The notes: generated by a model not told the origin, from the letters alone. Positions 1 to 61,356 are shown, numbered from the stretch's first letter. The stretch is 61,356 nt of DNA from Thermodesulfobacteriales bacterium (GCA_026986115.1 JALSPG010000018.1:1-61356); one strand, 5' to 3'. Translations and numbers: made by a program.

Positions 1-3000
1 AGTAATGCCATATAAAAGACGGAATAACGGTATTTATTACCTCGGCGGTATCTTCTTTCTGTCTCAAAAAGCTCAAAACCGTAGAAAAGATATGTTTGCG
101 AATTAGGGGTTCATTCTGCATGGAAAAAGCGGGTACCAGAATTCTCCCCGATATCATTTGCTCTGGATGTCGGTAAAAGTACTTGTCATGGGAGCGGTTT
201 CGGCAGTAAGTGAAAACTACTCCTATACGATGCCTCCGGCCTGCACGACCACTTCGCTGGACGTAGCTTGCCGGAGAAGGGGGAACATTTCGCATCAGGA
301 CCATTTCCAGCTGACCGATATCCACGCCTAATTCAAGGGTGGGAGTGGCGACCAGGCAGTTAACGGTGCTTTCCTTTTCCTTGAACTCTCTTTCGTATTT
401 CAGGCGATCGTCCTGAGGAACCTGGGCCGAATGTTCTCTGGGAATCAGGGGGACAAAGTCGAGTTTGGTATACTGAACCACATCGTAATGTTCTTCATCC
501 CAGTGCTGATAAATAAGACGAGCTTTGCAACGATAGGCCGGACAGACGCCTCCGGGCGTAGGCCGTGAACGGGACAGCCGACAGCTCTGGCAAACATATC
601 GCCCTTCACTATGCGTAATTCCTATTTTTTTGTAATTGATTTGGTATCCTGAACCGCCTCTAACGGAGACAATTCTTCCAGCACGTTTCCTTTTTATTTC
701 CGCCGGAACCAGAAGGTCTTTTTCTATAAGCCATTCCCAGAGTTCTTCGAGAAAGCGGTCTCTCACGTCTGATTTCAGCGCTGGAAAGACCTTTCTCAAA
801 AAGACCTGAGCCGCGGAACGACCATTTTGGGCCAGCCATCCCTTTTGATATTTGCTCTCGCCCTCTTTTTGAAAGACAAGAACATGCGGACAATAATATT
901 CCGTAATGTTTACTATCCCCTTTCGCACCTCGGCATCCTGTGAAGACCAGTCCCGCTGAAGGAAAGGATCGCTTAAAACACCCTGTATGCGGTAAATATC
1001 GAGAAGAGCGTGGATGAGATTGGAGAGATCTTCGGCGCTTATCTCAAACTTTTCCAGCCAGTGGATAAGATCCGTTAGATTTTCCGGTTCTATACCGTCA
1101 TAAAGAACCGCCGCGAGTCCCAGCTGCTCCAAGCTTCCGCGCATCTGACGCCGAGTCAAAGAGGCCAGTTCTTCCACGATGAACCAGCGGAGCCTTTTGT
1201 GTTCCTCTTCCTGCCCCCAGCGCACCCGGGGAAGTAGTCCCTCCTCCGCGGCTTTTTCAATCAGTTTTTCATGTAGCGAATCAATAGAAAAAATTCTTTC
1301 CGGCTCACTTCTTAGAATTTGATAGACAAGATGCCTTAAACGGTGTCTTCGAGACCGGTTTTCCATCCAGCCGGCCTGAAACGCGGCCTCCTGTCTGGAG
1401 TCTGCAAAGACGATGAGTTTTCTTAAGCTGGGCTCCGGCATGGCTGAAAGCATGGTCTGGGCAAGGATCATGACATCGGAAACCTCGGCCGATTTTACCG
1501 GAGTGATAACCGGACTCCGCTCCGGGTTGGCCGCCCCACAGGAAACACAGTGGTGTAAAGGTGCAGAGAAGAAAATAATCGGTATTAACTTAGTCTCTCG
1601 GCGACACTTTTCGTTAAGACAGATCGAGAGATCCCGATCATGGATGGCTCCGCAGTAGGGACAAAGATAGCCCGACTCCCCGGGAACCTCTTCCTCCACT
1701 CCAGGGACGATAGTGTCAGTAAAATAAAGGCTTTCGGCATCTTCTGAATTCTCAGAGAGAATTCTTACACCATATATTTCTCCTTCGTGATCTACAGCAA
1801 AGGGAGAAGAATATGTTTCTCTGACATAGTGTTGACCGCAGGAGCGGCAAATTCGAAGTTCAAAAAGAACACGATCCGTCCTTATCGTCTGGTCGAAAAA
1901 GATATTTGGGACTCCATCTTCCTGCCAAGCGATGTAAACACCTTGAAGTCCCTGCACGAAATAATGGAGCTTGGGTCTTAGCAGAGGCTCATCATCGAGG
2001 CGTGCAAGAGCTCCTAAAGTCAGGTAGCTCAGGATTTCGGCCTCAAGGGCGGCGTCCGGAAGCCTCTTCCTTTCGGGAAAGGCCTTCTTAAATTCATTTA
2101 CAATTTCTTTGAGCTGGCGTGGAGTTTCGGTAATCGTCTCAAGGAAAGAAACGATTTCGCTTTGAGAAAGAAGTTTGTAAAGAACGGCTAGGGTGTCTTC
2201 CCCCTCCGGGGCCTTTAGACTCACCAGTTTTTCCGCGAGTTTTATGGTCTCCCGGGAGACCTCGGTCACCTCATCCTGCAGCTGCACCTCACGCACGCTT
2301 TTGAGGATCTCCTCAAAAAGTCTCTGCGGATCTTCGGGTGGCGGGGGTCTGAATGAGCCTTTTTCTTTTCTCTCTTGATAGCTTTCCTGAACAAGATAGA
2401 GCTTGCCCTCCGGTACACCAAAAATATTGGCGGCAAAACGTTTTAATTCCGCTTCCCATTCCCCATTCCCGACTCCCCACTCTCTATTCCCCATTCCCGA
2501 CTCCCCACTCCCCATTCCCGACTCACTTTTCAAGGTGGCAGAGGTTCCTATGCAGATAACTTCATCCCTTGTTTTACCGGCTATGCCTCGCACCCGACGT
2601 ATGAGACAGGCAATTTCCGATCCTCGTGAGCCCGTGTGGGTGTGGATTTCGTCTAAGACGATAAATTTTAGAGGGGCCTCCAGGAAAAGTTCAATATCTT
2701 TGTGACGCAGGAGGAGATATTCAAGCATACTGTAGTTGGTGAGAAGAATCTGAGGTCTTCTCGCAAGAATTTCCTTTCGCGAGAAACATTCTTCCCAGGG
2801 AAGAGGAAGCATATGTCCAGGCTTTTGCGCTTTTAAAAGCTCAACTCTGGTATAAGGCCGGGGTTCGGGAAGTCTTGGAAGGTTTTCTTCGGTTTCTGGT
2901 GTTTCTCCGGTATAGCGTCCGAAGGTGATGCGCGTTCCGGCAAGAAGTTTCCTCAGGCGTTCAAGCTGGTCGTTTACCAGGGCGTTCATAGGGTAAATCA

Positions 3001-3436
3001 GGATAGCAATAGGTCCCCTACTCTCCCCCCGATCTCGTGCTTTAAGACATTCATCGATGATGGGAAGGAGAAAACCTTCGGTTTTACCGGAACCTGTTCC
3101 GGTAGCGATAATGACATGATTTCCGGCCTTTACGGCTCGTAAGGCTTCCTCCTGGTGTTTGTAAAGCCTTTCGAAATTGAAAATTCCGGCCAGAGCCGGA
3201 TGCAGATCAAGAGAGGGGTCCTCAATTAGTTCTCTTAGCGTAGGGCCTTCCACAAACGGACGGCTTAAGTATATATATGGTCCCTTAGCCAGCCGCTCCT
3301 TTCCACCGAGCCCAAAGGAAAGCCCTTCCTTGAATTGTTGACGAAGCCTGGGATCAGCCACCGGAAAGGTGGTAAGCAAATAACGCCCAAACTGATCTAT
3401 AACATCCTTACCAAACTGGACCGGATTCAGGGGCAT
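1..3436 (-). CDS. Large DEAD/DEAH-box SF2 helicase (YprA/DruE-like, DISARM-related), 3' end outside window
   Basis: Absent from the ORF track because no stop occurs in the window. ATG at 3436 with AGGAG RBS. Manual translation: MPLNPVQFGKDVIDQFGRYLLTTF..., Q motif LYKHQEEA, Walker A TGTGSGKTE, YPMNALVNDQ, LLTNYSMLEYLL, DEIH, GTSAT, and near the left edge ATPTLELGVDIG and YVQRSGRAGRR. The frame is still open at positions 2-60. Confidence 0.9.
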   Translation of the reverse strand, partial: MPLNPVQFGKDVIDQFGRYLLTTFPVADPRLRQQFKEGLSFGLGGKERLAKGPYIYLSRPFVEGPTLRELIEDPSLDLHPALAGIFNFERLYKHQEEALRAVKAGNHVIIATGTGSGKTEGFLLPIIDECLKARDRGESRGPIAILIYPMNALVNDQLERLRKLLAGTRITFGRYTGETPETEENLPRLPEPRPYTRVELLKAQKPGHMLPLPWEECFSRKEILARRPQILLTNYSMLEYLLLRHKDIELFLEAPLKFIVLDEIHTHTGSRGSEIACLIRRVRGIAGKTRDEVICIGTSATLKSESGMGSGESGMGNREWGVGNGEWEAELKRFAANIFGVPEGKLYLVQESYQERKEKGSFRPPPPEDPQRLFEEILKSVREVQLQDEVTEVSRETIKLAEKLVSLKAPEGEDTLAVLYKLLSQSEIVSFLETITETPRQLKEIVNEFKKAFPERKRLPDAALEAEILSYLTLGALARLDDEPLLRPKLHYFVQGLQGVYIAWQEDGVPNIFFDQTIRTDRVLFELRICRSCGQHYVRETYSSPFAVDHEGEIYGVRILSENSEDAESLYFTDTIVPGVEEEVPGESGYLCPYCGAIHDRDLSICLNEKCRRETKLIPIIFFSAPLHHCVSCGAANPERSPVITPVKSAEVSDVMILAQTMLSAMPEPSLRKLIVFADSRQEAAFQAGWMENRSRRHRLRHLVYQILRSEPERIFSIDSLHEKLIEKAAEEGLLPRVRWGQEEEHKRLRWFIVEELASLTRRQMRGSLEQLGLAAVLYDGIEPENLTDLIHWLEKFEISAEDLSNLIHALLDIYRIQGVLSDPFLQRDWSSQDAEVRKGIVNITEYYCPHVLVFQKEGESKYQKGWLAQNGRSAAQVFLRKVFPALKSDVRDRFLEELWEWLIEKDLLVPAEIKRKRAGRIVSVRGGSGYQINYKKIGITHSEGRYVCQSCRLSRSRPTPGGVCPAYRCKARLIYQHWDEEHYDVVQYTKLDFVPLIPREHSAQVPQDDRLKYEREFKEKESTVNCLVATPTLELGVDIGQLEMVLMRNVPPSPASYVQRSGRAGRRHRIGVVFTYCRNRSHDKYFYRHPEQMISGRILVPAFSMQNEPLIRKHIFSTVLSFLRQKEDTAEVINTVIPSFIWHY
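2454..2523 (+). repeat. 7-bp degenerate tandem array (9-10 units) inside the helicase CDS
   Basis: From 2461: ccccatt cccgact ccccact ctctatt ccccatt cccgact ccccact ccccatt cccgact (63 bp), plus tcccatt at 2454. Translates as ESGMGSGESGMGNREWGVGNGEW just after the SAT motif. Confidence 0.95.
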
Positions 3437-3445
3437 TGGTTACTC

Positions 3446-3871
3446 CTAACTTAACAACGGAAAACCAATAATTTTAGCCGCCTGATTAAGTTTTTTATCA
3501 AAACAACCAAAGATTACCTTTTCGCTTGCCTTTTTTAATAAGAGATCTGCTGCTGCCAAGTGAACACTATCATAGGCCTTCAGAGCAAAAGCTTTTGCAA
3601 AATCACTGGCTCGCTCTAAAAGACTTTGGTTAAGGCCAATTTTCATATAGTGAGGCCAATCTTTTTCAAAATCTGCCTGGATGTTTTCTAACATTTCTTC
3701 GGAAATTACACCTTCACGACACAGCCTGGCAAAGGCCGCATGAGCCTCTACATAAGCAATTAAATGCGTAGCTACAATTTTGGCTTTAGAAACCGCGTGC
3801 TCAACTGTAGAGCTGTTTTCCTCTTCTACATAAAGCTTTACCAAAGCAGAAGTATCTAAATAGAGAATCAC
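3446..3871 (-). CDS. vapC: VapC/PIN-domain toxin
   Basis: ILYLDTSALVKLYVEE ... LKAYDSVHLAAA ... FGCFDKKL PIN motifs. GTG start at 3871 overlaps the antitoxin stop. Confidence 0.9.
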   Translation of the reverse strand: MILYLDTSALVKLYVEEENSSTVEHAVSKAKIVATHLIAYVEAHAAFARLCREGVISEEMLENIQADFEKDWPHYMKIGLNQSLLERASDFAKAFALKAYDSVHLAAADLLLKKASEKVIFGCFDKKLNQAAKIIGFPLLS

Positions 3872-4128
3872 CGCCGATCCTCCAGGACACATTCGGCGAC
3901 ACTCTTACCGGATATTTTTGGTCTGACACGTCCACCTTTGGGCTTACCACCATCCCAGATAACCAATCCATTCGCCATCAGGGCCTCAATACCATTTTTT
4001 TGTTCTCCAGCGGGACAAAGTCTGGCTATCAGCCGGCGGTGGCGCGTGACTTCAATGATTTTCCCCTGTTTGACCTCTCTTAAGTAACGAGAAAGATTGC
4101 TTTTAAGTTCTCTTACCGAAACCTGCAT
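3868..4128 (-). CDS. Phd/YefM-family antitoxin
   Basis: MQVSVRELKSNLSRYLREVKQGKIIEVTRH Phd signature; lies upstream of the PIN toxin. Confidence 0.9.
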   Translation of the reverse strand: MQVSVRELKSNLSRYLREVKQGKIIEVTRHRRLIARLCPAGEQKNGIEALMANGLVIWDGGKPKGGRVRPKISGKSVAECVLEDRR

Positions 4129-4187
4129 AATACATCTCCTAATGTGATTGTGGTCTCATTTTAACACATGAGGCTACATTTGACATA

Positions 4188-4322
4188 TTATACACGACTC
4201 ATCCGAAAGGGGTTTACGATCTTAACGCCTTCGATTTTCTTCAAATCTTCCGTAAAAAGCACTCGACAGCCAGCTTCCAAGGCAGAACTCACGATCAGGG
4301 CGTCCCAGAAGGAACACCACAA
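4188..4322 (-). pseudogene. C-terminal fragment of a PIN toxin (5' part deleted)
   Basis: Manual translation SFWDALIVSSALEAGCRVLFTEDLKKIEGVKIVNPFRMSRV*, a typical PIN C-terminus. The N-terminal DTN motif is missing and the fragment is fused directly to the end of the antitoxin. Confidence 0.8.
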
Positions 4323-4537
4323 AGTTCTTCCCTGCGCCATTTGGTCAACGTCCCGGAATGTTCTTGCATGATGGTGAGGATCTCTTCGGTTACTTCTTCT
4401 AATTCGTTTTTTTCTTGGGTAAGGGCTTCAAGTTGTTCCCTGATAAGGGCGCTTAAACTCTTCCCTCTTTTGGCCGCCAGCTCCCGGGCCTTGCGCCACA
4501 CATGCTCGGGAAGAGCTATAGTTACGTTTTTGTACAT
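4295..4537 (-). CDS. Ribbon-helix-helix (CopG-like) antitoxin
   Basis: MYKNVTIALPEHVWRKARELAAKRGKSLSALIREQLE; ends ...KWRREEL, typical of VapB-like partners. Confidence 0.8.
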   Translation of the reverse strand: MYKNVTIALPEHVWRKARELAAKRGKSLSALIREQLEALTQEKNELEEVTEEILTIMQEHSGTLTKWRREELCGVPSGTP

Positions 4538-4661
4538 GACTCATCCTTTACAAAAGCTGTTTCTTTCACAGTTTCACAGACCAAAGGAGCTTTGTAAAGT
4601 CCAAGGAAAATTTCGCCTGTTACCCTTCCTTTCTCTCTTTCAGCGTCAAACGATAAATAGA

Positions 4662-7046
4662 TCACTCTTTCAGAACCAATTTATATCCTTCAAAATTTCT
4701 AGGTTTACTATACTCAAATCTTTCAAAAATTTGTATAAGTACTCGTTTTTGGAGATATTCTCGCTGTTTTTGTTCATCTCCTATTTTCTTTAGCCATTCA
4801 GGTGATTTTTTGATGAAATACTCCATCAACTTTTTATTTTCCGAAAAAGCTTGAATATTTATATAAAATATATCTCTAACCAAACTTTCATTTTCTCCTT
4901 CATTTAAAGGAGAAAGTTGAATTATACGTCCAATTTTATTTCTATTCAAAATCAAAATTTGTTTTTCTATATTCTGATGATAGATTTTAAAAATAGGAAT
5001 AAATTTGCCGTTGAATTCATACCAACCTTCAAAACTTTTTATATCAAGCTGTTTAACATTTCTGTACCATTTAGGTTTAAAATTCTTGCAATTTTTAAAA
5101 AACAACCAAAATGCAATATTTGCAGCAAAAATAACAATATCATCTGTATTTTTAAATTTAGATAAAGTATTTTCAAATTCTTCTTTGGAAATTTCTTCAC
5201 AACTTTTGGCAATTGCATCAAAAAGATATGAATTTTCGCTGAAGGCTAAACTGCGGCCATAATTTTTACCCCATTCTGCATAATGAATGTGCCACTCATC
5301 AAAGAAAGCGGCTTTATCATCAACAATATTAATTTCAAAACGTTGTTTTTGGTTTACCTTTTCTTCTCTTGTTCTATCTTCATATAGTTTTAAATAGTTA
5401 ATAAAAATATCTCGCAACGATGCAGATTCATAAAAACTTTTCAAAAAATCTTCCTTAAATTCTTCAATCTTTTTAAGACTTATATTTTGTGACTTATTTT
5501 TTACCGAGATTTGTTTGCTTGCTTCTTCTTTTAGTTTTTTCAGGAAAGGAATTAGTTTGCCATCAAAAAGTTCGTCAATATGTTTAATATCAAAACCAAG
5601 CTCAGCAAGAAGAGATTTTTGCGTCTTTAAATCGGTAGCAAGTTGAATAAATTCATCCACAGAATACTCTAAATTACTTAATACAAAAATATGTAAATCT
5701 GGTAACTTATAATTTTCTATCTGGGGAAAACTACCTTCAGAATCAGCGCGCACATTCTGCAATACCCTAGCTAACAATAATAAAAAGTATTGTTTATAAT
5801 ACTTTTCGCTTCCGTGATGACCTTCCCAAAAATCAAATTTTCGTTTGAAAATCCCTCTCTTAAAGTATAAACGAATAACTTCATCTAATGTTGTTGGTAC
5901 AATATCATGTCCTATCCATAGAGCATCAGCATCTGGAGGTTGTTTGTATTCCCAAAGATATTTTATATATGAAGCTCTTTGTTTAAATAAACAATAAGCC
6001 CCAATCGTAAAGATAATTTCAAGAAGATTGTTATATTTGAATTGCGATAAAATAAATTCTTTTATCTCTTTTTCTAATTTTTTAGCCTCTTTTCTTTGAT
6101 ATAGTTTCAGATTTGGTTCAATAATTGCTTTAAGTTCATTAAATTTCTTAAACCATATATCTAATTTATCTTTTGTAGCCACATCAGTTTCTGAACTGAC
6201 TAATTCCTTTATTTTCTTTTCAATATCATATTTTTCATCAAGTTTTTTGTATATTTCAAAACCACTATGTAAAATTAAATGCCCATATTCCCAAACCTTC
6301 CCTTGGTTGTAGAACGGGATATTTATTCCATCTACTAAATAAGAAACAAGAGCATGAAAAAGAGATTTTTGATCTTCAGAGACAATATATTTAACCATTG
6401 AAAAGAAATATTCATTGAAGAGGTCAATATATGTTAAATCAAAATCTCCCTCTTTTCTTCCTAAGTGATTAAAAACAACATCTATATACCAATGTATTGA
6501 TGCAGCATACATCGATTTATCATTTCTTTCGATGGCTATTCTAGAAATTTCAGATAGCTTTCTAAGAATTTGTTCGACAAATAGGTCATTATTCGGCCTT
6601 TTAGTAAGTCTCGCTAATATCCAATTGATATGATAAACAGCAAATCTACTAATTTCTTCATTTTGTGAATCTACAGCAGCTTCATACACGCGAGTAACTT
6701 GATTTATTGCTGTTGAAAAACTAATTAAATATTTTTCGGGATCAAAAGCCAAAAGAAATTTAGCGTCTTTCTCGTCTTTCTTGTAAAATTCAAGAATTTC
6801 CTGGCTAAAAACTAACTGTTCAAATTTTTCAGGATCATTTTCTTTAATATCAAAAATCTTTTTTATAATATCGGTTATTTTCTGCAACCATTCTAAAACT
6901 AATTTATTTTTTTGTCTTCTTGTTTCAAATACTAAAATGTCGCCTATTCCCTCTAGCGATTCAATAAGTACACTTTGTTTGTCTGATAATTTTTTATTTT
7001 TAGTCCAGACTCTTTTTAACATCTTGATATAACTGATTAAGTACAA
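4662..7046 (-). CDS. Large AT-rich hypothetical protein (about 790 aa)
   Basis: Long ORF in a visibly AT-rich block with no recognisable catalytic motif. The ATG near 7022 is the more likely start, or the ORF continues the upstream ORF through a frameshift. Confidence 0.8.
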   Translation of the reverse strand: MYLISYIKMLKRVWTKNKKLSDKQSVLIESLEGIGDILVFETRRQKNKLVLEWLQKITDIIKKIFDIKENDPEKFEQLVFSQEILEFYKKDEKDAKFLLAFDPEKYLISFSTAINQVTRVYEAAVDSQNEEISRFAVYHINWILARLTKRPNNDLFVEQILRKLSEISRIAIERNDKSMYAASIHWYIDVVFNHLGRKEGDFDLTYIDLFNEYFFSMVKYIVSEDQKSLFHALVSYLVDGINIPFYNQGKVWEYGHLILHSGFEIYKKLDEKYDIEKKIKELVSSETDVATKDKLDIWFKKFNELKAIIEPNLKLYQRKEAKKLEKEIKEFILSQFKYNNLLEIIFTIGAYCLFKQRASYIKYLWEYKQPPDADALWIGHDIVPTTLDEVIRLYFKRGIFKRKFDFWEGHHGSEKYYKQYFLLLLARVLQNVRADSEGSFPQIENYKLPDLHIFVLSNLEYSVDEFIQLATDLKTQKSLLAELGFDIKHIDELFDGKLIPFLKKLKEEASKQISVKNKSQNISLKKIEEFKEDFLKSFYESASLRDIFINYLKLYEDRTREEKVNQKQRFEINIVDDKAAFFDEWHIHYAEWGKNYGRSLAFSENSYLFDAIAKSCEEISKEEFENTLSKFKNTDDIVIFAANIAFWLFFKNCKNFKPKWYRNVKQLDIKSFEGWYEFNGKFIPIFKIYHQNIEKQILILNRNKIGRIIQLSPLNEGENESLVRDIFYINIQAFSENKKLMEYFIKKSPEWLKKIGDEQKQREYLQKRVLIQIFERFEYSKPRNFEGYKLVLKE

Positions 7047-7548
7047 AATTTGTATCGCTTACGAATTTTATTATATAATTTACTACTTGCCAAACAATAA
7101 AAGCAATACAAATAAAAATCAATAACATAAATAATGCTATAACTTTCCACACAGAAGTATTTATATAGTCTTCCTTCATAAAAAATTTCAACACTATTAG
7201 CGCAACAATATTAAACAGAAGAAGTGGAGGTAAAATTTTATATCTCCATTGCCTTTGGAATACGTAAATAAGTACATCAGAATTATAACGTTCAGAAATT
7301 CTTGAAATAATTTCTATGCTTAATGGTATTAATAGAGCAACTATTACTGTCTCAAAGGCAATAATATCTGATAAGAATGCTGGATCTGGATTTATGTTAA
7401 TAATTTTTAAAAATGAATCATAAAGCTTATGTTTTTTAGGGCTTTCCAAAAAAGATTTGTGTACCTTTAATAATCCACATAAATATCCTGAAATAAAAAC
7501 AACAAAATAAGATAAAACAACTTTAAACTTAAAAAATCTTTCCATCAT
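7000..7548 (-). CDS. AT-rich membrane protein (about 4 TM helices)
   Basis: Hydrophobic segments; IIAFETVIVALLIPLSIEIISRISERYNSDVL resembles DUF2254-type N-terminal membrane regions. Overlaps the next ORF. Confidence 0.7.
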   Translation of the reverse strand: MMERFFKFKVVLSYFVVFISGYLCGLLKVHKSFLESPKKHKLYDSFLKIININPDPAFLSDIIAFETVIVALLIPLSIEIISRISERYNSDVLIYVFQRQWRYKILPPLLLFNIVALIVLKFFMKEDYINTSVWKVIALFMLLIFICIAFIVWQVVNYIIKFVSDTNFVLNQLYQDVKKSLD

Positions 7549-9786
7549 AGCATTCTAATCATAAAGTTCAAATTTTCCTCTATTTTCTTTCACTACTTTC
7601 ATATTAGTAAGTTCTATCAATGCTTTTTTGCATATAGCTAAAGATAGATTTAGCTCATTTGCTATTTCCTCCACACTCAAAGCACGGTTTGATTCAATCA
7701 AAAGGTCGAAAATTTTTTCTTTGATACGCTCCAGGTCTTCGGAAGAAATGTACTCGCTCTTGGGTTCGGCGGCTTTGGGGAGGGAGTATTCCGGGGAAAG
7801 TTTTTCCTGGAGTTCTTCGTAAGTAACGGTTAATTTTTCTCGCTTTCTTTCTTGGGCCTCTTTGAGGGAGATCACCTTGGTGATTGGCTTTTCGTCCAGG
7901 GGTTTGGGGTGAGGGATCTGGCCGTCGAAGCGGTCGTATTGTTCGAGGCAGAGGCGTTTGGTGCGGTACTCGCCGAAACGTTCTTCGTCCTTTCGGCGGA
8001 CGATGGGAAAGGTGTCCAGGATGTAGGCGAATTCGTCACGGGTTAGACCGTAAAGATGGGCGAAAATGGCGTCAAGCTCGGCGCGGATTTGGGCCCGACG
8101 CTCTTCGTCCCATTTGAAGGGTGGGAGAGGGCATACATTTTTATTGGGATTGTTAGGTTTTAAAGAATAAATGATTTCCAACCAGTCTGGTGGAGTTGCG
8201 TTTTTGTGTCCTCCGGTTTCATGGGCGTTTTCCTCCCATTGCTCGCGTATGGCAGAGCGAAGAGTTTCATCAGCTTCAGCCCAGATGTCGTCGGCAAAGG
8301 GCTTCATGTCCCAAGCAGTGTAAGTGAGCTCCAGTATGCGGGGAATGGCAAAAAGTAAGTGGTTAATGCTGTAAAAATCAGGCGGAAAAATTGGAAGTTG
8401 TTTTACTACAAAAAAATCTAAATGAATTCCGCTAATTTTTTGTCGGGCTGAGTAATTTACTACTAAAGAGTTAAAATTATTACATAGTAGAGCTATTAAA
8501 ATTGATGTTTGTTTAGAAATAATGATTGGAATTGTATCAGTAGTAGCAACAAATGGCAAAAAACAAAACCAACATGAGTATAAATCTATAGCTCTAGTTA
8601 TTCTTCTAAATCCCAAAAACCACAACCTAGGCCATTCAGTAATATTTTTATCAATATTATCTAAATGCACCCAATACCAAGGTGTTATTACAAAATTCGG
8701 ATTGTGTAATTCTTTAGTAGAAATGGAAGGTAAAGGTCTACTAAACGGTCTTTCAGATAAATCTTTATAATCTCCATGTCTATGGTCAAATTGAGTAATC
8801 ATCTTAGCTTCATATAGAGGTAAGTAAACATCTTCTTCTGCCTTGACAAAAATGTTGCCTTTGAGCTTGTAGCCTTCAGCCTCAAGCTCCTCTCGTGTGC
8901 GGAAGAGGTGAGAATCGCTGGACATGTTAAACAGACCTTGTTTAAACCGAATATCCCACGGATTACCGTCTTTCCTGGTCTCGTCCACGAGCACCGGGCA
9001 GTGGCGGTAAATCTTGAGGGTGAGATCGGCGTCGCTCCTGCGGCGGAAGATGGGGCAGGTGCGAGTGTTGGGGTTCAAGAGCCGGAAGTCCTCGGGGGAG
9101 AGGCTGAAGCGGCGGTCTTCCTCACGAAGCTCCTCGGGCCTCGTCAGGAAAAAGGCAAGCTCCGCCCTCTCGCCACCTTTTCCAGAAAGTCCAAAGAGGC
9201 AAAATTTGTAACTGCGATGAATGTTGAACAAGCCCTCCCTATTCTCAAAGTCATAAAGAAAGGCCAGTTCGCCAGATTCGCTTATACTCTGGAAGAATTC
9301 CTTGGTGGTGTTGTCGGTGGCGATGCCGGAGGGGATGATCAGGCCCACGCGCCCGTCCCGCCGGCCCATAAGGGTTCGTGCTCGCTCGGCGAAGACAGCG
9401 TAGTAATTTATATGACCTTGGGCTGTTAACGGGTATTGGCTTGAATAACGTAAAAAACTGCTAAAACATTTTGTGTCGTAAAGGGTCTTTTGGTACTCCT
9501 CATAAAGGAGCGGATCTTCTTCACGTAAAGCTTCAATAAGCTTGGCTCGTTGGGCAGCGGTGCGCGCGGAAACTATGTCTTCACGCCTTCCAGCGAAAAA
9601 CTGTTTATCTTCTACTTGAATCTTTTCCCACGGAGGGTTGCCGAGTATGGCGTGAAAGCCGGAGTCTTCGGTAAGGAAGACCTCGGGGAACTCAAGCTCC
9701 CAGTGGAAGAAACGATGTTTTTGAGCCACCTTCCGGACGGTGAAAAATATTTCCCAGAATCTTTCTTCGGAAATGAATTGCGGGGG

Positions 9787-9828
9787 CTTGGGGAGTAGGG
9801 ATTGGGCAGTGGGGAGTGGGGAGTCGAG
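9787..9828 (-). repeat. 7-bp array (6 units) in the MTase CDS, opposite orientation to the other arrays
   Basis: cttgggg agtaggg attgggc agtgggg agtgggg agtcgag (42 bp); encodes LDSPLPTAQSLLPK. Confidence 0.9.
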
Positions 9829-10248
9829 GAAATTTTCCATAAGGGTTTTGAGGTAAGCGCGGTATTCGAGGGTTGTCGGTTTACGGACATCTCTGGGCCA
9901 GAACCAGAGGGTGCACCAGGCGTCGCCTATGGCCTTGAGAAGCTGATACTCCGGACTTTCCGCAAGATGTCTTAAACGAGACTCCTTGTCCCGGTAATCA
10001 TCGGGGGTGGCGGTGGCCCGTCGATCTATTTCCCCTCGAAGTTCAATGAGTTTTCCAAGAAACTTGCGAAAGTCCAGAGTTCCGAAAAGACCGAGCTGGC
10101 CCGGAGCCACCTCGAGCAAGGCCTCAAGTGTGGCCCGGTTTTCTCTTTTGAGATCGGCTTCGTCCTTCCGGAAGACCTCCTCGGGAACGAACTCCAGCCG
10201 ATGAAGCTTCAGCACCCCTTTTCGCCCCAGCCGTACCTCCACCTCACC

Positions 10249-10283
10249 CCCTACTCCCGACTCCCTATTTCCCACTCCCCTTC
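10249..10283 (+). repeat. 7-bp array (4-5 units) in the MTase CDS
   Basis: ccctact cccgact ccctatt tcccact ccccttc; encodes GRGVGNRESGVG. Confidence 0.85.
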
Positions 10284-10810
10284 CAAAGAACCAGGCGCCG
10301 ATGAGGCTATTGCCACACCGCAGGTGCGCATTGAGAAAGGTGAAGGGCTTCCCGCGGGCGAGGCTTTCTATCCAGAGGGAAAGCTTGGCCAGCTCCACGG
10401 CCTCCGGGTTCACATCCACGCCGTAAAGGCAACGCTCACCACCAGGCGCCTGGCCTGGATGAGCATTTCGTCTCTCTCCTGAGCCAGAGGTTCCTCCTCG
10501 GCAAGACCTTTGGCCGGCGTGGCAAAGGGAAGCACTAAAGTAGCCTCGGGGAACTCCTCGCGTCGCCTCTCCCAGGCGGAGACCAGAGCCTCGGCCAGCT
10601 CATCCGCGGCGGCCACAAGAAAGGCCCCGGAGCCCATGGCCGGATCAAGGATCTTCAGGCTCAGGATGTCCTCCGGGGTCTTTCTTTCGGCAAGAAGGGG
10701 GCCGAGGGTACGCCTTACGACCTCCGTGGTCAGGACCTTTGGGGTGTAATAGGTGCCGGTGCGTTTGCGAAGCCCGGAGGGGACAAGACACCATTTGTTC
10801 TCTCCTTCTT

Positions 10811-10845
10811 CCCCACTCCCGACTCCCGACTCACTACTCCCGATT
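10811..10845 (+). repeat. 7-bp array (5 units) in the MTase CDS
   Basis: ccccact cccgact cccgact cactact cccgatt; encodes IGSSESGVGSGE. Confidence 0.9.
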
Positions 10846-12183
10846 TTTACGCTATAACCCAGAAGGCCCTCGTACATGTGGCCGATGTGCTCGATCTGAA
10901 GGGTGCGGTAACTTACACGCTGGGCTATCTTTTGCCGGCCTACCCTGGCCTCAGTGTTGGTCAGGGCCTTGAGGATTTCGTAGACCACTTCGTTTGAGAG
11001 CCTAAGGCGCGCTCCGTCAAGAAGGGGAAAGCGTTCGGGATTGAAAAGATCGCCGCCATAAGGCCGAAGGTTCAAATCGGGATGAGGACAACCACGGTAA
11101 ATCAGAAGAAAGAGGGCCTGAAGCCGAGGCCAGGCGTCGTAGCCCTCGCGAAAGGCCTCAGGGTGTTCTCTTTTTTCCTCTTCCAGGCGAAAAAGGAGCC
11201 TGCCGAGACTGTAAGATTCTTCATAAAGAGGCATTCCGTGGGGGAGAAGCTCGCGCTCTTCGGCAAAGAGAATGAAGACCAGGCGCATCATGAGGGCAAG
11301 ACCTGCGGCATGAAGTTCCTGCGGGGAAACTGGGCCGTCTATCTCCGCGCGCTCCACAAATATTTGAAGGGCCCGGAGGGCCTGTTCTCCCAAAGTCTCG
11401 GTAAGTTCGGCCTGGCGCTTCTCGCTCTCACGGCAAAGCTCAACTAGAAGAAGTTTTCTTTCGCCGATAAAACGCTCGAGCCTGAGGAAGGTGTAGAAGG
11501 CGTCGAGAACCAGCTTGTCTCCCCGCAGGGCCTCCGCCGAAAAGGTAATCCAGGAGGAGGGAAGCCCCAGGGGGGCATAGAGTAGACGGAAGTGAAGGCC
11601 GTTGGTGACCAGGCCCAGAGGGCAATCAAGGCCGCGCAGAAGCCTTTCAAGCTTTACCGTGGGGGAGGCCCTCCAGGTGTGCCGGCGCCTCTCGTTCCGG
11701 TCAAGGGGATGGGCAAAATCGGTTTTGTATACCATAAAGACGGGGGATCCGTTGGAAATAAGGGCTCCGTAGGGCTTTAAGGTTTCCCGATGCTCTTCAA
11801 GGTAAAGGGTGCAGGACTCGGGGACCTTCCTTCCGGTAACCCAGTAAGGGGCACGGTAGCCCAGAAGATCGCCGAAAATAAAATGGAGCCAGTGGCGCAG
11901 GATCGGGACGGCCTTTTCGGGAGTATCTTCCACGCTTCTTATACGCTCCCATTCCCGGAGGTAACGCCGAAAAAGCCCCTCGGGGACTTTTTCCGGACCT
12001 TGGGGGAAGTGGAGGTTGAGAACGGGCTCGCTTAAAAGCAGGCCGTGGAGATCCACCTGCGAAAGCCAGAGCCGATGATCCTTCGCTTCCTCCACTGATT
12101 TTTTCTTCTTACCTCCGCGCCCCATTTGAGGCTGTCCTGTAAAGTGATAATTGTGATCGTTTTTGGATCTGCAAGACAGACTC

Positions 12184-12210
12184 AAAAGGGGTGGACAGTC
12201 CCCTTGTTTT
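12184..12210. repeat. Imperfect palindrome (GGGG..GGACAGTCCCC type) at a cassette junction
   Basis: AAAAGGGGTGGACAGTCCCCTTGTTTT lies where the hsdS remnant breaks off. Confidence 0.5.
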
Positions 12211-12278
12211 GAATATCACCATCTCCCCCAACCGCACCCGGAGCCAGCCTTTGGGAAGTTGTAGTGCCCTTCAAACAT
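12205..12278 (-). pseudogene. hsdS: 5' remnant of a type I R-M specificity subunit (hsdS)
   Basis: ATG at 12278. Reads MFEGHY(K)/LPKGWLRVRLGEMV with a 1-nt slip, matching the HsdS N-terminal LPxGWxxVRLGE motif. Confidence 0.65.
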
Positions 12279-12291
12279 CTTTTCACCTGTG

Positions 12292-12642
12292 CTATAATTT
12301 CTTTTGTCTAACTTTTGTTCGCTCTACTACGGTAAACATACCCTTAAAACGAATATCTTGGATTTCTAAAATCTTAAGTAAGACTTCTGCGCATTCTTCA
12401 GGATACTTAGGAGTAAAGCGGAAATACACTATTCCAACAGAAGCTAATTCTTTCTCTTCAAAAATCAACTTTCCATAATCTCTATCAAAAGTAAGGATTA
12501 TTCTATTTTCATCCTTAGCTATTCTTAAAACTTCTTCATCTGAAATCCCTGGGCATTCTTCTATTATAGCTTTTACATCGTACCCGCTTTTCCTTAATAT
12601 CTTTATAGACTTTAACGGGATATTCTCATTAGCTAAAAACAT
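12292..12642 (-). CDS. DUF5615-family PIN-like toxin
   Basis: FLANENIP ... GISDEEVLRIAKDENRIILTFDRDYG. Confidence 0.88.
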   Translation of the reverse strand: MFLANENIPLKSIKILRKSGYDVKAIIEECPGISDEEVLRIAKDENRIILTFDRDYGKLIFEEKELASVGIVYFRFTPKYPEECAEVLLKILEIQDIRFKGMFTVVERTKVRQKKL

Positions 12643-12644
12643 CT

Positions 12645-12884
12645 CTAAGCTGCCTCTTTATTTAAATCATAAATCAACTCTTCACGCATACATTCTGCCA
12701 CAAAAGCAAATACAGCTTTTAAACTTTCCATAGTAAGTATAGGATAATTTTCTAAAATTTCTTCTATGCTCCATCCTTCAGCAAGTAAGTTTAAAATAAA
12801 CTCTACAGACAACCTTGTTCCTTTTATAATAGGTTTCCCCGCTAAAATTTTTGGATCTGAGGTAATATACTCTTGCCATTTCAT
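12645..12884 (-). CDS. DUF433-family antitoxin
   Basis: ITSDPKILAGKPIIKGTRLSVEFILNLLAEGWSIEEILENYP. Confidence 0.92.
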   Translation of the reverse strand: MKWQEYITSDPKILAGKPIIKGTRLSVEFILNLLAEGWSIEEILENYPILTMESLKAVFAFVAECMREELIYDLNKEAA

Positions 12885-12902
12885 ATTTTTCCCCTGTTTA
12901 TT

Positions 12903-13030
12903 TCAATTATTTATTAGTTCGTTTATTTCTTCGACTATACCCAATATAGCCTTTTCTTTCTCTAGAAGGCTTGCGGCTATTTCGGCCGTAGGAGAAAAAA
13001 ACTCCTCGTGCTTAGTGAAAATGGGCTCAT
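12903..13030 (-). pseudogene. Possible 3' remnant of type I R-M methylase (hsdM)
   Basis: Startless frame ...EEFFSPTAEIAASLLEKEKAILGIVEEINELINN* resembles the HsdM C-terminal helix. Its position before the hsdS remnant fits hsdM-hsdS order. Confidence 0.45.
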
Positions 13031-13203
13031 ATATCGCTTTTAAGTTCTTCCTTAAATTCTTTTCTAAATACTTCTTCTGCAATCATTTTAAACTCTGGAA
13101 ATTCTTTAACAAATAGCTTTAACAGCTCCCTTGCGCAATAAACACATCTTCCGTCTGCCTCTTTTAAAATATTTAAGATTTTTATAGCTTCTTCTTTAGT
13201 CAT
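13027..13203 (-). CDS. Small hypothetical protein (58 aa) with CxxC
   Basis: MTKEEAIKILNILKEADGRCVYCARELLKLFVKEFPEFKMIAEEVFRKEFKEELKSDI*; below the ORF-track cut-off, same strand as its neighbours. Confidence 0.6.
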   Translation of the reverse strand: MTKEEAIKILNILKEADGRCVYCARELLKLFVKEFPEFKMIAEEVFRKEFKEELKSDI

Positions 13204-13248
13204 TTTTCTTCCGAAACTATTTATCTCTTATCAATTTCCAAAATTTTA

Positions 13249-13476
13249 TTACGCCGCGTTGAGGTGGACCTTCCCTTTAGAGCGAAACAACGGAGAGAAA
13301 GATATTTCAGAAAAATCCGTCTGTTCTGAAGCGTGCTCCAAGGTTAAAGCCACAATTTTTCCATCTTTATCGACCTCAACATATAGATTTTCAGAAACTT
13401 CGATAGTTTCAGTTGCTTCTCGATTAGAAAACTCAATTAGTATTGTATCTGTGTCTTCAAAATATTTAACTTTCAT
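13249..13476 (-). CDS. DUF2283-family antitoxin
   Basis: MKVKYFEDTDTILIEF ... LYVEVDKDGKIVALTLEHAS. Confidence 0.9.
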   Translation of the reverse strand: MKVKYFEDTDTILIEFSNREATETIEVSENLYVEVDKDGKIVALTLEHASEQTDFSEISFSPLFRSKGKVHLNAA

Positions 13477-13732
13477 GATTGCCTCCTCTTAAAACTTCTA
13501 TCAAAGAAAACGTTATGTACAGTCTCGCCGTCTTCAAGCAAGATAACTCTCAAAAACTTCTTGGCTTCAGCAATATATTTCCACCTTCTAATCCGGCCGT
13601 CTTTTTGAACCTCTTCAAAATCAGGATTTTTAATTGTTTCAAATATCCATTCTTTTTTAATCTGTTTTCGATCGGGTCTGCTAGTATAAATATACTCAAA
13701 ATAAAATAAGCTGTGCTTTTAAAATCTCTCAT
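13473..13732 (-). pseudogene. RelE-like toxin partner of DUF2283, frameshifted by a 5-bp duplication
   Basis: Removing one TATTT copy (about 13698-13708) restores MRDFKSTAYFEYIYTSRPDRKQIKKEWIFETIKNPDFEEVQKDGRIRRWKYIAEAKKFLRVILLEDGETVHNVFFDRSF. ATGA overlaps with the genes on both sides. Confidence 0.8.
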
Positions 13733-16700
13733 TTTTCCTGAGCTGTTTCGACCAAGGATTCCGGCAAAACAAAACACACACCCACCGGAAATATTTTTAC
13801 CGTTTTAAGTTCGTAGCGCGTTCTGATTCTTTCGGGTTCTCTTTCCAGATCCTCCTCCAGGGTCTTTCGCCGCGCCTCAAGATACTTTATATCCTCGCGC
13901 AGGGTCTCATCTATACGCCGAAGCTCTTCAAGAGAGAAAAGAAGCCTTTGCGGACTTTCTTTTTCTTTACGAAGTTTTTTAAGGGTGGCTTCTATTTCCT
14001 TTATGCGGTCGCAAATGACGTTTCTTATTTCTCGGGTTTCAACGGTTGTCTTTTCCTTAAGAAGCTTCCGAAGCTTGCGGAATTTTTCCTTCTCCAGGGC
14101 CTTAATCTTTTCCTCAATTAAATCGTGGCTTTTACGGAAAGAGGAGCGGATTTTTTGGGCCAATTCCCTAAGGATGGGGCGATGCTCTCCGGTAAGGAGA
14201 AATCCGAAATCTCTATCCTCAGTCAAATACACCAAAGGTTCACCGGGATTAAAAGAAAAACGAAGAGAAAAAAGTTCCTCATGAAGTTTTAGCCCCTGCA
14301 CACTTGAGGCCAGGAGTTTCAGAAAGATTACCGCCTGGGCCTGCTCCCTACTCCCCATTGCCCATTCCCCACTCCCGCAGACCACAAAGGAGGCGCGGTG
14401 AAGTTTCTCCCCGGTAAAGCCCAGAGAATAAAAGGCTTTTTTGAAGACTGAAAAGGCCTTCTGCATGAGGGGATGATTCAGGTGAAGGAGCACCACATCC
14501 CGGCGGTCCCGGGCAAGCTCTGGTTTGAAGACCAGGGTAAGAAGCCGCCCTTCGGCATCCTTGATGGTTGAAAGTAGATCTTTTCCCCAGGAAGGTGGAA
14601 TACTTTCCAGAAGATACCCTTCTTCAAAGCCTTCCCGTTTTTTAAGACCGGGATGCCCCGAAAGTTTAAGGGCCTGGTTAAGCACTAGGCACAAGGTCTC
14701 GGGATAAATTTTCTTCTCGTGGCGAATGGTTTCTATTTTCGCCTTGATTTTTCGGATACGTTCCAGGTCGAAAAGTCTTTCTCGAATTTCGTCTTCTAGC
14801 TTTCTCTGGGGGGCGAGGCGCTCTATTTCTTGAGTGCTCACCTTTCGGCCAAGCATTCTTTCGTGGAGTTTTTCCTCAAGCACTGCAGCTACAGAACCCA
14901 GATCCTCCCGCATCTTTTCCACTTTGTGCACGATGGTGTTCAGAAATTCTGAATCTTTGTGATCCTGATAGACGAAGTGAAAAATCTTTACTTCTTCGGC
15001 CCTCTGGCCGTGACGGTCAATGCGGCCGTTTCGTTGCTCAAGACGGTTGGGGTTCCAGGGAATTTCGTAATGCAGGAGATGGTGACAGTGATTCTGAAGA
15101 TTTATGCCCTCAGCGGCGGCATCGGTGGCCACCAGGATACGCACCGGATGTTCGGAGGGCGGAGCCTGAAAGGCCTCTTTGATCTTTTCGCGCTCGGAAA
15201 GACTCATCCCTCCGTAAAGCGAAAGGACCTTCTCCTCTCCATAGCGGGCGGAAAGCTTTTCGTAAAGGTAATCAAGAGTGTCCTTGTATTCGGTGAAGAC
15301 GATAAGTCGCTTTTGGGCGATCAGGTCATCGGCGAGAGAAAATAGAGTTTTCAACTTGGTGTCGGGAAGTTCGAGGGAAGACACTAAATCCCACATGCGG
15401 GAAAGCAATTCCCCTTCTTCGGAAGAGATTTCTCCAAGAAGAAGGCTCCCTTCTTTTAAGGCTTCCAGCTCTAAGGCCTGTTTTTCAAGATCGTCGGCCG
15501 TGTCTTCGGCAAGCCTTTCGGCAAGCCGTTCAAAAACCACAGCCCTGGAAGAAGTTTCTTCGGTCATTGAGATTGTAGGCCTGGTTACATGTTCCAGATG
15601 GACTTCAAGGGAATTTCGAAAGGCCGCATAACTTGAAAGCAGGCGCTTTTTGAGAATGGTTAGGGCAAAACGCAGGGCGTTTCTTTGAACTTTGTCTTTG
15701 GGGGCTCTGAGTCTCTTCTCAATATAAGCTTCAAGGCAGTCAAAGAGTTCCCTTTCCTTGGGAGAAAGGGTCACCTCCCGGGCCTTGATGGTCCTTTTCG
15801 GGAAGGTTCGGTTGGAGACCTCGGGAGTGAGGTCTCTTTTAAGGCGCCGCACCATTACAAGTTTTGCCTGACGGGGGTCCACTTTGGGGCCGCGTGTGAA
15901 ACGCAGGGGATCAAGTAGCTCCAGAAGGGCAGTGAAGGACTCGGTATAGCCGTTGTGAGGAGTGGCGGTGAGGAAAAGGCGGTGTTCAAAATGAGGCGTT
16001 ATCTGGCGAAGGAGCTTCGTGCGATCGGAATCCTGAACATAGTCCTTGCGGCCTGAAGGGGCACAATTATGGGCCTCGTCCACGATAAGAAGATCCCACT
16101 TTGAGATACCAGGCTTTCCACCGTTTTTGTTTTCGGTGGTGCTCAGGAACTGCTGGAGATAAGGCTCTCGTTTTAAAAAGTCCATGGAGGTGATAAGCCG
16201 CGGGAAGGACTCCCAGGGGTTCACATGAAGCCCGTATTCCCTCTTAAGCCTTAGAATTTCGTCACGGTCTATGATCCTAAAGACCAGATTGAATTTAGTA
16301 AGCATTTCCTCTTGCCACTGCCTCTGAAGCGAGGCCGGGCAAAGAATCAGGATCTTACGCACACGGCCGCGAGCAAGAAGTTCCTGGAGGATGAGGCCGG
16401 CCTCTACCGTCTTCCCGAGCCCCACATCATCGGCAAGAAGGAGAGAGACCCGGGGCATGGCAAGCGCCCTTGCCACCGGCTCAAGCTGATAGGGTTCGAT
16501 CTCTATAGCACCACGGAAGGGCGCGGTAAACGAGTCATTGGCGAATACCGAGGCCTCAGTCCACTTGAGAGAAAGAAGAAGCGAGGCCAGTCTTTCCGGA
16601 GGGTCCCAGGCCGAAAGGTCGGGAAAACTTATCACGTCTTCGACCCGGGGAGAAATTTCAAGCTCCCAAATAACATCAAGAGATGTGCCTAAGCGGTGGT

Positions 16701-16824
16701 CTTCCAAGGATTCAAGTGTAACTTTGTGAAAGGTGGCCTCAGGGGTTGCGTAAGGGTGAACATCCTGAACTAAAAAGGTCTGGTTCCTTACCCTTACTAT
16801 CTGGCCGGGTTCTGGGATTATCAT
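13729..16824 (-). CDS. drmD: DrmD-like SNF2 helicase (DISARM-related)
   Basis: PEPGQIVRVR N-terminus, EPYQLEPVARALAMPRVSLLLADDVGLGKTVEAG, DEAH, LTATPHNGY, ATDAAAEGINLQ, PWNPNRLEQRNGRIDRHGQ. Confidence 0.85.
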   Translation of the reverse strand: MIIPEPGQIVRVRNQTFLVQDVHPYATPEATFHKVTLESLEDHRLGTSLDVIWELEISPRVEDVISFPDLSAWDPPERLASLLLSLKWTEASVFANDSFTAPFRGAIEIEPYQLEPVARALAMPRVSLLLADDVGLGKTVEAGLILQELLARGRVRKILILCPASLQRQWQEEMLTKFNLVFRIIDRDEILRLKREYGLHVNPWESFPRLITSMDFLKREPYLQQFLSTTENKNGGKPGISKWDLLIVDEAHNCAPSGRKDYVQDSDRTKLLRQITPHFEHRLFLTATPHNGYTESFTALLELLDPLRFTRGPKVDPRQAKLVMVRRLKRDLTPEVSNRTFPKRTIKAREVTLSPKERELFDCLEAYIEKRLRAPKDKVQRNALRFALTILKKRLLSSYAAFRNSLEVHLEHVTRPTISMTEETSSRAVVFERLAERLAEDTADDLEKQALELEALKEGSLLLGEISSEEGELLSRMWDLVSSLELPDTKLKTLFSLADDLIAQKRLIVFTEYKDTLDYLYEKLSARYGEEKVLSLYGGMSLSEREKIKEAFQAPPSEHPVRILVATDAAAEGINLQNHCHHLLHYEIPWNPNRLEQRNGRIDRHGQRAEEVKIFHFVYQDHKDSEFLNTIVHKVEKMREDLGSVAAVLEEKLHERMLGRKVSTQEIERLAPQRKLEDEIRERLFDLERIRKIKAKIETIRHEKKIYPETLCLVLNQALKLSGHPGLKKREGFEEGYLLESIPPSWGKDLLSTIKDAEGRLLTLVFKPELARDRRDVVLLHLNHPLMQKAFSVFKKAFYSLGFTGEKLHRASFVVCGSGEWAMGSREQAQAVIFLKLLASSVQGLKLHEELFSLRFSFNPGEPLVYLTEDRDFGFLLTGEHRPILRELAQKIRSSFRKSHDLIEEKIKALEKEKFRKLRKLLKEKTTVETREIRNVICDRIKEIEATLKKLRKEKESPQRLLFSLEELRRIDETLREDIKYLEARRKTLEEDLEREPERIRTRYELKTVKIFPVGVCFVLPESLVETAQEK
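14339..14380 (+). repeat. 7-bp array (4-6 units) in the SNF2 CDS
   Basis: (gcctgct) ccctact ccccatt gcccatt ccccact (cccgcag); encodes CGSGEWAMGSREQ. Confidence 0.85.
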
Positions 16825-16985
16825 TCGCCCTGGAGGGCCGTTTACCCTTGACTTTTTCCCACCATAACAAAAAAGGGCTTCCTAGGAAAGGGATCAAATA
16901 TTTTTTTGGAAAAGCAAGCCCGGGGAAGGTCTGGAAATCGGCCCATCCCCGGAGCTCATTAGTTAGCGGTTATTTCTCTGTGCTT

Positions 16986-17310
16986 TTAAGGGGACTGGGC
17001 CCATTTCCGTTCAAACTCCACAGCTACCATGTACAAATCCTCCGTCGGAAATACCCGTCTTCCAGCCGGAGTATTGGAAATTTGTTACCTCTCTATAAAT
17101 ATTTGTCTCATGTACATTATCACCTAAATCTCTACAGATACCTGAAAAAAGGCCGTAAGAGCCTCCCAGTTACGCATTTTCCTGACTACTTAAGGATTAA
17201 ATTTTTCCTTCCCATCCTCGGGAATCTTGATCTTCAGGGCCCCGGAAAAGGCCTTAATCGTCTTGGAACTGAGGTCTTTCCGGGAATTACAGTTGAAATA
17301 CCTTGACCAC
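16986..17310 (-). mobile_element. Decayed IS256-family transposase C-terminal relic
   Basis: One minus frame reads NSRKDLSSKTIKAFSGALK...P*VVRKMRNWEALTAFFQVSVEI*VIMYM..FIER*...RVFPTEDLYMVAVEFERKWAQ. This follows the IS256 motif order (NWxxLxxFF..P.EI, IY.TN.IE, VFP, LY..KW), with in-frame stops. Confidence 0.6.
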
Positions 17311-17316
17311 AATATC

Positions 17317-17676
17317 TTCTGAGGGCTTTGGGCCCCAAAGAATCTATTAGTGGATCCTTAGCTTGCGCTCAGGATGACGACTTACCGTAGTCATTCTGAG
17401 GGCCGTAGGCCCGAAGAATCCATAAATCGTTAGTGGATCCTTCGCCTCGCTGAGGCTCGGCTCAGGATGACGGGAAGGAGTGAATCCTTCGCCTAGCCCT
17501 TCTCTTCGCTCAAGGCTTCGGTTCAAGATGACGGGAAGGGGTGGATCCTTCGCTTCGCTGACGCTCCGCTCAGGATGACGGGAAAAGGAAGGCTTCGGCT
17601 TAGGTGACGAAAAGGAGAGGCTCGGATGACAAAAAGGAGAAGCTCATGATGACGAAAAGGAGAGGCTCAGATGACA
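17317..17676. repeat. Cluster of CGTC-tagged REP-like palindromes plus degenerate ~22-bp direct repeats
   Basis: GTCATTCTGAG..GAAGAATCC (17390-17421) is inverted against GGATCCTTCG..CTCAGGATGAC (17435-17471). More copies at 17352-17378, 17482-17532 and 17543-17580, then a repeated GCTC(A/G)GATGAC(G/A)AAAAGGAGA-like unit. Confidence 0.85.
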
Positions 17677-17734
17677 AAGAGGGAGAAGGAACGTTCAGGA
17701 GAAGAACTTATTATTCCGAATGTTAAGAATTTGA

Positions 17735-17811
<77 letters not shown>

Positions 17812-17964
17812 TCAGCCGACATTACATTAACTCCTTTAGGATCAATGTCAAGCCCCCAGCTTTTTACAAAAACGTAAATTTTTTGCAGGCCTACTGCACA
17901 AAAATGTAACAAAAAGCGAGAAAAAATTTCGTTAAGTCAACAATAAGAATTCGAATTTTTAGTT

Positions 17965-17980
17965 TGGTCTTCCTTTTGCT
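17965..17980 (+). promoter_or_regulatory. Putative sigma54 promoter of amt-1
   Basis: TGGTCT-TCCTT-TTGCT with GG-N10-GC spacing, about 36 bp before the ATG. Confidence 0.6.
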
Positions 17981-18016
17981 AAAAGGGCTGGAAAATTTTT
18001 TTGGGGAGGGTGTGTC

Positions 18017-19240
18017 ATGATCAATGCGGCGGATACAGCTTTTTTAATGGTTTCAGCGGCCTTAGTCCTTCTAATGACCCCGGCTTTGAGTGTCTTTTAC
18101 GGGGGGTTGGTTCGTAAAAAGAACGTCCTCGGGACCATCATGCAAAGTCTGGCCTGTATTACTCTGGTCAGTTTGCTCTGGATCTATGTGGGTTATACAT
18201 TAGCTTTTGGCCCGGATATCAAAGGTTTTATCGGAGGACTTAAATATTTGGCTTTAAAGGGGGTAGGGCAGGAGCCAAGCCCTACTTATGCCTCTACTGT
18301 ACCTCATCTCGTTTTTATGATTTATCAATGTATGTTTGCCATTATAACACCAGCCCTCATTACCGGAGCCTTTGCAGAGCGTGTTCGTTTTAAAGGATTT
18401 CTTCTTTTTACTGCCCTCTGGTCTCTCTTGGTATATAGTCCTGTCTGTCATTGGATTTGGGGTGGTGGTTGGTTGGCCCAGAAAGGGGTACTTGATTTTG
18501 CAGGAGGACTAGTTGTCCATCTTACCTGTGGAGTAGCAGCGTTAGCCTCTGCCTTGGTGATCGGCCCTCGCAAAGGTTTTCATCGTGAGGCCTTTATGCC
18601 CCACAATCTTCCTCTTACCGTTATTGGGACCGGCCTGCTTTGGTTTGGCTGGTTTGGATTTAACGGAGGCTCGGCCTTGGCAGCAAATGGTATTGCTGCT
18701 CAAGCCTTTGTTAATACTCATCTTGCTGGAGCCGTTGGCCTAGGGACCTGGGCTCTCATAGAATGGATCCATCAGGGTAAACCCACTACCCTCGGGGCTT
18801 GCAGTGGTGCTATTGCAGGGCTAGCTACCATTACACCAGCGGCAGGTTTTGTTTCGGCTCACAGTGCAATTTTGATAGGTTTTCTTGCAGGATTGATCTG
18901 TTACGGAGCGGTATTGCTCAAAAATGTCCTGGGTTATGATGACAGCCTGGATGTAGTGGGAATTCACGGGGTAGGAGGTCTTCTTGGGACTTTTTGTTTA
19001 GGTCTTCTAGCTTCCAAAGCTATTAATCCAGATGGAGCAAATGGTCTCCTCGTAGGAGGAGGTAGCGCCTTTTTGGCCTCTCAAATCCTGGGCATTGTAG
19101 TGGTGGGAATTTACACTTTTGTAGTAACTTGGCTGCTTCTCAAAATAGCAGATGTAATTTTTGGAATCCGGGTGGAACCGGAAGAAGAAGTTGCTGGTCT
19201 TGATCTGACAGAACATAGTGAAACGGCATATTATCTTTAA
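18017..19240 (+). CDS. amtB: Ammonium transporter
   Basis: FAIITPALITGAFAER, DFAGGLVVH, GLLWFGWFGFNGGS, DDSLDVVGIHG. Confidence 0.97.
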   Translation: MINAADTAFLMVSAALVLLMTPALSVFYGGLVRKKNVLGTIMQSLACITLVSLLWIYVGYTLAFGPDIKGFIGGLKYLALKGVGQEPSPTYASTVPHLVFMIYQCMFAIITPALITGAFAERVRFKGFLLFTALWSLLVYSPVCHWIWGGGWLAQKGVLDFAGGLVVHLTCGVAALASALVIGPRKGFHREAFMPHNLPLTVIGTGLLWFGWFGFNGGSALAANGIAAQAFVNTHLAGAVGLGTWALIEWIHQGKPTTLGACSGAIAGLATITPAAGFVSAHSAILIGFLAGLICYGAVLLKNVLGYDDSLDVVGIHGVGGLLGTFCLGLLASKAINPDGANGLLVGGGSAFLASQILGIVVVGIYTFVVTWLLLKIADVIFGIRVEPEEEVAGLDLTEHSETAYYL

Positions 19241-19245
19241 CTTCG

Positions 19246-19267
19246 CGGGGGCTAAGCCCCCGTTTTT
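19246..19267 (+). terminator. Intrinsic terminator after amt-1
   Basis: CGGGGGCT-AA-GCCCCCG hairpin followed by TTTTT. Confidence 0.75.
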
Positions 19268-19273
19268 ATTATT

Positions 19274-19398
19274 GAGACCTTTGTAAAACATCTTTTCTTA
19301 AGGCCCGGTCAAGGATCCGTTCCCATTTTTTAGAACGAAAAATGGGAACGGATCCCCTATAGTTGCAAGACTGCCTATAGCCATTTTGCGAAGGTCTC
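19274..19398. mobile_element. 125-bp MITE with IS5/IS1106-like terminal inverted repeats
   Basis: Left end GAGACCTTTGTAAAA, right end TTTTGCGAAGGTCTC (13/15 inverted match). TTATT flanks both ends. Internal hairpin GGATCCGTTCCCATTTTT...AAAAATGGGAACGGATCC. Confidence 0.7.
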
Positions 19399-19450
19399 TT
19401 ATTATAAGGCATTAAAGGCTCCTAATAATCTCCAGTAAGAATAAAAAGCT

Positions 19451-20092
19451 TTAAACATAGGCCAAAAGAAGTTTAGAATTACCGGTAGGAGAGAGAAGTT
19501 TTTCTACTTTTGAAAAATATTTTTCCAGGAAAGGTTTTTCATCTTTGGCAAAAGCCCGGTTTTCGTAGGAGCCCATACTTGCTAGGCGTAGATAATAAAG
19601 TGCTCTCACTAGTGGATTTTGGGGTTCACAATGTTCCATCATGCCAAATACCCCGCCGGGTTTAAGGACACGTTTGATCTCTTTCAGGGTGGCTTCTCTT
19701 GTAGCAGAATCCAGTTCGTACATGGCATGAGAGCAAGTAACTATGTCAAAAGATTGAGAAATAAAAGGTAGCTCTCCTACATTGGCTAAGACCCAAAAGA
19801 GACGGGGATGTTTTAAAGAGAGCCCCTTTTTGTAAGCTTTGCGAAGCATTCCCTCTGAAAAATCAACTCCTACAATGAGACCTTTATCAGAGATCAAACG
19901 TGTTGCAGCTAGAGCTACGGCTCCTGTTCCGGTACAAAGATCCAGCAGAAAGGCCGAATCTTTAACCCCCGTCTTTTCTAATAAAAAATAGCGCAAAAAA
20001 GAGGATTTATCCCGGCTATGGAGGGCGATAATCCGGTCATAAATATGGGAAAAAAGGTCGTAATAGCGTCTGCGCCAGCGTTTCATTTTCAA
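19451..20092 (-). CDS. Class I SAM-dependent methyltransferase (UbiE/MenG-like)
   Basis: LLDLCTGTG, GVDFSEGML, LPF...FDIV, RVLKPGG. Confidence 0.9.
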   Translation of the reverse strand: MKMKRWRRRYYDLFSHIYDRIIALHSRDKSSFLRYFLLEKTGVKDSAFLLDLCTGTGAVALAATRLISDKGLIVGVDFSEGMLRKAYKKGLSLKHPRLFWVLANVGELPFISQSFDIVTCSHAMYELDSATREATLKEIKRVLKPGGVFGMMEHCEPQNPLVRALYYLRLASMGSYENRAFAKDEKPFLEKYFSKVEKLLSPTGNSKLLLAYV

Positions 20093-20240
20093 TTACTCTT
20101 GGATTATACATTATTGAAAAAGATCTTTGCAAAAGGGGGGATCTATTTTATTTCATGAAAAGAACCACTCAATGGGGTAGAGACTTTTAAATAGGAACGG
20201 ATCCTAAAGAGTAATGTCGAAAAAATGCTTCCAGTAATAA

Positions 20241-21299
20241 ATGGCTAATTTCCTTCAGAAAACCTACGGCTTTTTCCTCAAGGAGTGGCTTCTTTCAGGA
20301 GCTTTTGTAGGTTTGATCCTTACTTCTTTGCTTGGCAAACGGCTTCCTCATTATACCTACCAAGACGCAGAGGTTCTCTTCGTTCTATGGGTTTACCTTC
20401 TTTTGATCAAAGGTCTTGAAAGGAAAGGTTTTTTTAAGTCCTTGGCCACTCGTTTAGTAGTGGCCACAAGGCAGGGTTAAAGCTTATTTTGGGAATTTTT
20501 GCTTTGGCAATGTTTGTTACCAACGATGCCGCGGTATTGATAGGCGTTCCCTTGGCTCTGGAACTCAATGTGAGACATAAAGAACTTTTGGTTGTTATGC
20601 TTGCCCTGGCGGCTAATGCCGGTTCTGCCCTTACACCTTTTGGTAATCCCAGAATCTTTTTCTATACTGGTTTTATCAGCTTCAATTTTTTGAATTTTTA
20701 AGAGCTATTTATCTTTTAGTTTTAGGTTGTGGAGTTATTCTTTTGTGCTTGGCAATTTTTTTCTGGGGCAAATCTCCACCCTGTAAACTTCCTAAATCCC
20801 GTTTTTCTCTTTTTAATTTTTCCTTTCTAGCTATTTTCTTGCTTTTCATTTTAGTGGTGATAAAAATCTTACCTTTTTATGTGACAATAGTTATTTTATT
20901 TATGATTTTTGTTTTAGATATTAATTGCCTGAAAGTCGATTATCCATTATTACTTACTTTCTTTTTTTCTTTGGTTTTACTGATAATCTTAAAAACATTT
21001 TACATTTCCATTTTTCAGATCCTCTCCATGTCTTTTTGGGATCACTTATAACCAGCCAATTTATCAGTAATGTTCCCGCTACCCTTCTTTTTTGTGATTT
21101 TACCCATTATTGGATTCCTTTATTGTGGGGTGTAAATGTAGGTGGTTTTGGAAGTCTTTTTGGCTCTCTTGCTAATCTTATAGCCTATCGCCTTTATGTC
21201 CGACAGACGACTTCTGAACGTTATTTCTTTTTTCTATTTCATCTGTTGAGCTATTTCTTTCTCTTCTGGGGGATTTTTCTTTATTTTGTTTTTTACTAG
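20241..21299 (+). pseudogene. Anion/dicarboxylate permease (CitMHS/YbiR-like), several frameshifts
   Basis: Four consecutive fragments in different frames carry AMFVTNDAA, AANAGSALTPFGNP, SQFISNVPATLL and GVNVGGFGSLFGSLANLI. Confidence 0.85.
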
Positions 21300-21312
21300 T
21301 TTTCCTCTTAGG

Positions 21313-21342
21313 GAAGGGGCGGGACGAATCTCCCGCCCCTTT
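21313..21342 (-). terminator. Hairpin between the convergent permease and amt-2
   Basis: AAGGGGCGGGA-cgaatc-TCCCGCCCCTT. Confidence 0.6.
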
Positions 21343-21355
21343 GGGGAGGGTGCTA

Positions 21356-22570
21356 TTACGAGAGGTAATAGCCACTTTCACCGTGTTCCGAAAGGTCAAG
21401 GCCTTGGATTTCGGCCTCTCTTTCAACTCTCAATCCCACCAAGAGTTTGACTATTTTTAGAAGAATAAAAGAAAGGACGAAACAATAGATAACCGCTGTA
21501 AAGGCTCCGATAGCTTGAATCCAAAGCTGTTTGGCGTTTCCGAAGAGAAGGCCATTGGCACCACCAGGGTTAACAGCCGTGCTAGCAAAAACCCCGGTAA
21601 TGAGAGCCCCGAAAAGGCCGCCTACACCGTGGACTCCTACTACATCCAGAGCATCATCATAGCCGATTTTCGGTTTTAAAAGGACAGCAAGGTAGCAAAT
21701 GATACCGGCACCTATACCAATAATGATACTACTCCATACCGGGACAAAGCCAGCGGCAGGGGTAATTGCTACCAGTCCTGCTACGGCACCGGATACAGCT
21801 CCGAGCGTGGTGGGTTTGCCTTGAAATACCCATTCTGCAAAGGCCCAGGAAAGTGCAGCAAGCCCTGCTGCAAGATGAGTATTCATGAAGGCCAGGACGG
21901 CAATATTATCTGCTGCTAGGGCTGAACCCGCATTGAACCCAAACCAGCCAAACCAGAGAAGCCCTGCTCCCAAGACGGTAAGGGGGAGATTGTGAGGATG
22001 AATGGGTTCTCGCCGCCAGCTCAAGCGTGGACCAAGGGCCAAGGCCGCCGCCAAGGCCGAGGCTCCGCTTGCGATGTGAATTACCGTTCCCCCGGCAAAG
22101 TCAAGGGCCCCAAGCTCCCCTATCCAGCCACCTCCCCAAACCCAATGGCATAAGGGGAGATAAACAAAAGTAAGCCAGAGGGCCGTAAAAAGTAAATAAG
22201 CCGAAAATTTCATCCGTTCCGCAAAGGCTCCTGTGATTAAGGCGGGGGTGATAATGGCAAACATGAGCTGGAAGGCGCAAAAAAGAAGATGGGGAATGCT
22301 ATCCGCAGGCCCCGGCTCAAAACCTACTCCTTTTAAGAAAAGATAGGATAAATCACCAATAATTTTTCCTTTGTCAGGGCCAAAAGCCAAACTGTATCCA
22401 TAAATAAACCAGATGAGACTTATAAGACCCAAGGCAATAAAGCATTGCATGATGATAGAAAGGACGTTCTTGGACCTTACCAGACCACCATAAAAAAGGG
22501 CTAGACCAGGGGTCATCAGCATGACCAGAGCAGTGGCTACCATCATAAAGGCTACATCACCTACATTCAT
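21356..22570 (-). CDS. amtB: Ammonium transporter (second paralogue)
   Basis: Same Amt motifs (DFAGGTVIH, DDALDVVGVHG). Start MNVGD at 22570 follows a GGAGG RBS. Confidence 0.97.
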   Translation of the reverse strand: MNVGDVAFMMVATALVMLMTPGLALFYGGLVRSKNVLSIIMQCFIALGLISLIWFIYGYSLAFGPDKGKIIGDLSYLFLKGVGFEPGPADSIPHLLFCAFQLMFAIITPALITGAFAERMKFSAYLLFTALWLTFVYLPLCHWVWGGGWIGELGALDFAGGTVIHIASGASALAAALALGPRLSWRREPIHPHNLPLTVLGAGLLWFGWFGFNAGSALAADNIAVLAFMNTHLAAGLAALSWAFAEWVFQGKPTTLGAVSGAVAGLVAITPAAGFVPVWSSIIIGIGAGIICYLAVLLKPKIGYDDALDVVGVHGVGGLFGALITGVFASTAVNPGGANGLLFGNAKQLWIQAIGAFTAVIYCFVLSFILLKIVKLLVGLRVEREAEIQGLDLSEHGESGYYLS

Positions 22571-22604
22571 AAAAACCCTCCCAAATTTTTTAAAACTAGA
22601 ATAA

Positions 22605-22620
22605 AGCAAAAGGTGTGCCT
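22605..22620 (-). promoter_or_regulatory. sigma54 promoter of amt-2
   Basis: Minus strand AGGCAC-ACCTT-TTGCT, close to the -24/-12 consensus. Confidence 0.75.
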
Positions 22621-22738
22621 ATAACTTTAAATACCAGGAAAAACAGCAGTTATAAAAATTTCCGATTTGAAAAGTAGGAATAAAGATAACAAAAATGGAA
22701 AATAGTTTTGAAGAGCTTTTACAAATTTGTGAAGAATT

Positions 22739-23209
22739 TTAGCTTTTATCGAGGCAAAACTCAATGAAAAGTTTCGAACCGTTGAGAGAAAAAGGGATTA
22801 CAAGCCTTTTGGATTTACACAAAATATCCAAAACGTGATTTTCTCCGGTTACGATTACGGGGGTAGAGCTTTGGAGGCTGATGCCGTTTTGTTCGAAACG
22901 ACGTCTAAAGGCCCCGCAAATCATATTAGCCATTTCACCCGCGGCATCCCTTGCTTCGTCGTTAATATCTTCTGGTTTTTGGCCAAAAAGGGATTCTACA
23001 ATCCCCAAGATGCAGTCCCTATTAAAACTTACAACAAAACTTCCACTGAAGCCCTTTCCTGTAAGGCCCAAGACCGCCGATACCTCTCCTAAGGCCTCGA
23101 GTTCGTGTCTGATGAAACTCTTTTCTGCTTCCGGTGCGGTACCAGTAAAGGTCATAAGGACCTCTTTTACGGAATCTTTAAGGGCGTCGAGAATAAGGGA
23201 CTGACTCAT
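22739..23209 (-). CDS. cheX: CheX-family chemotaxis phosphatase
   Basis: VSAVLGLTG, DAAGEMANMICG, STPVIVTG. Confidence 0.9.
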   Translation of the reverse strand: MSQSLILDALKDSVKEVLMTFTGTAPEAEKSFIRHELEALGEVSAVLGLTGKGFSGSFVVSFNRDCILGIVESLFGQKPEDINDEARDAAGEMANMICGAFRRRFEQNGISLQSSTPVIVTGENHVLDILCKSKRLVIPFSLNGSKLFIEFCLDKS

Positions 23210-23331
23210 TTAAATCCTCCTTTTAGTTTTTTCTTACCTTTCGATCTCGAGCGCAAAAACTTAAATGAAATTTAGAATTTACATTTTCGTTCAAATGCCT
23301 AATTTCAAAATAAAGAAGAGGAGGGCAGGCC

Positions 23332-24348
23332 ATGAAAGAGGCGATGCTTTATGAAAAACAGGAAGATCGAGTGGTGAAATGCAATCTTTGTAATCATCAT
23401 TGTAAAATTCCGCCTGCTAAATTTGGTATCTGCCATGTTCGTTACAATGAAAATGGCATTCTTTATTCCCTTGTTTACGGAAAGATTATTGCCAAACATG
23501 TAGATCCTATTGAGAAGAAACCCCTTTTCCATTTTTTGCCTGGTTCCCGGAGTTATTCTATTGGCACGGTGGGGTGTAATTTTCAGTGTGATTTCTGCCA
23601 AAATTTTGAGATTTCTCAATATCCGCGCTTAGAAGGCCGGGTAATAGGCGAAGAGACTACTCCAGAAGAAGTGGTAGAAGCTGCTTTAGCTACGGCCTCT
23701 CAAACTATCTCTTATACTTATAATGAACCCACTATCTTTTTTGAATTTGCCTATGACTGTGCCCGGCTAGCTACAAAAAAGGGGCTCCGAAACGTTTTTG
23801 TTTCAAATGGCTATATGACCACTGAGGCCCTAGACACCATTCATCCATACCTTCACGGGGCCAACATAGATCTTAAGGCCTTTCGTGAAGAATTTTATCG
23901 CAAACATTGCAAAGCCCGTCTAGCTCCTGTACTTGATACTCTCAAGCATCTTAAGAAATTAGGAGTGTGGTTAGAAGTTACCACTTTGGTAATCCCTGGA
24001 GAAAATGACGATCCTCAGGAGCTTCGGGATATTGCCCGGTTTATCCGGGAAGAGTTAGGCCCTGAAACTCCTTGGCATGTCACCAGATTTTATCCTCGCT
24101 ATCAGCTCCTTACCCGACCGGCTACTCCGGTAGAAACCCTGCGTACAGCTTATCGAATTGGAAAGGAAGAAGGGCTTAAGTATGTCTATACTGGAAATGT
24201 ACCAGGAGAGGAAGGAGAGAATACCTATTGTTGGCAATGCGGGGCTCTTCTTATCGAACGTTACGGCTTTATGGTAAACACTTTTCGTATCACCGAAAAA
24301 GGGGCCTGTCCTGAGTGCGGGACCAAAATTGACGGCGTATGGGAATAG
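23332..24348 (+). CDS. amrS: AmmeMemoRadiSam system radical SAM enzyme
   Basis: DPIEKKPLFHFLPG, GCNFQCDFCQN, YTYNEP, N- and C-terminal Cys clusters. Confidence 0.92.
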   Translation: MKEAMLYEKQEDRVVKCNLCNHHCKIPPAKFGICHVRYNENGILYSLVYGKIIAKHVDPIEKKPLFHFLPGSRSYSIGTVGCNFQCDFCQNFEISQYPRLEGRVIGEETTPEEVVEAALATASQTISYTYNEPTIFFEFAYDCARLATKKGLRNVFVSNGYMTTEALDTIHPYLHGANIDLKAFREEFYRKHCKARLAPVLDTLKHLKKLGVWLEVTTLVIPGENDDPQELRDIARFIREELGPETPWHVTRFYPRYQLLTRPATPVETLRTAYRIGKEEGLKYVYTGNVPGEEGENTYCWQCGALLIERYGFMVNTFRITEKGACPECGTKIDGVWE

Positions 24349-25340
24349 AAAGAATCTTTCTGGAACATGGAAGCGGGGGGCGGGCTACTTCACAACTTCT
24401 TGAAGAGATTATCCTTCCTATTTTAGGAGAGGTCTCTCTTTTAGACAGCGCTCTTCTTGAGGGACAATCTTGGGAAGGGCTAGCCTTTACTACCGATAGT
24501 TTTGTGGTGGACCCGCTTTTTTTCCCAGGAGGAGACATAGGCTCCCTTGCTGTTCACGGTACGGTAAATGATCTTGCTATGGTAGGGGCTGCCCCTCTTT
24601 TCCTTTCGGTGGCCCTTATTTTGGAAGAAGGTTTAGAAACGGCCATTCTGCGCAAAGTGCTTTCTTCTTTAGCGAAAGCAGCTGAAGAGGCCCGGGTGAA
24701 GGTAATATGTGGTGATACAAAAGTGGTTCCCCGGGGTAAAGGAGACAAAATATTTATCAACACAAGTGGCTTAGGAAGACTTGGCAAATGGAGACCAGCG
24801 CCGGAAAAACTTTTACCAGGAGATAAAATTTTAGTCTCTGGCCCTATAGCAGAGCATGGTATTACGGTTTTAGCAGCCCGAGAAGGATTGGGGCTTCAAG
24901 GGCTAAAAAGTGATTCTCAAGCTCTTCATCAAATTGTCCTGCCCCTTTTGGAGAAGTTTGGCTCTCAAATTAAATTCCTTCGCGATCCTACCCGAGGAGG
25001 GTTAGCCTCGGTACTACATGAATGTGCTACCGAGTGTGGTTTCAGTTTCTTGCTTGAGGAAGAAAAAATACCCTTAAGCCCTCAGGTGCGAGCAGGTTGC
25101 GAAATATTGGGGCTAGACCCTCTTTATCTGGCTTGTGAAGGTCGTTTCGTTGCTATTTGCAGGGGGGAGATGGCAGAAAACATCTTGCATTTTCTCAAGA
25201 GTTTTGAAGCCTCCTCTCAGGCTGCCATCATTGGTGAGGTAATTCCTTTTGTGGATTTTCCCCTCTTTCTCAAGACCCGAATTGGGGGGATGCGACCGGT
25301 GCCTCCTCTTTCTGGGGAGCCTCTTCCTCGGATTTGTTGA
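24339..25340 (+). CDS. hypE: Hydrogenase maturation protein HypE
   Basis: [37 protein letters not shown]-terminal LPRIC. Confidence 0.96.
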
Positions 25341-25395
25341 AGTTGTGGAGCTTTGCGTTAAGTTTCCTGCTGACTTAATCTTGTGGAGGACAATA

Positions 25396-26610
25396 ATGAA
25401 AGATTTTACCTCTGAAGAACAGTTGGCTTATCTCAAACGAGGAACGGTGGAGATCATCGAAGAAGAAGAGCTCCTTTCCAAACTTAAACGTTCACGCGAA
25501 AAAGGGGTTCCTCTCAAAGTAAAAGCTGGCTTTGACCCCACGGCCCCCGATCTTCACCTTGGTCATACCGTTCTCCTGCGGAAGATGCGTCATTTCCAAG
25601 ATTTAGGCCATGAAGTCTACTTTCTCATTGGAGATTTTACCGCTATGATTGGTGACCCTTCTGGGCGTTCGGAAACAAGGCCCCCTCTTACAAAAGAACA
25701 GGTTTTAGAAAACGCCAAAACTTATAAGGAACAGGTTTTTAAGATTCTTGATCCTCAAAAGACGAAAGTGGTCTTTAACAGTGAATGGATGTCTAAATTT
25801 ACGGCGGAAGATTTTATTAGACTCTGTGCCAAATATACTGTGGCCAGAATGCTTGAGAGAGAAGATTTCAAAAAACGTTTTGAAAGCAGGCGTCCCATTG
25901 CCATCCACGAGCTCATCTATCCCCTGATACAGGCTTACGATTCGGTTGCCCTTCAGGCTGATGTAGAGCTTGGGGGTACAGACCAACGTTTTAATCTTCT
26001 AGTAGGGCGCGATATTCAGCGTGAATATGGTCAGGAACCCCAGGTGATCATTACTGTTCCCATTCTGGAAGGGCTAGATGGGGTCCAGAAAATGAGCAAA
26101 TCCTTGGGAAATTATGTGGGAATCACCGAGTCTCCCCAAGAGATGTTCGGCAAAATTATGTCCATCAGCGATGAACTTATGTGGCGGTATTACGAGCTCT
26201 TAACCGATGTTCCTCTAGAAGAAATTGCGCGTTGGAAAGAAGAAGTTTCTGCTGGGCGTATCAATCCTCGCGATCTCAAGATGCAACTCGCCAAAGAGAT
26301 TGTGGCCCGGTATCACTCTCCAGAGGCAGCAGAAAAGGCGGCTCACGAATTTGAAAAAGTATTTTCTAAAAAGGGTGTCCCAGAGGAGATGCCTGAAGTT
26401 TTGATTTCAGAGGCCAAAGTATGGCTTCCCAAATTTTTAAAAGAACAAAGTTTGGTAAAGAGCACTTCAGAGGGGAAACGCTTGATTGCTCAGGGAGGAG
26501 TCCATATAGATGGGCAAAAGATAAAAGATGAAAATTTTGTTTTCTCTTCGGGTAAACACTATGTTTTCCGGGTTGGGAAGAAGCGCTTTTTAAGGGTGAT
26601 TGTGAAATGA
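25396..26610 (+). CDS. tyrS: Tyrosine--tRNA ligase
   Basis: [27 protein letters not shown]4 domain. Start MKDF after GGAGG. Confidence 0.97.
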
Positions 26611-27384
26611 TAAGCGTGGAGGCATATAGCCTTCTAGTGAAAAATAGATTTTACGAAATCCCAAAGACCGGAAAAATTTGACGATTTCTTCTCGAAAGGT
26701 GAAGGCCTTTTCGATCTCTTCTGGCCCTAATTCTATGAGGGCTACTTTTTGTATTAAACGAACCCGTATCTTACGCCATCCTTGGGCTTCCAAGTAGTCT
26801 TCGGCCACTTTGAGGAGCGCAATCTTCTGTGGTGTGATTTCCTCCCCGGGTAGAAAACGAGTTGCCAAACAGGGGGAAGGCTCTTGTTTATAATAATCAA
26901 GTCTTTCTCTTTTGGCTATCACACGGAGATCTTCTTTTTTGAACCCTATTTCCTTAAGGGGGCTCAAAATGCCAAGTTCTTTTAAGGCTTCGAGTCCAGG
27001 GCGATCTTCTTCCAGATCTTCTGCTTGTGTACCGTCTGCTAGGGGAAAGCGCGAAAATTTTTGGATTTCGGCAAACATAGCGCGTTTACAATGGTAGCAC
27101 CGGTTGGGAGGATTTTGGCGGAAGTTCTCAAGGCTTAAATGGTCAAAAGGTAATATGAGATGTTCAACTTTAAGTTTTGCAGTAAGGAGTTGGGCCCGGA
27201 TGAGGTCCCTTTCAGGCATAATTATAGAAGAAACCGAAATAGCTTGCAGCCTTCCAGGGCCCAAGATTTTTTGGGCCAAAATAAGAAGGACACTGCTATC
27301 AATACCCCCTGAAAGGGCTATTGTGAGGCCTGGAAGGCCTTTCAAATAAGCCTCAAGTTTTTTTAACTTGGCTCCGACAGCCAC
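26590..27384 (-). CDS. larE: ATP-dependent sacrificial sulfur transferase LarE-like
   Basis: [11 protein letters not shown]-loop, NRCYHCK, DRPG, SPCLATR. Confidence 0.88.
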
Positions 27385-28568
27385 TAGCGAAAGGGATAAA
27401 GCTCCGTGCTTGGAAAAGGCGCTTGAGGTTCGGAGAGAAGAAATTTTTTATCTTTTATCCAACTTTTGAGGATTTCAGCGATCTGGCGAGCGCGTACGTA
27501 ACTAGATAAAGGCACAGTAGGGATTTCTTTGTCTAAAATTTTAATTTTTCCGCTCTTAAGCTCGGCATAACTCACTGTACCGTAAGAACGCTTGACCCCA
27601 TTGGGATAATCGTAGCCATAATCGACAACTTGAGTGAAAATCTCTTCATCAGGAGTTCCTGCAAAAGCAGCAATCTCTTCATTAAGGATCGGGATAGGGA
27701 CCCCAACACCTACTGCCAGCGAGCAGCCATAGCCTAAGATACTCACTCCTACCAGCCATTCCGGTTTCATCTGTTTTAGATCACCATAAACCATAAGAGT
27801 TGCTCCAGGAGCCATAGGAAGGCCCTTTTCCGTACGGGGAACTTTGAAATTACACTGTGTACCAGCCCAGGCTACATAACCTATACCACCACCTAAGAAG
27901 ATCCGCGTGCCAACTCCGATGGTTTTTAGATAGGGATCCTTAAAAAGCGGAGAAAGCTGCCCGGCTGTAGCATAATTGGCGTTTGCTGCTCGAGGCCGCA
28001 AAACTCCCATGTAGGTATAAATTGTTTTGTCAGAAAGATTGATGGCACAATTATAGTTTTGATAAGCATTCCTCGGATTACAAAGGAGGGCATAAGGAAG
28101 ATCTTTCAAGGTAACTTCTTTTTCAAGATACTTACGGGGGTAACAATGTGTCCCGTATGCTTTGGCTTTTAAGAGGATAGTTTTGCCAGCCACTAAATCG
28201 TGAATTACATGCCCCCCACCGTAGCGAAATTCTCCTGGATAGACTTTGTTTAAAGGGTCGTCTTCGGTGGGTTCAGTAGCTCCCAGATAGATATCCACCG
28301 CGGCAATGCCAGCGTAGGCCGGTACACCATTTAGCCAGACCCGATGAGCCTTAATAGCAGGGACAGAATGGCCAAAATTTATGAAAACTCCAGAGGAACA
28401 CATGGGTGCAAAAGTTCCCGTAGTAACTACATCTACTCCAGCAGCAGCTTCTTCGGGGCCATTTTCCTTTACAATGTTTACCATTTCTTCTGCGGTAACT
28501 ACTACTGCTTCACCGCGTCGAATTTTTTCGTTAATTTCGTCAATACTCTTGCAGATTTTATATCCCAT
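27384..28568 (-). CDS. DUF39 homocysteine biosynthesis (aspartate-semialdehyde sulfurtransferase) protein
   Basis: INEKIRRGEAVVVTAEEM, VDVVTTGTFAPMCSSG, NPRNAYQNY, GTRIFLGG. Confidence 0.9.
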   Translation of the reverse strand: MGYKICKSIDEINEKIRRGEAVVVTAEEMVNIVKENGPEEAAAGVDVVTTGTFAPMCSSGVFINFGHSVPAIKAHRVWLNGVPAYAGIAAVDIYLGATEPTEDDPLNKVYPGEFRYGGGHVIHDLVAGKTILLKAKAYGTHCYPRKYLEKEVTLKDLPYALLCNPRNAYQNYNCAINLSDKTIYTYMGVLRPRAANANYATAGQLSPLFKDPYLKTIGVGTRIFLGGGIGYVAWAGTQCNFKVPRTEKGLPMAPGATLMVYGDLKQMKPEWLVGVSILGYGCSLAVGVGVPIPILNEEIAAFAGTPDEEIFTQVVDYGYDYPNGVKRSYGTVSYAELKSGKIKILDKEIPTVPLSSYVRARQIAEILKSWIKDKKFLLSEPQAPFPSTELYPFR

Positions 28569-28579
28569 GCAATCCTCCT

Positions 28580-29179
28580 CTATTCTACGAGAGACACTAC
28601 TTCATGGCCGGCCATCTCAAGGGCAGCGGCGATAGGTTCTAGGGGGCATTTTTCAAGGCGAACATAGTATATTTTTTTACCACTGGCATGGACATCCATC
28701 CCTACGGATATTATTTGCCCTCCGTGGGTGCGAATAATATCAAGAACTTCTTCAAAACTACTTTCTCCGCCTGGGACAACATCAATACGAGAACTTGAGC
28801 GCAAGATTCCCATGAGTTCGATGAAAGCTCCCAGAAGATCTGTGATAGTAATGATTCCGACGAGCCGACCTTTATGGGTAACAGGCAGACCTCCGATTTT
28901 GTACCGGTAAATAAGTTTTGCAGCCTCGTCAATCGTGGCTTCGGAGTCAATGGTGACAGGATTAATAATCATTACCTCCCGGATTGGAAGCTTCTCCATC
29001 ACGGCAGGAAGGGCATACTGCCTGATGCTGCTTTCGGTAACTAATCCTACGAGCTTATCTCCTTCTGTAACCGGAAGATGCCTGATAGAGTGCTTTTTCA
29101 TGAGTTGAATGGCATCTTCTACAGTAGCTTCCGGTGAAATGGTAACAACGTCTTTTATCATCCAATGCTTGATGCGCAA
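28580..29179 (-). CDS. CBS-pair plus ACT-like domain protein (AcuB-like)
   Basis: Two CBS repeats (IRHLPV, IGGLPV, GIITITD) plus a C-terminal ACT-like region. Confidence 0.88.
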   Translation of the reverse strand: MRIKHWMIKDVVTISPEATVEDAIQLMKKHSIRHLPVTEGDKLVGLVTESSIRQYALPAVMEKLPIREVMIINPVTIDSEATIDEAAKLIYRYKIGGLPVTHKGRLVGIITITDLLGAFIELMGILRSSSRIDVVPGGESSFEEVLDIIRTHGGQIISVGMDVHASGKKIYYVRLEKCPLEPIAAALEMAGHEVVSLVE

Positions 29180-29236
29180 GGCCTAACCCTCACAAACTTT
29201 TTGCCCAGTATAGCATTGGTTAGGCAGGCATCAATA

Positions 29237-32200
29237 CTAAGCAGCTTCTTGACGCCGGTGGCGGCTTTCTTCGAAGTGTTCGTGGACTTGATGCATAAAG
29301 GCTTCAAGCCGCATCCTTGTTCCCATCGAACGTTGGCCGTCGCAAGAAACGGTAAGCACCGGCACAAGACCATTTTCTTCTCTTACCCTTTTTAATAACA
29401 TGGTCACGATGGTACCAGGCATACAGGTAAAGGGGATCACGTTTACGATACCGTTTACCCCGTGGCGAAGATAATCTAGACTTTTTCCTACAGATAAAAT
29501 GGCTTCACCTTCAAACTCTTCACTTACATAACGTTTGGCAAGTCCGATGATTTCATCTACGCTGGGTTCTTCGGCACTTTTAAGCAGATCTCTTACTAGA
29601 GAAGCAAATTTGTGTTCGTCTTTGACCTGCACGTGGTTTTCAATAATGAGGCGAGTAAGTTCTCGGAGCTTGCGGAGCCTTTTGGCCCAGCGCTTGGAAG
29701 TAAAGTTGATGTAGTAAATCCACTCTGCAATAGTAGGGAGCCAGACCTCTGCCCCCATTTCTTCCAAAACTTTGACAATGTTTTCGTTGGCAAAACGGTT
29801 TGCTCTTACATAAATTTCTCCTACAATTCCCACGATTGGTTTTTCACCTTGGCCTTCAATAGGAATGCGGGCGAAGTCTTCCCGAATTTCTTGCATTACT
29901 TTGAAGAGATCTTCTCGCCTTTCGATCGCCTTACAAATCTTTTGAAGAGAGCTGTGGTAAACTTTTTCTGTCTCGCCAGGATGCACCTCATATGGCCTTA
30001 TTTCCCTGAGAAGTTTATCGAGGATGTCTACACAAACGATGGCTTGCCAAGAAAGACGGACAAAATCACTACCCGCAATCATCCCAATCTCTTGATAAAA
30101 CTTGACATCTTGAGTTGGAGAATAGATCGGTACGTTTTCATAACCCAGCTCATCGAGAATTTTGCGGTGCAGACGATTATATTGTCCAAAACGGCAAGGC
30201 CCGGCGCCGGAAGGCATAAAGAAAGCAGCTTTTTGCGGATCAAATCCTGGCTGTTTAAGCATTTTGAGCATGTCGCCGGTGGTAAGTACTGCCGGATAAC
30301 ATTCCTTTCCAGAAGTATAACGACGTCCAAGTTTTAGGGATTCTTCGTCTGATTCCGGAAGTACCACGGCATTGACCCCACAAGCTCTAAAAGAAGCAGC
30401 CAGGGCATAGGCATGATCTGCCATGTGGGGAATATAAAGAATACGGCCGTCTTCGGGTTTTATCTTTCGCCGATAGCGGTGGGGAGGCTTCTTTCCCGCC
30501 AGGCGTTTTCCTCTTACGCTGTCTAAAAAGGCTTCAATACGGGTTACTACCCCAGCATCGGCACTGTGTTCGTCTATTTCTAGCTCAAGGTAGGGTTTTC
30601 CTCCCAGAAGTTCTTCAAAGAAATGAATGATAAAGGAGTCAGGGCCACAGGAAAAATTGGTAAGAAAAATGGGATAGAGTTTTTTGTGTTCCCGGATGAA
30701 ATGGGCTGCCAGCAAGAAACGTTGCCCATAACGCCAGTACATACCCTCAAGGCCATCAAGATCTTTTATTTCACCCAAAGGGAGCATATCTACCGGAATT
30801 CCAACTACTCCCAAGCTCCTAATCTTGTTGTGAATGGCAAGATTAGCTCCGGGGTCACAGGCATTATAAGGTCTTCCGACAATTACCAGGGCTACCTCAT
30901 CTTCTTTGAGAGAGGAAAGAACTTCTTGCCCTCTCTTTTTAAGCCACCTTTCAAAATCTTGCTGCGCTTCTGCAGCTATTTCCCAAGCTTTTTTAAGCTC
31001 TTTAAAGGAGACTTGGAGCATCTTGGCCAGTTCTTTTTTCTCTTTCTCAAGGACCTTTCCTCCCGTACCGAAATGAAAAACCGGTGCTATAAGTTGGGCA
31101 CCATAGCTTTCGAAATTGAAAGAGGCCGCAAGGGCTGAAGGAATGCTTTGCACATAAGGGCAAATCTTTCCTACCTGAAGCTTAGGATGGTCAGAGGGGA
31201 GATCTATTATGTAGGGAACAAAAATTTTCTTGATACCTTTCTGGAAAAGGTCAAGCACGTGCCCATGAGCCACTTTAATAGGAAAACAAGTTTCAGCTGC
31301 CACCGCCTCACAGCCGGCATTTACAAGCTTTTTGTTGGTGGGTTCTGAAATAACCACCTCGAAACCCAGTTCTTGGAGAAGGGTGGCAAAAAATGGAAGC
31401 CTTTCAAAATTAAAAAGGGCTCTGGGAAGGCCTATTGGTCCCCGGTGTCCCGCGTTTTCTTTCAAATAACCCAAAAGCTTTTCTTCCCTTTCCTTGATAA
31501 GATTAGGAAGAGTGGCTGGTGGCTTGCGGTGTTCCACCTCGTACTTTTCGCAACGGCCCCCATAGAAATAAGGCGGGTTTCCTTCAATGGAAACCTTTCG
31601 GATTTCACACTGGTTAGGACAGCCCCGGCACTCAAATGTAGAGATTTCATACTTTACGTGAGAGAGATCAAAGCCCCGAAACTTGGTAATTCCTGTGCTT
31701 TCCTCGCGAGCTAACAAGGCGGCTCCCAGCGCTCCGGTAACCTCATGATGGGGTGGGACAATAATTTCTTTACTTAGGATCTTTTCAAAGGCTGCGACAA
31801 TGCCCACATTGAAAGCCGTTGCGCCTTGATAAAAGACCTTCTGCCCTATTTTGCGTCCTTCTACGACTTTGTTGAGATAGTTGTGTACAATGGCGTAACA
31901 GAGCCCGGCGATAAGATCTTCTTTAGGAAGCCCCTGCTGTTGGTAATGTAGGAGATCTGATTGCATGAAAACGGTACACCTTTCCCCCATTTCTACCGGG
32001 GCTTCTGAGGCCAGTGCATACTCGCCAAATTTTTCGATAGGGACATTTAAACGCACGGCTTGTTCTTCTAGAAAAGAGCCTGTTCCTGCGGCGCAAGCCT
32101 TATTCATGGTGAAATCTACAATTGTTCCCCTCTCTAGCCGAATATACTTGGAGTCTTGCCCTCCGATTTCGATAATAGTGTCCACTTCTGGATCAAGAAA

Positions 32201-33427
32201 GGCCGCAGCCTTAGCCTGAGCCGTGATTTCATTACGAATGACGTCTGCCCCTACAAAATCACCCACCAGATAACGTCCAGATCCGGTAGTTCCCACGCCG
32301 AGAACTTCGATTTCAAAATTTTTGGGAAGCTTTTCTTTCAGGGCCAAAAGTCCCTCTTTGACACTTTCCAAAGGCTTGCCGTGGTGGAGAGCGTAGGTTT
32401 TGGCCAGAAGATGTCCTTCTTCATCGATGGCTACCAATTTGGTACTTACTGAACCTACGTCGATACCCAAGTAAACCCGCAGAGGACTCTTCTGGGGGAA
32501 AGGGGTTTCGGTTTTTACCCCTCGAGGGGTATAAGGCCCAAGCTTTTCTAAGCGTTTTACGGTACGAGTTCTCTCTTTGAGATAGGCCTCAAGGATTTCC
32601 GATCCTTGGTAAGGGGCTTTGAAACGTCCGTCAAGACCATATAGGGCGGCTCCGATGGCCCCCATAATAAAGTGATATTTGGGAATAATGAGCTCACCTT
32701 CCTTAAGATGGAAGATTTCGCGGACAGCCCTCCGGACTCCGAGATTTGCCGCTACTCCACCTTGAAAAACAATCGGAGGGAGGATTTTACGGCCGCGAGC
32801 CAAATTGCTCTTAAGGTTCCTAATAATGGCAAAACACAGACCCGCAATGATTTCATGGTCGGGGACGGCTGCTTGTTGAAGGTGGATCATATCGGATTTA
32901 GCAAAAACTGTGCAGCGGCCGGCAATACGGGGAATATTTTCGGCCTTAAGTGCCAGGCGACTAAATTCTTCGATGGTGTAACCAAGCCGTGCAGCCTGCT
33001 GTTCAAGAAAGGCCCCGGTACCCGCTGCACACATGGTGTTTAAGGCAAAATCTTTGATCCGAAACTTTCCCCCCTCATGGGAGATAAAAACCAGTTTGGA
33101 GTCTTCTCCCCCAATATCAATGATGGTATTGGCTTCGGGATGGAAATGTTCTACCGCCCGAGCATGGGCCATTACTTCGTTGACAAAGGCCACGGAAAGA
33201 ATTTTGGCGATAAATTTTCCAGCTGTTCCCGTACAAGTAAGACCTGCCAGTTTTTCGCGTCCAAAATGCTCTTCTACCTCTTTGAGGATCTGAGCAGCAG
33301 TTTCTACAGGTTGGCCATGCGTTTTCCGGTAAGTATGGTAGAGAACCTCTCTTTCCGGAGAAAGGACCGCCACTTTGGCCGTGCCAGAACCGACATCAAG
33401 GCCTACATAGTATTGCTCCATCCCCAA
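29237..33427 (-). CDS. CoA-substrate-specific enzyme activase (2x BcrAD/BadFG plus DUF2229)
   Basis: Two GLDVGS/GIDVGS, IGGEDSK/IGGQDSK, CAAGTG, RCTVF repeats; CFPIKVAHGH; FSCGPD. Confidence 0.92.
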   Translation of the reverse strand: MGMEQYYVGLDVGSGTAKVAVLSPEREVLYHTYRKTHGQPVETAAQILKEVEEHFGREKLAGLTCTGTAGKFIAKILSVAFVNEVMAHARAVEHFHPEANTIIDIGGEDSKLVFISHEGGKFRIKDFALNTMCAAGTGAFLEQQAARLGYTIEEFSRLALKAENIPRIAGRCTVFAKSDMIHLQQAAVPDHEIIAGLCFAIIRNLKSNLARGRKILPPIVFQGGVAANLGVRRAVREIFHLKEGELIIPKYHFIMGAIGAALYGLDGRFKAPYQGSEILEAYLKERTRTVKRLEKLGPYTPRGVKTETPFPQKSPLRVYLGIDVGSVSTKLVAIDEEGHLLAKTYALHHGKPLESVKEGLLALKEKLPKNFEIEVLGVGTTGSGRYLVGDFVGADVIRNEITAQAKAAAFLDPEVDTIIEIGGQDSKYIRLERGTIVDFTMNKACAAGTGSFLEEQAVRLNVPIEKFGEYALASEAPVEMGERCTVFMQSDLLHYQQQGLPKEDLIAGLCYAIVHNYLNKVVEGRKIGQKVFYQGATAFNVGIVAAFEKILSKEIIVPPHHEVTGALGAALLAREESTGITKFRGFDLSHVKYEISTFECRGCPNQCEIRKVSIEGNPPYFYGGRCEKYEVEHRKPPATLPNLIKEREEKLLGYLKENAGHRGPIGLPRALFNFERLPFFATLLQELGFEVVISEPTNKKLVNAGCEAVAAETCFPIKVAHGHVLDLFQKGIKKIFVPYIIDLPSDHPKLQVGKICPYVQSIPSALAASFNFESYGAQLIAPVFHFGTGGKVLEKEKKELAKMLQVSFKELKKAWEIAAEAQQDFERWLKKRGQEVLSSLKEDEVALVIVGRPYNACDPGANLAIHNKIRSLGVVGIPVDMLPLGEIKDLDGLEGMYWRYGQRFLLAAHFIREHKKLYPIFLTNFSCGPDSFIIHFFEELLGGKPYLELEIDEHSADAGVVTRIEAFLDSVRGKRLAGKKPPHRYRRKIKPEDGRILYIPHMADHAYALAASFRACGVNAVVLPESDEESLKLGRRYTSGKECYPAVLTTGDMLKMLKQPGFDPQKAAFFMPSGAGPCRFGQYNRLHRKILDELGYENVPIYSPTQDVKFYQEIGMIAGSDFVRLSWQAIVCVDILDKLLREIRPYEVHPGETEKVYHSSLQKICKAIERREDLFKVMQEIREDFARIPIEGQGEKPIVGIVGEIYVRANRFANENIVKVLEEMGAEVWLPTIAEWIYYINFTSKRWAKRLRKLRELTRLIIENHVQVKDEHKFASLVRDLLKSAEEPSVDEIIGLAKRYVSEEFEGEAILSVGKSLDYLRHGVNGIVNVIPFTCMPGTIVTMLLKRVREENGLVPVLTVSCDGQRSMGTRMRLEAFMHQVHEHFEESRHRRQEAA

Positions 33428-33492
33428 CCTCCTGCCGCTTGCTCCTTAAATTTTAAGCGATCTGCTAGGAATTTTGAATACCTTTTAATTAA

Positions 33493-34134
33493 TCAAAATT
33501 CAAAAACTCTCTTGAATTCTCCTTGCGGAAGCCTTTCTTTTAGCTGAGCCAAAGTTTCAGAAGGCGTTGTTCTGCGGCCTACCAAAATCTTGAGGACTTT
33601 AGCGCCTTTTTTCCGGTAATATTCTCGCAGGGGACGGGTACGTTCTTTGTAGGTAAGCCATTTTTTGTAAATGAGTTCGATATAATCATCATCTCTCCCG
33701 TTCCGATCTCCGCCTATGTTGTGATGAATACGTTCCAAAATTTCTTCAAAAGAAGCTTCAAGCACTATTACCAGCGGGATATAAATTTTATTGGCAAGGG
33801 CCCGGGCTTGACCTTCATGCCGAGGAAGGCCATTCATGACCAAAATTTCGTTTCCAGAGGCCCTTTTAGTGTGTAGAAAGTTTTGAAGAATTTTGAGCGC
33901 CAGATAGAAATGTTCATTTTCAAGGAGAAGCCCTTCGGAAAGGACCTTTTGGATAAAAATCCTTTCTGAAGATAGAAAACCGTCTCTTATTTCTCCGCGG
34001 GCCACAGCTCTCAGTTCCTTTCCAAAATCAAAATGGAGACATTTTTGCCCGTAAATCCCGCATTCTTCCAAAAGATCTCCCAGGGGGCTTTTACCAACTC
34101 CTGTCGGTCCTAAAAGCAGTAATCCTCTTAACAT
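33493..34134 (-). CDS. Adenylate kinase-like P-loop protein
   Basis: LLGPTGVGKS, NGLPRHEGQA, RDDD...YKERTRPL. Confidence 0.75.
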   Translation of the reverse strand: MLRGLLLLGPTGVGKSPLGDLLEECGIYGQKCLHFDFGKELRAVARGEIRDGFLSSERIFIQKVLSEGLLLENEHFYLALKILQNFLHTKRASGNEILVMNGLPRHEGQARALANKIYIPLVIVLEASFEEILERIHHNIGGDRNGRDDDYIELIYKKWLTYKERTRPLREYYRKKGAKVLKILVGRRTTPSETLAQLKERLPQGEFKRVFEF

Positions 34135-34135
34135 G

Positions 34136-35110
34136 TTAAGGCAAAATGGCTTCTACAAATGCTTGCGGATCAAAGGGTTCCAGATCTTCTAGTTTTTCTC
34201 CTAACCCCACGAAACAGATAGGTATTTTGAAGAGATGAGCAAGGGTAAGAGCAATGCCCCCTTTGGCGGTACCATCCATTTTGGTGATAATAAGGCCAGA
34301 GATAGGTAGGGCCTCGCTGAAGAGTTTGACTTGGTTGATGGCGTTTTGCCCGGTGGTGGCATCAATGACAAGGAGATTTTGATGCGGGGCCCCTGGAAGT
34401 ACCTTTCCTGCCACCCTGGCCATCTTTTTTAGCTCTTCCATGAGGTTGTATTTGGTATGGAGTCTGCCGGCAGTATCAATGAGGGCTACGTCAAGCCCTC
34501 GGGCCTGAACGGCTTTTAACCCCTCAAAGACCACCGATGAGGGGTCTGCTCCGGGGTGTTGTTTGATAACAGGAATTTTAAGGCGTTTACCCCAGGATTC
34601 TAGCTGTTCAATGGCTGCGGCCCGGAAGGTATCTGCAGCTATGAAAAGGACGGAAAAACCTTGTTTCTGGAGACGGAAACCTAATTTGGCAATGGAGGTA
34701 GTTTTGCCTACGCCGTTTACACCCACTACAAAGATGGCTGCCGGTCGAGCTTCGGGTGGAAAGGGAGGAGGCTGAAGAGAAAGAATCTTGAGCATTTCTT
34801 TCTTCAACGCCTCTTTAAAAGCGGATGTCTTAAGAAGTTCTCCTTGTTGAACTTTGACCCTCAAGGGGGCCAGAAGGGCCTTCACGGTGTCAATATTGAT
34901 GTCAGCAGTGATCAGGGTTTCTTCTAATTCTTCAAAAAAGGTCTCATCGACCGTGCGTTCGACAATAAATATTTCTTGCAGTCCTTCTTGTAGCCTTTCA
35001 CGGGTGCGTGAAAGGCGTTCTCGGAATTTGCCCCAAAGAGATTTTTGTTCTTCTGGTTGGGGGGAAAGACTTTTTTCTGCTTCTTGTTTGCGACGTAACC
35101 ACTTGAACAT
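34136..35110 (-). CDS. ftsY: SRP receptor FtsY
   Basis: GVNGVGKTT, DTFRAAAIEQL, DTAGR, TKMDGTAKGG. Confidence 0.97.
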   Translation of the reverse strand: MFKWLRRKQEAEKSLSPQPEEQKSLWGKFRERLSRTRERLQEGLQEIFIVERTVDETFFEELEETLITADINIDTVKALLAPLRVKVQQGELLKTSAFKEALKKEMLKILSLQPPPFPPEARPAAIFVVGVNGVGKTTSIAKLGFRLQKQGFSVLFIAADTFRAAAIEQLESWGKRLKIPVIKQHPGADPSSVVFEGLKAVQARGLDVALIDTAGRLHTKYNLMEELKKMARVAGKVLPGAPHQNLLVIDATTGQNAINQVKLFSEALPISGLIITKMDGTAKGGIALTLAHLFKIPICFVGLGEKLEDLEPFDPQAFVEAILP

Positions 35111-35179
35111 AAAGATCCCTTGCGTTAAAAGACCTAAAGCTGTGCTAAGAGATAGCCTAGCCTGGAGAGCTTTGCAACA

Positions 35180-36250
35180 ATGGAAATAAAACTTCGTCTC
35201 TTACCACCAGAGAAGCGCGGCCGGCTTCCTATCCAGAAGAATTTGCCCTTTGGGCGCATCTTTACCGACCACATGTTCTATATGTTCTATCGGGAAGGGG
35301 AGGGCTGGCAAGGGGCTTGTATTAAACCTTACGAACCCCTTTGCCTTGATCCGGCAGCTGTTGTTTTTCACTACAGCCAGACCATTTTTGAAGGCCTTAA
35401 GGCTTATTACGGGGTTGACGGTAAGGTGCGTCTCTTTCGTCCGGGAAAAAATATGGCCCGTTTAAACCGCTCTGCTTGGCGGATGTGTATGCCCCAAATT
35501 GATGAAGTCTTTGTACTTGAGGCCCTCAAAAAATTGGTAGACATTGAAAGAGCATGGATTCCAAAAGAAAAAGGTTCAGCCCTCTATATACGGCCCCTGA
35601 TGATGGGTACCGAGGCCTTCCTCGGAGTCAAGCCCAGTGCTGAATATATTTTCTTTATCATTCTTTGCCCGGTAGGAGCTTATTATCGAGAAGGCTTTAA
35701 CCCTATAAAGATTTACGTTACCGACAAATACGTCCGGGCGGCTCCTGGAGGTGTGGGAGATGTAAAAACTGGTGGTAATTATGCCGCAAGTCTTATGGCT
35801 TCAGAAGAGGCCAAAAAACTAGGTTATACCCAAGTCCTTTGGCTTGACGCCATCGAAAGACGCTATGTAGAAGAAGTTGGAACAATGAACATTTTCTTCT
35901 ATTTCGAAGACGAACTAGTTACCCCCGCCCTTACAGGTACTATTCTCCCTGGGATTACAAGAGAGTCTGTGATCCATATGGCCAGAGACTGGGGCCTTCG
36001 GGTCACGGAAAGGCGTATCACTATTGAAGAAGTCCTAGAAGGAGCAGAAAGTGGCCGGCTTAAGGAGTGTTTTGGTACCGGGACTGCGGCCGTTATTTCT
36101 CCGGTGGGTTGTCTGGCATATAAAGGGAAGGAATATGTTATAAACGAGGGGAAAACAGGCCCCCTTGCCCGCCGCCTCTTTGACGAACTTACCGGGATCC
36201 AGTATGGCGAGAAGCCTGATCCTTACGGCTGGATTCAATTTGTGCCATAA
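35180..36250 (+). CDS. ilvE: Branched-chain amino acid aminotransferase
   Basis: FEGLKAY, LYIRP, KTGGNY, EEVGTMN, ILPGITR, GTAAVISP. Confidence 0.96.
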   Translation: MEIKLRLLPPEKRGRLPIQKNLPFGRIFTDHMFYMFYREGEGWQGACIKPYEPLCLDPAAVVFHYSQTIFEGLKAYYGVDGKVRLFRPGKNMARLNRSAWRMCMPQIDEVFVLEALKKLVDIERAWIPKEKGSALYIRPLMMGTEAFLGVKPSAEYIFFIILCPVGAYYREGFNPIKIYVTDKYVRAAPGGVGDVKTGGNYAASLMASEEAKKLGYTQVLWLDAIERRYVEEVGTMNIFFYFEDELVTPALTGTILPGITRESVIHMARDWGLRVTERRITIEEVLEGAESGRLKECFGTGTAAVISPVGCLAYKGKEYVINEGKTGPLARRLFDELTGIQYGEKPDPYGWIQFVP

Positions 36251-37385
36251 GCTCTTTGCTTTCTGTTGTAAGTCTCTGTAAAAGGTCTTCAATATCTTTA
36301 AATTTAAGACGCACTTTGGGCACTTTTGCGAAACGAGTTTCCAGGACTTTTTCTTCTCCCCAGATAACTACATCTTTGATGATTTCTTCTAGTTCTGCAA
36401 TATTACGGGACCAGGGATAGAGAAGAAAACGCTCGAGAAGTTTGAGAGAGAGCGAAATTGCTTCTTTACGATAAATCCAGGCGTAATTTTCGAGAAAATA
36501 TTGTGCCAAAAGTGGAAGATCAATGAATCTCTCTTTGAGAGGTGGAAGCCGGATGGCAAATTCTGCCAATTTAAAAAAGATTTCCGGAAGAAGTTTACCT
36601 TCTTTGAGGAGTTTCTCTGGCGGGGTAGCTAAAGAAATAATGAGTTTGACCTTACTATAGACGGGCTCTGTGGCTCCCAAAGGATAAAAGTAGCCATTTT
36701 CCAAAAAGAGAAGTAACCGTTGCTGGGCAGAAAGAGGAAGATCTTCTAAATTTTCAAGGTAAAGGATACCGTCTTCAGCTTTGGCAAAGGCACCTTCTTT
36801 ACTTTTCTTAATATTTTTAATTACCCCTGGTTTAAAACCAAAGAGTAGAGGTTCAATCATTTCTGGGGGAAGGGCTGCTGCCGCAAACTTAATAAATCTT
36901 CCCCTTCGGTAGCCATGTATATGACGGGCTAGAAGTTCCTTTCCTACCCCCTTTGGTCCTTCAAGTAAAATAGGTTCGGGTAGGCGGGCTAAAATAGGAA
37001 TAGATTTCCTGATGTTGACTATCCTTTCGTCTTCTCCTAAAAAAGGCTGCTCCCTTTCCTCAGATGTAAGAGGAAATTTACGATTAAATATTTCTTCCAC
37101 AAATGAGTAAAGCCTGGCAGGGGTAAATGGTCTTTTGAAATAAGAGACCTTAACCCATTGAAAAGGTAAATTTTTTCTCTTCCTACTGATAGCCAAAATA
37201 TGGGTACGTTTGGGGATTTCTTGGGGGAGACGAGCCAAATCTTCTGGCTTGATTTTTGCAGGTTCTGCTAATATCAAAAGCTGAGCCCGGTCTTGGCTGG
37301 TCGGAAAACCTTTGGCCAGACTCAGTAAATGATAGATATAACGCCCTAACGGCTCTTCTCCCGATATTACGCAAAAATAAATCAT
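36189..37385 (-). CDS. Degenerate sigma54-interaction (AAA+) domain protein
   Basis: ILLEGPKGVGKELLARHIH, LFGFKPG, QQRLLLFLE, IRLPPLKER, YPWSRNIAELE. GAFTGA and Walker B are altered and no clear HTH is present. Confidence 0.8.
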   Translation of the reverse strand: MIYFCVISGEEPLGRYIYHLLSLAKGFPTSQDRAQLLILAEPAKIKPEDLARLPQEIPKRTHILAISRKRKNLPFQWVKVSYFKRPFTPARLYSFVEEIFNRKFPLTSEEREQPFLGEDERIVNIRKSIPILARLPEPILLEGPKGVGKELLARHIHGYRRGRFIKFAAAALPPEMIEPLLFGFKPGVIKNIKKSKEGAFAKAEDGILYLENLEDLPLSAQQRLLLFLENGYFYPLGATEPVYSKVKLIISLATPPEKLLKEGKLLPEIFFKLAEFAIRLPPLKERFIDLPLLAQYFLENYAWIYRKEAISLSLKLLERFLLYPWSRNIAELEEIIKDVVIWGEEKVLETRFAKVPKVRLKFKDIEDLLQRLTTESKELMAQIESSRKDQASRHTGSR

Positions 37386-37400
37386 TTAAAATGTAGATAT

Positions 37401-37416
37401 AGCAAAGCCTATACCA
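37401..37416 (-). promoter_or_regulatory. Putative sigma54 promoter
   Basis: Minus strand TGGTAT-AGGCT-TTGCT. Confidence 0.65.
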
Positions 37417-37497
37417 TAAAAGAGATCCCAGAGCCCTCTTTTTAGCCTTGAAAAAGGCCTTAAAAACGCACTTAACTTCTCATTTCTTAAATTTTTA

Positions 37498-37513
37498 TGT
37501 CAAATTTTTGACA
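37498..37513. promoter_or_regulatory. Palindromic TGT-N10-ACA enhancer-like site
   Basis: TGTCAAATTTTTGACA, about 85-100 bp upstream of the sigma54 motif. Confidence 0.5.
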
Positions 37514-37616
37514 AAAAGAGAAAAAAATTTCCATTAATGGGAAAAAATTTTCCTTCTACTCTCCGGATTTTAAAAATTCTTCTTTTTAAAGATCGATTAA
37601 GCGGCAAAAAGTATGC

Positions 37617-38060
37617 CTAAAAATCGACGATTTTTTTGGCTTGAGCCGTAGCCTTTTGGACTGCAACGGCCTTGTCCAAATCGAGATCCGCAAGTTCTTC
37701 CTCTCCCATATCTCGATATACCTGGCTGCGGGCCATAAAAGCCGCGGCGTAGAGAGGTTCTAGATCGATAGCTTTATTAAAGCATTCCAGGGCCTTCTCA
37801 AGCTCTTTTTTGCGGTAATAGACCTGACCTAAACGAAAGTGGAGCCTGGCGTTTTGGGGTTCTTTCTCGAGGGCTTTAAGAAGATCTCTTTCTGCTTCTT
37901 CAAAGCGTTCAAAACGGAGATGGATAGCTGCCCTGGCATGGAGAGCTTTTACCATTTCAGGATCGAGTTCAAGCGCCTTGTCCAAATACTCTAAAGCCTT
38001 ATCAAATTGTTGTTTGAAGAGGAGAAAGGCTCCTTCTTCATAAAGTTCTTCTGCTGTCAT
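37617..38060 (-). CDS. Tetratricopeptide repeat protein
   Basis: Repeated A...G....A...A LELDP-type TPR units. Confidence 0.9.
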   Translation of the reverse strand: MTAEELYEEGAFLLFKQQFDKALEYLDKALELDPEMVKALHARAAIHLRFERFEEAERDLLKALEKEPQNARLHFRLGQVYYRKKELEKALECFNKAIDLEPLYAAAFMARSQVYRDMGEEELADLDLDKAVAVQKATAQAKKIVDF

Positions 38061-38150
38061 AGCTACCTCCTTTTTAAAAATTGCAATCGATTTAAAGTCT
38101 TCTTGTCCTTTTTCAGAAAACTGTTTAATAGTTAATTAGTGTGCCGACAA

Positions 38151-38238
38151 GGAGGGGTGCCCGAGCGGTCGAAGGGGGCGGCCTTGAAAGCCGCTGAGGG
38201 CCTAGTGCCCTCCGGGGGTTCGAATCCCTCCCCCTCCG
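38151..38238 (+). tRNA. tRNA-Ser (TGA)
   Basis: GGAGGGG/CCCCTCC acceptor stem, GCGGC-CTTGAAA-GCCGC anticodon arm, long variable arm, GTTCGAATC. CCA not encoded. Confidence 0.95.
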
Positions 38239-38279
38239 CTTGTCAAAAAAATTTTTCTTGGTTAGTTTAGAAAAAGATT

Positions 38280-38372
38280 GGAGGGGTGACCGAGTGGCCG
38301 AAGGTGCTCGCCTGCTAAGCGAGTGTGCCCTCACAAGGGGCACCGTGGGTTCGAATCCCACCCCCTCCGCCA
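38280..38372 (+). tRNA. tRNA-Ser (GCT)
   Basis: CTCGC-CTGCTAA-GCGAG anticodon arm, long variable arm, ends GCCA. Confidence 0.96.
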
Positions 38373-38479
38373 CTTTCTCGTAAATTTTGTCGTTCTTCCT
38401 TACCGTTTTGTCTATCCATTCTTCCTCATATTTAAGTTAACTCTCCCAAAGGGGCTTAATTTTCAAGGATAACCGTTTT

Positions 38480-38495
38480 TGGCATTTTGCTTGCT
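38480..38495 (+). promoter_or_regulatory. sigma54 promoter of the cytochrome c3 gene
   Basis: TGGCAT-TTTGC-TTGCT, 35 bp before the ATG. Confidence 0.75.
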
Positions 38496-38530
38496 TTAAA
38501 ATCGCGGTAAAAAAGTGAAGGAGGTCGGGT

Positions 38531-38989
38531 ATGAAAAAGTTAGTTTTCTTTATTTTGGGAGGTTTATTGCTGAGTTGGTGGGGTTGGTCTTTGGCTGAAG
38601 AAAAGGCCCTTAACGCACTCCAGGTTCCGGTAGTGAAAAAATATGAGGTGAAAATGGGCAAAGTTTCTTTTCCTCACGCTAAACATTTTCTTGATGCCGG
38701 TTATTCCTGTGGTACTTGCCATCACGAAAAGAAAAGTGAAGTAAACGGGAAGATGGTCCCTACGCCCATGAGTGTGGAGAAGGTCAAGGCCCTTTATGCT
38801 GCAGGAAAATCTCCTTTTCAGTGTAAGACTTGTCATGGTGATCTCAAAAAGAGCCAATATAAGAAACTCTTCCACAAGAATTGTCTTTCCTGCCATAAGG
38901 CTATGAAAGCCGAGGGGAAAAAAGTTCCTACCAAATGTCGTGATTGTCATGTAAAAGCTAAAAAGCGTAAAGCCTTAGAAGGCTGTTAA
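38531..38989 (+). CDS. Tetraheme class III cytochrome c3
   Basis: Signal peptide, FPHAKH, four heme motifs (CGTCHH, CKTCH, CLSCH, CRDCH). Confidence 0.92.
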   Translation: MKKLVFFILGGLLLSWWGWSLAEEKALNALQVPVVKKYEVKMGKVSFPHAKHFLDAGYSCGTCHHEKKSEVNGKMVPTPMSVEKVKALYAAGKSPFQCKTCHGDLKKSQYKKLFHKNCLSCHKAMKAEGKKVPTKCRDCHVKAKKRKALEGC

Positions 38990-39005
38990 GCCTGTTTAAA
39001 AAGCC

Positions 39006-39040
39006 TTAAAGAGGGCGCCCTAGGCGCCCTCTTTAATTTT
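39006..39040 (+). terminator. Intrinsic terminator
   Basis: TTAAAGAGGGCGCC-cta-GGCGCCCTCTTTAA followed by TTTT. Confidence 0.8.
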
Positions 39041-39089
39041 GGTTTAAACTGCTTGACGAATATAATGAAGCCGCTTTCATCTAACAGAG

Positions 39090-40490
39090 ATGGCCAGAAA
39101 AATTTTTTTTGTCTTATTGATATTTTCCCTTGCGGCCTGTGGGCCTAAACCTCCGGTATCAAATCCTTCTTTTCCTGCGCTTCCTTCCAAATACCAAGGA
39201 GCTTCCTTTTTAAAAAATTTCCGTACCACCACCGAAGCCTGGTGGGAATCGTTTCAAGACGAAAATTTGAATCACTTAGTAAAAAAGCTGCTTTCTCAAA
39301 ATTTAGATCTTCTGGAGGCCCAAGCCCGTATCAGCGAGGCTCGAGCGCTTTTAAAAGAAAAACGCGCGGCCCAATTTCCTCGTCTTGATTTTAATTTTCG
39401 TGGAGATCGCCAAAAGATTGTGATTTTGGCCCCTTATTTTCGTGGTGGCGGTTATATCACCGGAAGATTTACGGGTTCTTTAGCAGCTTCTTACGAGGTA
39501 GATCTATGGCGAAAACTTTCCCACGCTACTCAGGCAGCTCGTTTGAAAATTTTGGCTGAAGAAGAGAACCGTCTTGCCTTGGCCCAAACCTTGGTGGCAG
39601 AGCTTGTAAGCCGCTATTTGGAAGGAGCTTTTTTGACATGTGAGCTTCGGGTCCTCAAAGAAGAGCTTTTTTCTCAAGAGGCCTATGTGGAGGTACTTGA
39701 AGAGCGCTATCAAGCGGGGTTGGCTGATCCTTCAGTCCTTGAGACAGAAAGGCGTCTTTTGGCTGCTTTAAAGGAAGAGGTTCCGCGTCTTGAGGCCGAG
39801 ATAACTACTCGCAAACAACAAATTGCCGTCCTTCTTGGAGAATATCCGGCATTAAAAATTTCTTTTACCCTTTGTGATTACGATCTGCCTCCCCCTCCTC
39901 CTGGGTTACCCTCGGATCTACTCTTGCGAAGGCCGGATCTTCGGGCGGCAAGGGCCCGGCTCCTGTCTGCTGCCGAAGAGGTAGCTTCTAGTCGGGCAGC
40001 ACGGTTTCCTAGCCTTTCTCTTACTGCTCGTGAAGGAAGGCTCTCCAACGCTTTAAACACCCTTCTGCGTCAGCGTAACCGCTTTTGGGAGTTAGCTTTT
40101 GAGGTTTTTCAGCCCCTTTTTGATGCCGGTGAGAGAAAGGCGCGGGAAGAGGCGGCCCGAGCGCGTTTTAGAGCCCTTGAGGCCTCCTACGCCAGGACAG
40201 TCCTTCAGGCCTTTTTTGAGGTGGAAAATGCCCTTTTGTTAGAAACGACTTGGCGTAAGAGACTTTTTCTTGCAGAAGAGCAGGAGCGGGCTGCCTGCCG
40301 AGAAAAAGAAATCAAAGATTTGCGGTATAAGTTGGGTGTGATACCGATACTTGATTATCTGAAGGCTAGACACTTCTGTGCTGAAAGAAAACGGCATACG
40401 CTTATGATCAGAAGCTCCCTTTTACTAAACCGGGTCTCCCTTTATCGCGTACTTGGTGGAGGATGGCCCAAACTTTTGCAGGGATCATGA
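39090..40490 (+). CDS. RND efflux outer-membrane lipoprotein (NodT/TolC family)
   Basis: Lipobox LAAC, WWESFQD, YEVDLW, LLRRPD, LGGGW. Confidence 0.93.
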   Translation: MARKIFFVLLIFSLAACGPKPPVSNPSFPALPSKYQGASFLKNFRTTTEAWWESFQDENLNHLVKKLLSQNLDLLEAQARISEARALLKEKRAAQFPRLDFNFRGDRQKIVILAPYFRGGGYITGRFTGSLAASYEVDLWRKLSHATQAARLKILAEEENRLALAQTLVAELVSRYLEGAFLTCELRVLKEELFSQEAYVEVLEERYQAGLADPSVLETERRLLAALKEEVPRLEAEITTRKQQIAVLLGEYPALKISFTLCDYDLPPPPPGLPSDLLLRRPDLRAARARLLSAAEEVASSRAARFPSLSLTAREGRLSNALNTLLRQRNRFWELAFEVFQPLFDAGERKAREEAARARFRALEASYARTVLQAFFEVENALLLETTWRKRLFLAEEQERAACREKEIKDLRYKLGVIPILDYLKARHFCAERKRHTLMIRSSLLLNRVSLYRVLGGGWPKLLQGS

Positions 40491-41635
40491 AAAAGAAGAG
40501 AATTTTTCAGGCTTTTTGGGTGGTCTTCTTCCTTTTTATAGGTCTGGCTGGGGCTCTTTATCTCCTCCATACTAAACCTAAACTAAAGAAGCGACGTTTT
40601 CGTCCACATCCTCCCCTTGTGAAGATAATAAAGGTCTTTCCGCAGAGTTACCAAATAAAAATTGAAGGTTTCGGGACGGTTTATCCTTTGCGTACCGGCC
40701 AAATTGTTCCGGAAGTGTCAGGGAAAGTAGTCTATGTGTCGCCTCGGTTGCTGGTAGGAGGACATTTCAAACGAGGTGAAATCCTTTTAAAAATAGACCC
40801 ACGTGACTATGAAGCAGCCTTGGCTTTGGCCGAAGCCGAACTGGAAGAAGCTCGTCAGCAGCTTGCTCAATTAGAAGCCGAAGCTCAGGCCGCTAAGACC
40901 GAATGGTATAAGATCCTCAAGCAGCAAACTCCTCCTTCTCCTTTGGTTTTAAAAGTGCCCCAGCTAGCAGCAGCCAGGGCTCGAGTTTCAGCAGCAGAAG
41001 CCAAAGTGAAAAAAGCCGCTCTAGACCTTTCTCGCACTGAAATAAAGGCCCCCTTTGATAGTATGGTGGTAGAAGTAAACGTAGAGACAGGGCAATATGT
41101 CTCTGCCGGCATGGTGCTTGGCAAAATCTATGATACTTCTGCCGTTGAAGTTCGAATCCCTTTAGAAACCAAATTTTTACCCTGGCTTGATATTCCTGGT
41201 CTCAATGCTTCTGGCTCAGGTTCTAAGGCCTTAGTATTCGTGAGGTTGGAGGAAGAAAAAAAATGGATAGGAAGGATCGTGCGGGCTGGTGCCGAGGCCG
41301 ACGAAAAGACCAGACTCCTCGATCTTTTTGTAAGGGTTGAAAATCCCTTCCAACGTCCTTTTCCTTTGCTTCCCGGATTTTTTGCCCGGGTGGAGCTCCT
41401 TGGAAAAAGATTTTCTCAGATCTTTGTCCTTCCTCGTCGGGCCCTCCACCTTGAAGATGGTCGTTGGATAGTTTGGGTCGTAGAAGATGATCGTCTCAAA
41501 AATCGAGAAGTAGAAGTTCTTTATTTTGCTAAAGAAGAAATCCTTGTGAGGAAAGGGCTAAAACCCGGAGATAATGTGGTGCTTTCTAGGTTAAATGGTC
41601 CTTTTCCGGGAATGAGAGTAAGAATTGCACCATGA
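40463..41635 (+). CDS. RND periplasmic adaptor (MFP)
   Basis: N-terminal TM, PEVSGKV, IKAPFD, GLKPGD. Confidence 0.92.
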   Translation: MAQTFAGIMKKKRIFQAFWVVFFLFIGLAGALYLLHTKPKLKKRRFRPHPPLVKIIKVFPQSYQIKIEGFGTVYPLRTGQIVPEVSGKVVYVSPRLLVGGHFKRGEILLKIDPRDYEAALALAEAELEEARQQLAQLEAEAQAAKTEWYKILKQQTPPSPLVLKVPQLAAARARVSAAEAKVKKAALDLSRTEIKAPFDSMVVEVNVETGQYVSAGMVLGKIYDTSAVEVRIPLETKFLPWLDIPGLNASGSGSKALVFVRLEEEKKWIGRIVRAGAEADEKTRLLDLFVRVENPFQRPFPLLPGFFARVELLGKRFSQIFVLPRRALHLEDGRWIVWVVEDDRLKNREVEVLYFAKEEILVRKGLKPGDNVVLSRLNGPFPGMRVRIAP

Positions 41636-44600
41636 AGGCGCTCATTGCTTGGTTTGCCGAAAATCATGTCGCCGCCAATCTGCTCATGTTTTTTCTACTT
41701 TCTGCAGGCATCCTTTCGGCTTTTTATCTCAAAGTAGAGATTTTTCCGGAAGTGGCTTTAGATCAAATTGAGGTGCGAGTGGAGTATCGTGGCGCTTCTC
41801 CAGACGAGGTAGAAGATTCTGTAATTCGGCCCATTGAAGAACGTATTTCAGGTCTTCCGGGTATTGAGCGCATTTATTCTGTGGCTTCAGAGGGTCTAGG
41901 CACTATCACTGTAGAGGTGATGAAGGGCTGGGATGTTAACAAACTTTATGACGATATAAAAGTAGAAGTAGATAGTCTGACTATCCTTCCAAAGGAAGCC
42001 GAAAGGCCGGTAGTGCGTCGGGTAGCAAGGCGCTATCCTGTCATAAATATTGCCCTTTATGGAGACATTTCCGAGTCTTCTCTTAAGTATTGGGCTGAAA
42101 GGGTCAAAGAGGAGCTCCTCTCCTTGCCAGAAGTTACCGAAGTGGCTTATTTTGCTTTACGGCCTGCTGAGATTCATATAGAGGTCTCTGAAGAAACCCT
42201 TCGCAAATATGGTCTCAGCCTTTTCGAGATTTCCCGTCTTATCCGTGAACAGAGTCTTGATCTCCCGGCGGGGCGTATCTTTGACCCGTCAAAAGAAATT
42301 CTTCTAAGAGTTCAGGGGAAAAAGTATTACGCCCGCGGTTACAGTGAGCTTCCAATTATCTCTTCTCCTCAAGGAGAGGAAATAAAACTACGCAGTTTGG
42401 CTACGGTTAAGGATGAATTTCGCGATGTGATTGATTTATTTGCCTATTTTAAAGGTAAGCGGGCGGCGGTAATTGAGGTTTTTCGGCTGGGAAACCAGAA
42501 TGTCCTTGCTATTTCAAGGGCGGTAAATGCCTATTTTCCGGTGCTCAAGTCTCATCTTCCTGAGGGGCTTTCTTTGGAGATTTTCGAAGACCATTCCCAG
42601 ATTTTAAAGGCCCGACTTTTTTTGCTCCTCAAGAATATGGGGCTGGGCATGCTCCTTGTAATCGTGATGCTCGGATTTTTTCTGAACCCCAAACTTTCCT
42701 TTTGGATCATGCTGGGTATTCCTATCTCTTTTGCTACGGCACTCTTTCTCATGCCCCATTTTGAGGTCTCTATCAATATGGTCTCGCTTTTTGCCTTTAT
42801 TCTGGTGCTGGGAATTGTAGTAGACGACGCCATTGTCATCGGAGAAAACGTCTTTCGTCTCCGAGAAGAAGGAATCCCTCCCCTTCAAGCCGCTATAAAA
42901 GGGACCATTGAAGTTGCTCAGCCTGTAATCTTTGCCGTTCTCACCACAATGGCAGCTTTCTGGCCCCTTCTTTACGGCACAGGGGTGCTTGGAAAATTTA
43001 TTCGGGTCATTCCAGTTGTTGTAATTTTGGTATTGCTGGGTTCACTCCTTGAAGCCCTTTTTGTTCTTCCTGCTCACCTTGCGGCAACCAAAGGGCATAT
43101 TTCTCCCGAAGGGGCAAGTTTTCTGGCCCGTGGACTCAAAAGATTCGTGTCCGGGCCCTACCGTCGGCTTCTTCTTTTTAGTTTGCGTTGGCGCTATGCT
43201 ACGCTAGCCGCGGCCTTGGCAATTCTCATTCTCTGTCTAGCTCTTTGGCTGGGAGGGCGTATTAAATTTACCTTTTTCCCTCGCGTGGAAAGTGATGACA
43301 TCAATTGCTACCTTACCATGCCAGCTGGCACTCCTGTCTCCCAAACTTTAGCTATCGCCCGAGAGATAGAAAAGAAAGGGCTTGAGGTAGTAAAAGAATA
43401 TGAAAAAAAATACAAAAAATCCTTGCTAGAGTACTCTATGGTAATGATAGGGGTACACCAGGCCCGTCATGGTCCCAAAGCTGGAAGCCCAAGTATAGGT
43501 TCTCATCTGGCTCAAGTTACTATTGAACTTGTTCCCGGTGAAAAACGTCCAGGAATAAGTACTAGAGAAATTGTCCGGAAATGGCGGAAAAGGGTGGGAG
43601 AAGTCCCCGGAGCCGAAGGGGTTCTCTTTCAAAGTGAACTTTTCGGCCTCGGTAAACCCATTGAGGTGGCTCTATCCTTGCGAGATGAGCAGGCCCTTTT
43701 TGCAGCGGTAGAGGAGTTCAAAAAAGAACTTGCTCGCATCCCCGGGGTTCACGACATTGAAGATAGTTTTCTCCCGGGCAAAGAGGAAATAAAACTTAAG
43801 TTAAGGGAAGGGGCAAGAAGTCTGGGAATTACTCTTGAAGAGGTAGCGCGGGCTGTAAGACACGCTTTTTACGGGGCAGAAGCTTTGCGCGTTCAGCGGG
43901 GGGAAGACGAAGTTCAGGTTTTGGTGCGCTATCCCAAGGCTGCTCGTTCTTTGCTCTGGAGTCTTGAAAATTTTAGACTTCACCTGGCAGATGGGCGTGA
44001 AATTCCTCTAGAGGAAGTGGCCTCTTTTGAGCGCGGCGAGAGTTATGTCACTCTTGAGAGACTCGATTGCCGAAGGGTTATCAGGGTCTTGGCTGAGGTG
44101 GATGAAAAAGTAGCCAATGCCGCAGAAATTAGAGATTATCTCAAGAAAGAATTTTTGCCTGCCCTGAAGAGCAGATATCCCGGGCTTGTATATTCCATTG
44201 AAGGGGAGGGAAGAAGACAGCGAGAGGCAATGCGTGATGTCGTAAAAGGCTTTTTGGTGGCTCAGCTTGCTATTTTTGCCCTCCTTTCCATTCCACTAAG
44301 GTCCTATCTTCAACCTTTGGTAATTATGTTTGCGGTCCCCTTTGGGATTATAGGAGCATTTTTGGGTCATAAAATTATGGGTTACCATCTTAATATTTTA
44401 AGTTTTTTTGGGATTGTAGGTCTTTCTGGTGTGGTGGTTAATGATTCTTTGGTGCTCCTTGATCTGACAAATCGTCTACGCAAAGCAGGTGAAGAAGCCC
44501 ATAATGCGGTGGTGGAGGCTGCTCAAAAACGTTTTCGGCCTATTGTCCTTACTACCCTTACTACCTTTGTAGGTCTTATGCCCATGATCTTTGAAAAGAG

Positions 44601-44745
44601 TCTCCAAGCCCGAGTCTTGATTCCTATGGCTATCAGTTTGGGCTTTGGAGTGCTTTTCGCTACTTTTATCACCCTCCTCATTATTCCTTGTTCTTACCTA
44701 ATTTTAGAGGATTTCCAGAGACTATTTCGAGAAAAAATAAAGTAA
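41632..44745 (+). CDS. RND efflux permease (AcrB family)
   Basis: GIVVDDAIVIGEN, GVVVND, RFRPIVLTTLTT. Confidence 0.95.
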   Translation: MKALIAWFAENHVAANLLMFFLLSAGILSAFYLKVEIFPEVALDQIEVRVEYRGASPDEVEDSVIRPIEERISGLPGIERIYSVASEGLGTITVEVMKGWDVNKLYDDIKVEVDSLTILPKEAERPVVRRVARRYPVINIALYGDISESSLKYWAERVKEELLSLPEVTEVAYFALRPAEIHIEVSEETLRKYGLSLFEISRLIREQSLDLPAGRIFDPSKEILLRVQGKKYYARGYSELPIISSPQGEEIKLRSLATVKDEFRDVIDLFAYFKGKRAAVIEVFRLGNQNVLAISRAVNAYFPVLKSHLPEGLSLEIFEDHSQILKARLFLLLKNMGLGMLLVIVMLGFFLNPKLSFWIMLGIPISFATALFLMPHFEVSINMVSLFAFILVLGIVVDDAIVIGENVFRLREEGIPPLQAAIKGTIEVAQPVIFAVLTTMAAFWPLLYGTGVLGKFIRVIPVVVILVLLGSLLEALFVLPAHLAATKGHISPEGASFLARGLKRFVSGPYRRLLLFSLRWRYATLAAALAILILCLALWLGGRIKFTFFPRVESDDINCYLTMPAGTPVSQTLAIAREIEKKGLEVVKEYEKKYKKSLLEYSMVMIGVHQARHGPKAGSPSIGSHLAQVTIELVPGEKRPGISTREIVRKWRKRVGEVPGAEGVLFQSELFGLGKPIEVALSLRDEQALFAAVEEFKKELARIPGVHDIEDSFLPGKEEIKLKLREGARSLGITLEEVARAVRHAFYGAEALRVQRGEDEVQVLVRYPKAARSLLWSLENFRLHLADGREIPLEEVASFERGESYVTLERLDCRRVIRVLAEVDEKVANAAEIRDYLKKEFLPALKSRYPGLVYSIEGEGRRQREAMRDVVKGFLVAQLAIFALLSIPLRSYLQPLVIMFAVPFGIIGAFLGHKIMGYHLNILSFFGIVGLSGVVVNDSLVLLDLTNRLRKAGEEAHNAVVEAAQKRFRPIVLTTLTTFVGLMPMIFEKSLQARVLIPMAISLGFGVLFATFITLLIIPCSYLILEDFQRLFREKIK

Positions 44746-44806
44746 ATTTTAAATTTTTTTTCTTAAATATCGAATTTTTACGTGAGGGGTGGGCCATATT
44801 ATATAG

Positions 44807-45208
44807 ATGGAGGTGGCCCAGATGAGTTTTGTTCTTTGGAAACCTTGTTATTGTATCGGAGATTCCAAAATTGATGCTCAACACCGTAAGCTCGTTTCCA
44901 TTCTCAATTTTCTTCACGATCGTATTTTAGAAGCCTGTTCGAAGAAATTGGTCGATCGGATTCTTATGGAGCTTGTGTGTTACGCTGAAGAACATTTTCA
45001 GGACGAAGAAAGTCTGATGGAAAAGATCCGTTACCCCGCTCTTGAACACCATCGTCAAGAACATGAGAGGCTTCTTGTGGAAGTCTTTGCTTTCAAAAAA
45101 AAGTTTGACCATGGCCTTGCCACTAAGATGGAACTTTTACACTTTTTGCGGGACTGGCTTATAAACCACGTCATTAACGAAGATCTGGAGATAAAAAAAT
45201 ATCTTTAA
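44807..45208 (+). CDS. Bacteriohemerythrin
   Basis: IDAQHRKL, HFQDEE, HRQEH, WLINHVINED. Confidence 0.92.
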   Translation: MEVAQMSFVLWKPCYCIGDSKIDAQHRKLVSILNFLHDRILEACSKKLVDRILMELVCYAEEHFQDEESLMEKIRYPALEHHRQEHERLLVEVFAFKKKFDHGLATKMELLHFLRDWLINHVINEDLEIKKYL

Positions 45209-45269
45209 ATTTTTTCTTGGCTTTTTAAGCCTTCGAATTTATAATTCTTCTAAATATAAGAAGGAGGGT

Positions 45270-45764
45270 GTGATGGAAAGAAGAGCTTTTTTGAAAGGAG
45301 CTTTAGGAGGTCTGGCCCTCTTGGCCGCTTTTAAAGAGGCAAAAGCTTACGATTTTCAGGAAAAGATCAAAGAATATAAGGAAAAATACGTCTCGGGGGC
45401 TTCACAAAAGGGAGAGAAGCTTTTGCGCCTGAAAAATCGCGAAAATCCCTCTCTTTTAGAAAAAAAGCACGTTCCCGCCATTATTGCCCCGAAAGTTGTA
45501 GGCGCCGGAGAATGGTTTGAAGTTAAAGTAAAAGTGGGCTTTATGGTAACGCATCCTTCTACTCCAAAACATTGGATTACAAAAATCTATCTTTTGTCTG
45601 ATGGCCAAAAAATCGCAGAGGTCAACTATCCCCTCGGTGGGGTAGCGGCTTCTGAAGCCACTTTTAAAATACGTTTAGACAAGAGCGCCAAACTTGAAGC
45701 CGTTGAAAATTGCAACCTTCATGGCACCTGGATAAGCGATCCCTTTGAGATCAAAGTAGTTTAG
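45270..45764 (+). CDS. Tat-exported superoxide reductase-like (SORL/neelaredoxin) protein
   Basis: ERRAFLK Tat motif; EKKHVP, HPSTPKHWI and CNLHG iron ligands. Confidence 0.85.
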   Translation: MMERRAFLKGALGGLALLAAFKEAKAYDFQEKIKEYKEKYVSGASQKGEKLLRLKNRENPSLLEKKHVPAIIAPKVVGAGEWFEVKVKVGFMVTHPSTPKHWITKIYLLSDGQKIAEVNYPLGGVAASEATFKIRLDKSAKLEAVENCNLHGTWISDPFEIKVV

Positions 45765-45778
45765 TTAAGAAGGGGGCG

Positions 45779-46588
45779 TTAGCCCCCTTTCTTTATTTCT
45801 TCCCAAAGGGCATCCATCTCGGAAAGGGGTGTTTCTTTAAGGTCTTTTCCTAGACCTTTGAGACGAGATTCCATCTTTCGGAAACGTTTTTCGAATTTTT
45901 CATTGGCAGCTTTTAGGGCTTCTTCCGGATTGATACCAAGTTTGCGAGAAAAATTAGCAATAGTGAAGAGTAAATCTCCTATTTCTTCAAAAATCCGGCT
46001 TTTTTCTCCCTGAGACAAGGCCTGTAAAAGCTCTTTTATTTCTTCTTCTATTTTGGGAAAGAGGTCTTGAGGGTCTTTCCAATCAAAACCCACCCTGCTG
46101 GCCCTTTCGCCCAGGCGGAAAGCTCTTTGAAGGGCTGGCAGGTTTTTGGGGAGATTTCCCAAAGCCGAAGAGGCCTGGCCTTTTTCGAGGGTTTCTTTTT
46201 CTTTTATACTTTGCCATTGCTTGATTACGTCTTCGGCTTCTGCAAGTTTTTTCTCACCGAAGACATGAGGATGGCGCCGGATCATCTTTTCGGCACAAAG
46301 GGTTAGAACGTCTGCAAGGTGGAAATTTCCGGCTTCTTCGTAAAGATAGGCTAGGAAAATCAACAAAAAGAGTAGATCCCCGATTTCTTCACACACTAGT
46401 AAGGGTTCATGATGATCGATCGCTTCACTGACTTCATAGGCCTCTTCGAGAACATACTTTTTAAGGCTTTCTGGAGTTTGTTTGCGATCCCAGGGGCAAC
46501 CATCCGGAGCACGCAAGCGTGCTACAATCTCTACTAGTTTCACAAAAAGAGGACCAAGGTGGTCGAAGCTTTTATCTTTTTCCTTCAT
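45779..46588 (-). CDS. mazG: Nucleoside triphosphate pyrophosphohydrolase
   Basis: LRAPDGCPWDRKQT, EEIGDLL twice, RRHPHVF. Confidence 0.96.
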   Translation of the reverse strand: MKEKDKSFDHLGPLFVKLVEIVARLRAPDGCPWDRKQTPESLKKYVLEEAYEVSEAIDHHEPLLVCEEIGDLLFLLIFLAYLYEEAGNFHLADVLTLCAEKMIRRHPHVFGEKKLAEAEDVIKQWQSIKEKETLEKGQASSALGNLPKNLPALQRAFRLGERASRVGFDWKDPQDLFPKIEEEIKELLQALSQGEKSRIFEEIGDLLFTIANFSRKLGINPEEALKAANEKFEKRFRKMESRLKGLGKDLKETPLSEMDALWEEIKKGG

Positions 46589-47105
46589 GGCTTAATATGC
46601 GCCGTAGATTGTAATTAAACCGCGCTTTGATTTTGGGAGGAAAGACCTCTGCTAGAAACCGGGCGCTTTTCATTAAATAAGGATAGGTGTAAGAGCCCGA
46701 AAAGAGTTTTTCTCCTCGGGGATAAAAAGTGGTAAGGAGGATGAATAACACACTCAGGAGAAGTAAGCCCTTAATTCCTCCCAAGAAAGCACCTAAGAGA
46801 TGATCTAGCCAAGATAGGCGGGTTTTTTGCAAGATTCGCACTAAAATTTCTACTACAATAAAAACCGCCAAGAAGCCCAGAGAAAATGCCAAGGCATAAG
46901 CAACTACCTTGAGCCAAGAGGCAGAGACCCAGGGTGCTAAGATATTTTCTATCAAATTTCCGTAGCGTAAGGAGACAAGATACCCTGCTATAAGCCCCGC
47001 TAAGGAAGACAACCCTCGTAAAAACCCTATCCAGGTATTACGAATGATAAAAAAGAGCAAGACCGCCAAAACCAAAATATCTATCCAGGGTAAAGGAAGT
47101 TTCAT
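46572..47105 (-). CDS. cvpA: CvpA family membrane protein
   Basis: WIDILVL...GFLR, LSWLDHLLGAFLGGIKG. Likely start MKLP overlaps the cysS stop. Confidence 0.85.
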   Translation of the reverse strand: MKLPLPWIDILVLAVLLFFIIRNTWIGFLRGLSSLAGLIAGYLVSLRYGNLIENILAPWVSASWLKVVAYALAFSLGFLAVFIVVEILVRILQKTRLSWLDHLLGAFLGGIKGLLLLSVLFILLTTFYPRGEKLFSGSYTYPYLMKSARFLAEVFPPKIKARFNYNLRRILSHEGKR

Positions 47106-48574
47106 ATCACCTTCCAAAAGGTTCCCCAAGGAGTATCACGAAGTTCTATTCCCTTCTGGGCAAGATCGTCTCTAATAGCATCTGCTTTGGCGAAATCTTT
47201 TTTCTCTCGGGCAGCTTGTCGTTCGGAGATAAGCCTTTCAATTTCTTGACGCGAGATCCCTTTTGCTGCCAGAGCCTTTTCGCGACGGGCCTCAATAAAG
47301 GCTTCTGGCTCTTCGGTGAGGATTCCGAGGAGGTTTCCAGCCAATTTGCGTACGATTTCTTCTCCCTGGCGAGCTACTTCTAGGTGAATAGGAGAGGGAA
47401 AACGGCCGCAAAGTTTGAGAAGGCCGTTTAAGATACGTTCTAGAGTGAATAGTTCTCCGATAGCTTTGGCAGTGTTAAGGTCGTCTGCCAGGGCCCCGAG
47501 AAAACGTTCTTCAAAGTTAGCAATGGTTTGTCTTGCTTCTTCAAGGGGCTTTTGATGTTTTTTGGGAGGTTTTTCTGTTACGGGCTTTAAACGGCGTAAG
47601 AGATAAAGGGTCTCGTAAAACCCTTCAAGGGCCTTTTCATGATCTGAAACCACTTTTTCTGAGTAGTCAAGCGGGCTGCGGTAATGCATGGACAGCAGAA
47701 AGAGCCGCAAGGCCTCGGGGTGATGCTTGGCCAGCATCTGTTTGATGGTGATAAAGTTGCCCAAACTTTTGGACATCTTTTCTCGCCCTACAGTAACCAT
47801 TCCGTTGTGGAGCCAATAACGAACAAAGGGCTTTCCTGTAGCCGCTTCACTCTGTGCGATTTCGTTTTCATGATGGGGAAAGATGAGATCAAGCCCTCCT
47901 CCATGAATATCAATGGTTTCACCCAAATAATGCATGGCCATAGCGGAACATTCGATATGCCAGCCAGGTCTTCCCCGCCCCCAGGGGCTTTCCCAAGAGG
48001 GTTCACCGGGTTTTTCGGCCTTCCAAAGGGCGAAATCTAAAGGATGGTGTTTTTTTTCTGAGACCGAAACCCTGGCCCCGGCTTGCATTTCTTCTAGTCT
48101 TCTGCCGGAAAGCTTTCCATATTCGGGAAATTTTTCTACCGAAAAGTAGACGTCTCCCTCTACTACATAGGCGAAACCTTTTTCAAGCAGCCGTTCAATA
48201 AGGGCAATGATCTGGGGAATATGTTCTGTAGCCCGCGGTTCGTAAGTGGGGGGAAGCACCTTAAGAGCTTCCATGTCTTCCTGATAAGAGCGAATATAGC
48301 GCTCAGCCAACTCTTTGGTGTTTGTGCCTTCTTCTTGGGCTCGTCGGATAATCTTGTCATCAATATCAGTAAAATTGCGCACATAATGGACTTCATAGCC
48401 AATATACTTCAAGAAACGATAAAGCACGTCAAAGACTACCGCTGCCCTGGCGTGTCCCAGATGAGATTCGTCATAGGCTGTAACTCCGCAGACATACATG
48501 GTGGCCTTGGGAGGGGCCAAAGGCTTAAAAAGCTCCTTTTTACGCGAAAGGGTATTATAAAACTTGATTTCCAT
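47102..48574 (-). CDS. cysS: Cysteine--tRNA ligase
   Basis: MYVCGVT, HLGH, GRPGWHIEC, KMSKS. Confidence 0.97.
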   Translation of the reverse strand: MEIKFYNTLSRKKELFKPLAPPKATMYVCGVTAYDESHLGHARAAVVFDVLYRFLKYIGYEVHYVRNFTDIDDKIIRRAQEEGTNTKELAERYIRSYQEDMEALKVLPPTYEPRATEHIPQIIALIERLLEKGFAYVVEGDVYFSVEKFPEYGKLSGRRLEEMQAGARVSVSEKKHHPLDFALWKAEKPGEPSWESPWGRGRPGWHIECSAMAMHYLGETIDIHGGGLDLIFPHHENEIAQSEAATGKPFVRYWLHNGMVTVGREKMSKSLGNFITIKQMLAKHHPEALRLFLLSMHYRSPLDYSEKVVSDHEKALEGFYETLYLLRRLKPVTEKPPKKHQKPLEEARQTIANFEERFLGALADDLNTAKAIGELFTLERILNGLLKLCGRFPSPIHLEVARQGEEIVRKLAGNLLGILTEEPEAFIEARREKALAAKGISRQEIERLISERQAAREKKDFAKADAIRDDLAQKGIELRDTPWGTFWKVI

Positions 48575-48612
48575 GGAGGAGTTTTATACCAGCCCTAGGG
48601 GAGGGTAGCAAG

Positions 48613-48637
48613 AAAGGGGGGCAAAGCCCCCCATTTT
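48613..48637 (-). terminator. Intrinsic terminator after fbp
   Basis: GGGGGGC-aaa-GCCCCCC with flanking A/T runs. Confidence 0.65.
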
Positions 48638-49782
48638 TATTCGGCAATTTCTCCTTCACCACTTCCTGGGGCTTTGGCCTCAGGCTCACCTACATCTACA
48701 AATCTATCCTTTAACTTTTCAAGCACTTTGGGAAGAGTAGTATATTCCATTTCTTCTGGAGGCAAGCGGTGAGGCTCAAAGATTCCCTGTCGCCTTAGCT
48801 GATTAGCGAGAATTGCGCAGCGATTGCGGGCATCATCAAAGGCCGGATCATCAAAGAGATCGTTAGGACCGATTAATTTGCCCTCACAAATTTGATAACC
48901 AGCAGCAATAACCCGCGGCGGACCATCGAAACGTGTGGGTTTGGCCTCTTTGAAAGAAACCGGCATCAAAGGACCAGTGTGAGAGCCTCGCATCCAACCC
49001 TCTACAAGCCAGGGCCTAGCAAAAGGCTCTAATACTTCCCCTACAGCGGGAAAACCACTCTGAGCCCTTACAATGAGTACCGGGTCGTCTTTTCCCACGT
49101 AACGGCCAGCCATGAGAGAGAGCTTCTGAGTGGAAGCCGCGGCGGCTATTTCACCATCACGATTTCGATATACAGCTCTTACCACATAGCGGCTAGTGGC
49201 TCCGATGAAGACTAAAAGATCATAGAGTTCCCGCGGGGTTTCGAGTTTGACTACTTTTCCAGAATAAACGTCCATTACTTCAAAAGAAAACCCATCATGC
49301 ATAGAAGGGTCAATTACGAGACCAGCGGTATTCATAGGGTCAGCAAACATTTCATAGAGGGGAAGATTCCAGGCACTTGGTGAGGTCTTGTCGGCGAAGA
49401 ATACAATGATAGGTTCGCTTTTCCGCTCTTCAAATTCCATTTCAGCTACACCTGGGCCCATACCTTTTACGTTTCCTGAAAAGGCGTCAGCCAAAAGATC
49501 TTGCCCTGCCCCGTAAAGTTTGAGTTTTTTAGCCACCTCTGTGCCAGCTACAAAGGCATCCCAGGCGAGCTTGTGAACCTCTTCATTATCCTTGCCTTTG
49601 GTATGTGTCATTACGATGGCAATATCATCCCCGCAGGTAATCACCGAAGCGTCTAAAAGAAGCCCTTTCTCACAACCGGCCTCAGCATATTCTTTTACTT
49701 TAGCCACTACCTCAGGATGAGTACTCGAATGCCCTACAAACCCGCCGATATCAGCCTTGATGACCGAAACTGTTATTTTCAT
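48637..49782 (-). CDS. fbp: Fructose-1,6-bisphosphate aldolase/phosphatase (class V)
   Basis: KADIGGFVGH, GDD, LYGAGQDLL, YVGKDDP, MRGSH, RFDGPP, EMEYTT. Confidence 0.95.
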   Translation of the reverse strand: MKITVSVIKADIGGFVGHSSTHPEVVAKVKEYAEAGCEKGLLLDASVITCGDDIAIVMTHTKGKDNEEVHKLAWDAFVAGTEVAKKLKLYGAGQDLLADAFSGNVKGMGPGVAEMEFEERKSEPIIVFFADKTSPSAWNLPLYEMFADPMNTAGLVIDPSMHDGFSFEVMDVYSGKVVKLETPRELYDLLVFIGATSRYVVRAVYRNRDGEIAAAASTQKLSLMAGRYVGKDDPVLIVRAQSGFPAVGEVLEPFARPWLVEGWMRGSHTGPLMPVSFKEAKPTRFDGPPRVIAAGYQICEGKLIGPNDLFDDPAFDDARNRCAILANQLRRQGIFEPHRLPPEEMEYTTLPKVLEKLKDRFVDVGEPEAKAPGSGEGEIAE

Positions 49783-50156
49783 ACACACCTCCTCTTTTTA
49801 ATTTCTAACAAGACAGATAATGTCGCTCTCTTTCAAAAGCAAGCCTTTTCACAAGAAATGCTTAAATTTGAGATCTTACCTAAATACTTCTTCTAGGCCT
49901 GTTTAAGCACCTTTTTGTTCTACGGATCCCAGGCGGCATTAAACGTTCGACATTTGTAATAAATTCGTTCCTATTTTTTCGTCCGACCCTACTTCGGTCT
50001 TCCCCCTAAGTGAAGGGAGCCCAAATTCCACTCCCACTCGTCAATATACTCCTTTAGCTAGGGACCTCGAACGCTCCCCTTGAAATAGTAGTTCCTTTCT
50101 ATTCCGCTAACGGATTTGGTTTTTTTAACGGGTAGGGAATTAACTTTCTGTTTATA

Positions 50157-50567
50157 ATGCCTAAAAAGACCCTGAAGGAGGGAGATCTTATGCCAGTCGT
50201 AAAAAAGCCTCAGGAAATGCCACCTATTGACCAGCTAATTTCTGAAATTATTTCACAAGCCGAAGGAAAGGTGGGCATGATTCTTACCCATGTAGGGGTG
50301 GTAAGAGCGACTTCCCGGCAAGGAAAACCCGTAAAAAAAGTGAGGGTTTCGGCAGATGCGCATCGTCTGGCCGAAATCCTTGCTCTTGCTCAAAATCAGC
50401 CTGGTATTTTTAAAGCAGAGGCTTATGTGCGAGAAGGCGAACTTTCAGTGGGGGAAGTCTTGATGGTTCTGATAATAGCTGGAGATTTTCGCGAAAACGT
50501 GTTTGAAACCCTCAAAAACACCCTTAATGCCATCAAAGCGGAGGTGACCTCTAAACAAGAAATTTAA
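50157..50567 (+). CDS. moaE: Molybdopterin synthase large subunit (MoaE-like)
   Basis: GMILTHVGVVR, REGELSVGE, AGDFRENVF. Confidence 0.8.
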   Translation: MPKKTLKEGDLMPVVKKPQEMPPIDQLISEIISQAEGKVGMILTHVGVVRATSRQGKPVKKVRVSADAHRLAEILALAQNQPGIFKAEAYVREGELSVGEVLMVLIIAGDFRENVFETLKNTLNAIKAEVTSKQEI

Positions 50568-50579
50568 AACGGAGGAAAA

Positions 50580-52226
50580 ATGCCAGCCAAAAAGAAAACT
50601 CCTAATAAGTTGATCTTGATAAATGCGGAGCAACCGGAGGAGATCCGGGTAGCATTGGTGGAAGATGGGCGCCTTGAAGCCTTTGACGTAGAAACTATTG
50701 TTCGGGAACACACCAAGGGTAACATCTATAAAGGCCGTATTATTAATATTAAATCCAGTCTGCAAGCCGTTTTTGTGGATATTGGCCTTTCGCGCAACGG
50801 TTATTTGCCCTTCAAAGAGGTACATCCCGAATATTATGGCTATGCTGAGGCAGTTGATAGGTCTGGGCGTTCAAGGCTTCCTGATTTTTTGGAACCTGGT
50901 CAGGAGCTTTTGGTTCAGATTGTGAAGGAAGAAACTCCTACCAAGGGTGCAAGCCTTACCACTTATCTTACCCTTCCGGGGCGTTATGTAGTCCTTTTGC
51001 CCGGAAACCCCACCTGTGGAGTTTCTAAAAAAGTGATGGATGAAAGCAAACGTAAACGCTTGAAAGACATTCTTTTGGGTTTAAAGGCCCCAGAAGGGGT
51101 AGGGATTATCCTTCGGACCGCAGCAGCCGAAGCGGCTAAAAAGAATATTCAGGCCGATTTTCGCTACCTCGTGCGTTTGTGGAATGAAATCCGCAATAAA
51201 GCCTCTCAGGTAGAAGCACCGGCCCTTCTTTATAAAGACCAAGATGTTATTGTGCGTTTTTTGCGCGAACATCTTTCACCAGACATCAAAGAAATTCTGG
51301 TTGATACTTCCGAGGCCTTTGAAAGGGTGAAGAATTTTTTGAAATTAGTAGCTCCCCGTCAGGTGCGTCGTGTGAAGCTTTTCCGCGAAGAAAAGCCTAT
51401 CTTTTCTCTCTTTAATCTTGAAGAACAGATTGAAAACGTCTACAAGCCCGTAGTGCCTCTCCCTTCAGGAGGAACCCTTTATATTGAACCCACTGAGGCC
51501 TTGGTGGCTATTGATGTTAACTCGGGAAAATGTGTACGTGAGAGAGATCTTGAAGAGATTTCTTTTCGAACAAATCTCGAAGCCGCCGAGGAGATTGCCC
51601 GTCAATTACGCTTAAGAGATTTGGGAGGTCTTATCGTTATTGATTTTATCGCTATGAAACAGCCCAAACATCGTCATCAAGTAGAAAAGTGCTTGCGGGA
51701 AAGCCTCAAAAAAGATCGCGCCAAAATTACCATGACCCGTTTTAGCAGGTTAGGCTTGATAGAGATTGCCCGTCAGAAACTTCAGGCCCCTTTGCAGTGG
51801 GGCAGTTATCGTCCGTGTCCCTGTTGTCGGGGGGTGGGCCAGATCCGAACCGTGGAGGTTTTGGCTACAGCCCTTTTGCGTCGGATAAAGAGCAGACTCG
51901 CAGAAAAGCCTTTGGCCAAATTGAAAGTGCGCGTTTCTCCAGAACTCGCTTCTTACGTACTTAATTTCAAAAGAAGAGATCTTTTTGCCTTGGAAGAATA
52001 CTACGAGACCAACTTAATAATAGAGCCAGCTGCTGAACTTCCCCCTGAAGAAACTTCTTTTGAAGAAGAGGAGAAAGAAATTTTGGAAATCAAACCTGAA
52101 ACCCAAGAAGAGACGATAAAGAAAGAAGAATGTCCAGGAGAGACTTCTTCACGGAAAACAAAAAAGAGAGATGAGCGCACCAAAGGGCGTAAAAAAAGTG
52201 CCACCCAAAAAGGCAGTAGCTCTTAA
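50580..52226 (+). CDS. rne: Ribonuclease E/G family
   Basis: GNIYKG S1 domain, AVFVDIG, IDVNSG, LRDLGGLIVIDFI, CPCC Zn-link. Confidence 0.93.
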   Translation: MPAKKKTPNKLILINAEQPEEIRVALVEDGRLEAFDVETIVREHTKGNIYKGRIINIKSSLQAVFVDIGLSRNGYLPFKEVHPEYYGYAEAVDRSGRSRLPDFLEPGQELLVQIVKEETPTKGASLTTYLTLPGRYVVLLPGNPTCGVSKKVMDESKRKRLKDILLGLKAPEGVGIILRTAAAEAAKKNIQADFRYLVRLWNEIRNKASQVEAPALLYKDQDVIVRFLREHLSPDIKEILVDTSEAFERVKNFLKLVAPRQVRRVKLFREEKPIFSLFNLEEQIENVYKPVVPLPSGGTLYIEPTEALVAIDVNSGKCVRERDLEEISFRTNLEAAEEIARQLRLRDLGGLIVIDFIAMKQPKHRHQVEKCLRESLKKDRAKITMTRFSRLGLIEIARQKLQAPLQWGSYRPCPCCRGVGQIRTVEVLATALLRRIKSRLAEKPLAKLKVRVSPELASYVLNFKRRDLFALEEYYETNLIIEPAAELPPEETSFEEEEKEILEIKPETQEETIKKEECPGETSSRKTKKRDERTKGRKKSATQKGSSS

Positions 52227-52455
52227 ATATGACGCCTCCAAAGATAATGCTCCTCGGGTAGTAGCCAAAGGTGAAGGTTTGCTTGCTGAACGCATTTTGG
52301 CCCTTGCTAAGGAGGCCGGTATTCCTATTAAAAAAGATGCTCCTTTAATAGAAGCCCTGTGGAAGGTGGAATTGGAACGAGAAATCCCCCCAGAACTTTA
52401 CGAGGCCGTAGCAGCAGTGTTGGCCTGGGCTTGGCATCTCGAAGGAAAGGTTTAA
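52171..52455 (+). CDS. FlhB cytoplasmic-domain-like (EscU/YscU) small protein
   Basis: KAVALKYD...APRVVAKG...IPPELYEAVA. Confidence 0.9.
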   Translation: MSAPKGVKKVPPKKAVALKYDASKDNAPRVVAKGEGLLAERILALAKEAGIPIKKDAPLIEALWKVELEREIPPELYEAVAAVLAWAWHLEGKV

Positions 52456-53306
52456 CGAGCTTGAGAGAGGAGATTCTCCTTAATGTTTTGATAGCGCTTA
52501 AAGCCCTCGGTAATAATGCTGAAAAGTTCTCGATCTTTGAGGCCTGCTACTTTAAGGAGTTTAGATGGCACCCGATATGAAAGCCCATCGGCTCCCATTC
52601 CTATTCCCACCAAGTTGGTGAGCATATTGGAAAGGGCTACGATAGCAGCAGTTTGGTTCTGAACCATCCAATCTTCGTCGTGGTGGGCACGTACGGCGAA
52701 AATAGTCTCTTGTGGAAACCCCCAACGTCTTAGGAGTTCTGCTCCTACGATGGCATGATCCGTTCCCAGGACCATAATTTCGGCTTCCATAAAAGTGAGC
52801 CCTTCGTCTTTTACGAGTTCACGGATAACTTCAAGCTCCCCACCCACAAAAAGATCTAACACCAATTTGCCAATATCGTGTAATAGGGCAGCTGTGAAGA
52901 CGTGATCTGGATTACGGGCCTTCACTTTTTCTGCAATTAGTTCTGCAAATACCCCGCTGCCTAAAGAATGGAGCCACACTTCATAAGGAGAAAGTCCGTA
53001 ACCATGAAGGGCCCGGTTAAGATATTGGCCGGCACAGGCTGCTACCAAAAAAAATCGAATCTGGTTAAGCCCTAAAAGGGCAAAGGCCTGGGAAAGAGAT
53101 TCAACCTTTCTTCGCAGGCCAATGTAAGCGGAATTTACTAGTTTCAGAAAATTAGCTGTAATAGTGGCGTCGTAACGGATCACTTGAGCTAATTTTTCAA
53201 AATTTACATTTTCATCTTCTAACATTTTAAGGGCACGGTAGGCTGTCTCTGGAAAATTGGGAACGGTATTGAGTTCTTCAAAGACATATTCCAGGACTTT
53301 TACCAC
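52452..53306 (-). CDS. HDOD-domain protein
   Basis: LKLVNSAY, WLHSL, ALLHDIGK, DHAIVGAELLRRWGFP. Confidence 0.92.
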   Translation of the reverse strand: MVKVLEYVFEELNTVPNFPETAYRALKMLEDENVNFEKLAQVIRYDATITANFLKLVNSAYIGLRRKVESLSQAFALLGLNQIRFFLVAACAGQYLNRALHGYGLSPYEVWLHSLGSGVFAELIAEKVKARNPDHVFTAALLHDIGKLVLDLFVGGELEVIRELVKDEGLTFMEAEIMVLGTDHAIVGAELLRRWGFPQETIFAVRAHHDEDWMVQNQTAAIVALSNMLTNLVGIGMGADGLSYRVPSKLLKVAGLKDRELFSIITEGFKRYQNIKENLLSQAR

Positions 53307-53827
53307 GTCTCTTCCTCTTCTCCGGAGATTTTGACGGTAATCATTGCTTCTTTGCCATTTACAAACATGCGGCAGGGAAATGGTCTGCCACAGACTTCGG
53401 CCTTTAGGGTTAGCCCTCGGTCTTTGAGGAGCTTGCGAAGCATAGAGGCGTTAAGACCTCCTAGATCAAAAACAGTAGGTGCTTCTAAAAACCGGGCCCC
53501 TCCCGCGGCAAAAAATTCAAGCTTTTCTCTTTCTGCACCGGCTTTTTCTAAAGCTTCTAGAAAGATATCTATCCCCTCGGCGGCAAAGAAGGTTTGCGGC
53601 ACTCCTCCTACTTTGGGGTTGAGTATCTTTTCTGCTGGTAGTACAAAGACCCAAAGGCCTATAATCTTCTTTTCGCGATCCCGGGCTGCCAAAGCTACGC
53701 AAGCGCCTAAAGTTTCCGTCTCAAGTTCTTCATTCTGTTCTTGGAGGACCAAAAATTGCCCCTTCTCTACTTTCACGGTCTCCACCTTTAATGCCATTGC
53801 TTTTGTTAATATCGGAATGCTTTTCAA
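53300..53827 (-). CDS. cheD: CheD-like protein (atypical active site)
   Basis: TLGACVAL, AGGA, LGGLN, AEVCG. The HxxLP histidine is replaced (VFVLP). Confidence 0.75.
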   Translation of the reverse strand: MKSIPILTKAMALKVETVKVEKGQFLVLQEQNEELETETLGACVALAARDREKKIIGLWVFVLPAEKILNPKVGGVPQTFFAAEGIDIFLEALEKAGAEREKLEFFAAGGARFLEAPTVFDLGGLNASMLRKLLKDRGLTLKAEVCGRPFPCRMFVNGKEAMITVKISGEEEETW

Positions 53828-53839
53828 AAACCTAAATGC

Positions 53840-55141
53840 TTAACCTTCTTCGATGCGGAGAATTTTGGTGGGAGCAGTTACAATAGGGAGTCTATTAATG
53901 GCTGCAAGGGCCTTGTGGACAGCCTTTTCGCGGGCCTCATGAGTAAGCATCACGATAGGCACCGAGCCCCCAATCTTGCGCCCTTTCTGGATAACCGCGG
54001 CAATACTGATTTCGTTTTCACCCAGGATGCCGGCGATTTTAGAGAGGACACCCGGCTGATCCACAGCTGCAAACCGAAAATAGTAGCGGGAAATGACCTC
54101 CTCCATGGGTTTGAGGGGCAAACGATCTAAGTTACTTAATTGAAAAGAAAGGGGCGGAACGCGTAAGCTGGCTCCAGAAAGCACGTTGCGAGCAAGATCT
54201 ACAATGTCGCTCACAACGGCACTACCGGTGGGCATTTGGCCTGCTCCTAAACCATAAAGGAGGATGTCTCCCACTGCGTCTCCCTTAATATAAAACGCAT
54301 TGTAAGCCATCCTAACCGAGGCCAAAACATGGGTTTCTGGTATGAGGGCAGGGTGTACCCGTACTTCAAGCCCTTCTTCTGTATCCTTACAAAGGGCAAG
54401 AAGTTTGGTGACAAAACCCAACTCCTTGGCAAAAGAGAGATCAAGGGGCTCAACTTCCCTTATACCTTCTACATAGATATCTTTGAGGGTTATTTCTGTG
54501 CCATAGGCCAATGTAGTTAAGAGGGCAAGCTTATGGGCGGCATCAAGGCCATCTATGTCAAGGGAAGGGTCGGCCTCGGCAAACCCCGCTTCCTGCGCCT
54601 CTTTGAGGGCCTGTTTAAAGGAGAGCCCTTCTTCGGTCATGCGGGTGAGGATGTAATTACAGGTGCCGTTTACAATCCCAGTAAGGGCTTTAATCCGGTT
54701 CCCCACAAGGCTTTCTTTGAGGGTTTTAATAATAGGGACCCCTCCTCCTACTGCTGCTTCGAAAGCCACGTCGACTCCCTTTTGTTTGGCAGCTTGAAAA
54801 ATCTCCTGGCCAAATTCTGCAAGTACCGCCTTATTGGCAGTGACTACGTGTTTGCCAGCTTCAATGGCCTTGAGAATGAAGGTGCGGGCAGGCTCAAGCC
54901 CTCCTATGAGTTCCACTACAATTTTAATTTCCGGATCGCGGAAGATACTTTCTACCTCGGTGGTAAGGAGGCTTTCAGGGACCTCTACCAGCCGGGGAAG
55001 GCTCGGGTCCCTTACGGCGATTTTTTTGACCAAAAGAGGGCATCCTAACCTATTTTGAATGAGTTTTTGGTTTTCAAAAAGGATCTTTACCGTCCCTGAT
55101 CCGACGGTTCCAAGCCCAATAATTCCTATATAAATTGACAT
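53840..55141 (-). CDS. hom: Homoserine dehydrogenase
   Basis: GLGTVG, VVTANK, EAAVGGGVP, NGTCNYIL, C-terminal ACT domain. Confidence 0.96.
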   Translation of the reverse strand: MSIYIGIIGLGTVGSGTVKILFENQKLIQNRLGCPLLVKKIAVRDPSLPRLVEVPESLLTTEVESIFRDPEIKIVVELIGGLEPARTFILKAIEAGKHVVTANKAVLAEFGQEIFQAAKQKGVDVAFEAAVGGGVPIIKTLKESLVGNRIKALTGIVNGTCNYILTRMTEEGLSFKQALKEAQEAGFAEADPSLDIDGLDAAHKLALLTTLAYGTEITLKDIYVEGIREVEPLDLSFAKELGFVTKLLALCKDTEEGLEVRVHPALIPETHVLASVRMAYNAFYIKGDAVGDILLYGLGAGQMPTGSAVVSDIVDLARNVLSGASLRVPPLSFQLSNLDRLPLKPMEEVISRYYFRFAAVDQPGVLSKIAGILGENEISIAAVIQKGRKIGGSVPIVMLTHEAREKAVHKALAAINRLPIVTAPTKILRIEEG

Positions 55142-55154
55142 TTTTTAACACCTC

Positions 55155-57584
55155 CTAAGCTACTTCCGAAAGCTTGAGACGCTCTTGCCAGCGTTCAAAA
55201 AGAATTTCTTTAAGGAGCGGATAATCTTTAAGCTCCGGGTCTTCCTCAAGGAGGGTGAAGGCCTCTTCTCTAGCCACTACCAGCATATCATAATCCCGCA
55301 CTAAATCTGCCCTCCGGAAGGAAAAGTATCCGGATTGTTTGGTACCCAAAAGTTCTCCTGGCCCTCGGATTTTCATGTCTTCTTCGGCAATCCGAAAACC
55401 GTCATTTGTCTCACAGAGAATACGAAGTCGGCGCCAAGCCTCACTCCCTGGCCGGAGCTTATGAGCAATCAAAAGACAATAAGATTCTCGTTCACTTCGC
55501 CCCACCCTTCCTCTTAGCTGATGGAGTTGTGAAAGGCCAAATCTTTCGGCATGTTCGATTACCATCACCGTGGCCTCCGGCACATCTACTCCCACTTCTA
55601 CCACGGTAGTGGCTACCAAAACCTGACATTCCCCCTCTTTAAAGGCCCGCATAACGGCCTCTTTCTCGGCGGGCTTCATCTTTCCGTGTAAGAGTCCTAC
55701 TTTAAATTCCGGGAAGACCTTTTGTTGAAGTTTTTGAGCCATGGTAGTGGCGGCAAGGAGGTCTATTTTTTCTGACTCTTCCACCAAGGGAAAGATAACA
55801 TAAGCCCGATTTCCCTTCTTGAGCTCTTCTTTAACAAAGGCGTAGGCTTTTTTCCTTTCTTCGGCAGTGAAAAGAAAAGTTTTTACTGGTTTCCTGCCTG
55901 CCGGGAGTTCATCAATGAGGGAGACGTCCAAATCTCCGTAAACTGTCATGGCCAGAGTCCGGGGGATGGGGGTGGCTGTCATGACCAGGGTATCCGGCTC
56001 CAAGCCTTGGGCCTTTTCTCGCAAAGCGGCCCGTTGTAAAACTCCGAAGCGGTGTTGTTCGTCAATGATCACCAGCCCCAATTTTTTGAATGTTACGGCT
56101 TCTTGAAAAAGGGCGTGAGTTCCTACTACGAAATGGATGTGTCCGGTGCACAATCCTTGGTAGATAGCCTTTTTTTCCCGTGCCGGACGCCCCCCTGTAA
56201 GGAGGGCAATTTCAACTCCGATTAGCCCGGCATATTTTTTGAAGTTAAGGTAATGTTGTTCAGCCAAGATTTCAGTGGGTGCCATAAGAGCTACCTGATA
56301 GCCATTATCTATGGCAATGAGAGCGGCTAAGAAAGCGACCACCGTTTTTCCGCAGCCAACATCACCCTGCAAGAGGCGATTCATGGGGTAGGGGCGAGCC
56401 AAGTCCTTTTTGATTTCTTCAAAGGCACGCTCTTGGGCGCGTGTAAGCTTAAAAGGGAGGCTGGCAAGAAACTTCTCAACCCTTTTGCTCTCGATGCGAA
56501 AGGCTATTCCTGGAGCTTGGGAGAGCTTCGATTTTCTTAAGGCTAAAGCCAATTCGAGATAGAAGAATTCGTCAAAGGCAAGACTTTTATGATAAATGCT
56601 TCTTTCGGCATTCAAGGCGGGAAGATCGTCCTCTTCAGAGGGAAAATGTAGCCCGCTAATGGCAAGAGGGAGGGGAAGGAGACGTCTTTTTTTTAGAATC
56701 TTGGCCGGAATAGCACTTACGAGTTTGGAAGCATAATTTTTGACGGCGTGAGCCACAATTTTGCGAAGTTGTTTCTGAGAAAGCCCTTCAATCCCCGGAT
56801 AAAGAGGCAGGATGCGTCCCAAGTGTAGGGAAAGGGTTTCTTCTTCAGGAAAGGCTATTTCTGGATGAATAATTTCTTTGCGTCCTCCAAAAATTGTTAC
56901 CTCCCCGGCTAAGATGATTTCTCGCCCGGGGCGGAGACGTTCTCGAAATCTTTTCTCTTGGAAGTGGAACCATTTGGCAGCCAAAAGCCCTGTGCCATCA
57001 CTAATTACGATTTCATACACCTTGCGTCTTTTAAATTTGACCGGGCCGGAGAGAACGATTTCACCTCGAACTACTACGTGTTCTCCTACCCGGATCGAAC
57101 GAATCTCGCGCACACGCCGCCGGTCTTCATAAGCCTTAGGAAGGAAATATAAAAGGTCTTCAACGGTTTTTATCTCGCGTTGAGCAAATTTGGCGGCAAT
57201 TTTGGGCCCTACTCCCTTCAAATATTGCACCGGTTTTTGAAGTTCTTTGTGAAAATGGCGATAGGTATTGAGATCAATTTTCAGATCTTCAAATTCTGGG
57301 AGGGCATTACCCTCTTCGAGGCTGTCTTGAATAAGAGCCATGATAGCTTGGAGGCGGTCTTTCTTCTCCGAGAGAGAAAGGTTTTCAAGACCTTCTATCT
57401 TGGTTTGTAGTTTCTCCTTGAGATTTTGAGGAAGAGCCGCGGAAATTTCTTCCAGGGCCTTTTTGAGACTGGCCTCAAGCCCTCTTATTTTACTGAGATT
57501 GGCAAAATTCTTCCGACTTGCAAATCTTAACGGCCTTAAGAGAGGCTCAAACTTTTGGCTGTAAGAAATGCCAGCTGTCATCAC
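55155..57584 (-). CDS. recG: ATP-dependent DNA helicase RecG
   Basis: RLLQGDVGCGKT, DEQHRFG, MTATPIPR, QLRGRVGR, RGPGE. Confidence 0.96.
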   Translation of the reverse strand: MMTAGISYSQKFEPLLRPLRFASRKNFANLSKIRGLEASLKKALEEISAALPQNLKEKLQTKIEGLENLSLSEKKDRLQAIMALIQDSLEEGNALPEFEDLKIDLNTYRHFHKELQKPVQYLKGVGPKIAAKFAQREIKTVEDLLYFLPKAYEDRRRVREIRSIRVGEHVVVRGEIVLSGPVKFKRRKVYEIVISDGTGLLAAKWFHFQEKRFRERLRPGREIILAGEVTIFGGRKEIIHPEIAFPEEETLSLHLGRILPLYPGIEGLSQKQLRKIVAHAVKNYASKLVSAIPAKILKKRRLLPLPLAISGLHFPSEEDDLPALNAERSIYHKSLAFDEFFYLELALALRKSKLSQAPGIAFRIESKRVEKFLASLPFKLTRAQERAFEEIKKDLARPYPMNRLLQGDVGCGKTVVAFLAALIAIDNGYQVALMAPTEILAEQHYLNFKKYAGLIGVEIALLTGGRPAREKKAIYQGLCTGHIHFVVGTHALFQEAVTFKKLGLVIIDEQHRFGVLQRAALREKAQGLEPDTLVMTATPIPRTLAMTVYGDLDVSLIDELPAGRKPVKTFLFTAEERKKAYAFVKEELKKGNRAYVIFPLVEESEKIDLLAATTMAQKLQQKVFPEFKVGLLHGKMKPAEKEAVMRAFKEGECQVLVATTVVEVGVDVPEATVMVIEHAERFGLSQLHQLRGRVGRSERESYCLLIAHKLRPGSEAWRRLRILCETNDGFRIAEEDMKIRGPGELLGTKQSGYFSFRRADLVRDYDMLVVAREEAFTLLEEDPELKDYPLLKEILFERWQERLKLSEVA

Positions 57585-57643
57585 TTTGGGTTATGGCAGG
57601 CAAAAGAAAAGGTGTCAACGGAGGCGAACCTGCCTCCGCTGAC

Positions 57644-59020
57644 TTAAATTCCTGTAGGAAATTTGGGAAAGTGTTTGAGTTCTTCCAGGGCCTCTTTGAT
57701 CTTTTCTTCGGGATATTCATAATCTTCAAGTTCGCCAGCAAGATAAGAATCATAAGCAGCCAGGTCAAAATGGCCATGACCACTGAAATTGAAAACAATT
57801 ACCTTTTCTTCACCGCTCTCTTTACACTTGAGGGCCTCATCAATGGCAGCCCTGATGGCATGACTGGTCTCAGGGGCCGGAATAATGCCTTCGGTGCGGG
57901 CAAAGAGAAGGGCGGCTTCAAAACAAGGGTTTTGGGGGTAGGCCCGAGGTTTGATGATCCCTTCTTTGACGAGCTGGCATACGAGAGGAGCGTCGCCGTG
58001 GTACCTCAGCCCGCCAGCATGGATAGCCGGAGGCTCAAAGGAATGTCCTAAGGTATGCATGAGAAGGAGAGGGGTAAGACCAGCAGTGTCTCCGAAATCG
58101 TAGGTATAAATGCCTTTGGTAAGTGTAGGGCAGCTTGCAGGTTCCACTGCTATGACTTCGGCTTCCAGCTTTCCTTGCAAGATGTCCCCAATGAAGGGGA
58201 AAGCAAAACCGGCAAAATTGCTTCCACCCCCTACACAGCCAATCAAAATATCTGGTTTTTCTTCTATTAAAGCCAGTTGCTTTTGAGCCTCAAGCCCTAT
58301 TACGGTCTGATGTAAAAGCACATGATTTAGAACGCTTCCTAAAGAGTAATTGGTGTCTTGATGAGTGGCAGCGTCTTCCACTGCTTCTGAAATAGCGATC
58401 CCGAGGCTTCCACGGGAGTTTGGGTTCTGGGCCAGGATACGGCGTCCGGCTTCAGTTCTTTCTGTAGGGGAAGGAAAGACCTCAGCTCCCCAAATATGCA
58501 TCAGGCTTTTGCGGAAGGGCTTTTGTTCGAAAGAGACCTTTACCATATAGACCGTACATTCTAGGCCGAATAGCTTACAGGCAAAAGCAAGGGCGCTTCC
58601 CCATTGTCCCGCCCCGGTTTCTGTAGCTAGCCTTTTGATACCAGCCTTTTTATTGTAATAAGCCTGGGCCACGGCAGTGTTGGGTTTGTGGCTTCCGGGA
58701 GGGCTTACACTTTCATTTTTAAAATAAATGCGAGCCGGTGTTTTAAGGGCTTTTTCTAGATTGCGTGCCCGATGAAGAGGAGTAGGGCGCCAGAGGCGAT
58801 AAACCTTCCTTACCTCTTCGGGGATCTCTATCCAAGGCTCGGGGCTCATTTCTTGTTCGATAAGGCTTTGAGGAAAGATGGGGGCCAGCTCTTCTGGCTT
58901 TACCGGCTCACCAGTCCGAGGATTAAGAGGAGGGGCCGGAGGACTCGGGAGTCTCGGAATGATGTTATACCACGCCTCTGGAAGCTCCTTTTCCGAAAGG
59001 GTAATTTTGTTCTCTGCCAT
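57644..59020 (-). CDS. trpB2: TrpB2 (TrpB-like PLP enzyme)
   Basis: [39 protein letters not shown]. Confidence 0.93.
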
Positions 59021-59044
59021 AAGCTTCACTCCTTACGATCATTT

Positions 59045-60010
59045 TTAAAAGACATAACCCATTTTAAACCAAACATTTTGCCCTTCTGTCATCTCACGGG
59101 CACCAAATTCAAATTGGGCCCGGAGAGAGAGGAAAAATCTGTGTTTTTGATACCATACTCCAGGACCAATAGCCCATACACGGCTTTGGTTGTCTTCTAG
59201 GTCTTTTAGGGCTGCGCGTAAGGCAGGAGGCCCTGAAAAATCGTCAAAATCAAAGTCGTCATTCTTTACCTGACGATAATAATATCCTGTAATTCCTAGA
59301 CGCAAATTCGGCCTTAGGGCGTAAGAGACACACCAATCGAAATGAAATTCCTGCCCTGGAGTGCGATCAATATTGACCCCCATGGGAGTGGGATAATCGT
59401 CCTGCTTGGTATTAAAGTCGTACATGAGTTTCAAAGAGGCTGCTAACTCAGGAGTAAACATATAAGTAATGGCGAAGACTGGCTCAATTGTCCAAAAATT
59501 TCGACCTACGCTTGCTAGATTATCGTCATCTTCGTTTGAGAGAGGAATATAAATATCGGCGATATCAAGCACCAGATGGAGTTTCCCTTGCATGAGGTGC
59601 CAAGAAAGAAGAAAAGGAGAGTAAATAAAATAGGGGACGTCAAAGTCGTCATAGTTTTTTTTGTGCTGAGGCCCTACAGGGGCTTTAAAGTCTAAGTCCA
59701 CATTTACCGCCAGTAGAAAAAAGTGTTGACCATAAGTGCCGCCTAAAATTTTCTTTTTGGTGAAATAAATAAAACGTAAAACTTCGGCCCAAACAGTAAT
59801 ATCATCAAAGACCGGCATTTCATCCCCGTCAGAGTCTTTGAGTTCGTCAGCCGTATAAAAATAGGCATAATTAAGGATGGTAAGTCCTGGAGGAGGAGCT
59901 GCCCCCACAAGGAAACCCTCTGCTCCCAGGGGATAGGCTTTTCCACCACCAGCGTAGACCAAAGAAGAAAAGCTCAAAATAAGGAGCAGGCCCGCTAAGA
60001 GGGATCTCAT
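59045..60010 (-). CDS. Outer-membrane beta-barrel channel, SphA/MetA-phenol (COG4313) family
   Basis: Signal peptide, GAEGF...PPPG, GRNFWT, PGQEFH, IGPG, C-terminal F. Confidence 0.8.
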   Translation of the reverse strand: MRSLLAGLLLILSFSSLVYAGGGKAYPLGAEGFLVGAAPPPGLTILNYAYFYTADELKDSDGDEMPVFDDITVWAEVLRFIYFTKKKILGGTYGQHFFLLAVNVDLDFKAPVGPQHKKNYDDFDVPYFIYSPFLLSWHLMQGKLHLVLDIADIYIPLSNEDDDNLASVGRNFWTIEPVFAITYMFTPELAASLKLMYDFNTKQDDYPTPMGVNIDRTPGQEFHFDWCVSYALRPNLRLGITGYYYRQVKNDDFDFDDFSGPPALRAALKDLEDNQSRVWAIGPGVWYQKHRFFLSLRAQFEFGAREMTEGQNVWFKMGYVF

Positions 60011-60070
60011 TTCCGCCTCCTTAAGCCAAAATTTTTTTCCTCTTAGCGGAAGCCCTTTAAAAGTGCAAGC

Positions 60071-61042
60071 TTAAACTACCATTTCCTGGTGATGTTCGAG
60101 CAGCTGGAGAAGCTTGTAGGGTGAAGTAAGACAAATTTCTGAAGCCTGGCAGCAATCACGGATAAAATTGCAGAAGGAGATAAATTCATTCAAGAGGTTT
60201 GTCTTGAGTTTATCTTTGCGGATGATGATGAGGAGTTGCCTGGTGATCTCAAGTTCGGGCACGCGGAGGATCTTAAGCCAGCCATTTTCAACTTCCCGAC
60301 AAATCGTAAGGACTGAAAGGCAGCTAAGCCCCATCCCAGCCTCAACGGCCTTTTTGATGGCCTCTGTGTGGCCAAGCTCCAGAAAGACCTCAAAATTGGA
60401 AATATATTTCGAGATGGCATTTTTGAAGATCTCCGCCGTGCCCGAACCTTCTTCTCGCATGATCCAGCGGGCTTCTGTGAGATCGTGAACGGTAATTTTT
60501 TCCTTTTGGGCAAGGGGATGCTGTGGGTTGGCAATGATGTTTAAGCGGTCTGTAAGCCATTCTTGGGATTCAATTTTGTTGCTATGTACAAGCCCTTCAA
60601 TAAAGCCGATATCAAGCCCCCCTTCTTCTACCTGTTGTTCGATTTGTCTGCTGTTTCCCACTACAAGATTTATATAGACTTTGGGATGTTCGCGTGTAAA
60701 GGCACTTACTACATAAGGCATGACATAGTTCCCAATGGTTGAACTCGCCCCTACATGGAGATGCCCTACAAGTTCTCCTTGGGGTTCTGAAAGCAGGAGT
60801 TCGATATTGCGCACCTTGTTGACAATCTCTCGTGCGTAAGGTAGCAAAAACCGCCCCCGATCATTTAAGATCAACTTTTTGCCCTGCCTGTCAAAAAGGG
60901 GACCGTTTAAAATGTTTTCCATCTCTGAAATGGCCATGCTCACCGCTGATTGGGTGAGATGAATTTTTTTGGCTGCACTTGTAACATGCCCTGTTTCTGC
61001 AACAGCTAAAAAAATTTCAAGCTGTCTAAGGGTTAAAGCCAA
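60071..61042 (-). CDS. LysR-family regulator (YeiE/CysL-like)
   Basis: TLRQLEIF...LTQSAVS HTH, GASSTIGNY, REEGSGT, EAIKKAVEAG. TTG start after GGAG. Confidence 0.93.
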   Translation of the reverse strand: MALTLRQLEIFLAVAETGHVTSAAKKIHLTQSAVSMAISEMENILNGPLFDRQGKKLILNDRGRFLLPYAREIVNKVRNIELLLSEPQGELVGHLHVGASSTIGNYVMPYVVSAFTREHPKVYINLVVGNSRQIEQQVEEGGLDIGFIEGLVHSNKIESQEWLTDRLNIIANPQHPLAQKEKITVHDLTEARWIMREEGSGTAEIFKNAISKYISNFEVFLELGHTEAIKKAVEAGMGLSCLSVLTICREVENGWLKILRVPELEITRQLLIIIRKDKLKTNLLNEFISFCNFIRDCCQASEICLTSPYKLLQLLEHHQEMVV

Positions 61043-61124
61043 TTTTTCTCCCCCCTTTGCCGGTATTGACTTTCTTTTGCCAATTTTCACTTTTTAGATT
61101 AGCAGAAACTTTTTTGAAAGATCA

Positions 61125-61139
61125 ATCAAATTTTTTGAT
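61125..61139. promoter_or_regulatory. LysR-type T-N11-A box
   Basis: ATC-AAATTTTTT-GAT palindrome in the divergent promoter upstream of the LysR gene. Confidence 0.5.
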
Positions 61140-61259
61140 AAAGTTTTGATCAATTTTTTTGAACAACTTAAAAAGAGAAAGGGAAGGGCAAAATGGTTGG
61201 ATTTTAAGACCGGAATGTTTAACTTCCTTCTAGGTTAAGTCTCGAATATGGGGTGGAGC

Positions 61260-61356
61260 ATGAGTGAAAAAGGAGAGGCTCAGGTGAAAGAAATAAATCT
61301 ACCGGCAGAAACAGAAAAAAAGGGGGAAGAACGCAAGGAGCTGCCGGTCATCCCTT
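61260..61356 (+). CDS. 5' end of a probable Lon protease (partial)
   Basis: MSEKGEAQVKEINLPAETEKKGEERKELPVIP after GGAG. ELPVIP(L) is typical of the Lon N-domain, but only 32 codons are visible. Confidence 0.5.
   Translation, partial: MSEKGEAQVKEINLPAETEKKGEERKELPVIP

What the first reader, a model, noticed from the sequence alone, without database searches (positions are those of the whole stretch)
2454..14380. Five 7-bp tandem arrays embedded in the reading frames of all three core defence genes
Seen: arrays of CCCCACT/CCCGACT/CCCCATT/CCCTACT units at 2454-2523 (helicase), 9787-9828 (inverted), 10249-10283 and 10811-10845 (MTase), and 14339-14380 (SNF2). None breaks a frame. The two best-delimited arrays are 9 and 6 units (63 and 42 bp, multiples of 3). 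They give Gly/Ser/Glu/Trp or Pro/Ser/Leu inserts next to conserved motifs. I saw no comparable array in the 43 kb of housekeeping DNA. Known: the units resemble cyanobacterial STRR heptamers, which are mostly intergenic. Inference: gain or loss of one 7-mer shifts the frame, so these could be multi-site phase-variation switches. Alternatively they are dispersed homology for domain swapping or inversion (the 9.8 and 10.25 kb arrays are inverted to each other), or footprints of a repeat-depositing mobile element that targets defence genes. This is the best candidate for an undescribed system.
Basis: partly seen in the sequence, partly recalled or inferred. Interest (0 to 1): 0.85.

Follow-up and report, generated by a model that had tools for sequence, protein, structure and literature searches.

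The report
Heptamer repeats hitchhiking in defence genes
Five short runs of a G-rich 7-base repeat sit in frame in variable loops of three predicted anti-phage genes on a tRNA-integrated island of a vent bacterium; relatives nearly always keep the frame, so the runs are likely tolerated passengers that travelled with the island rather than on/off switches, although one relative's helicase is broken by loss of a single unit.

Summary
The five arrays are real (16 matches, 0 in 100 shuffles) and stop-free. They lie in a SNF2 (DrmD) / methyltransferase / YprA-helicase cassette (ARMADA type I-like) on an island bounded by a 54-bp tRNA-Met duplication in a Thermodesulfobacteriales genome. Each array fills or replaces a naturally variable loop. 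Of 9 distinct length changes seen in relatives, 8 are multiples of 3. The exception, -7 bp in the longest array, truncates the helicase of G031, whose methyltransferase has also lost its core. Four of five gene-breaking lesions, including a -1 frameshift in the window's own methyltransferase, lie outside arrays. Units are degenerate, and contigs of two runs holding this DNA show no length variant or inversion. The unit belongs to a known G-rich heptamer class (Rehm 2015) found in 37 of 400 Desulfobacterota genomes, mostly beside ordinary genes. In four Thermodesulfobacteriales genomes and one distant genome the arrays are largely confined to these cassettes, best explained by import from repeat-rich donors. 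Verdict: passenger repeats under frame-preserving selection; low-rate switching at one array is not excluded. The scan reported similar in-frame heptamers before on other DNA.

The parts
2450..2526 (-). Array A, 11 heptamer units in the YprA-like helicase, in the loop just after motif III (GTSAT); reads ESGMGSGESGMGNREWGVGNGEWE. Relatives: -42, -30 (in frame), -7 (frameshift, G031)
9791..9825 (+). Array B, 5 units, G-rich strand opposite the coding strand, in a methyltransferase inter-helix loop (DSPLPTAQSLLP); shared with G007, non-periodic in L165
10245..10279 (-). Array C, 5 units (GRGVGNRESGVGG); 36-bp insert absent from G007 and L165; heads a 200-300 bp block that diverges from G007
10807..10841 (-). 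Array D, 5 units (IGSSESGVGSGE); 33-bp insert shared with G031, absent from G007, L164, L165
14342..14376 (-). Array E, 5 units in DrmD (CGSGEWAMGSREQ); replaces a non-repeat loop (M-P/S-D-L-Y-L-R-E-P) at a predicted beta-hairpin turn
8341..8368 (-). Decayed relic of a length-neutral heptamer patch (HLLFAIP) at the end of the methyltransferase variable region; a recognisable 4-unit array in the G013 and second G031 methyltransferases
2..3436 (-). YprA-like DEAD helicase, cut by the contig end; its C-terminus is on contig C111; full-length orthologues (1731 aa) carry a fused MrfA Zn-binding (DUF1998) domain
7555..12125 (-). Eco57I/PglX-like adenine methyltransferase (DrmMI-like), split by a 1-bp deletion at about 10437, outside any array
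13729..16824 (-). SNF2/RapA-like helicase DrmD (NF038317, 970 bits, cut-off 610), intact
17734..17811 (-). tRNA-Met; 54 bp of its 3' part (17734-17787) recur exactly on C111:553-606 just past the helicase end, the likely island boundaries

Best explanation
The arrays are short, degenerate G-rich heptamer repeats that sit in frame in variable loops of an ARMADA type I-like defence cassette and are likely passengers, kept in frame by selection on the proteins and likely brought in with the island from repeat-rich donors. Steps: (1) shown: each array fills, lengthens or replaces a loop that is already length-variable in homologs. (2) shown: among relatives the length changes are nearly all multiples of 3 and mostly not multiples of 7. 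(3) inferred: slippage and small indels act on the arrays, and out-of-frame products are purged while the cassette is useful. (4) inferred: the arrays arose in lineages where this repeat class is active and moved with the cassette by horizontal transfer and allele-block recombination into hosts that otherwise almost lack it, which gives the apparent targeting. (5) inferred: once the cassette decays, the longest array is a mutational weak point and a single-unit loss can end the helicase, as in G031. How the repeats are first written into a gene is not established.
For: Loops: site A loop is 17-35 residues in 103 of 107 motif-bearing helicase homologs (mode 21-22), 23 in G005, 37 here. Site E is a predicted beta-hairpin turn (pLDDT <50 at 819-822); B and C are predicted coil (low-confidence model, mean 56). 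Frame: site A alleles -42 (G005, L165, X3, X6, X8), -30 (G007, G009, X4), -7 (G031); B +9; C -36; D -33; E -15, +6, +15; 8 of 9 distinct classes are 3n and only 2 are 7n (nominal p about 0.001, kin not independent). Degeneracy: longest run of identical units is 2 in A, 1 in the others. Stability: runs X1 and X2 cover arrays B-E in single unbroken contigs, and X2 also array A, with no indel or joint listed there. Lesions: 4 of 5 lie outside arrays. Class is general: 37 of 400 other Desulfobacterota genomes match; the 30 sampled loci lie mostly beside ordinary genes, some inside ORFs of tsaD and RNase R. Mobility: att-like tRNA-Met duplication; DrmD 92-94% identical across two families; mosaic identity blocks around C, D and E. 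Generator candidates not found in the host: no PF05635, PF22296, PF13366 or RT match in G000 (96.8% complete), while 32 of 37 array-positive phylum genomes carry PF05635 against 181 of 363 others.
Against: The confinement is extreme and recurs: G013 13 of 13 three-unit matches in one methyltransferase, G031 20 of 21 in two cassettes, G005 1 of 1, distant G427 3 of 3; single methyltransferase homologs carry up to 11 repeat-derived peptides. No repeat-rich donor genome with an array-laden cassette was identified; the two such cassettes examined in array-rich genomes were free of heptamer arrays (G205, G246). One of four frameshifts is a clean -7 in an array although arrays are 2% of coding DNA (chance about 0.08). 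Replacement of native sequence at site E and the length-neutral HLLFAIP patch are not explained by slippage alone. Contigs drop rare variants, so low-frequency switching was not testable. Alleles known only as proteins are biased to in-frame.
Confidence: 0.62

Rival explanations
1. Contingency switch: array A (and less so the others) is kept as a slippage site that turns the helicase-nuclease off, for example as a fuse after the methyltransferase is lost, and can revert.
For: G031 carries a one-unit deletion giving a stop three codons later; the 328-aa product is a public record; its methyltransferase lacks about 810 residues including the catalytic region. Array A has a 25-bp exact internal repeat and expanded by 6 units in the window/G031 lineage. 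The methyltransferase is broken in 3 of 4 cassettes where it is fully visible (window, G007, G031; L165 intact), and the helicase in 2 of those 3.
Against: 8 of 9 site-A alleles are in frame; the common alleles have only 3-5 units; G007 lost its helicase by a homopolymer slip elsewhere; no variant in contigs X1/X2; B-E have no identical-unit runs; the window keeps an open helicase frame over the 1145 visible codons despite its broken methyltransferase.
Confidence: 0.17
2. Targeted writing: a repeat-depositing process (possibly linked to four-helix-bundle/Avd-like genes) patches or overwrites breaks preferentially in these DNA-modifying defence genes.
For: Native loop replaced at site E; conserved coding motif converted to repeat without length change; 9 of 120 methyltransferase homologs carry 35 repeat peptides at recurring sites, often as inverted pairs (shuffles 2.3 proteins); confinement in G013, G031, G427; PF05635 association 86% vs 50% and a PF05635 gene flanked by inverted arrays in G205.
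Against: Only 2 of 80 DrmD loci and 0 of 14 viral loci have arrays; of 27 cassette-bearing genomes 11 have arrays but only 1 in the cassette locus; array-rich G205 and G246 cassettes are clean; the same loops also take octamer-like and GC-hairpin inserts, pointing to permissive sites rather than specific targeting; the PF05635 link is uncorrected for kinship and genome size.
Confidence: 0.13
3. Dispersed homology for inversion or domain swapping within or between the genes.
For: B and C are inverted; A and B share 17 exact bases; array C heads a divergent block and the HLLFAIP relic sits at the 3' edge of the variable region.
Against: B-C share only 10 exact bases; an inversion would destroy the gene; no inversion joint and unbroken contigs in X1/X2; B, C and D do not flank the variable region (about 8830-8330) that differs between the window and L165; no recombinase among the island ORFs listed and scanned.
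Confidence: 0.05
4. G-quadruplex regulation of the cassette's transcription or translation.
For: 4 of 5 arrays meet a four-G3-tract pattern with loops up to 7 and all 5 with loops up to 12; the related GGGAATC and GGGGA(C/T)T repeats form G4 in vitro (PMC4692102 abstract).
Against: The genome has 49 such motifs; the arrays in the G013 and second G031 cassettes are mostly GCGA-type units without G3 tracts; close relatives lack arrays at C, D and E.
Confidence: 0.03

Closest known systems
G-rich heptamer repeats GGGAATC (Xanthomonas) and GGGGA(C/T)T (Nostoc), Rehm et al. 2015, PMC4692102 (abstract and passages read); STRR of heterocystous cyanobacteria (recalled)
   Same: 7-nt unit with a G3-G4 tract (GGGAATC in another phase is one of the window's units), mostly 4-6 units, both strands, inverted pairs in relatives, a minority intragenic; the authors judged phase variation unlikely.
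   Different: There the repeats are spread genome-wide and mostly intergenic; here the genome is almost free of them and most lie in frame in one mobile defence cassette, with more degenerate units.
Long simple-sequence repeats with 7-nt units (Mrazek et al. 2007, seen only as summarised in PMC4679880) and TAACTGA repeats (MacGregor 2015, PMC4679880, introduction and passages read)
   Same: Sporadic heptamer arrays, proposed polymerase slippage, tolerated in ORFs where they avoid stops.
   Different: Different unit; there intragenic copies lie mostly at protein ends, here in internal loops next to conserved motifs.
ARMADA type I (Bell et al., bioRxiv 10.1101/2025.09.15.676423; passages and one section read)
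   Same: BrxHII/RapA-like SNF2, PglX-like methyltransferase and YprA helicase with fused DUF1998, in the SNF2-MTase-YprA order described for a subset of type I; island at a tRNA gene.
   Different: Small TA-like and unknown genes are interleaved; the methyltransferase is frameshifted; repeat inserts do not figure in the passages read; tree placement not tested.
Phase-variable SSR contingency loci in restriction-modification genes (modA; Campylobacter type IIG; search listings only)
   Same: Non-3n repeat inside a methyltransferase or helicase ORF; one natural OFF allele by unit loss.
   Different: Those tracts are pure and switch at high rate (own knowledge); these are degenerate, short and nearly always in frame.
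Rickettsia palindromic elements and similar in-frame selfish inserts (recalled, not tested)
   Same: Small repeats tolerated in surface loops of proteins.
   Different: Tandem heptamers rather than 100-150 bp palindromes; restricted here to a mobile cassette.

Membership tests
ARMADA type I | BrxHII/RapA-like SNF2 helicase | tested here: met
   NF038317 970 bits over cut-off 610; PADLOC DrmD 998 bits
ARMADA type I | PglX-like adenine methyltransferase | tested here: met
   Eco57I and N6_Mtase, DrmMI 471 bits, NPPW motif in sequence; gene frameshifted in this genome
ARMADA type I | YprA-like helicase with DUF1998 fused in one gene | tested here: met
   PF09369 at 1504-1578 of the 94-96% identical G005 orthologue and in L165; the window copy is cut by the contig end
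ARMADA type I | No GajB-like ArmD gene after the helicase (which would make type II) | tested here: met
   att copy about 300 bp after the helicase end on C111; unrelated genes follow in G031
ARMADA type I | C-terminal Vsr-type nuclease | tested here: inconclusive
   no Pfam hit in the last 150 residues of two orthologues; a PD-(D/E)xK-like stretch is visible by eye only
ARMADA type I | Placement in the ARMADA clade of the YprA tree | not tested
   no reference set held; best PADLOC hits are DruE models, consistent with the paper's statement that ARMADA YprA is closest to Druantia
ARMADA type I | Anti-phage activity | not testable with these tools
   needs experiment
DISARM class 1 | Separate DrmA, DrmB (DUF1998) and DrmC (PLD) genes | tested here: not met
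   DUF1998 is fused; DrmA models score 26-27 bits against cut-offs of 950-999; no DrmB or DrmC hit among the 10 island ORFs scanned
G-rich heptamer repeat class (Rehm 2015 / STRR-like) | Tandem 7-nt unit with a G3-G4 tract, about four or more units | tested here: met
G-rich heptamer repeat class (Rehm 2015 / STRR-like) | Abundant, genome-wide, mostly intergenic | tested here: not met
   8 arrays in 1.83 Mb, 5 inside the cassette genes; array-rich genomes exist elsewhere in the phylum
G-rich heptamer repeat class (Rehm 2015 / STRR-like) | G-quadruplex formation | not testable with these tools
   pattern only
Phase-variable SSR contingency locus | Pure tandem tract | tested here: not met
   longest identical run 1-2 units
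Phase-variable SSR contingency locus | ON and OFF unit-number alleles among strains | tested here: inconclusive
   1 OFF among 9 site-A alleles, in a cassette already broken; none at B-E
Phase-variable SSR contingency locus | Unit-number heterogeneity within a population | tested here: inconclusive
   none in contigs of X1 and X2, but only contigs, not raw reads, were available
Invertible (shufflon-type) locus | Near-perfect inverted repeats, both orientations seen, adjacent recombinase | tested here: not met
   10-bp longest match, one orientation, no recombinase ORF seen

The most novel reading that the evidence does not exclude
ARMADA-type genes are preferred landing sites of an undescribed repeat-writing process, possibly tied to Avd-like four-helix-bundle genes, that overwrites short stretches of coding DNA with heptamers (even converting a conserved motif without changing its length), and the longest array then serves as a fuse that shuts off the helicase-nuclease when the cognate methyltransferase is lost.
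Probability: 0.13. Interest if true: 0.75.

Novelty: new variant of a known kind. Interest (0 to 1): 0.33.

Why it matters
How bacterial heptamer arrays arise is an open question. This cassette gives a compact, well-aligned series with empty, filled, expanded, decayed and frameshifted alleles of the same sites, plus two cases where repeat replaced native coding sequence instead of duplicating it, which argues that slippage is not the whole story. In hosts that otherwise lack the repeat, the arrays act as a provenance mark of defence-gene transfer. As a defence mechanism it is probably not new.

Tried and rejected
No RNA holder was listed, so expression was not examined. Only Logan contigs, no raw reads, could be laid; X11 did not reach array A and no X5 contig bridging it was shown. 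Folding of the five arrays as single strands gave nothing beyond shuffles; a G013 inverted pair gave z -1.9. Four-helix-bundle (PF05635, PF22296), GxxExxY (PF13366) and RT (PF00078) genes were not found in G000; PF05635 was also not found in G002, G005, G013 or G031. Viral contigs: 14 methyltransferase loci, none with arrays. The metagenome scan gave only 2 loci. A weight-matrix scan for weaker relics was not done, so further decayed arrays may be missed. DNA around the array-richest methyltransferase homologs (P0126, P0160) could not be fetched, so their hosts' genome-wide array density is unknown. Literature searches found no paper on heptamer arrays inside ARMADA or DISARM genes or on their link to four-helix-bundle genes; the library lacks most subscription papers, and the ARMADA preprint's supplements were not seen. 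No earlier scan note covers look-alikes of this stretch. Both structure models are of modest confidence (mean pLDDT 69 and 56), so low loop scores are weak evidence.
Full report
Observation. With the unit G[GC]GA[AG][CT][ACG] they are A 2450-2526 (11 units), B 9791-9825 (5, other strand), C 10245-10279, D 10807-10841 and E 14342-14376 (5 each). A four-unit pattern gives 16 matches in the window, all in these arrays, and 0 in 100 shuffles. In the whole 1.83-Mb genome the same detector finds 8 arrays; block shuffles give 1-2 three-unit hits and no four-unit hit. The other three are an 11-unit array over the stop codon of a small ORF on C93 and two short intergenic ones on C56. All five are stop-free, but the methyltransferase is split by a 1-bp deletion at about 10437, outside any array; both runs that hold the exact DNA agree with the window, and G007, X3 and X5 have the extra base.

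Host genes. The genome belongs to the Thermodesulfobacteriales by its relatives (a named Thermodesulfatator contig is the best DrmD hit). The cassette is DrmD (NF038317 above cut-off), four or more small TA-like ORFs, an Eco57I/PglX-like methyltransferase, two low-GC ORFs without family hits, RHH and Phd/PIN genes, and a YprA-like helicase whose full-length orthologues carry a fused DUF1998. This is the three-gene set and order that the ARMADA preprint gives for part of type I (10.1101/2025.09.15.676423, passages and one section); it fails the DISARM test because the helicase is not split and no DrmB or DrmC was found. The helicase ends on contig C111, followed after about 300 bp by an exact 54-bp copy of the 3' part of the tRNA-Met that lies at window 17735-17811. 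The cassette is therefore likely an island of about 20 kb integrated at this tRNA; no integrase was seen in it. DrmD is 92-94% identical in genomes of two families, in keeping with recent transfer.

What the arrays do to the proteins. Site A is the loop after helicase motif III; of 121 homologs 107 had the motif, and in 103 of these the loop measured 17-35 residues (mode 21-22), against 23 in G005 and 37 here. So the short repeat allele has ordinary loop length and the window's is expanded by 14 codons. Site E is a predicted beta-hairpin turn where G005, G007 and distant homologs keep a non-repeat loop that the array has replaced, not merely lengthened. C and D are 36- and 33-bp gains with altered flanks. 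B and C are predicted coil in a low-confidence model. A sixth, decayed patch at about 8341-8368 encodes HLLFAIP; in the G013 and second G031 methyltransferases it is a recognisable four-unit array standing in for the conserved DLxFIVP stretch with no change of length.

Length variation. Site A: -42 in G005, L165, X3, X6, X8; -30 in G007, G009, X4; -7 in G031. B: 0 and +9. C: -36. D: 0 and -33. E: 0, -15, +6, +15. Eight of nine distinct non-zero classes are multiples of 3 and only two are multiples of 7 (nominal p about 0.001; alleles are related, and the +15 class comes from a protein record). The G031 -7 is a one-unit loss that ends the helicase three codons later; the 328-residue product is a public record. 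Its methyltransferase has lost about 810 residues including the catalytic region. Across the window, G007 and G031 there are five gene-breaking lesions, one in an array; the others are -1, -14, +1 in a C run and the large deletion. L165 has all three genes intact with short or decayed arrays. Units are degenerate (longest identical run 2). Runs X1 and X2, which may be the source, cover B-E in single contigs and X2 covers A too, with no indel or joint listed there; contigs hide rare variants. B and C share only 10 exact bases, and the variable region that differs between the window and L165 is not bounded by B, C or D. Identity profiles show arrays C, D and E travelling in short mosaic blocks.

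Distribution. Ten of 41 Thermodesulfobacteriales genomes match. In G013 all 13 three-unit matches lie in one methyltransferase (six arrays), in G031 20 of 21 lie in two such cassettes, in G005 1 of 1; in G002 one of about nine arrays precedes a YprA helicase and the rest lie elsewhere, those annotated mostly between ordinary genes. A distant genome, G427, has all 3 matches in its methyltransferase. Nine of 120 methyltransferase homologs carry 35 repeat-derived peptides at recurring loops (shuffles: 2.3 proteins), against 4 of 120 DrmD (shuffles: 1) and 1 of 121 helicase homologs; the same loops also take octamer-like and GC-hairpin inserts. Against targeting: 37 of 400 other Desulfobacterota genomes match, and the 30 loci returned, one per genome, lie mostly beside ordinary genes, two beside four-helix-bundle genes, two beside TA genes and none beside a gene of this cassette's families, though several neighbours had no Pfam hit. 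Two of 80 DrmD loci and none of 14 viral loci have arrays; 11 of 27 cassette-bearing genomes tested have arrays but only G427 in the cassette locus; cassettes of array-rich G205 and G246 are clean. Four-helix-bundle genes occur in 32 of 37 array-positive and 181 of 363 array-negative genomes (p 2e-5 uncorrected), and flanking arrays are seen in G205 and, with another unit, G007. None was found in G000, G002, G005, G013 or G031.

Mechanism. Most likely the repeats entered these genes in lineages where the repeat is active, survived only in permissive loops and in frame, and were carried with a mobile island into hosts that have few such repeats. Loop position and the frame rule are shown; purging by selection, donor origin and the weak-point role of array A are inferred. 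The missing piece is a repeat-rich donor with an array-laden cassette, which I did not find; this and the replacement alleles keep targeted writing open (0.13). Low-rate switching at array A remains possible (0.17).

Known relatives. The unit belongs with the GGGAATC and GGGGA(C/T)T heptamers of Rehm et al. 2015 (PMC4692102; abstract and passages), which are mostly intergenic and were judged unlikely to be phase-variable, and with the wider heptamer class summarised in PMC4679880 (introduction and passages). STRR and Rickettsia palindromic elements are recalled, not read. Seven searches found no report of such arrays in ARMADA or DISARM genes. Earlier scan notes describe in-frame heptamers on other DNA, one in an Anaerolineae defence operon; these are unchecked notes and are not counted as evidence. 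Verdict: a new variant of a known repeat class in a known type of defence cassette; interest 0.33.

Noticed in passing
window 10437: 1-bp deletion splits the methyltransferase; the gene is broken in 3 of 4 cassettes where it is fully visible (window, G007, G031; L165 intact), suggesting frequent decay of this system.
   Followed up: yes
window 17734-17787 and G000:C111:553-606: Exact 54-bp duplication of the tRNA-Met 3' part bounding an island of about 20 kb with no integrase seen.
   Followed up: partly
window 4662-7548: Two ORFs (794 and 182 aa) in a low-GC stretch (28-34%) between methyltransferase and helicase with no Pfam, NCBIfam or PADLOC hit; DNA like part of the longer one lies in G008 next to a small gene that ends in a heptamer array. 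Candidate accessory defence genes.
   Followed up: no
window 17330-17690: Cluster of REP-like imperfect palindromes and a 22-bp tandem repeat (3.9 copies) between the cassette and the tRNA.
   Followed up: no
G000:C93:8587-9234: 11-unit heptamer array over the stop codon of a 192-aa ORF with a JAB-like motif (by eye), beside a second Phd-type gene and a helicase-like fragment; the same gene and array end occur in G008.
   Followed up: partly
G000:C31:6814-12301: A second SNF2 gene in a BREX-like cluster (by eye) without arrays.
   Followed up: no
L158 (G007:C69) and L245 (G205:C24): Four-helix-bundle genes flanked by heptamer arrays, up to about 20 units of a different unit in G007 and as inverted arms in G205.
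   Followed up: partly
P0191, P0154, P0121, L244: The same methyltransferase family holds octamer-like repeat peptides or GC-hairpin-type inserts at the same loops, so it collects several kinds of small repeat.
   Followed up: partly
runs X4, X6, X8: Contigs of other organisms carry similar arrays directly before the PFKWDE motif of related methyltransferases in 3 of 4 runs laid.
   Followed up: no
window 12292-13476: DUF5615 gene and several other small TA-like ORFs inserted between DrmD and the methyltransferase; this interval differs among relatives.
   Followed up: no
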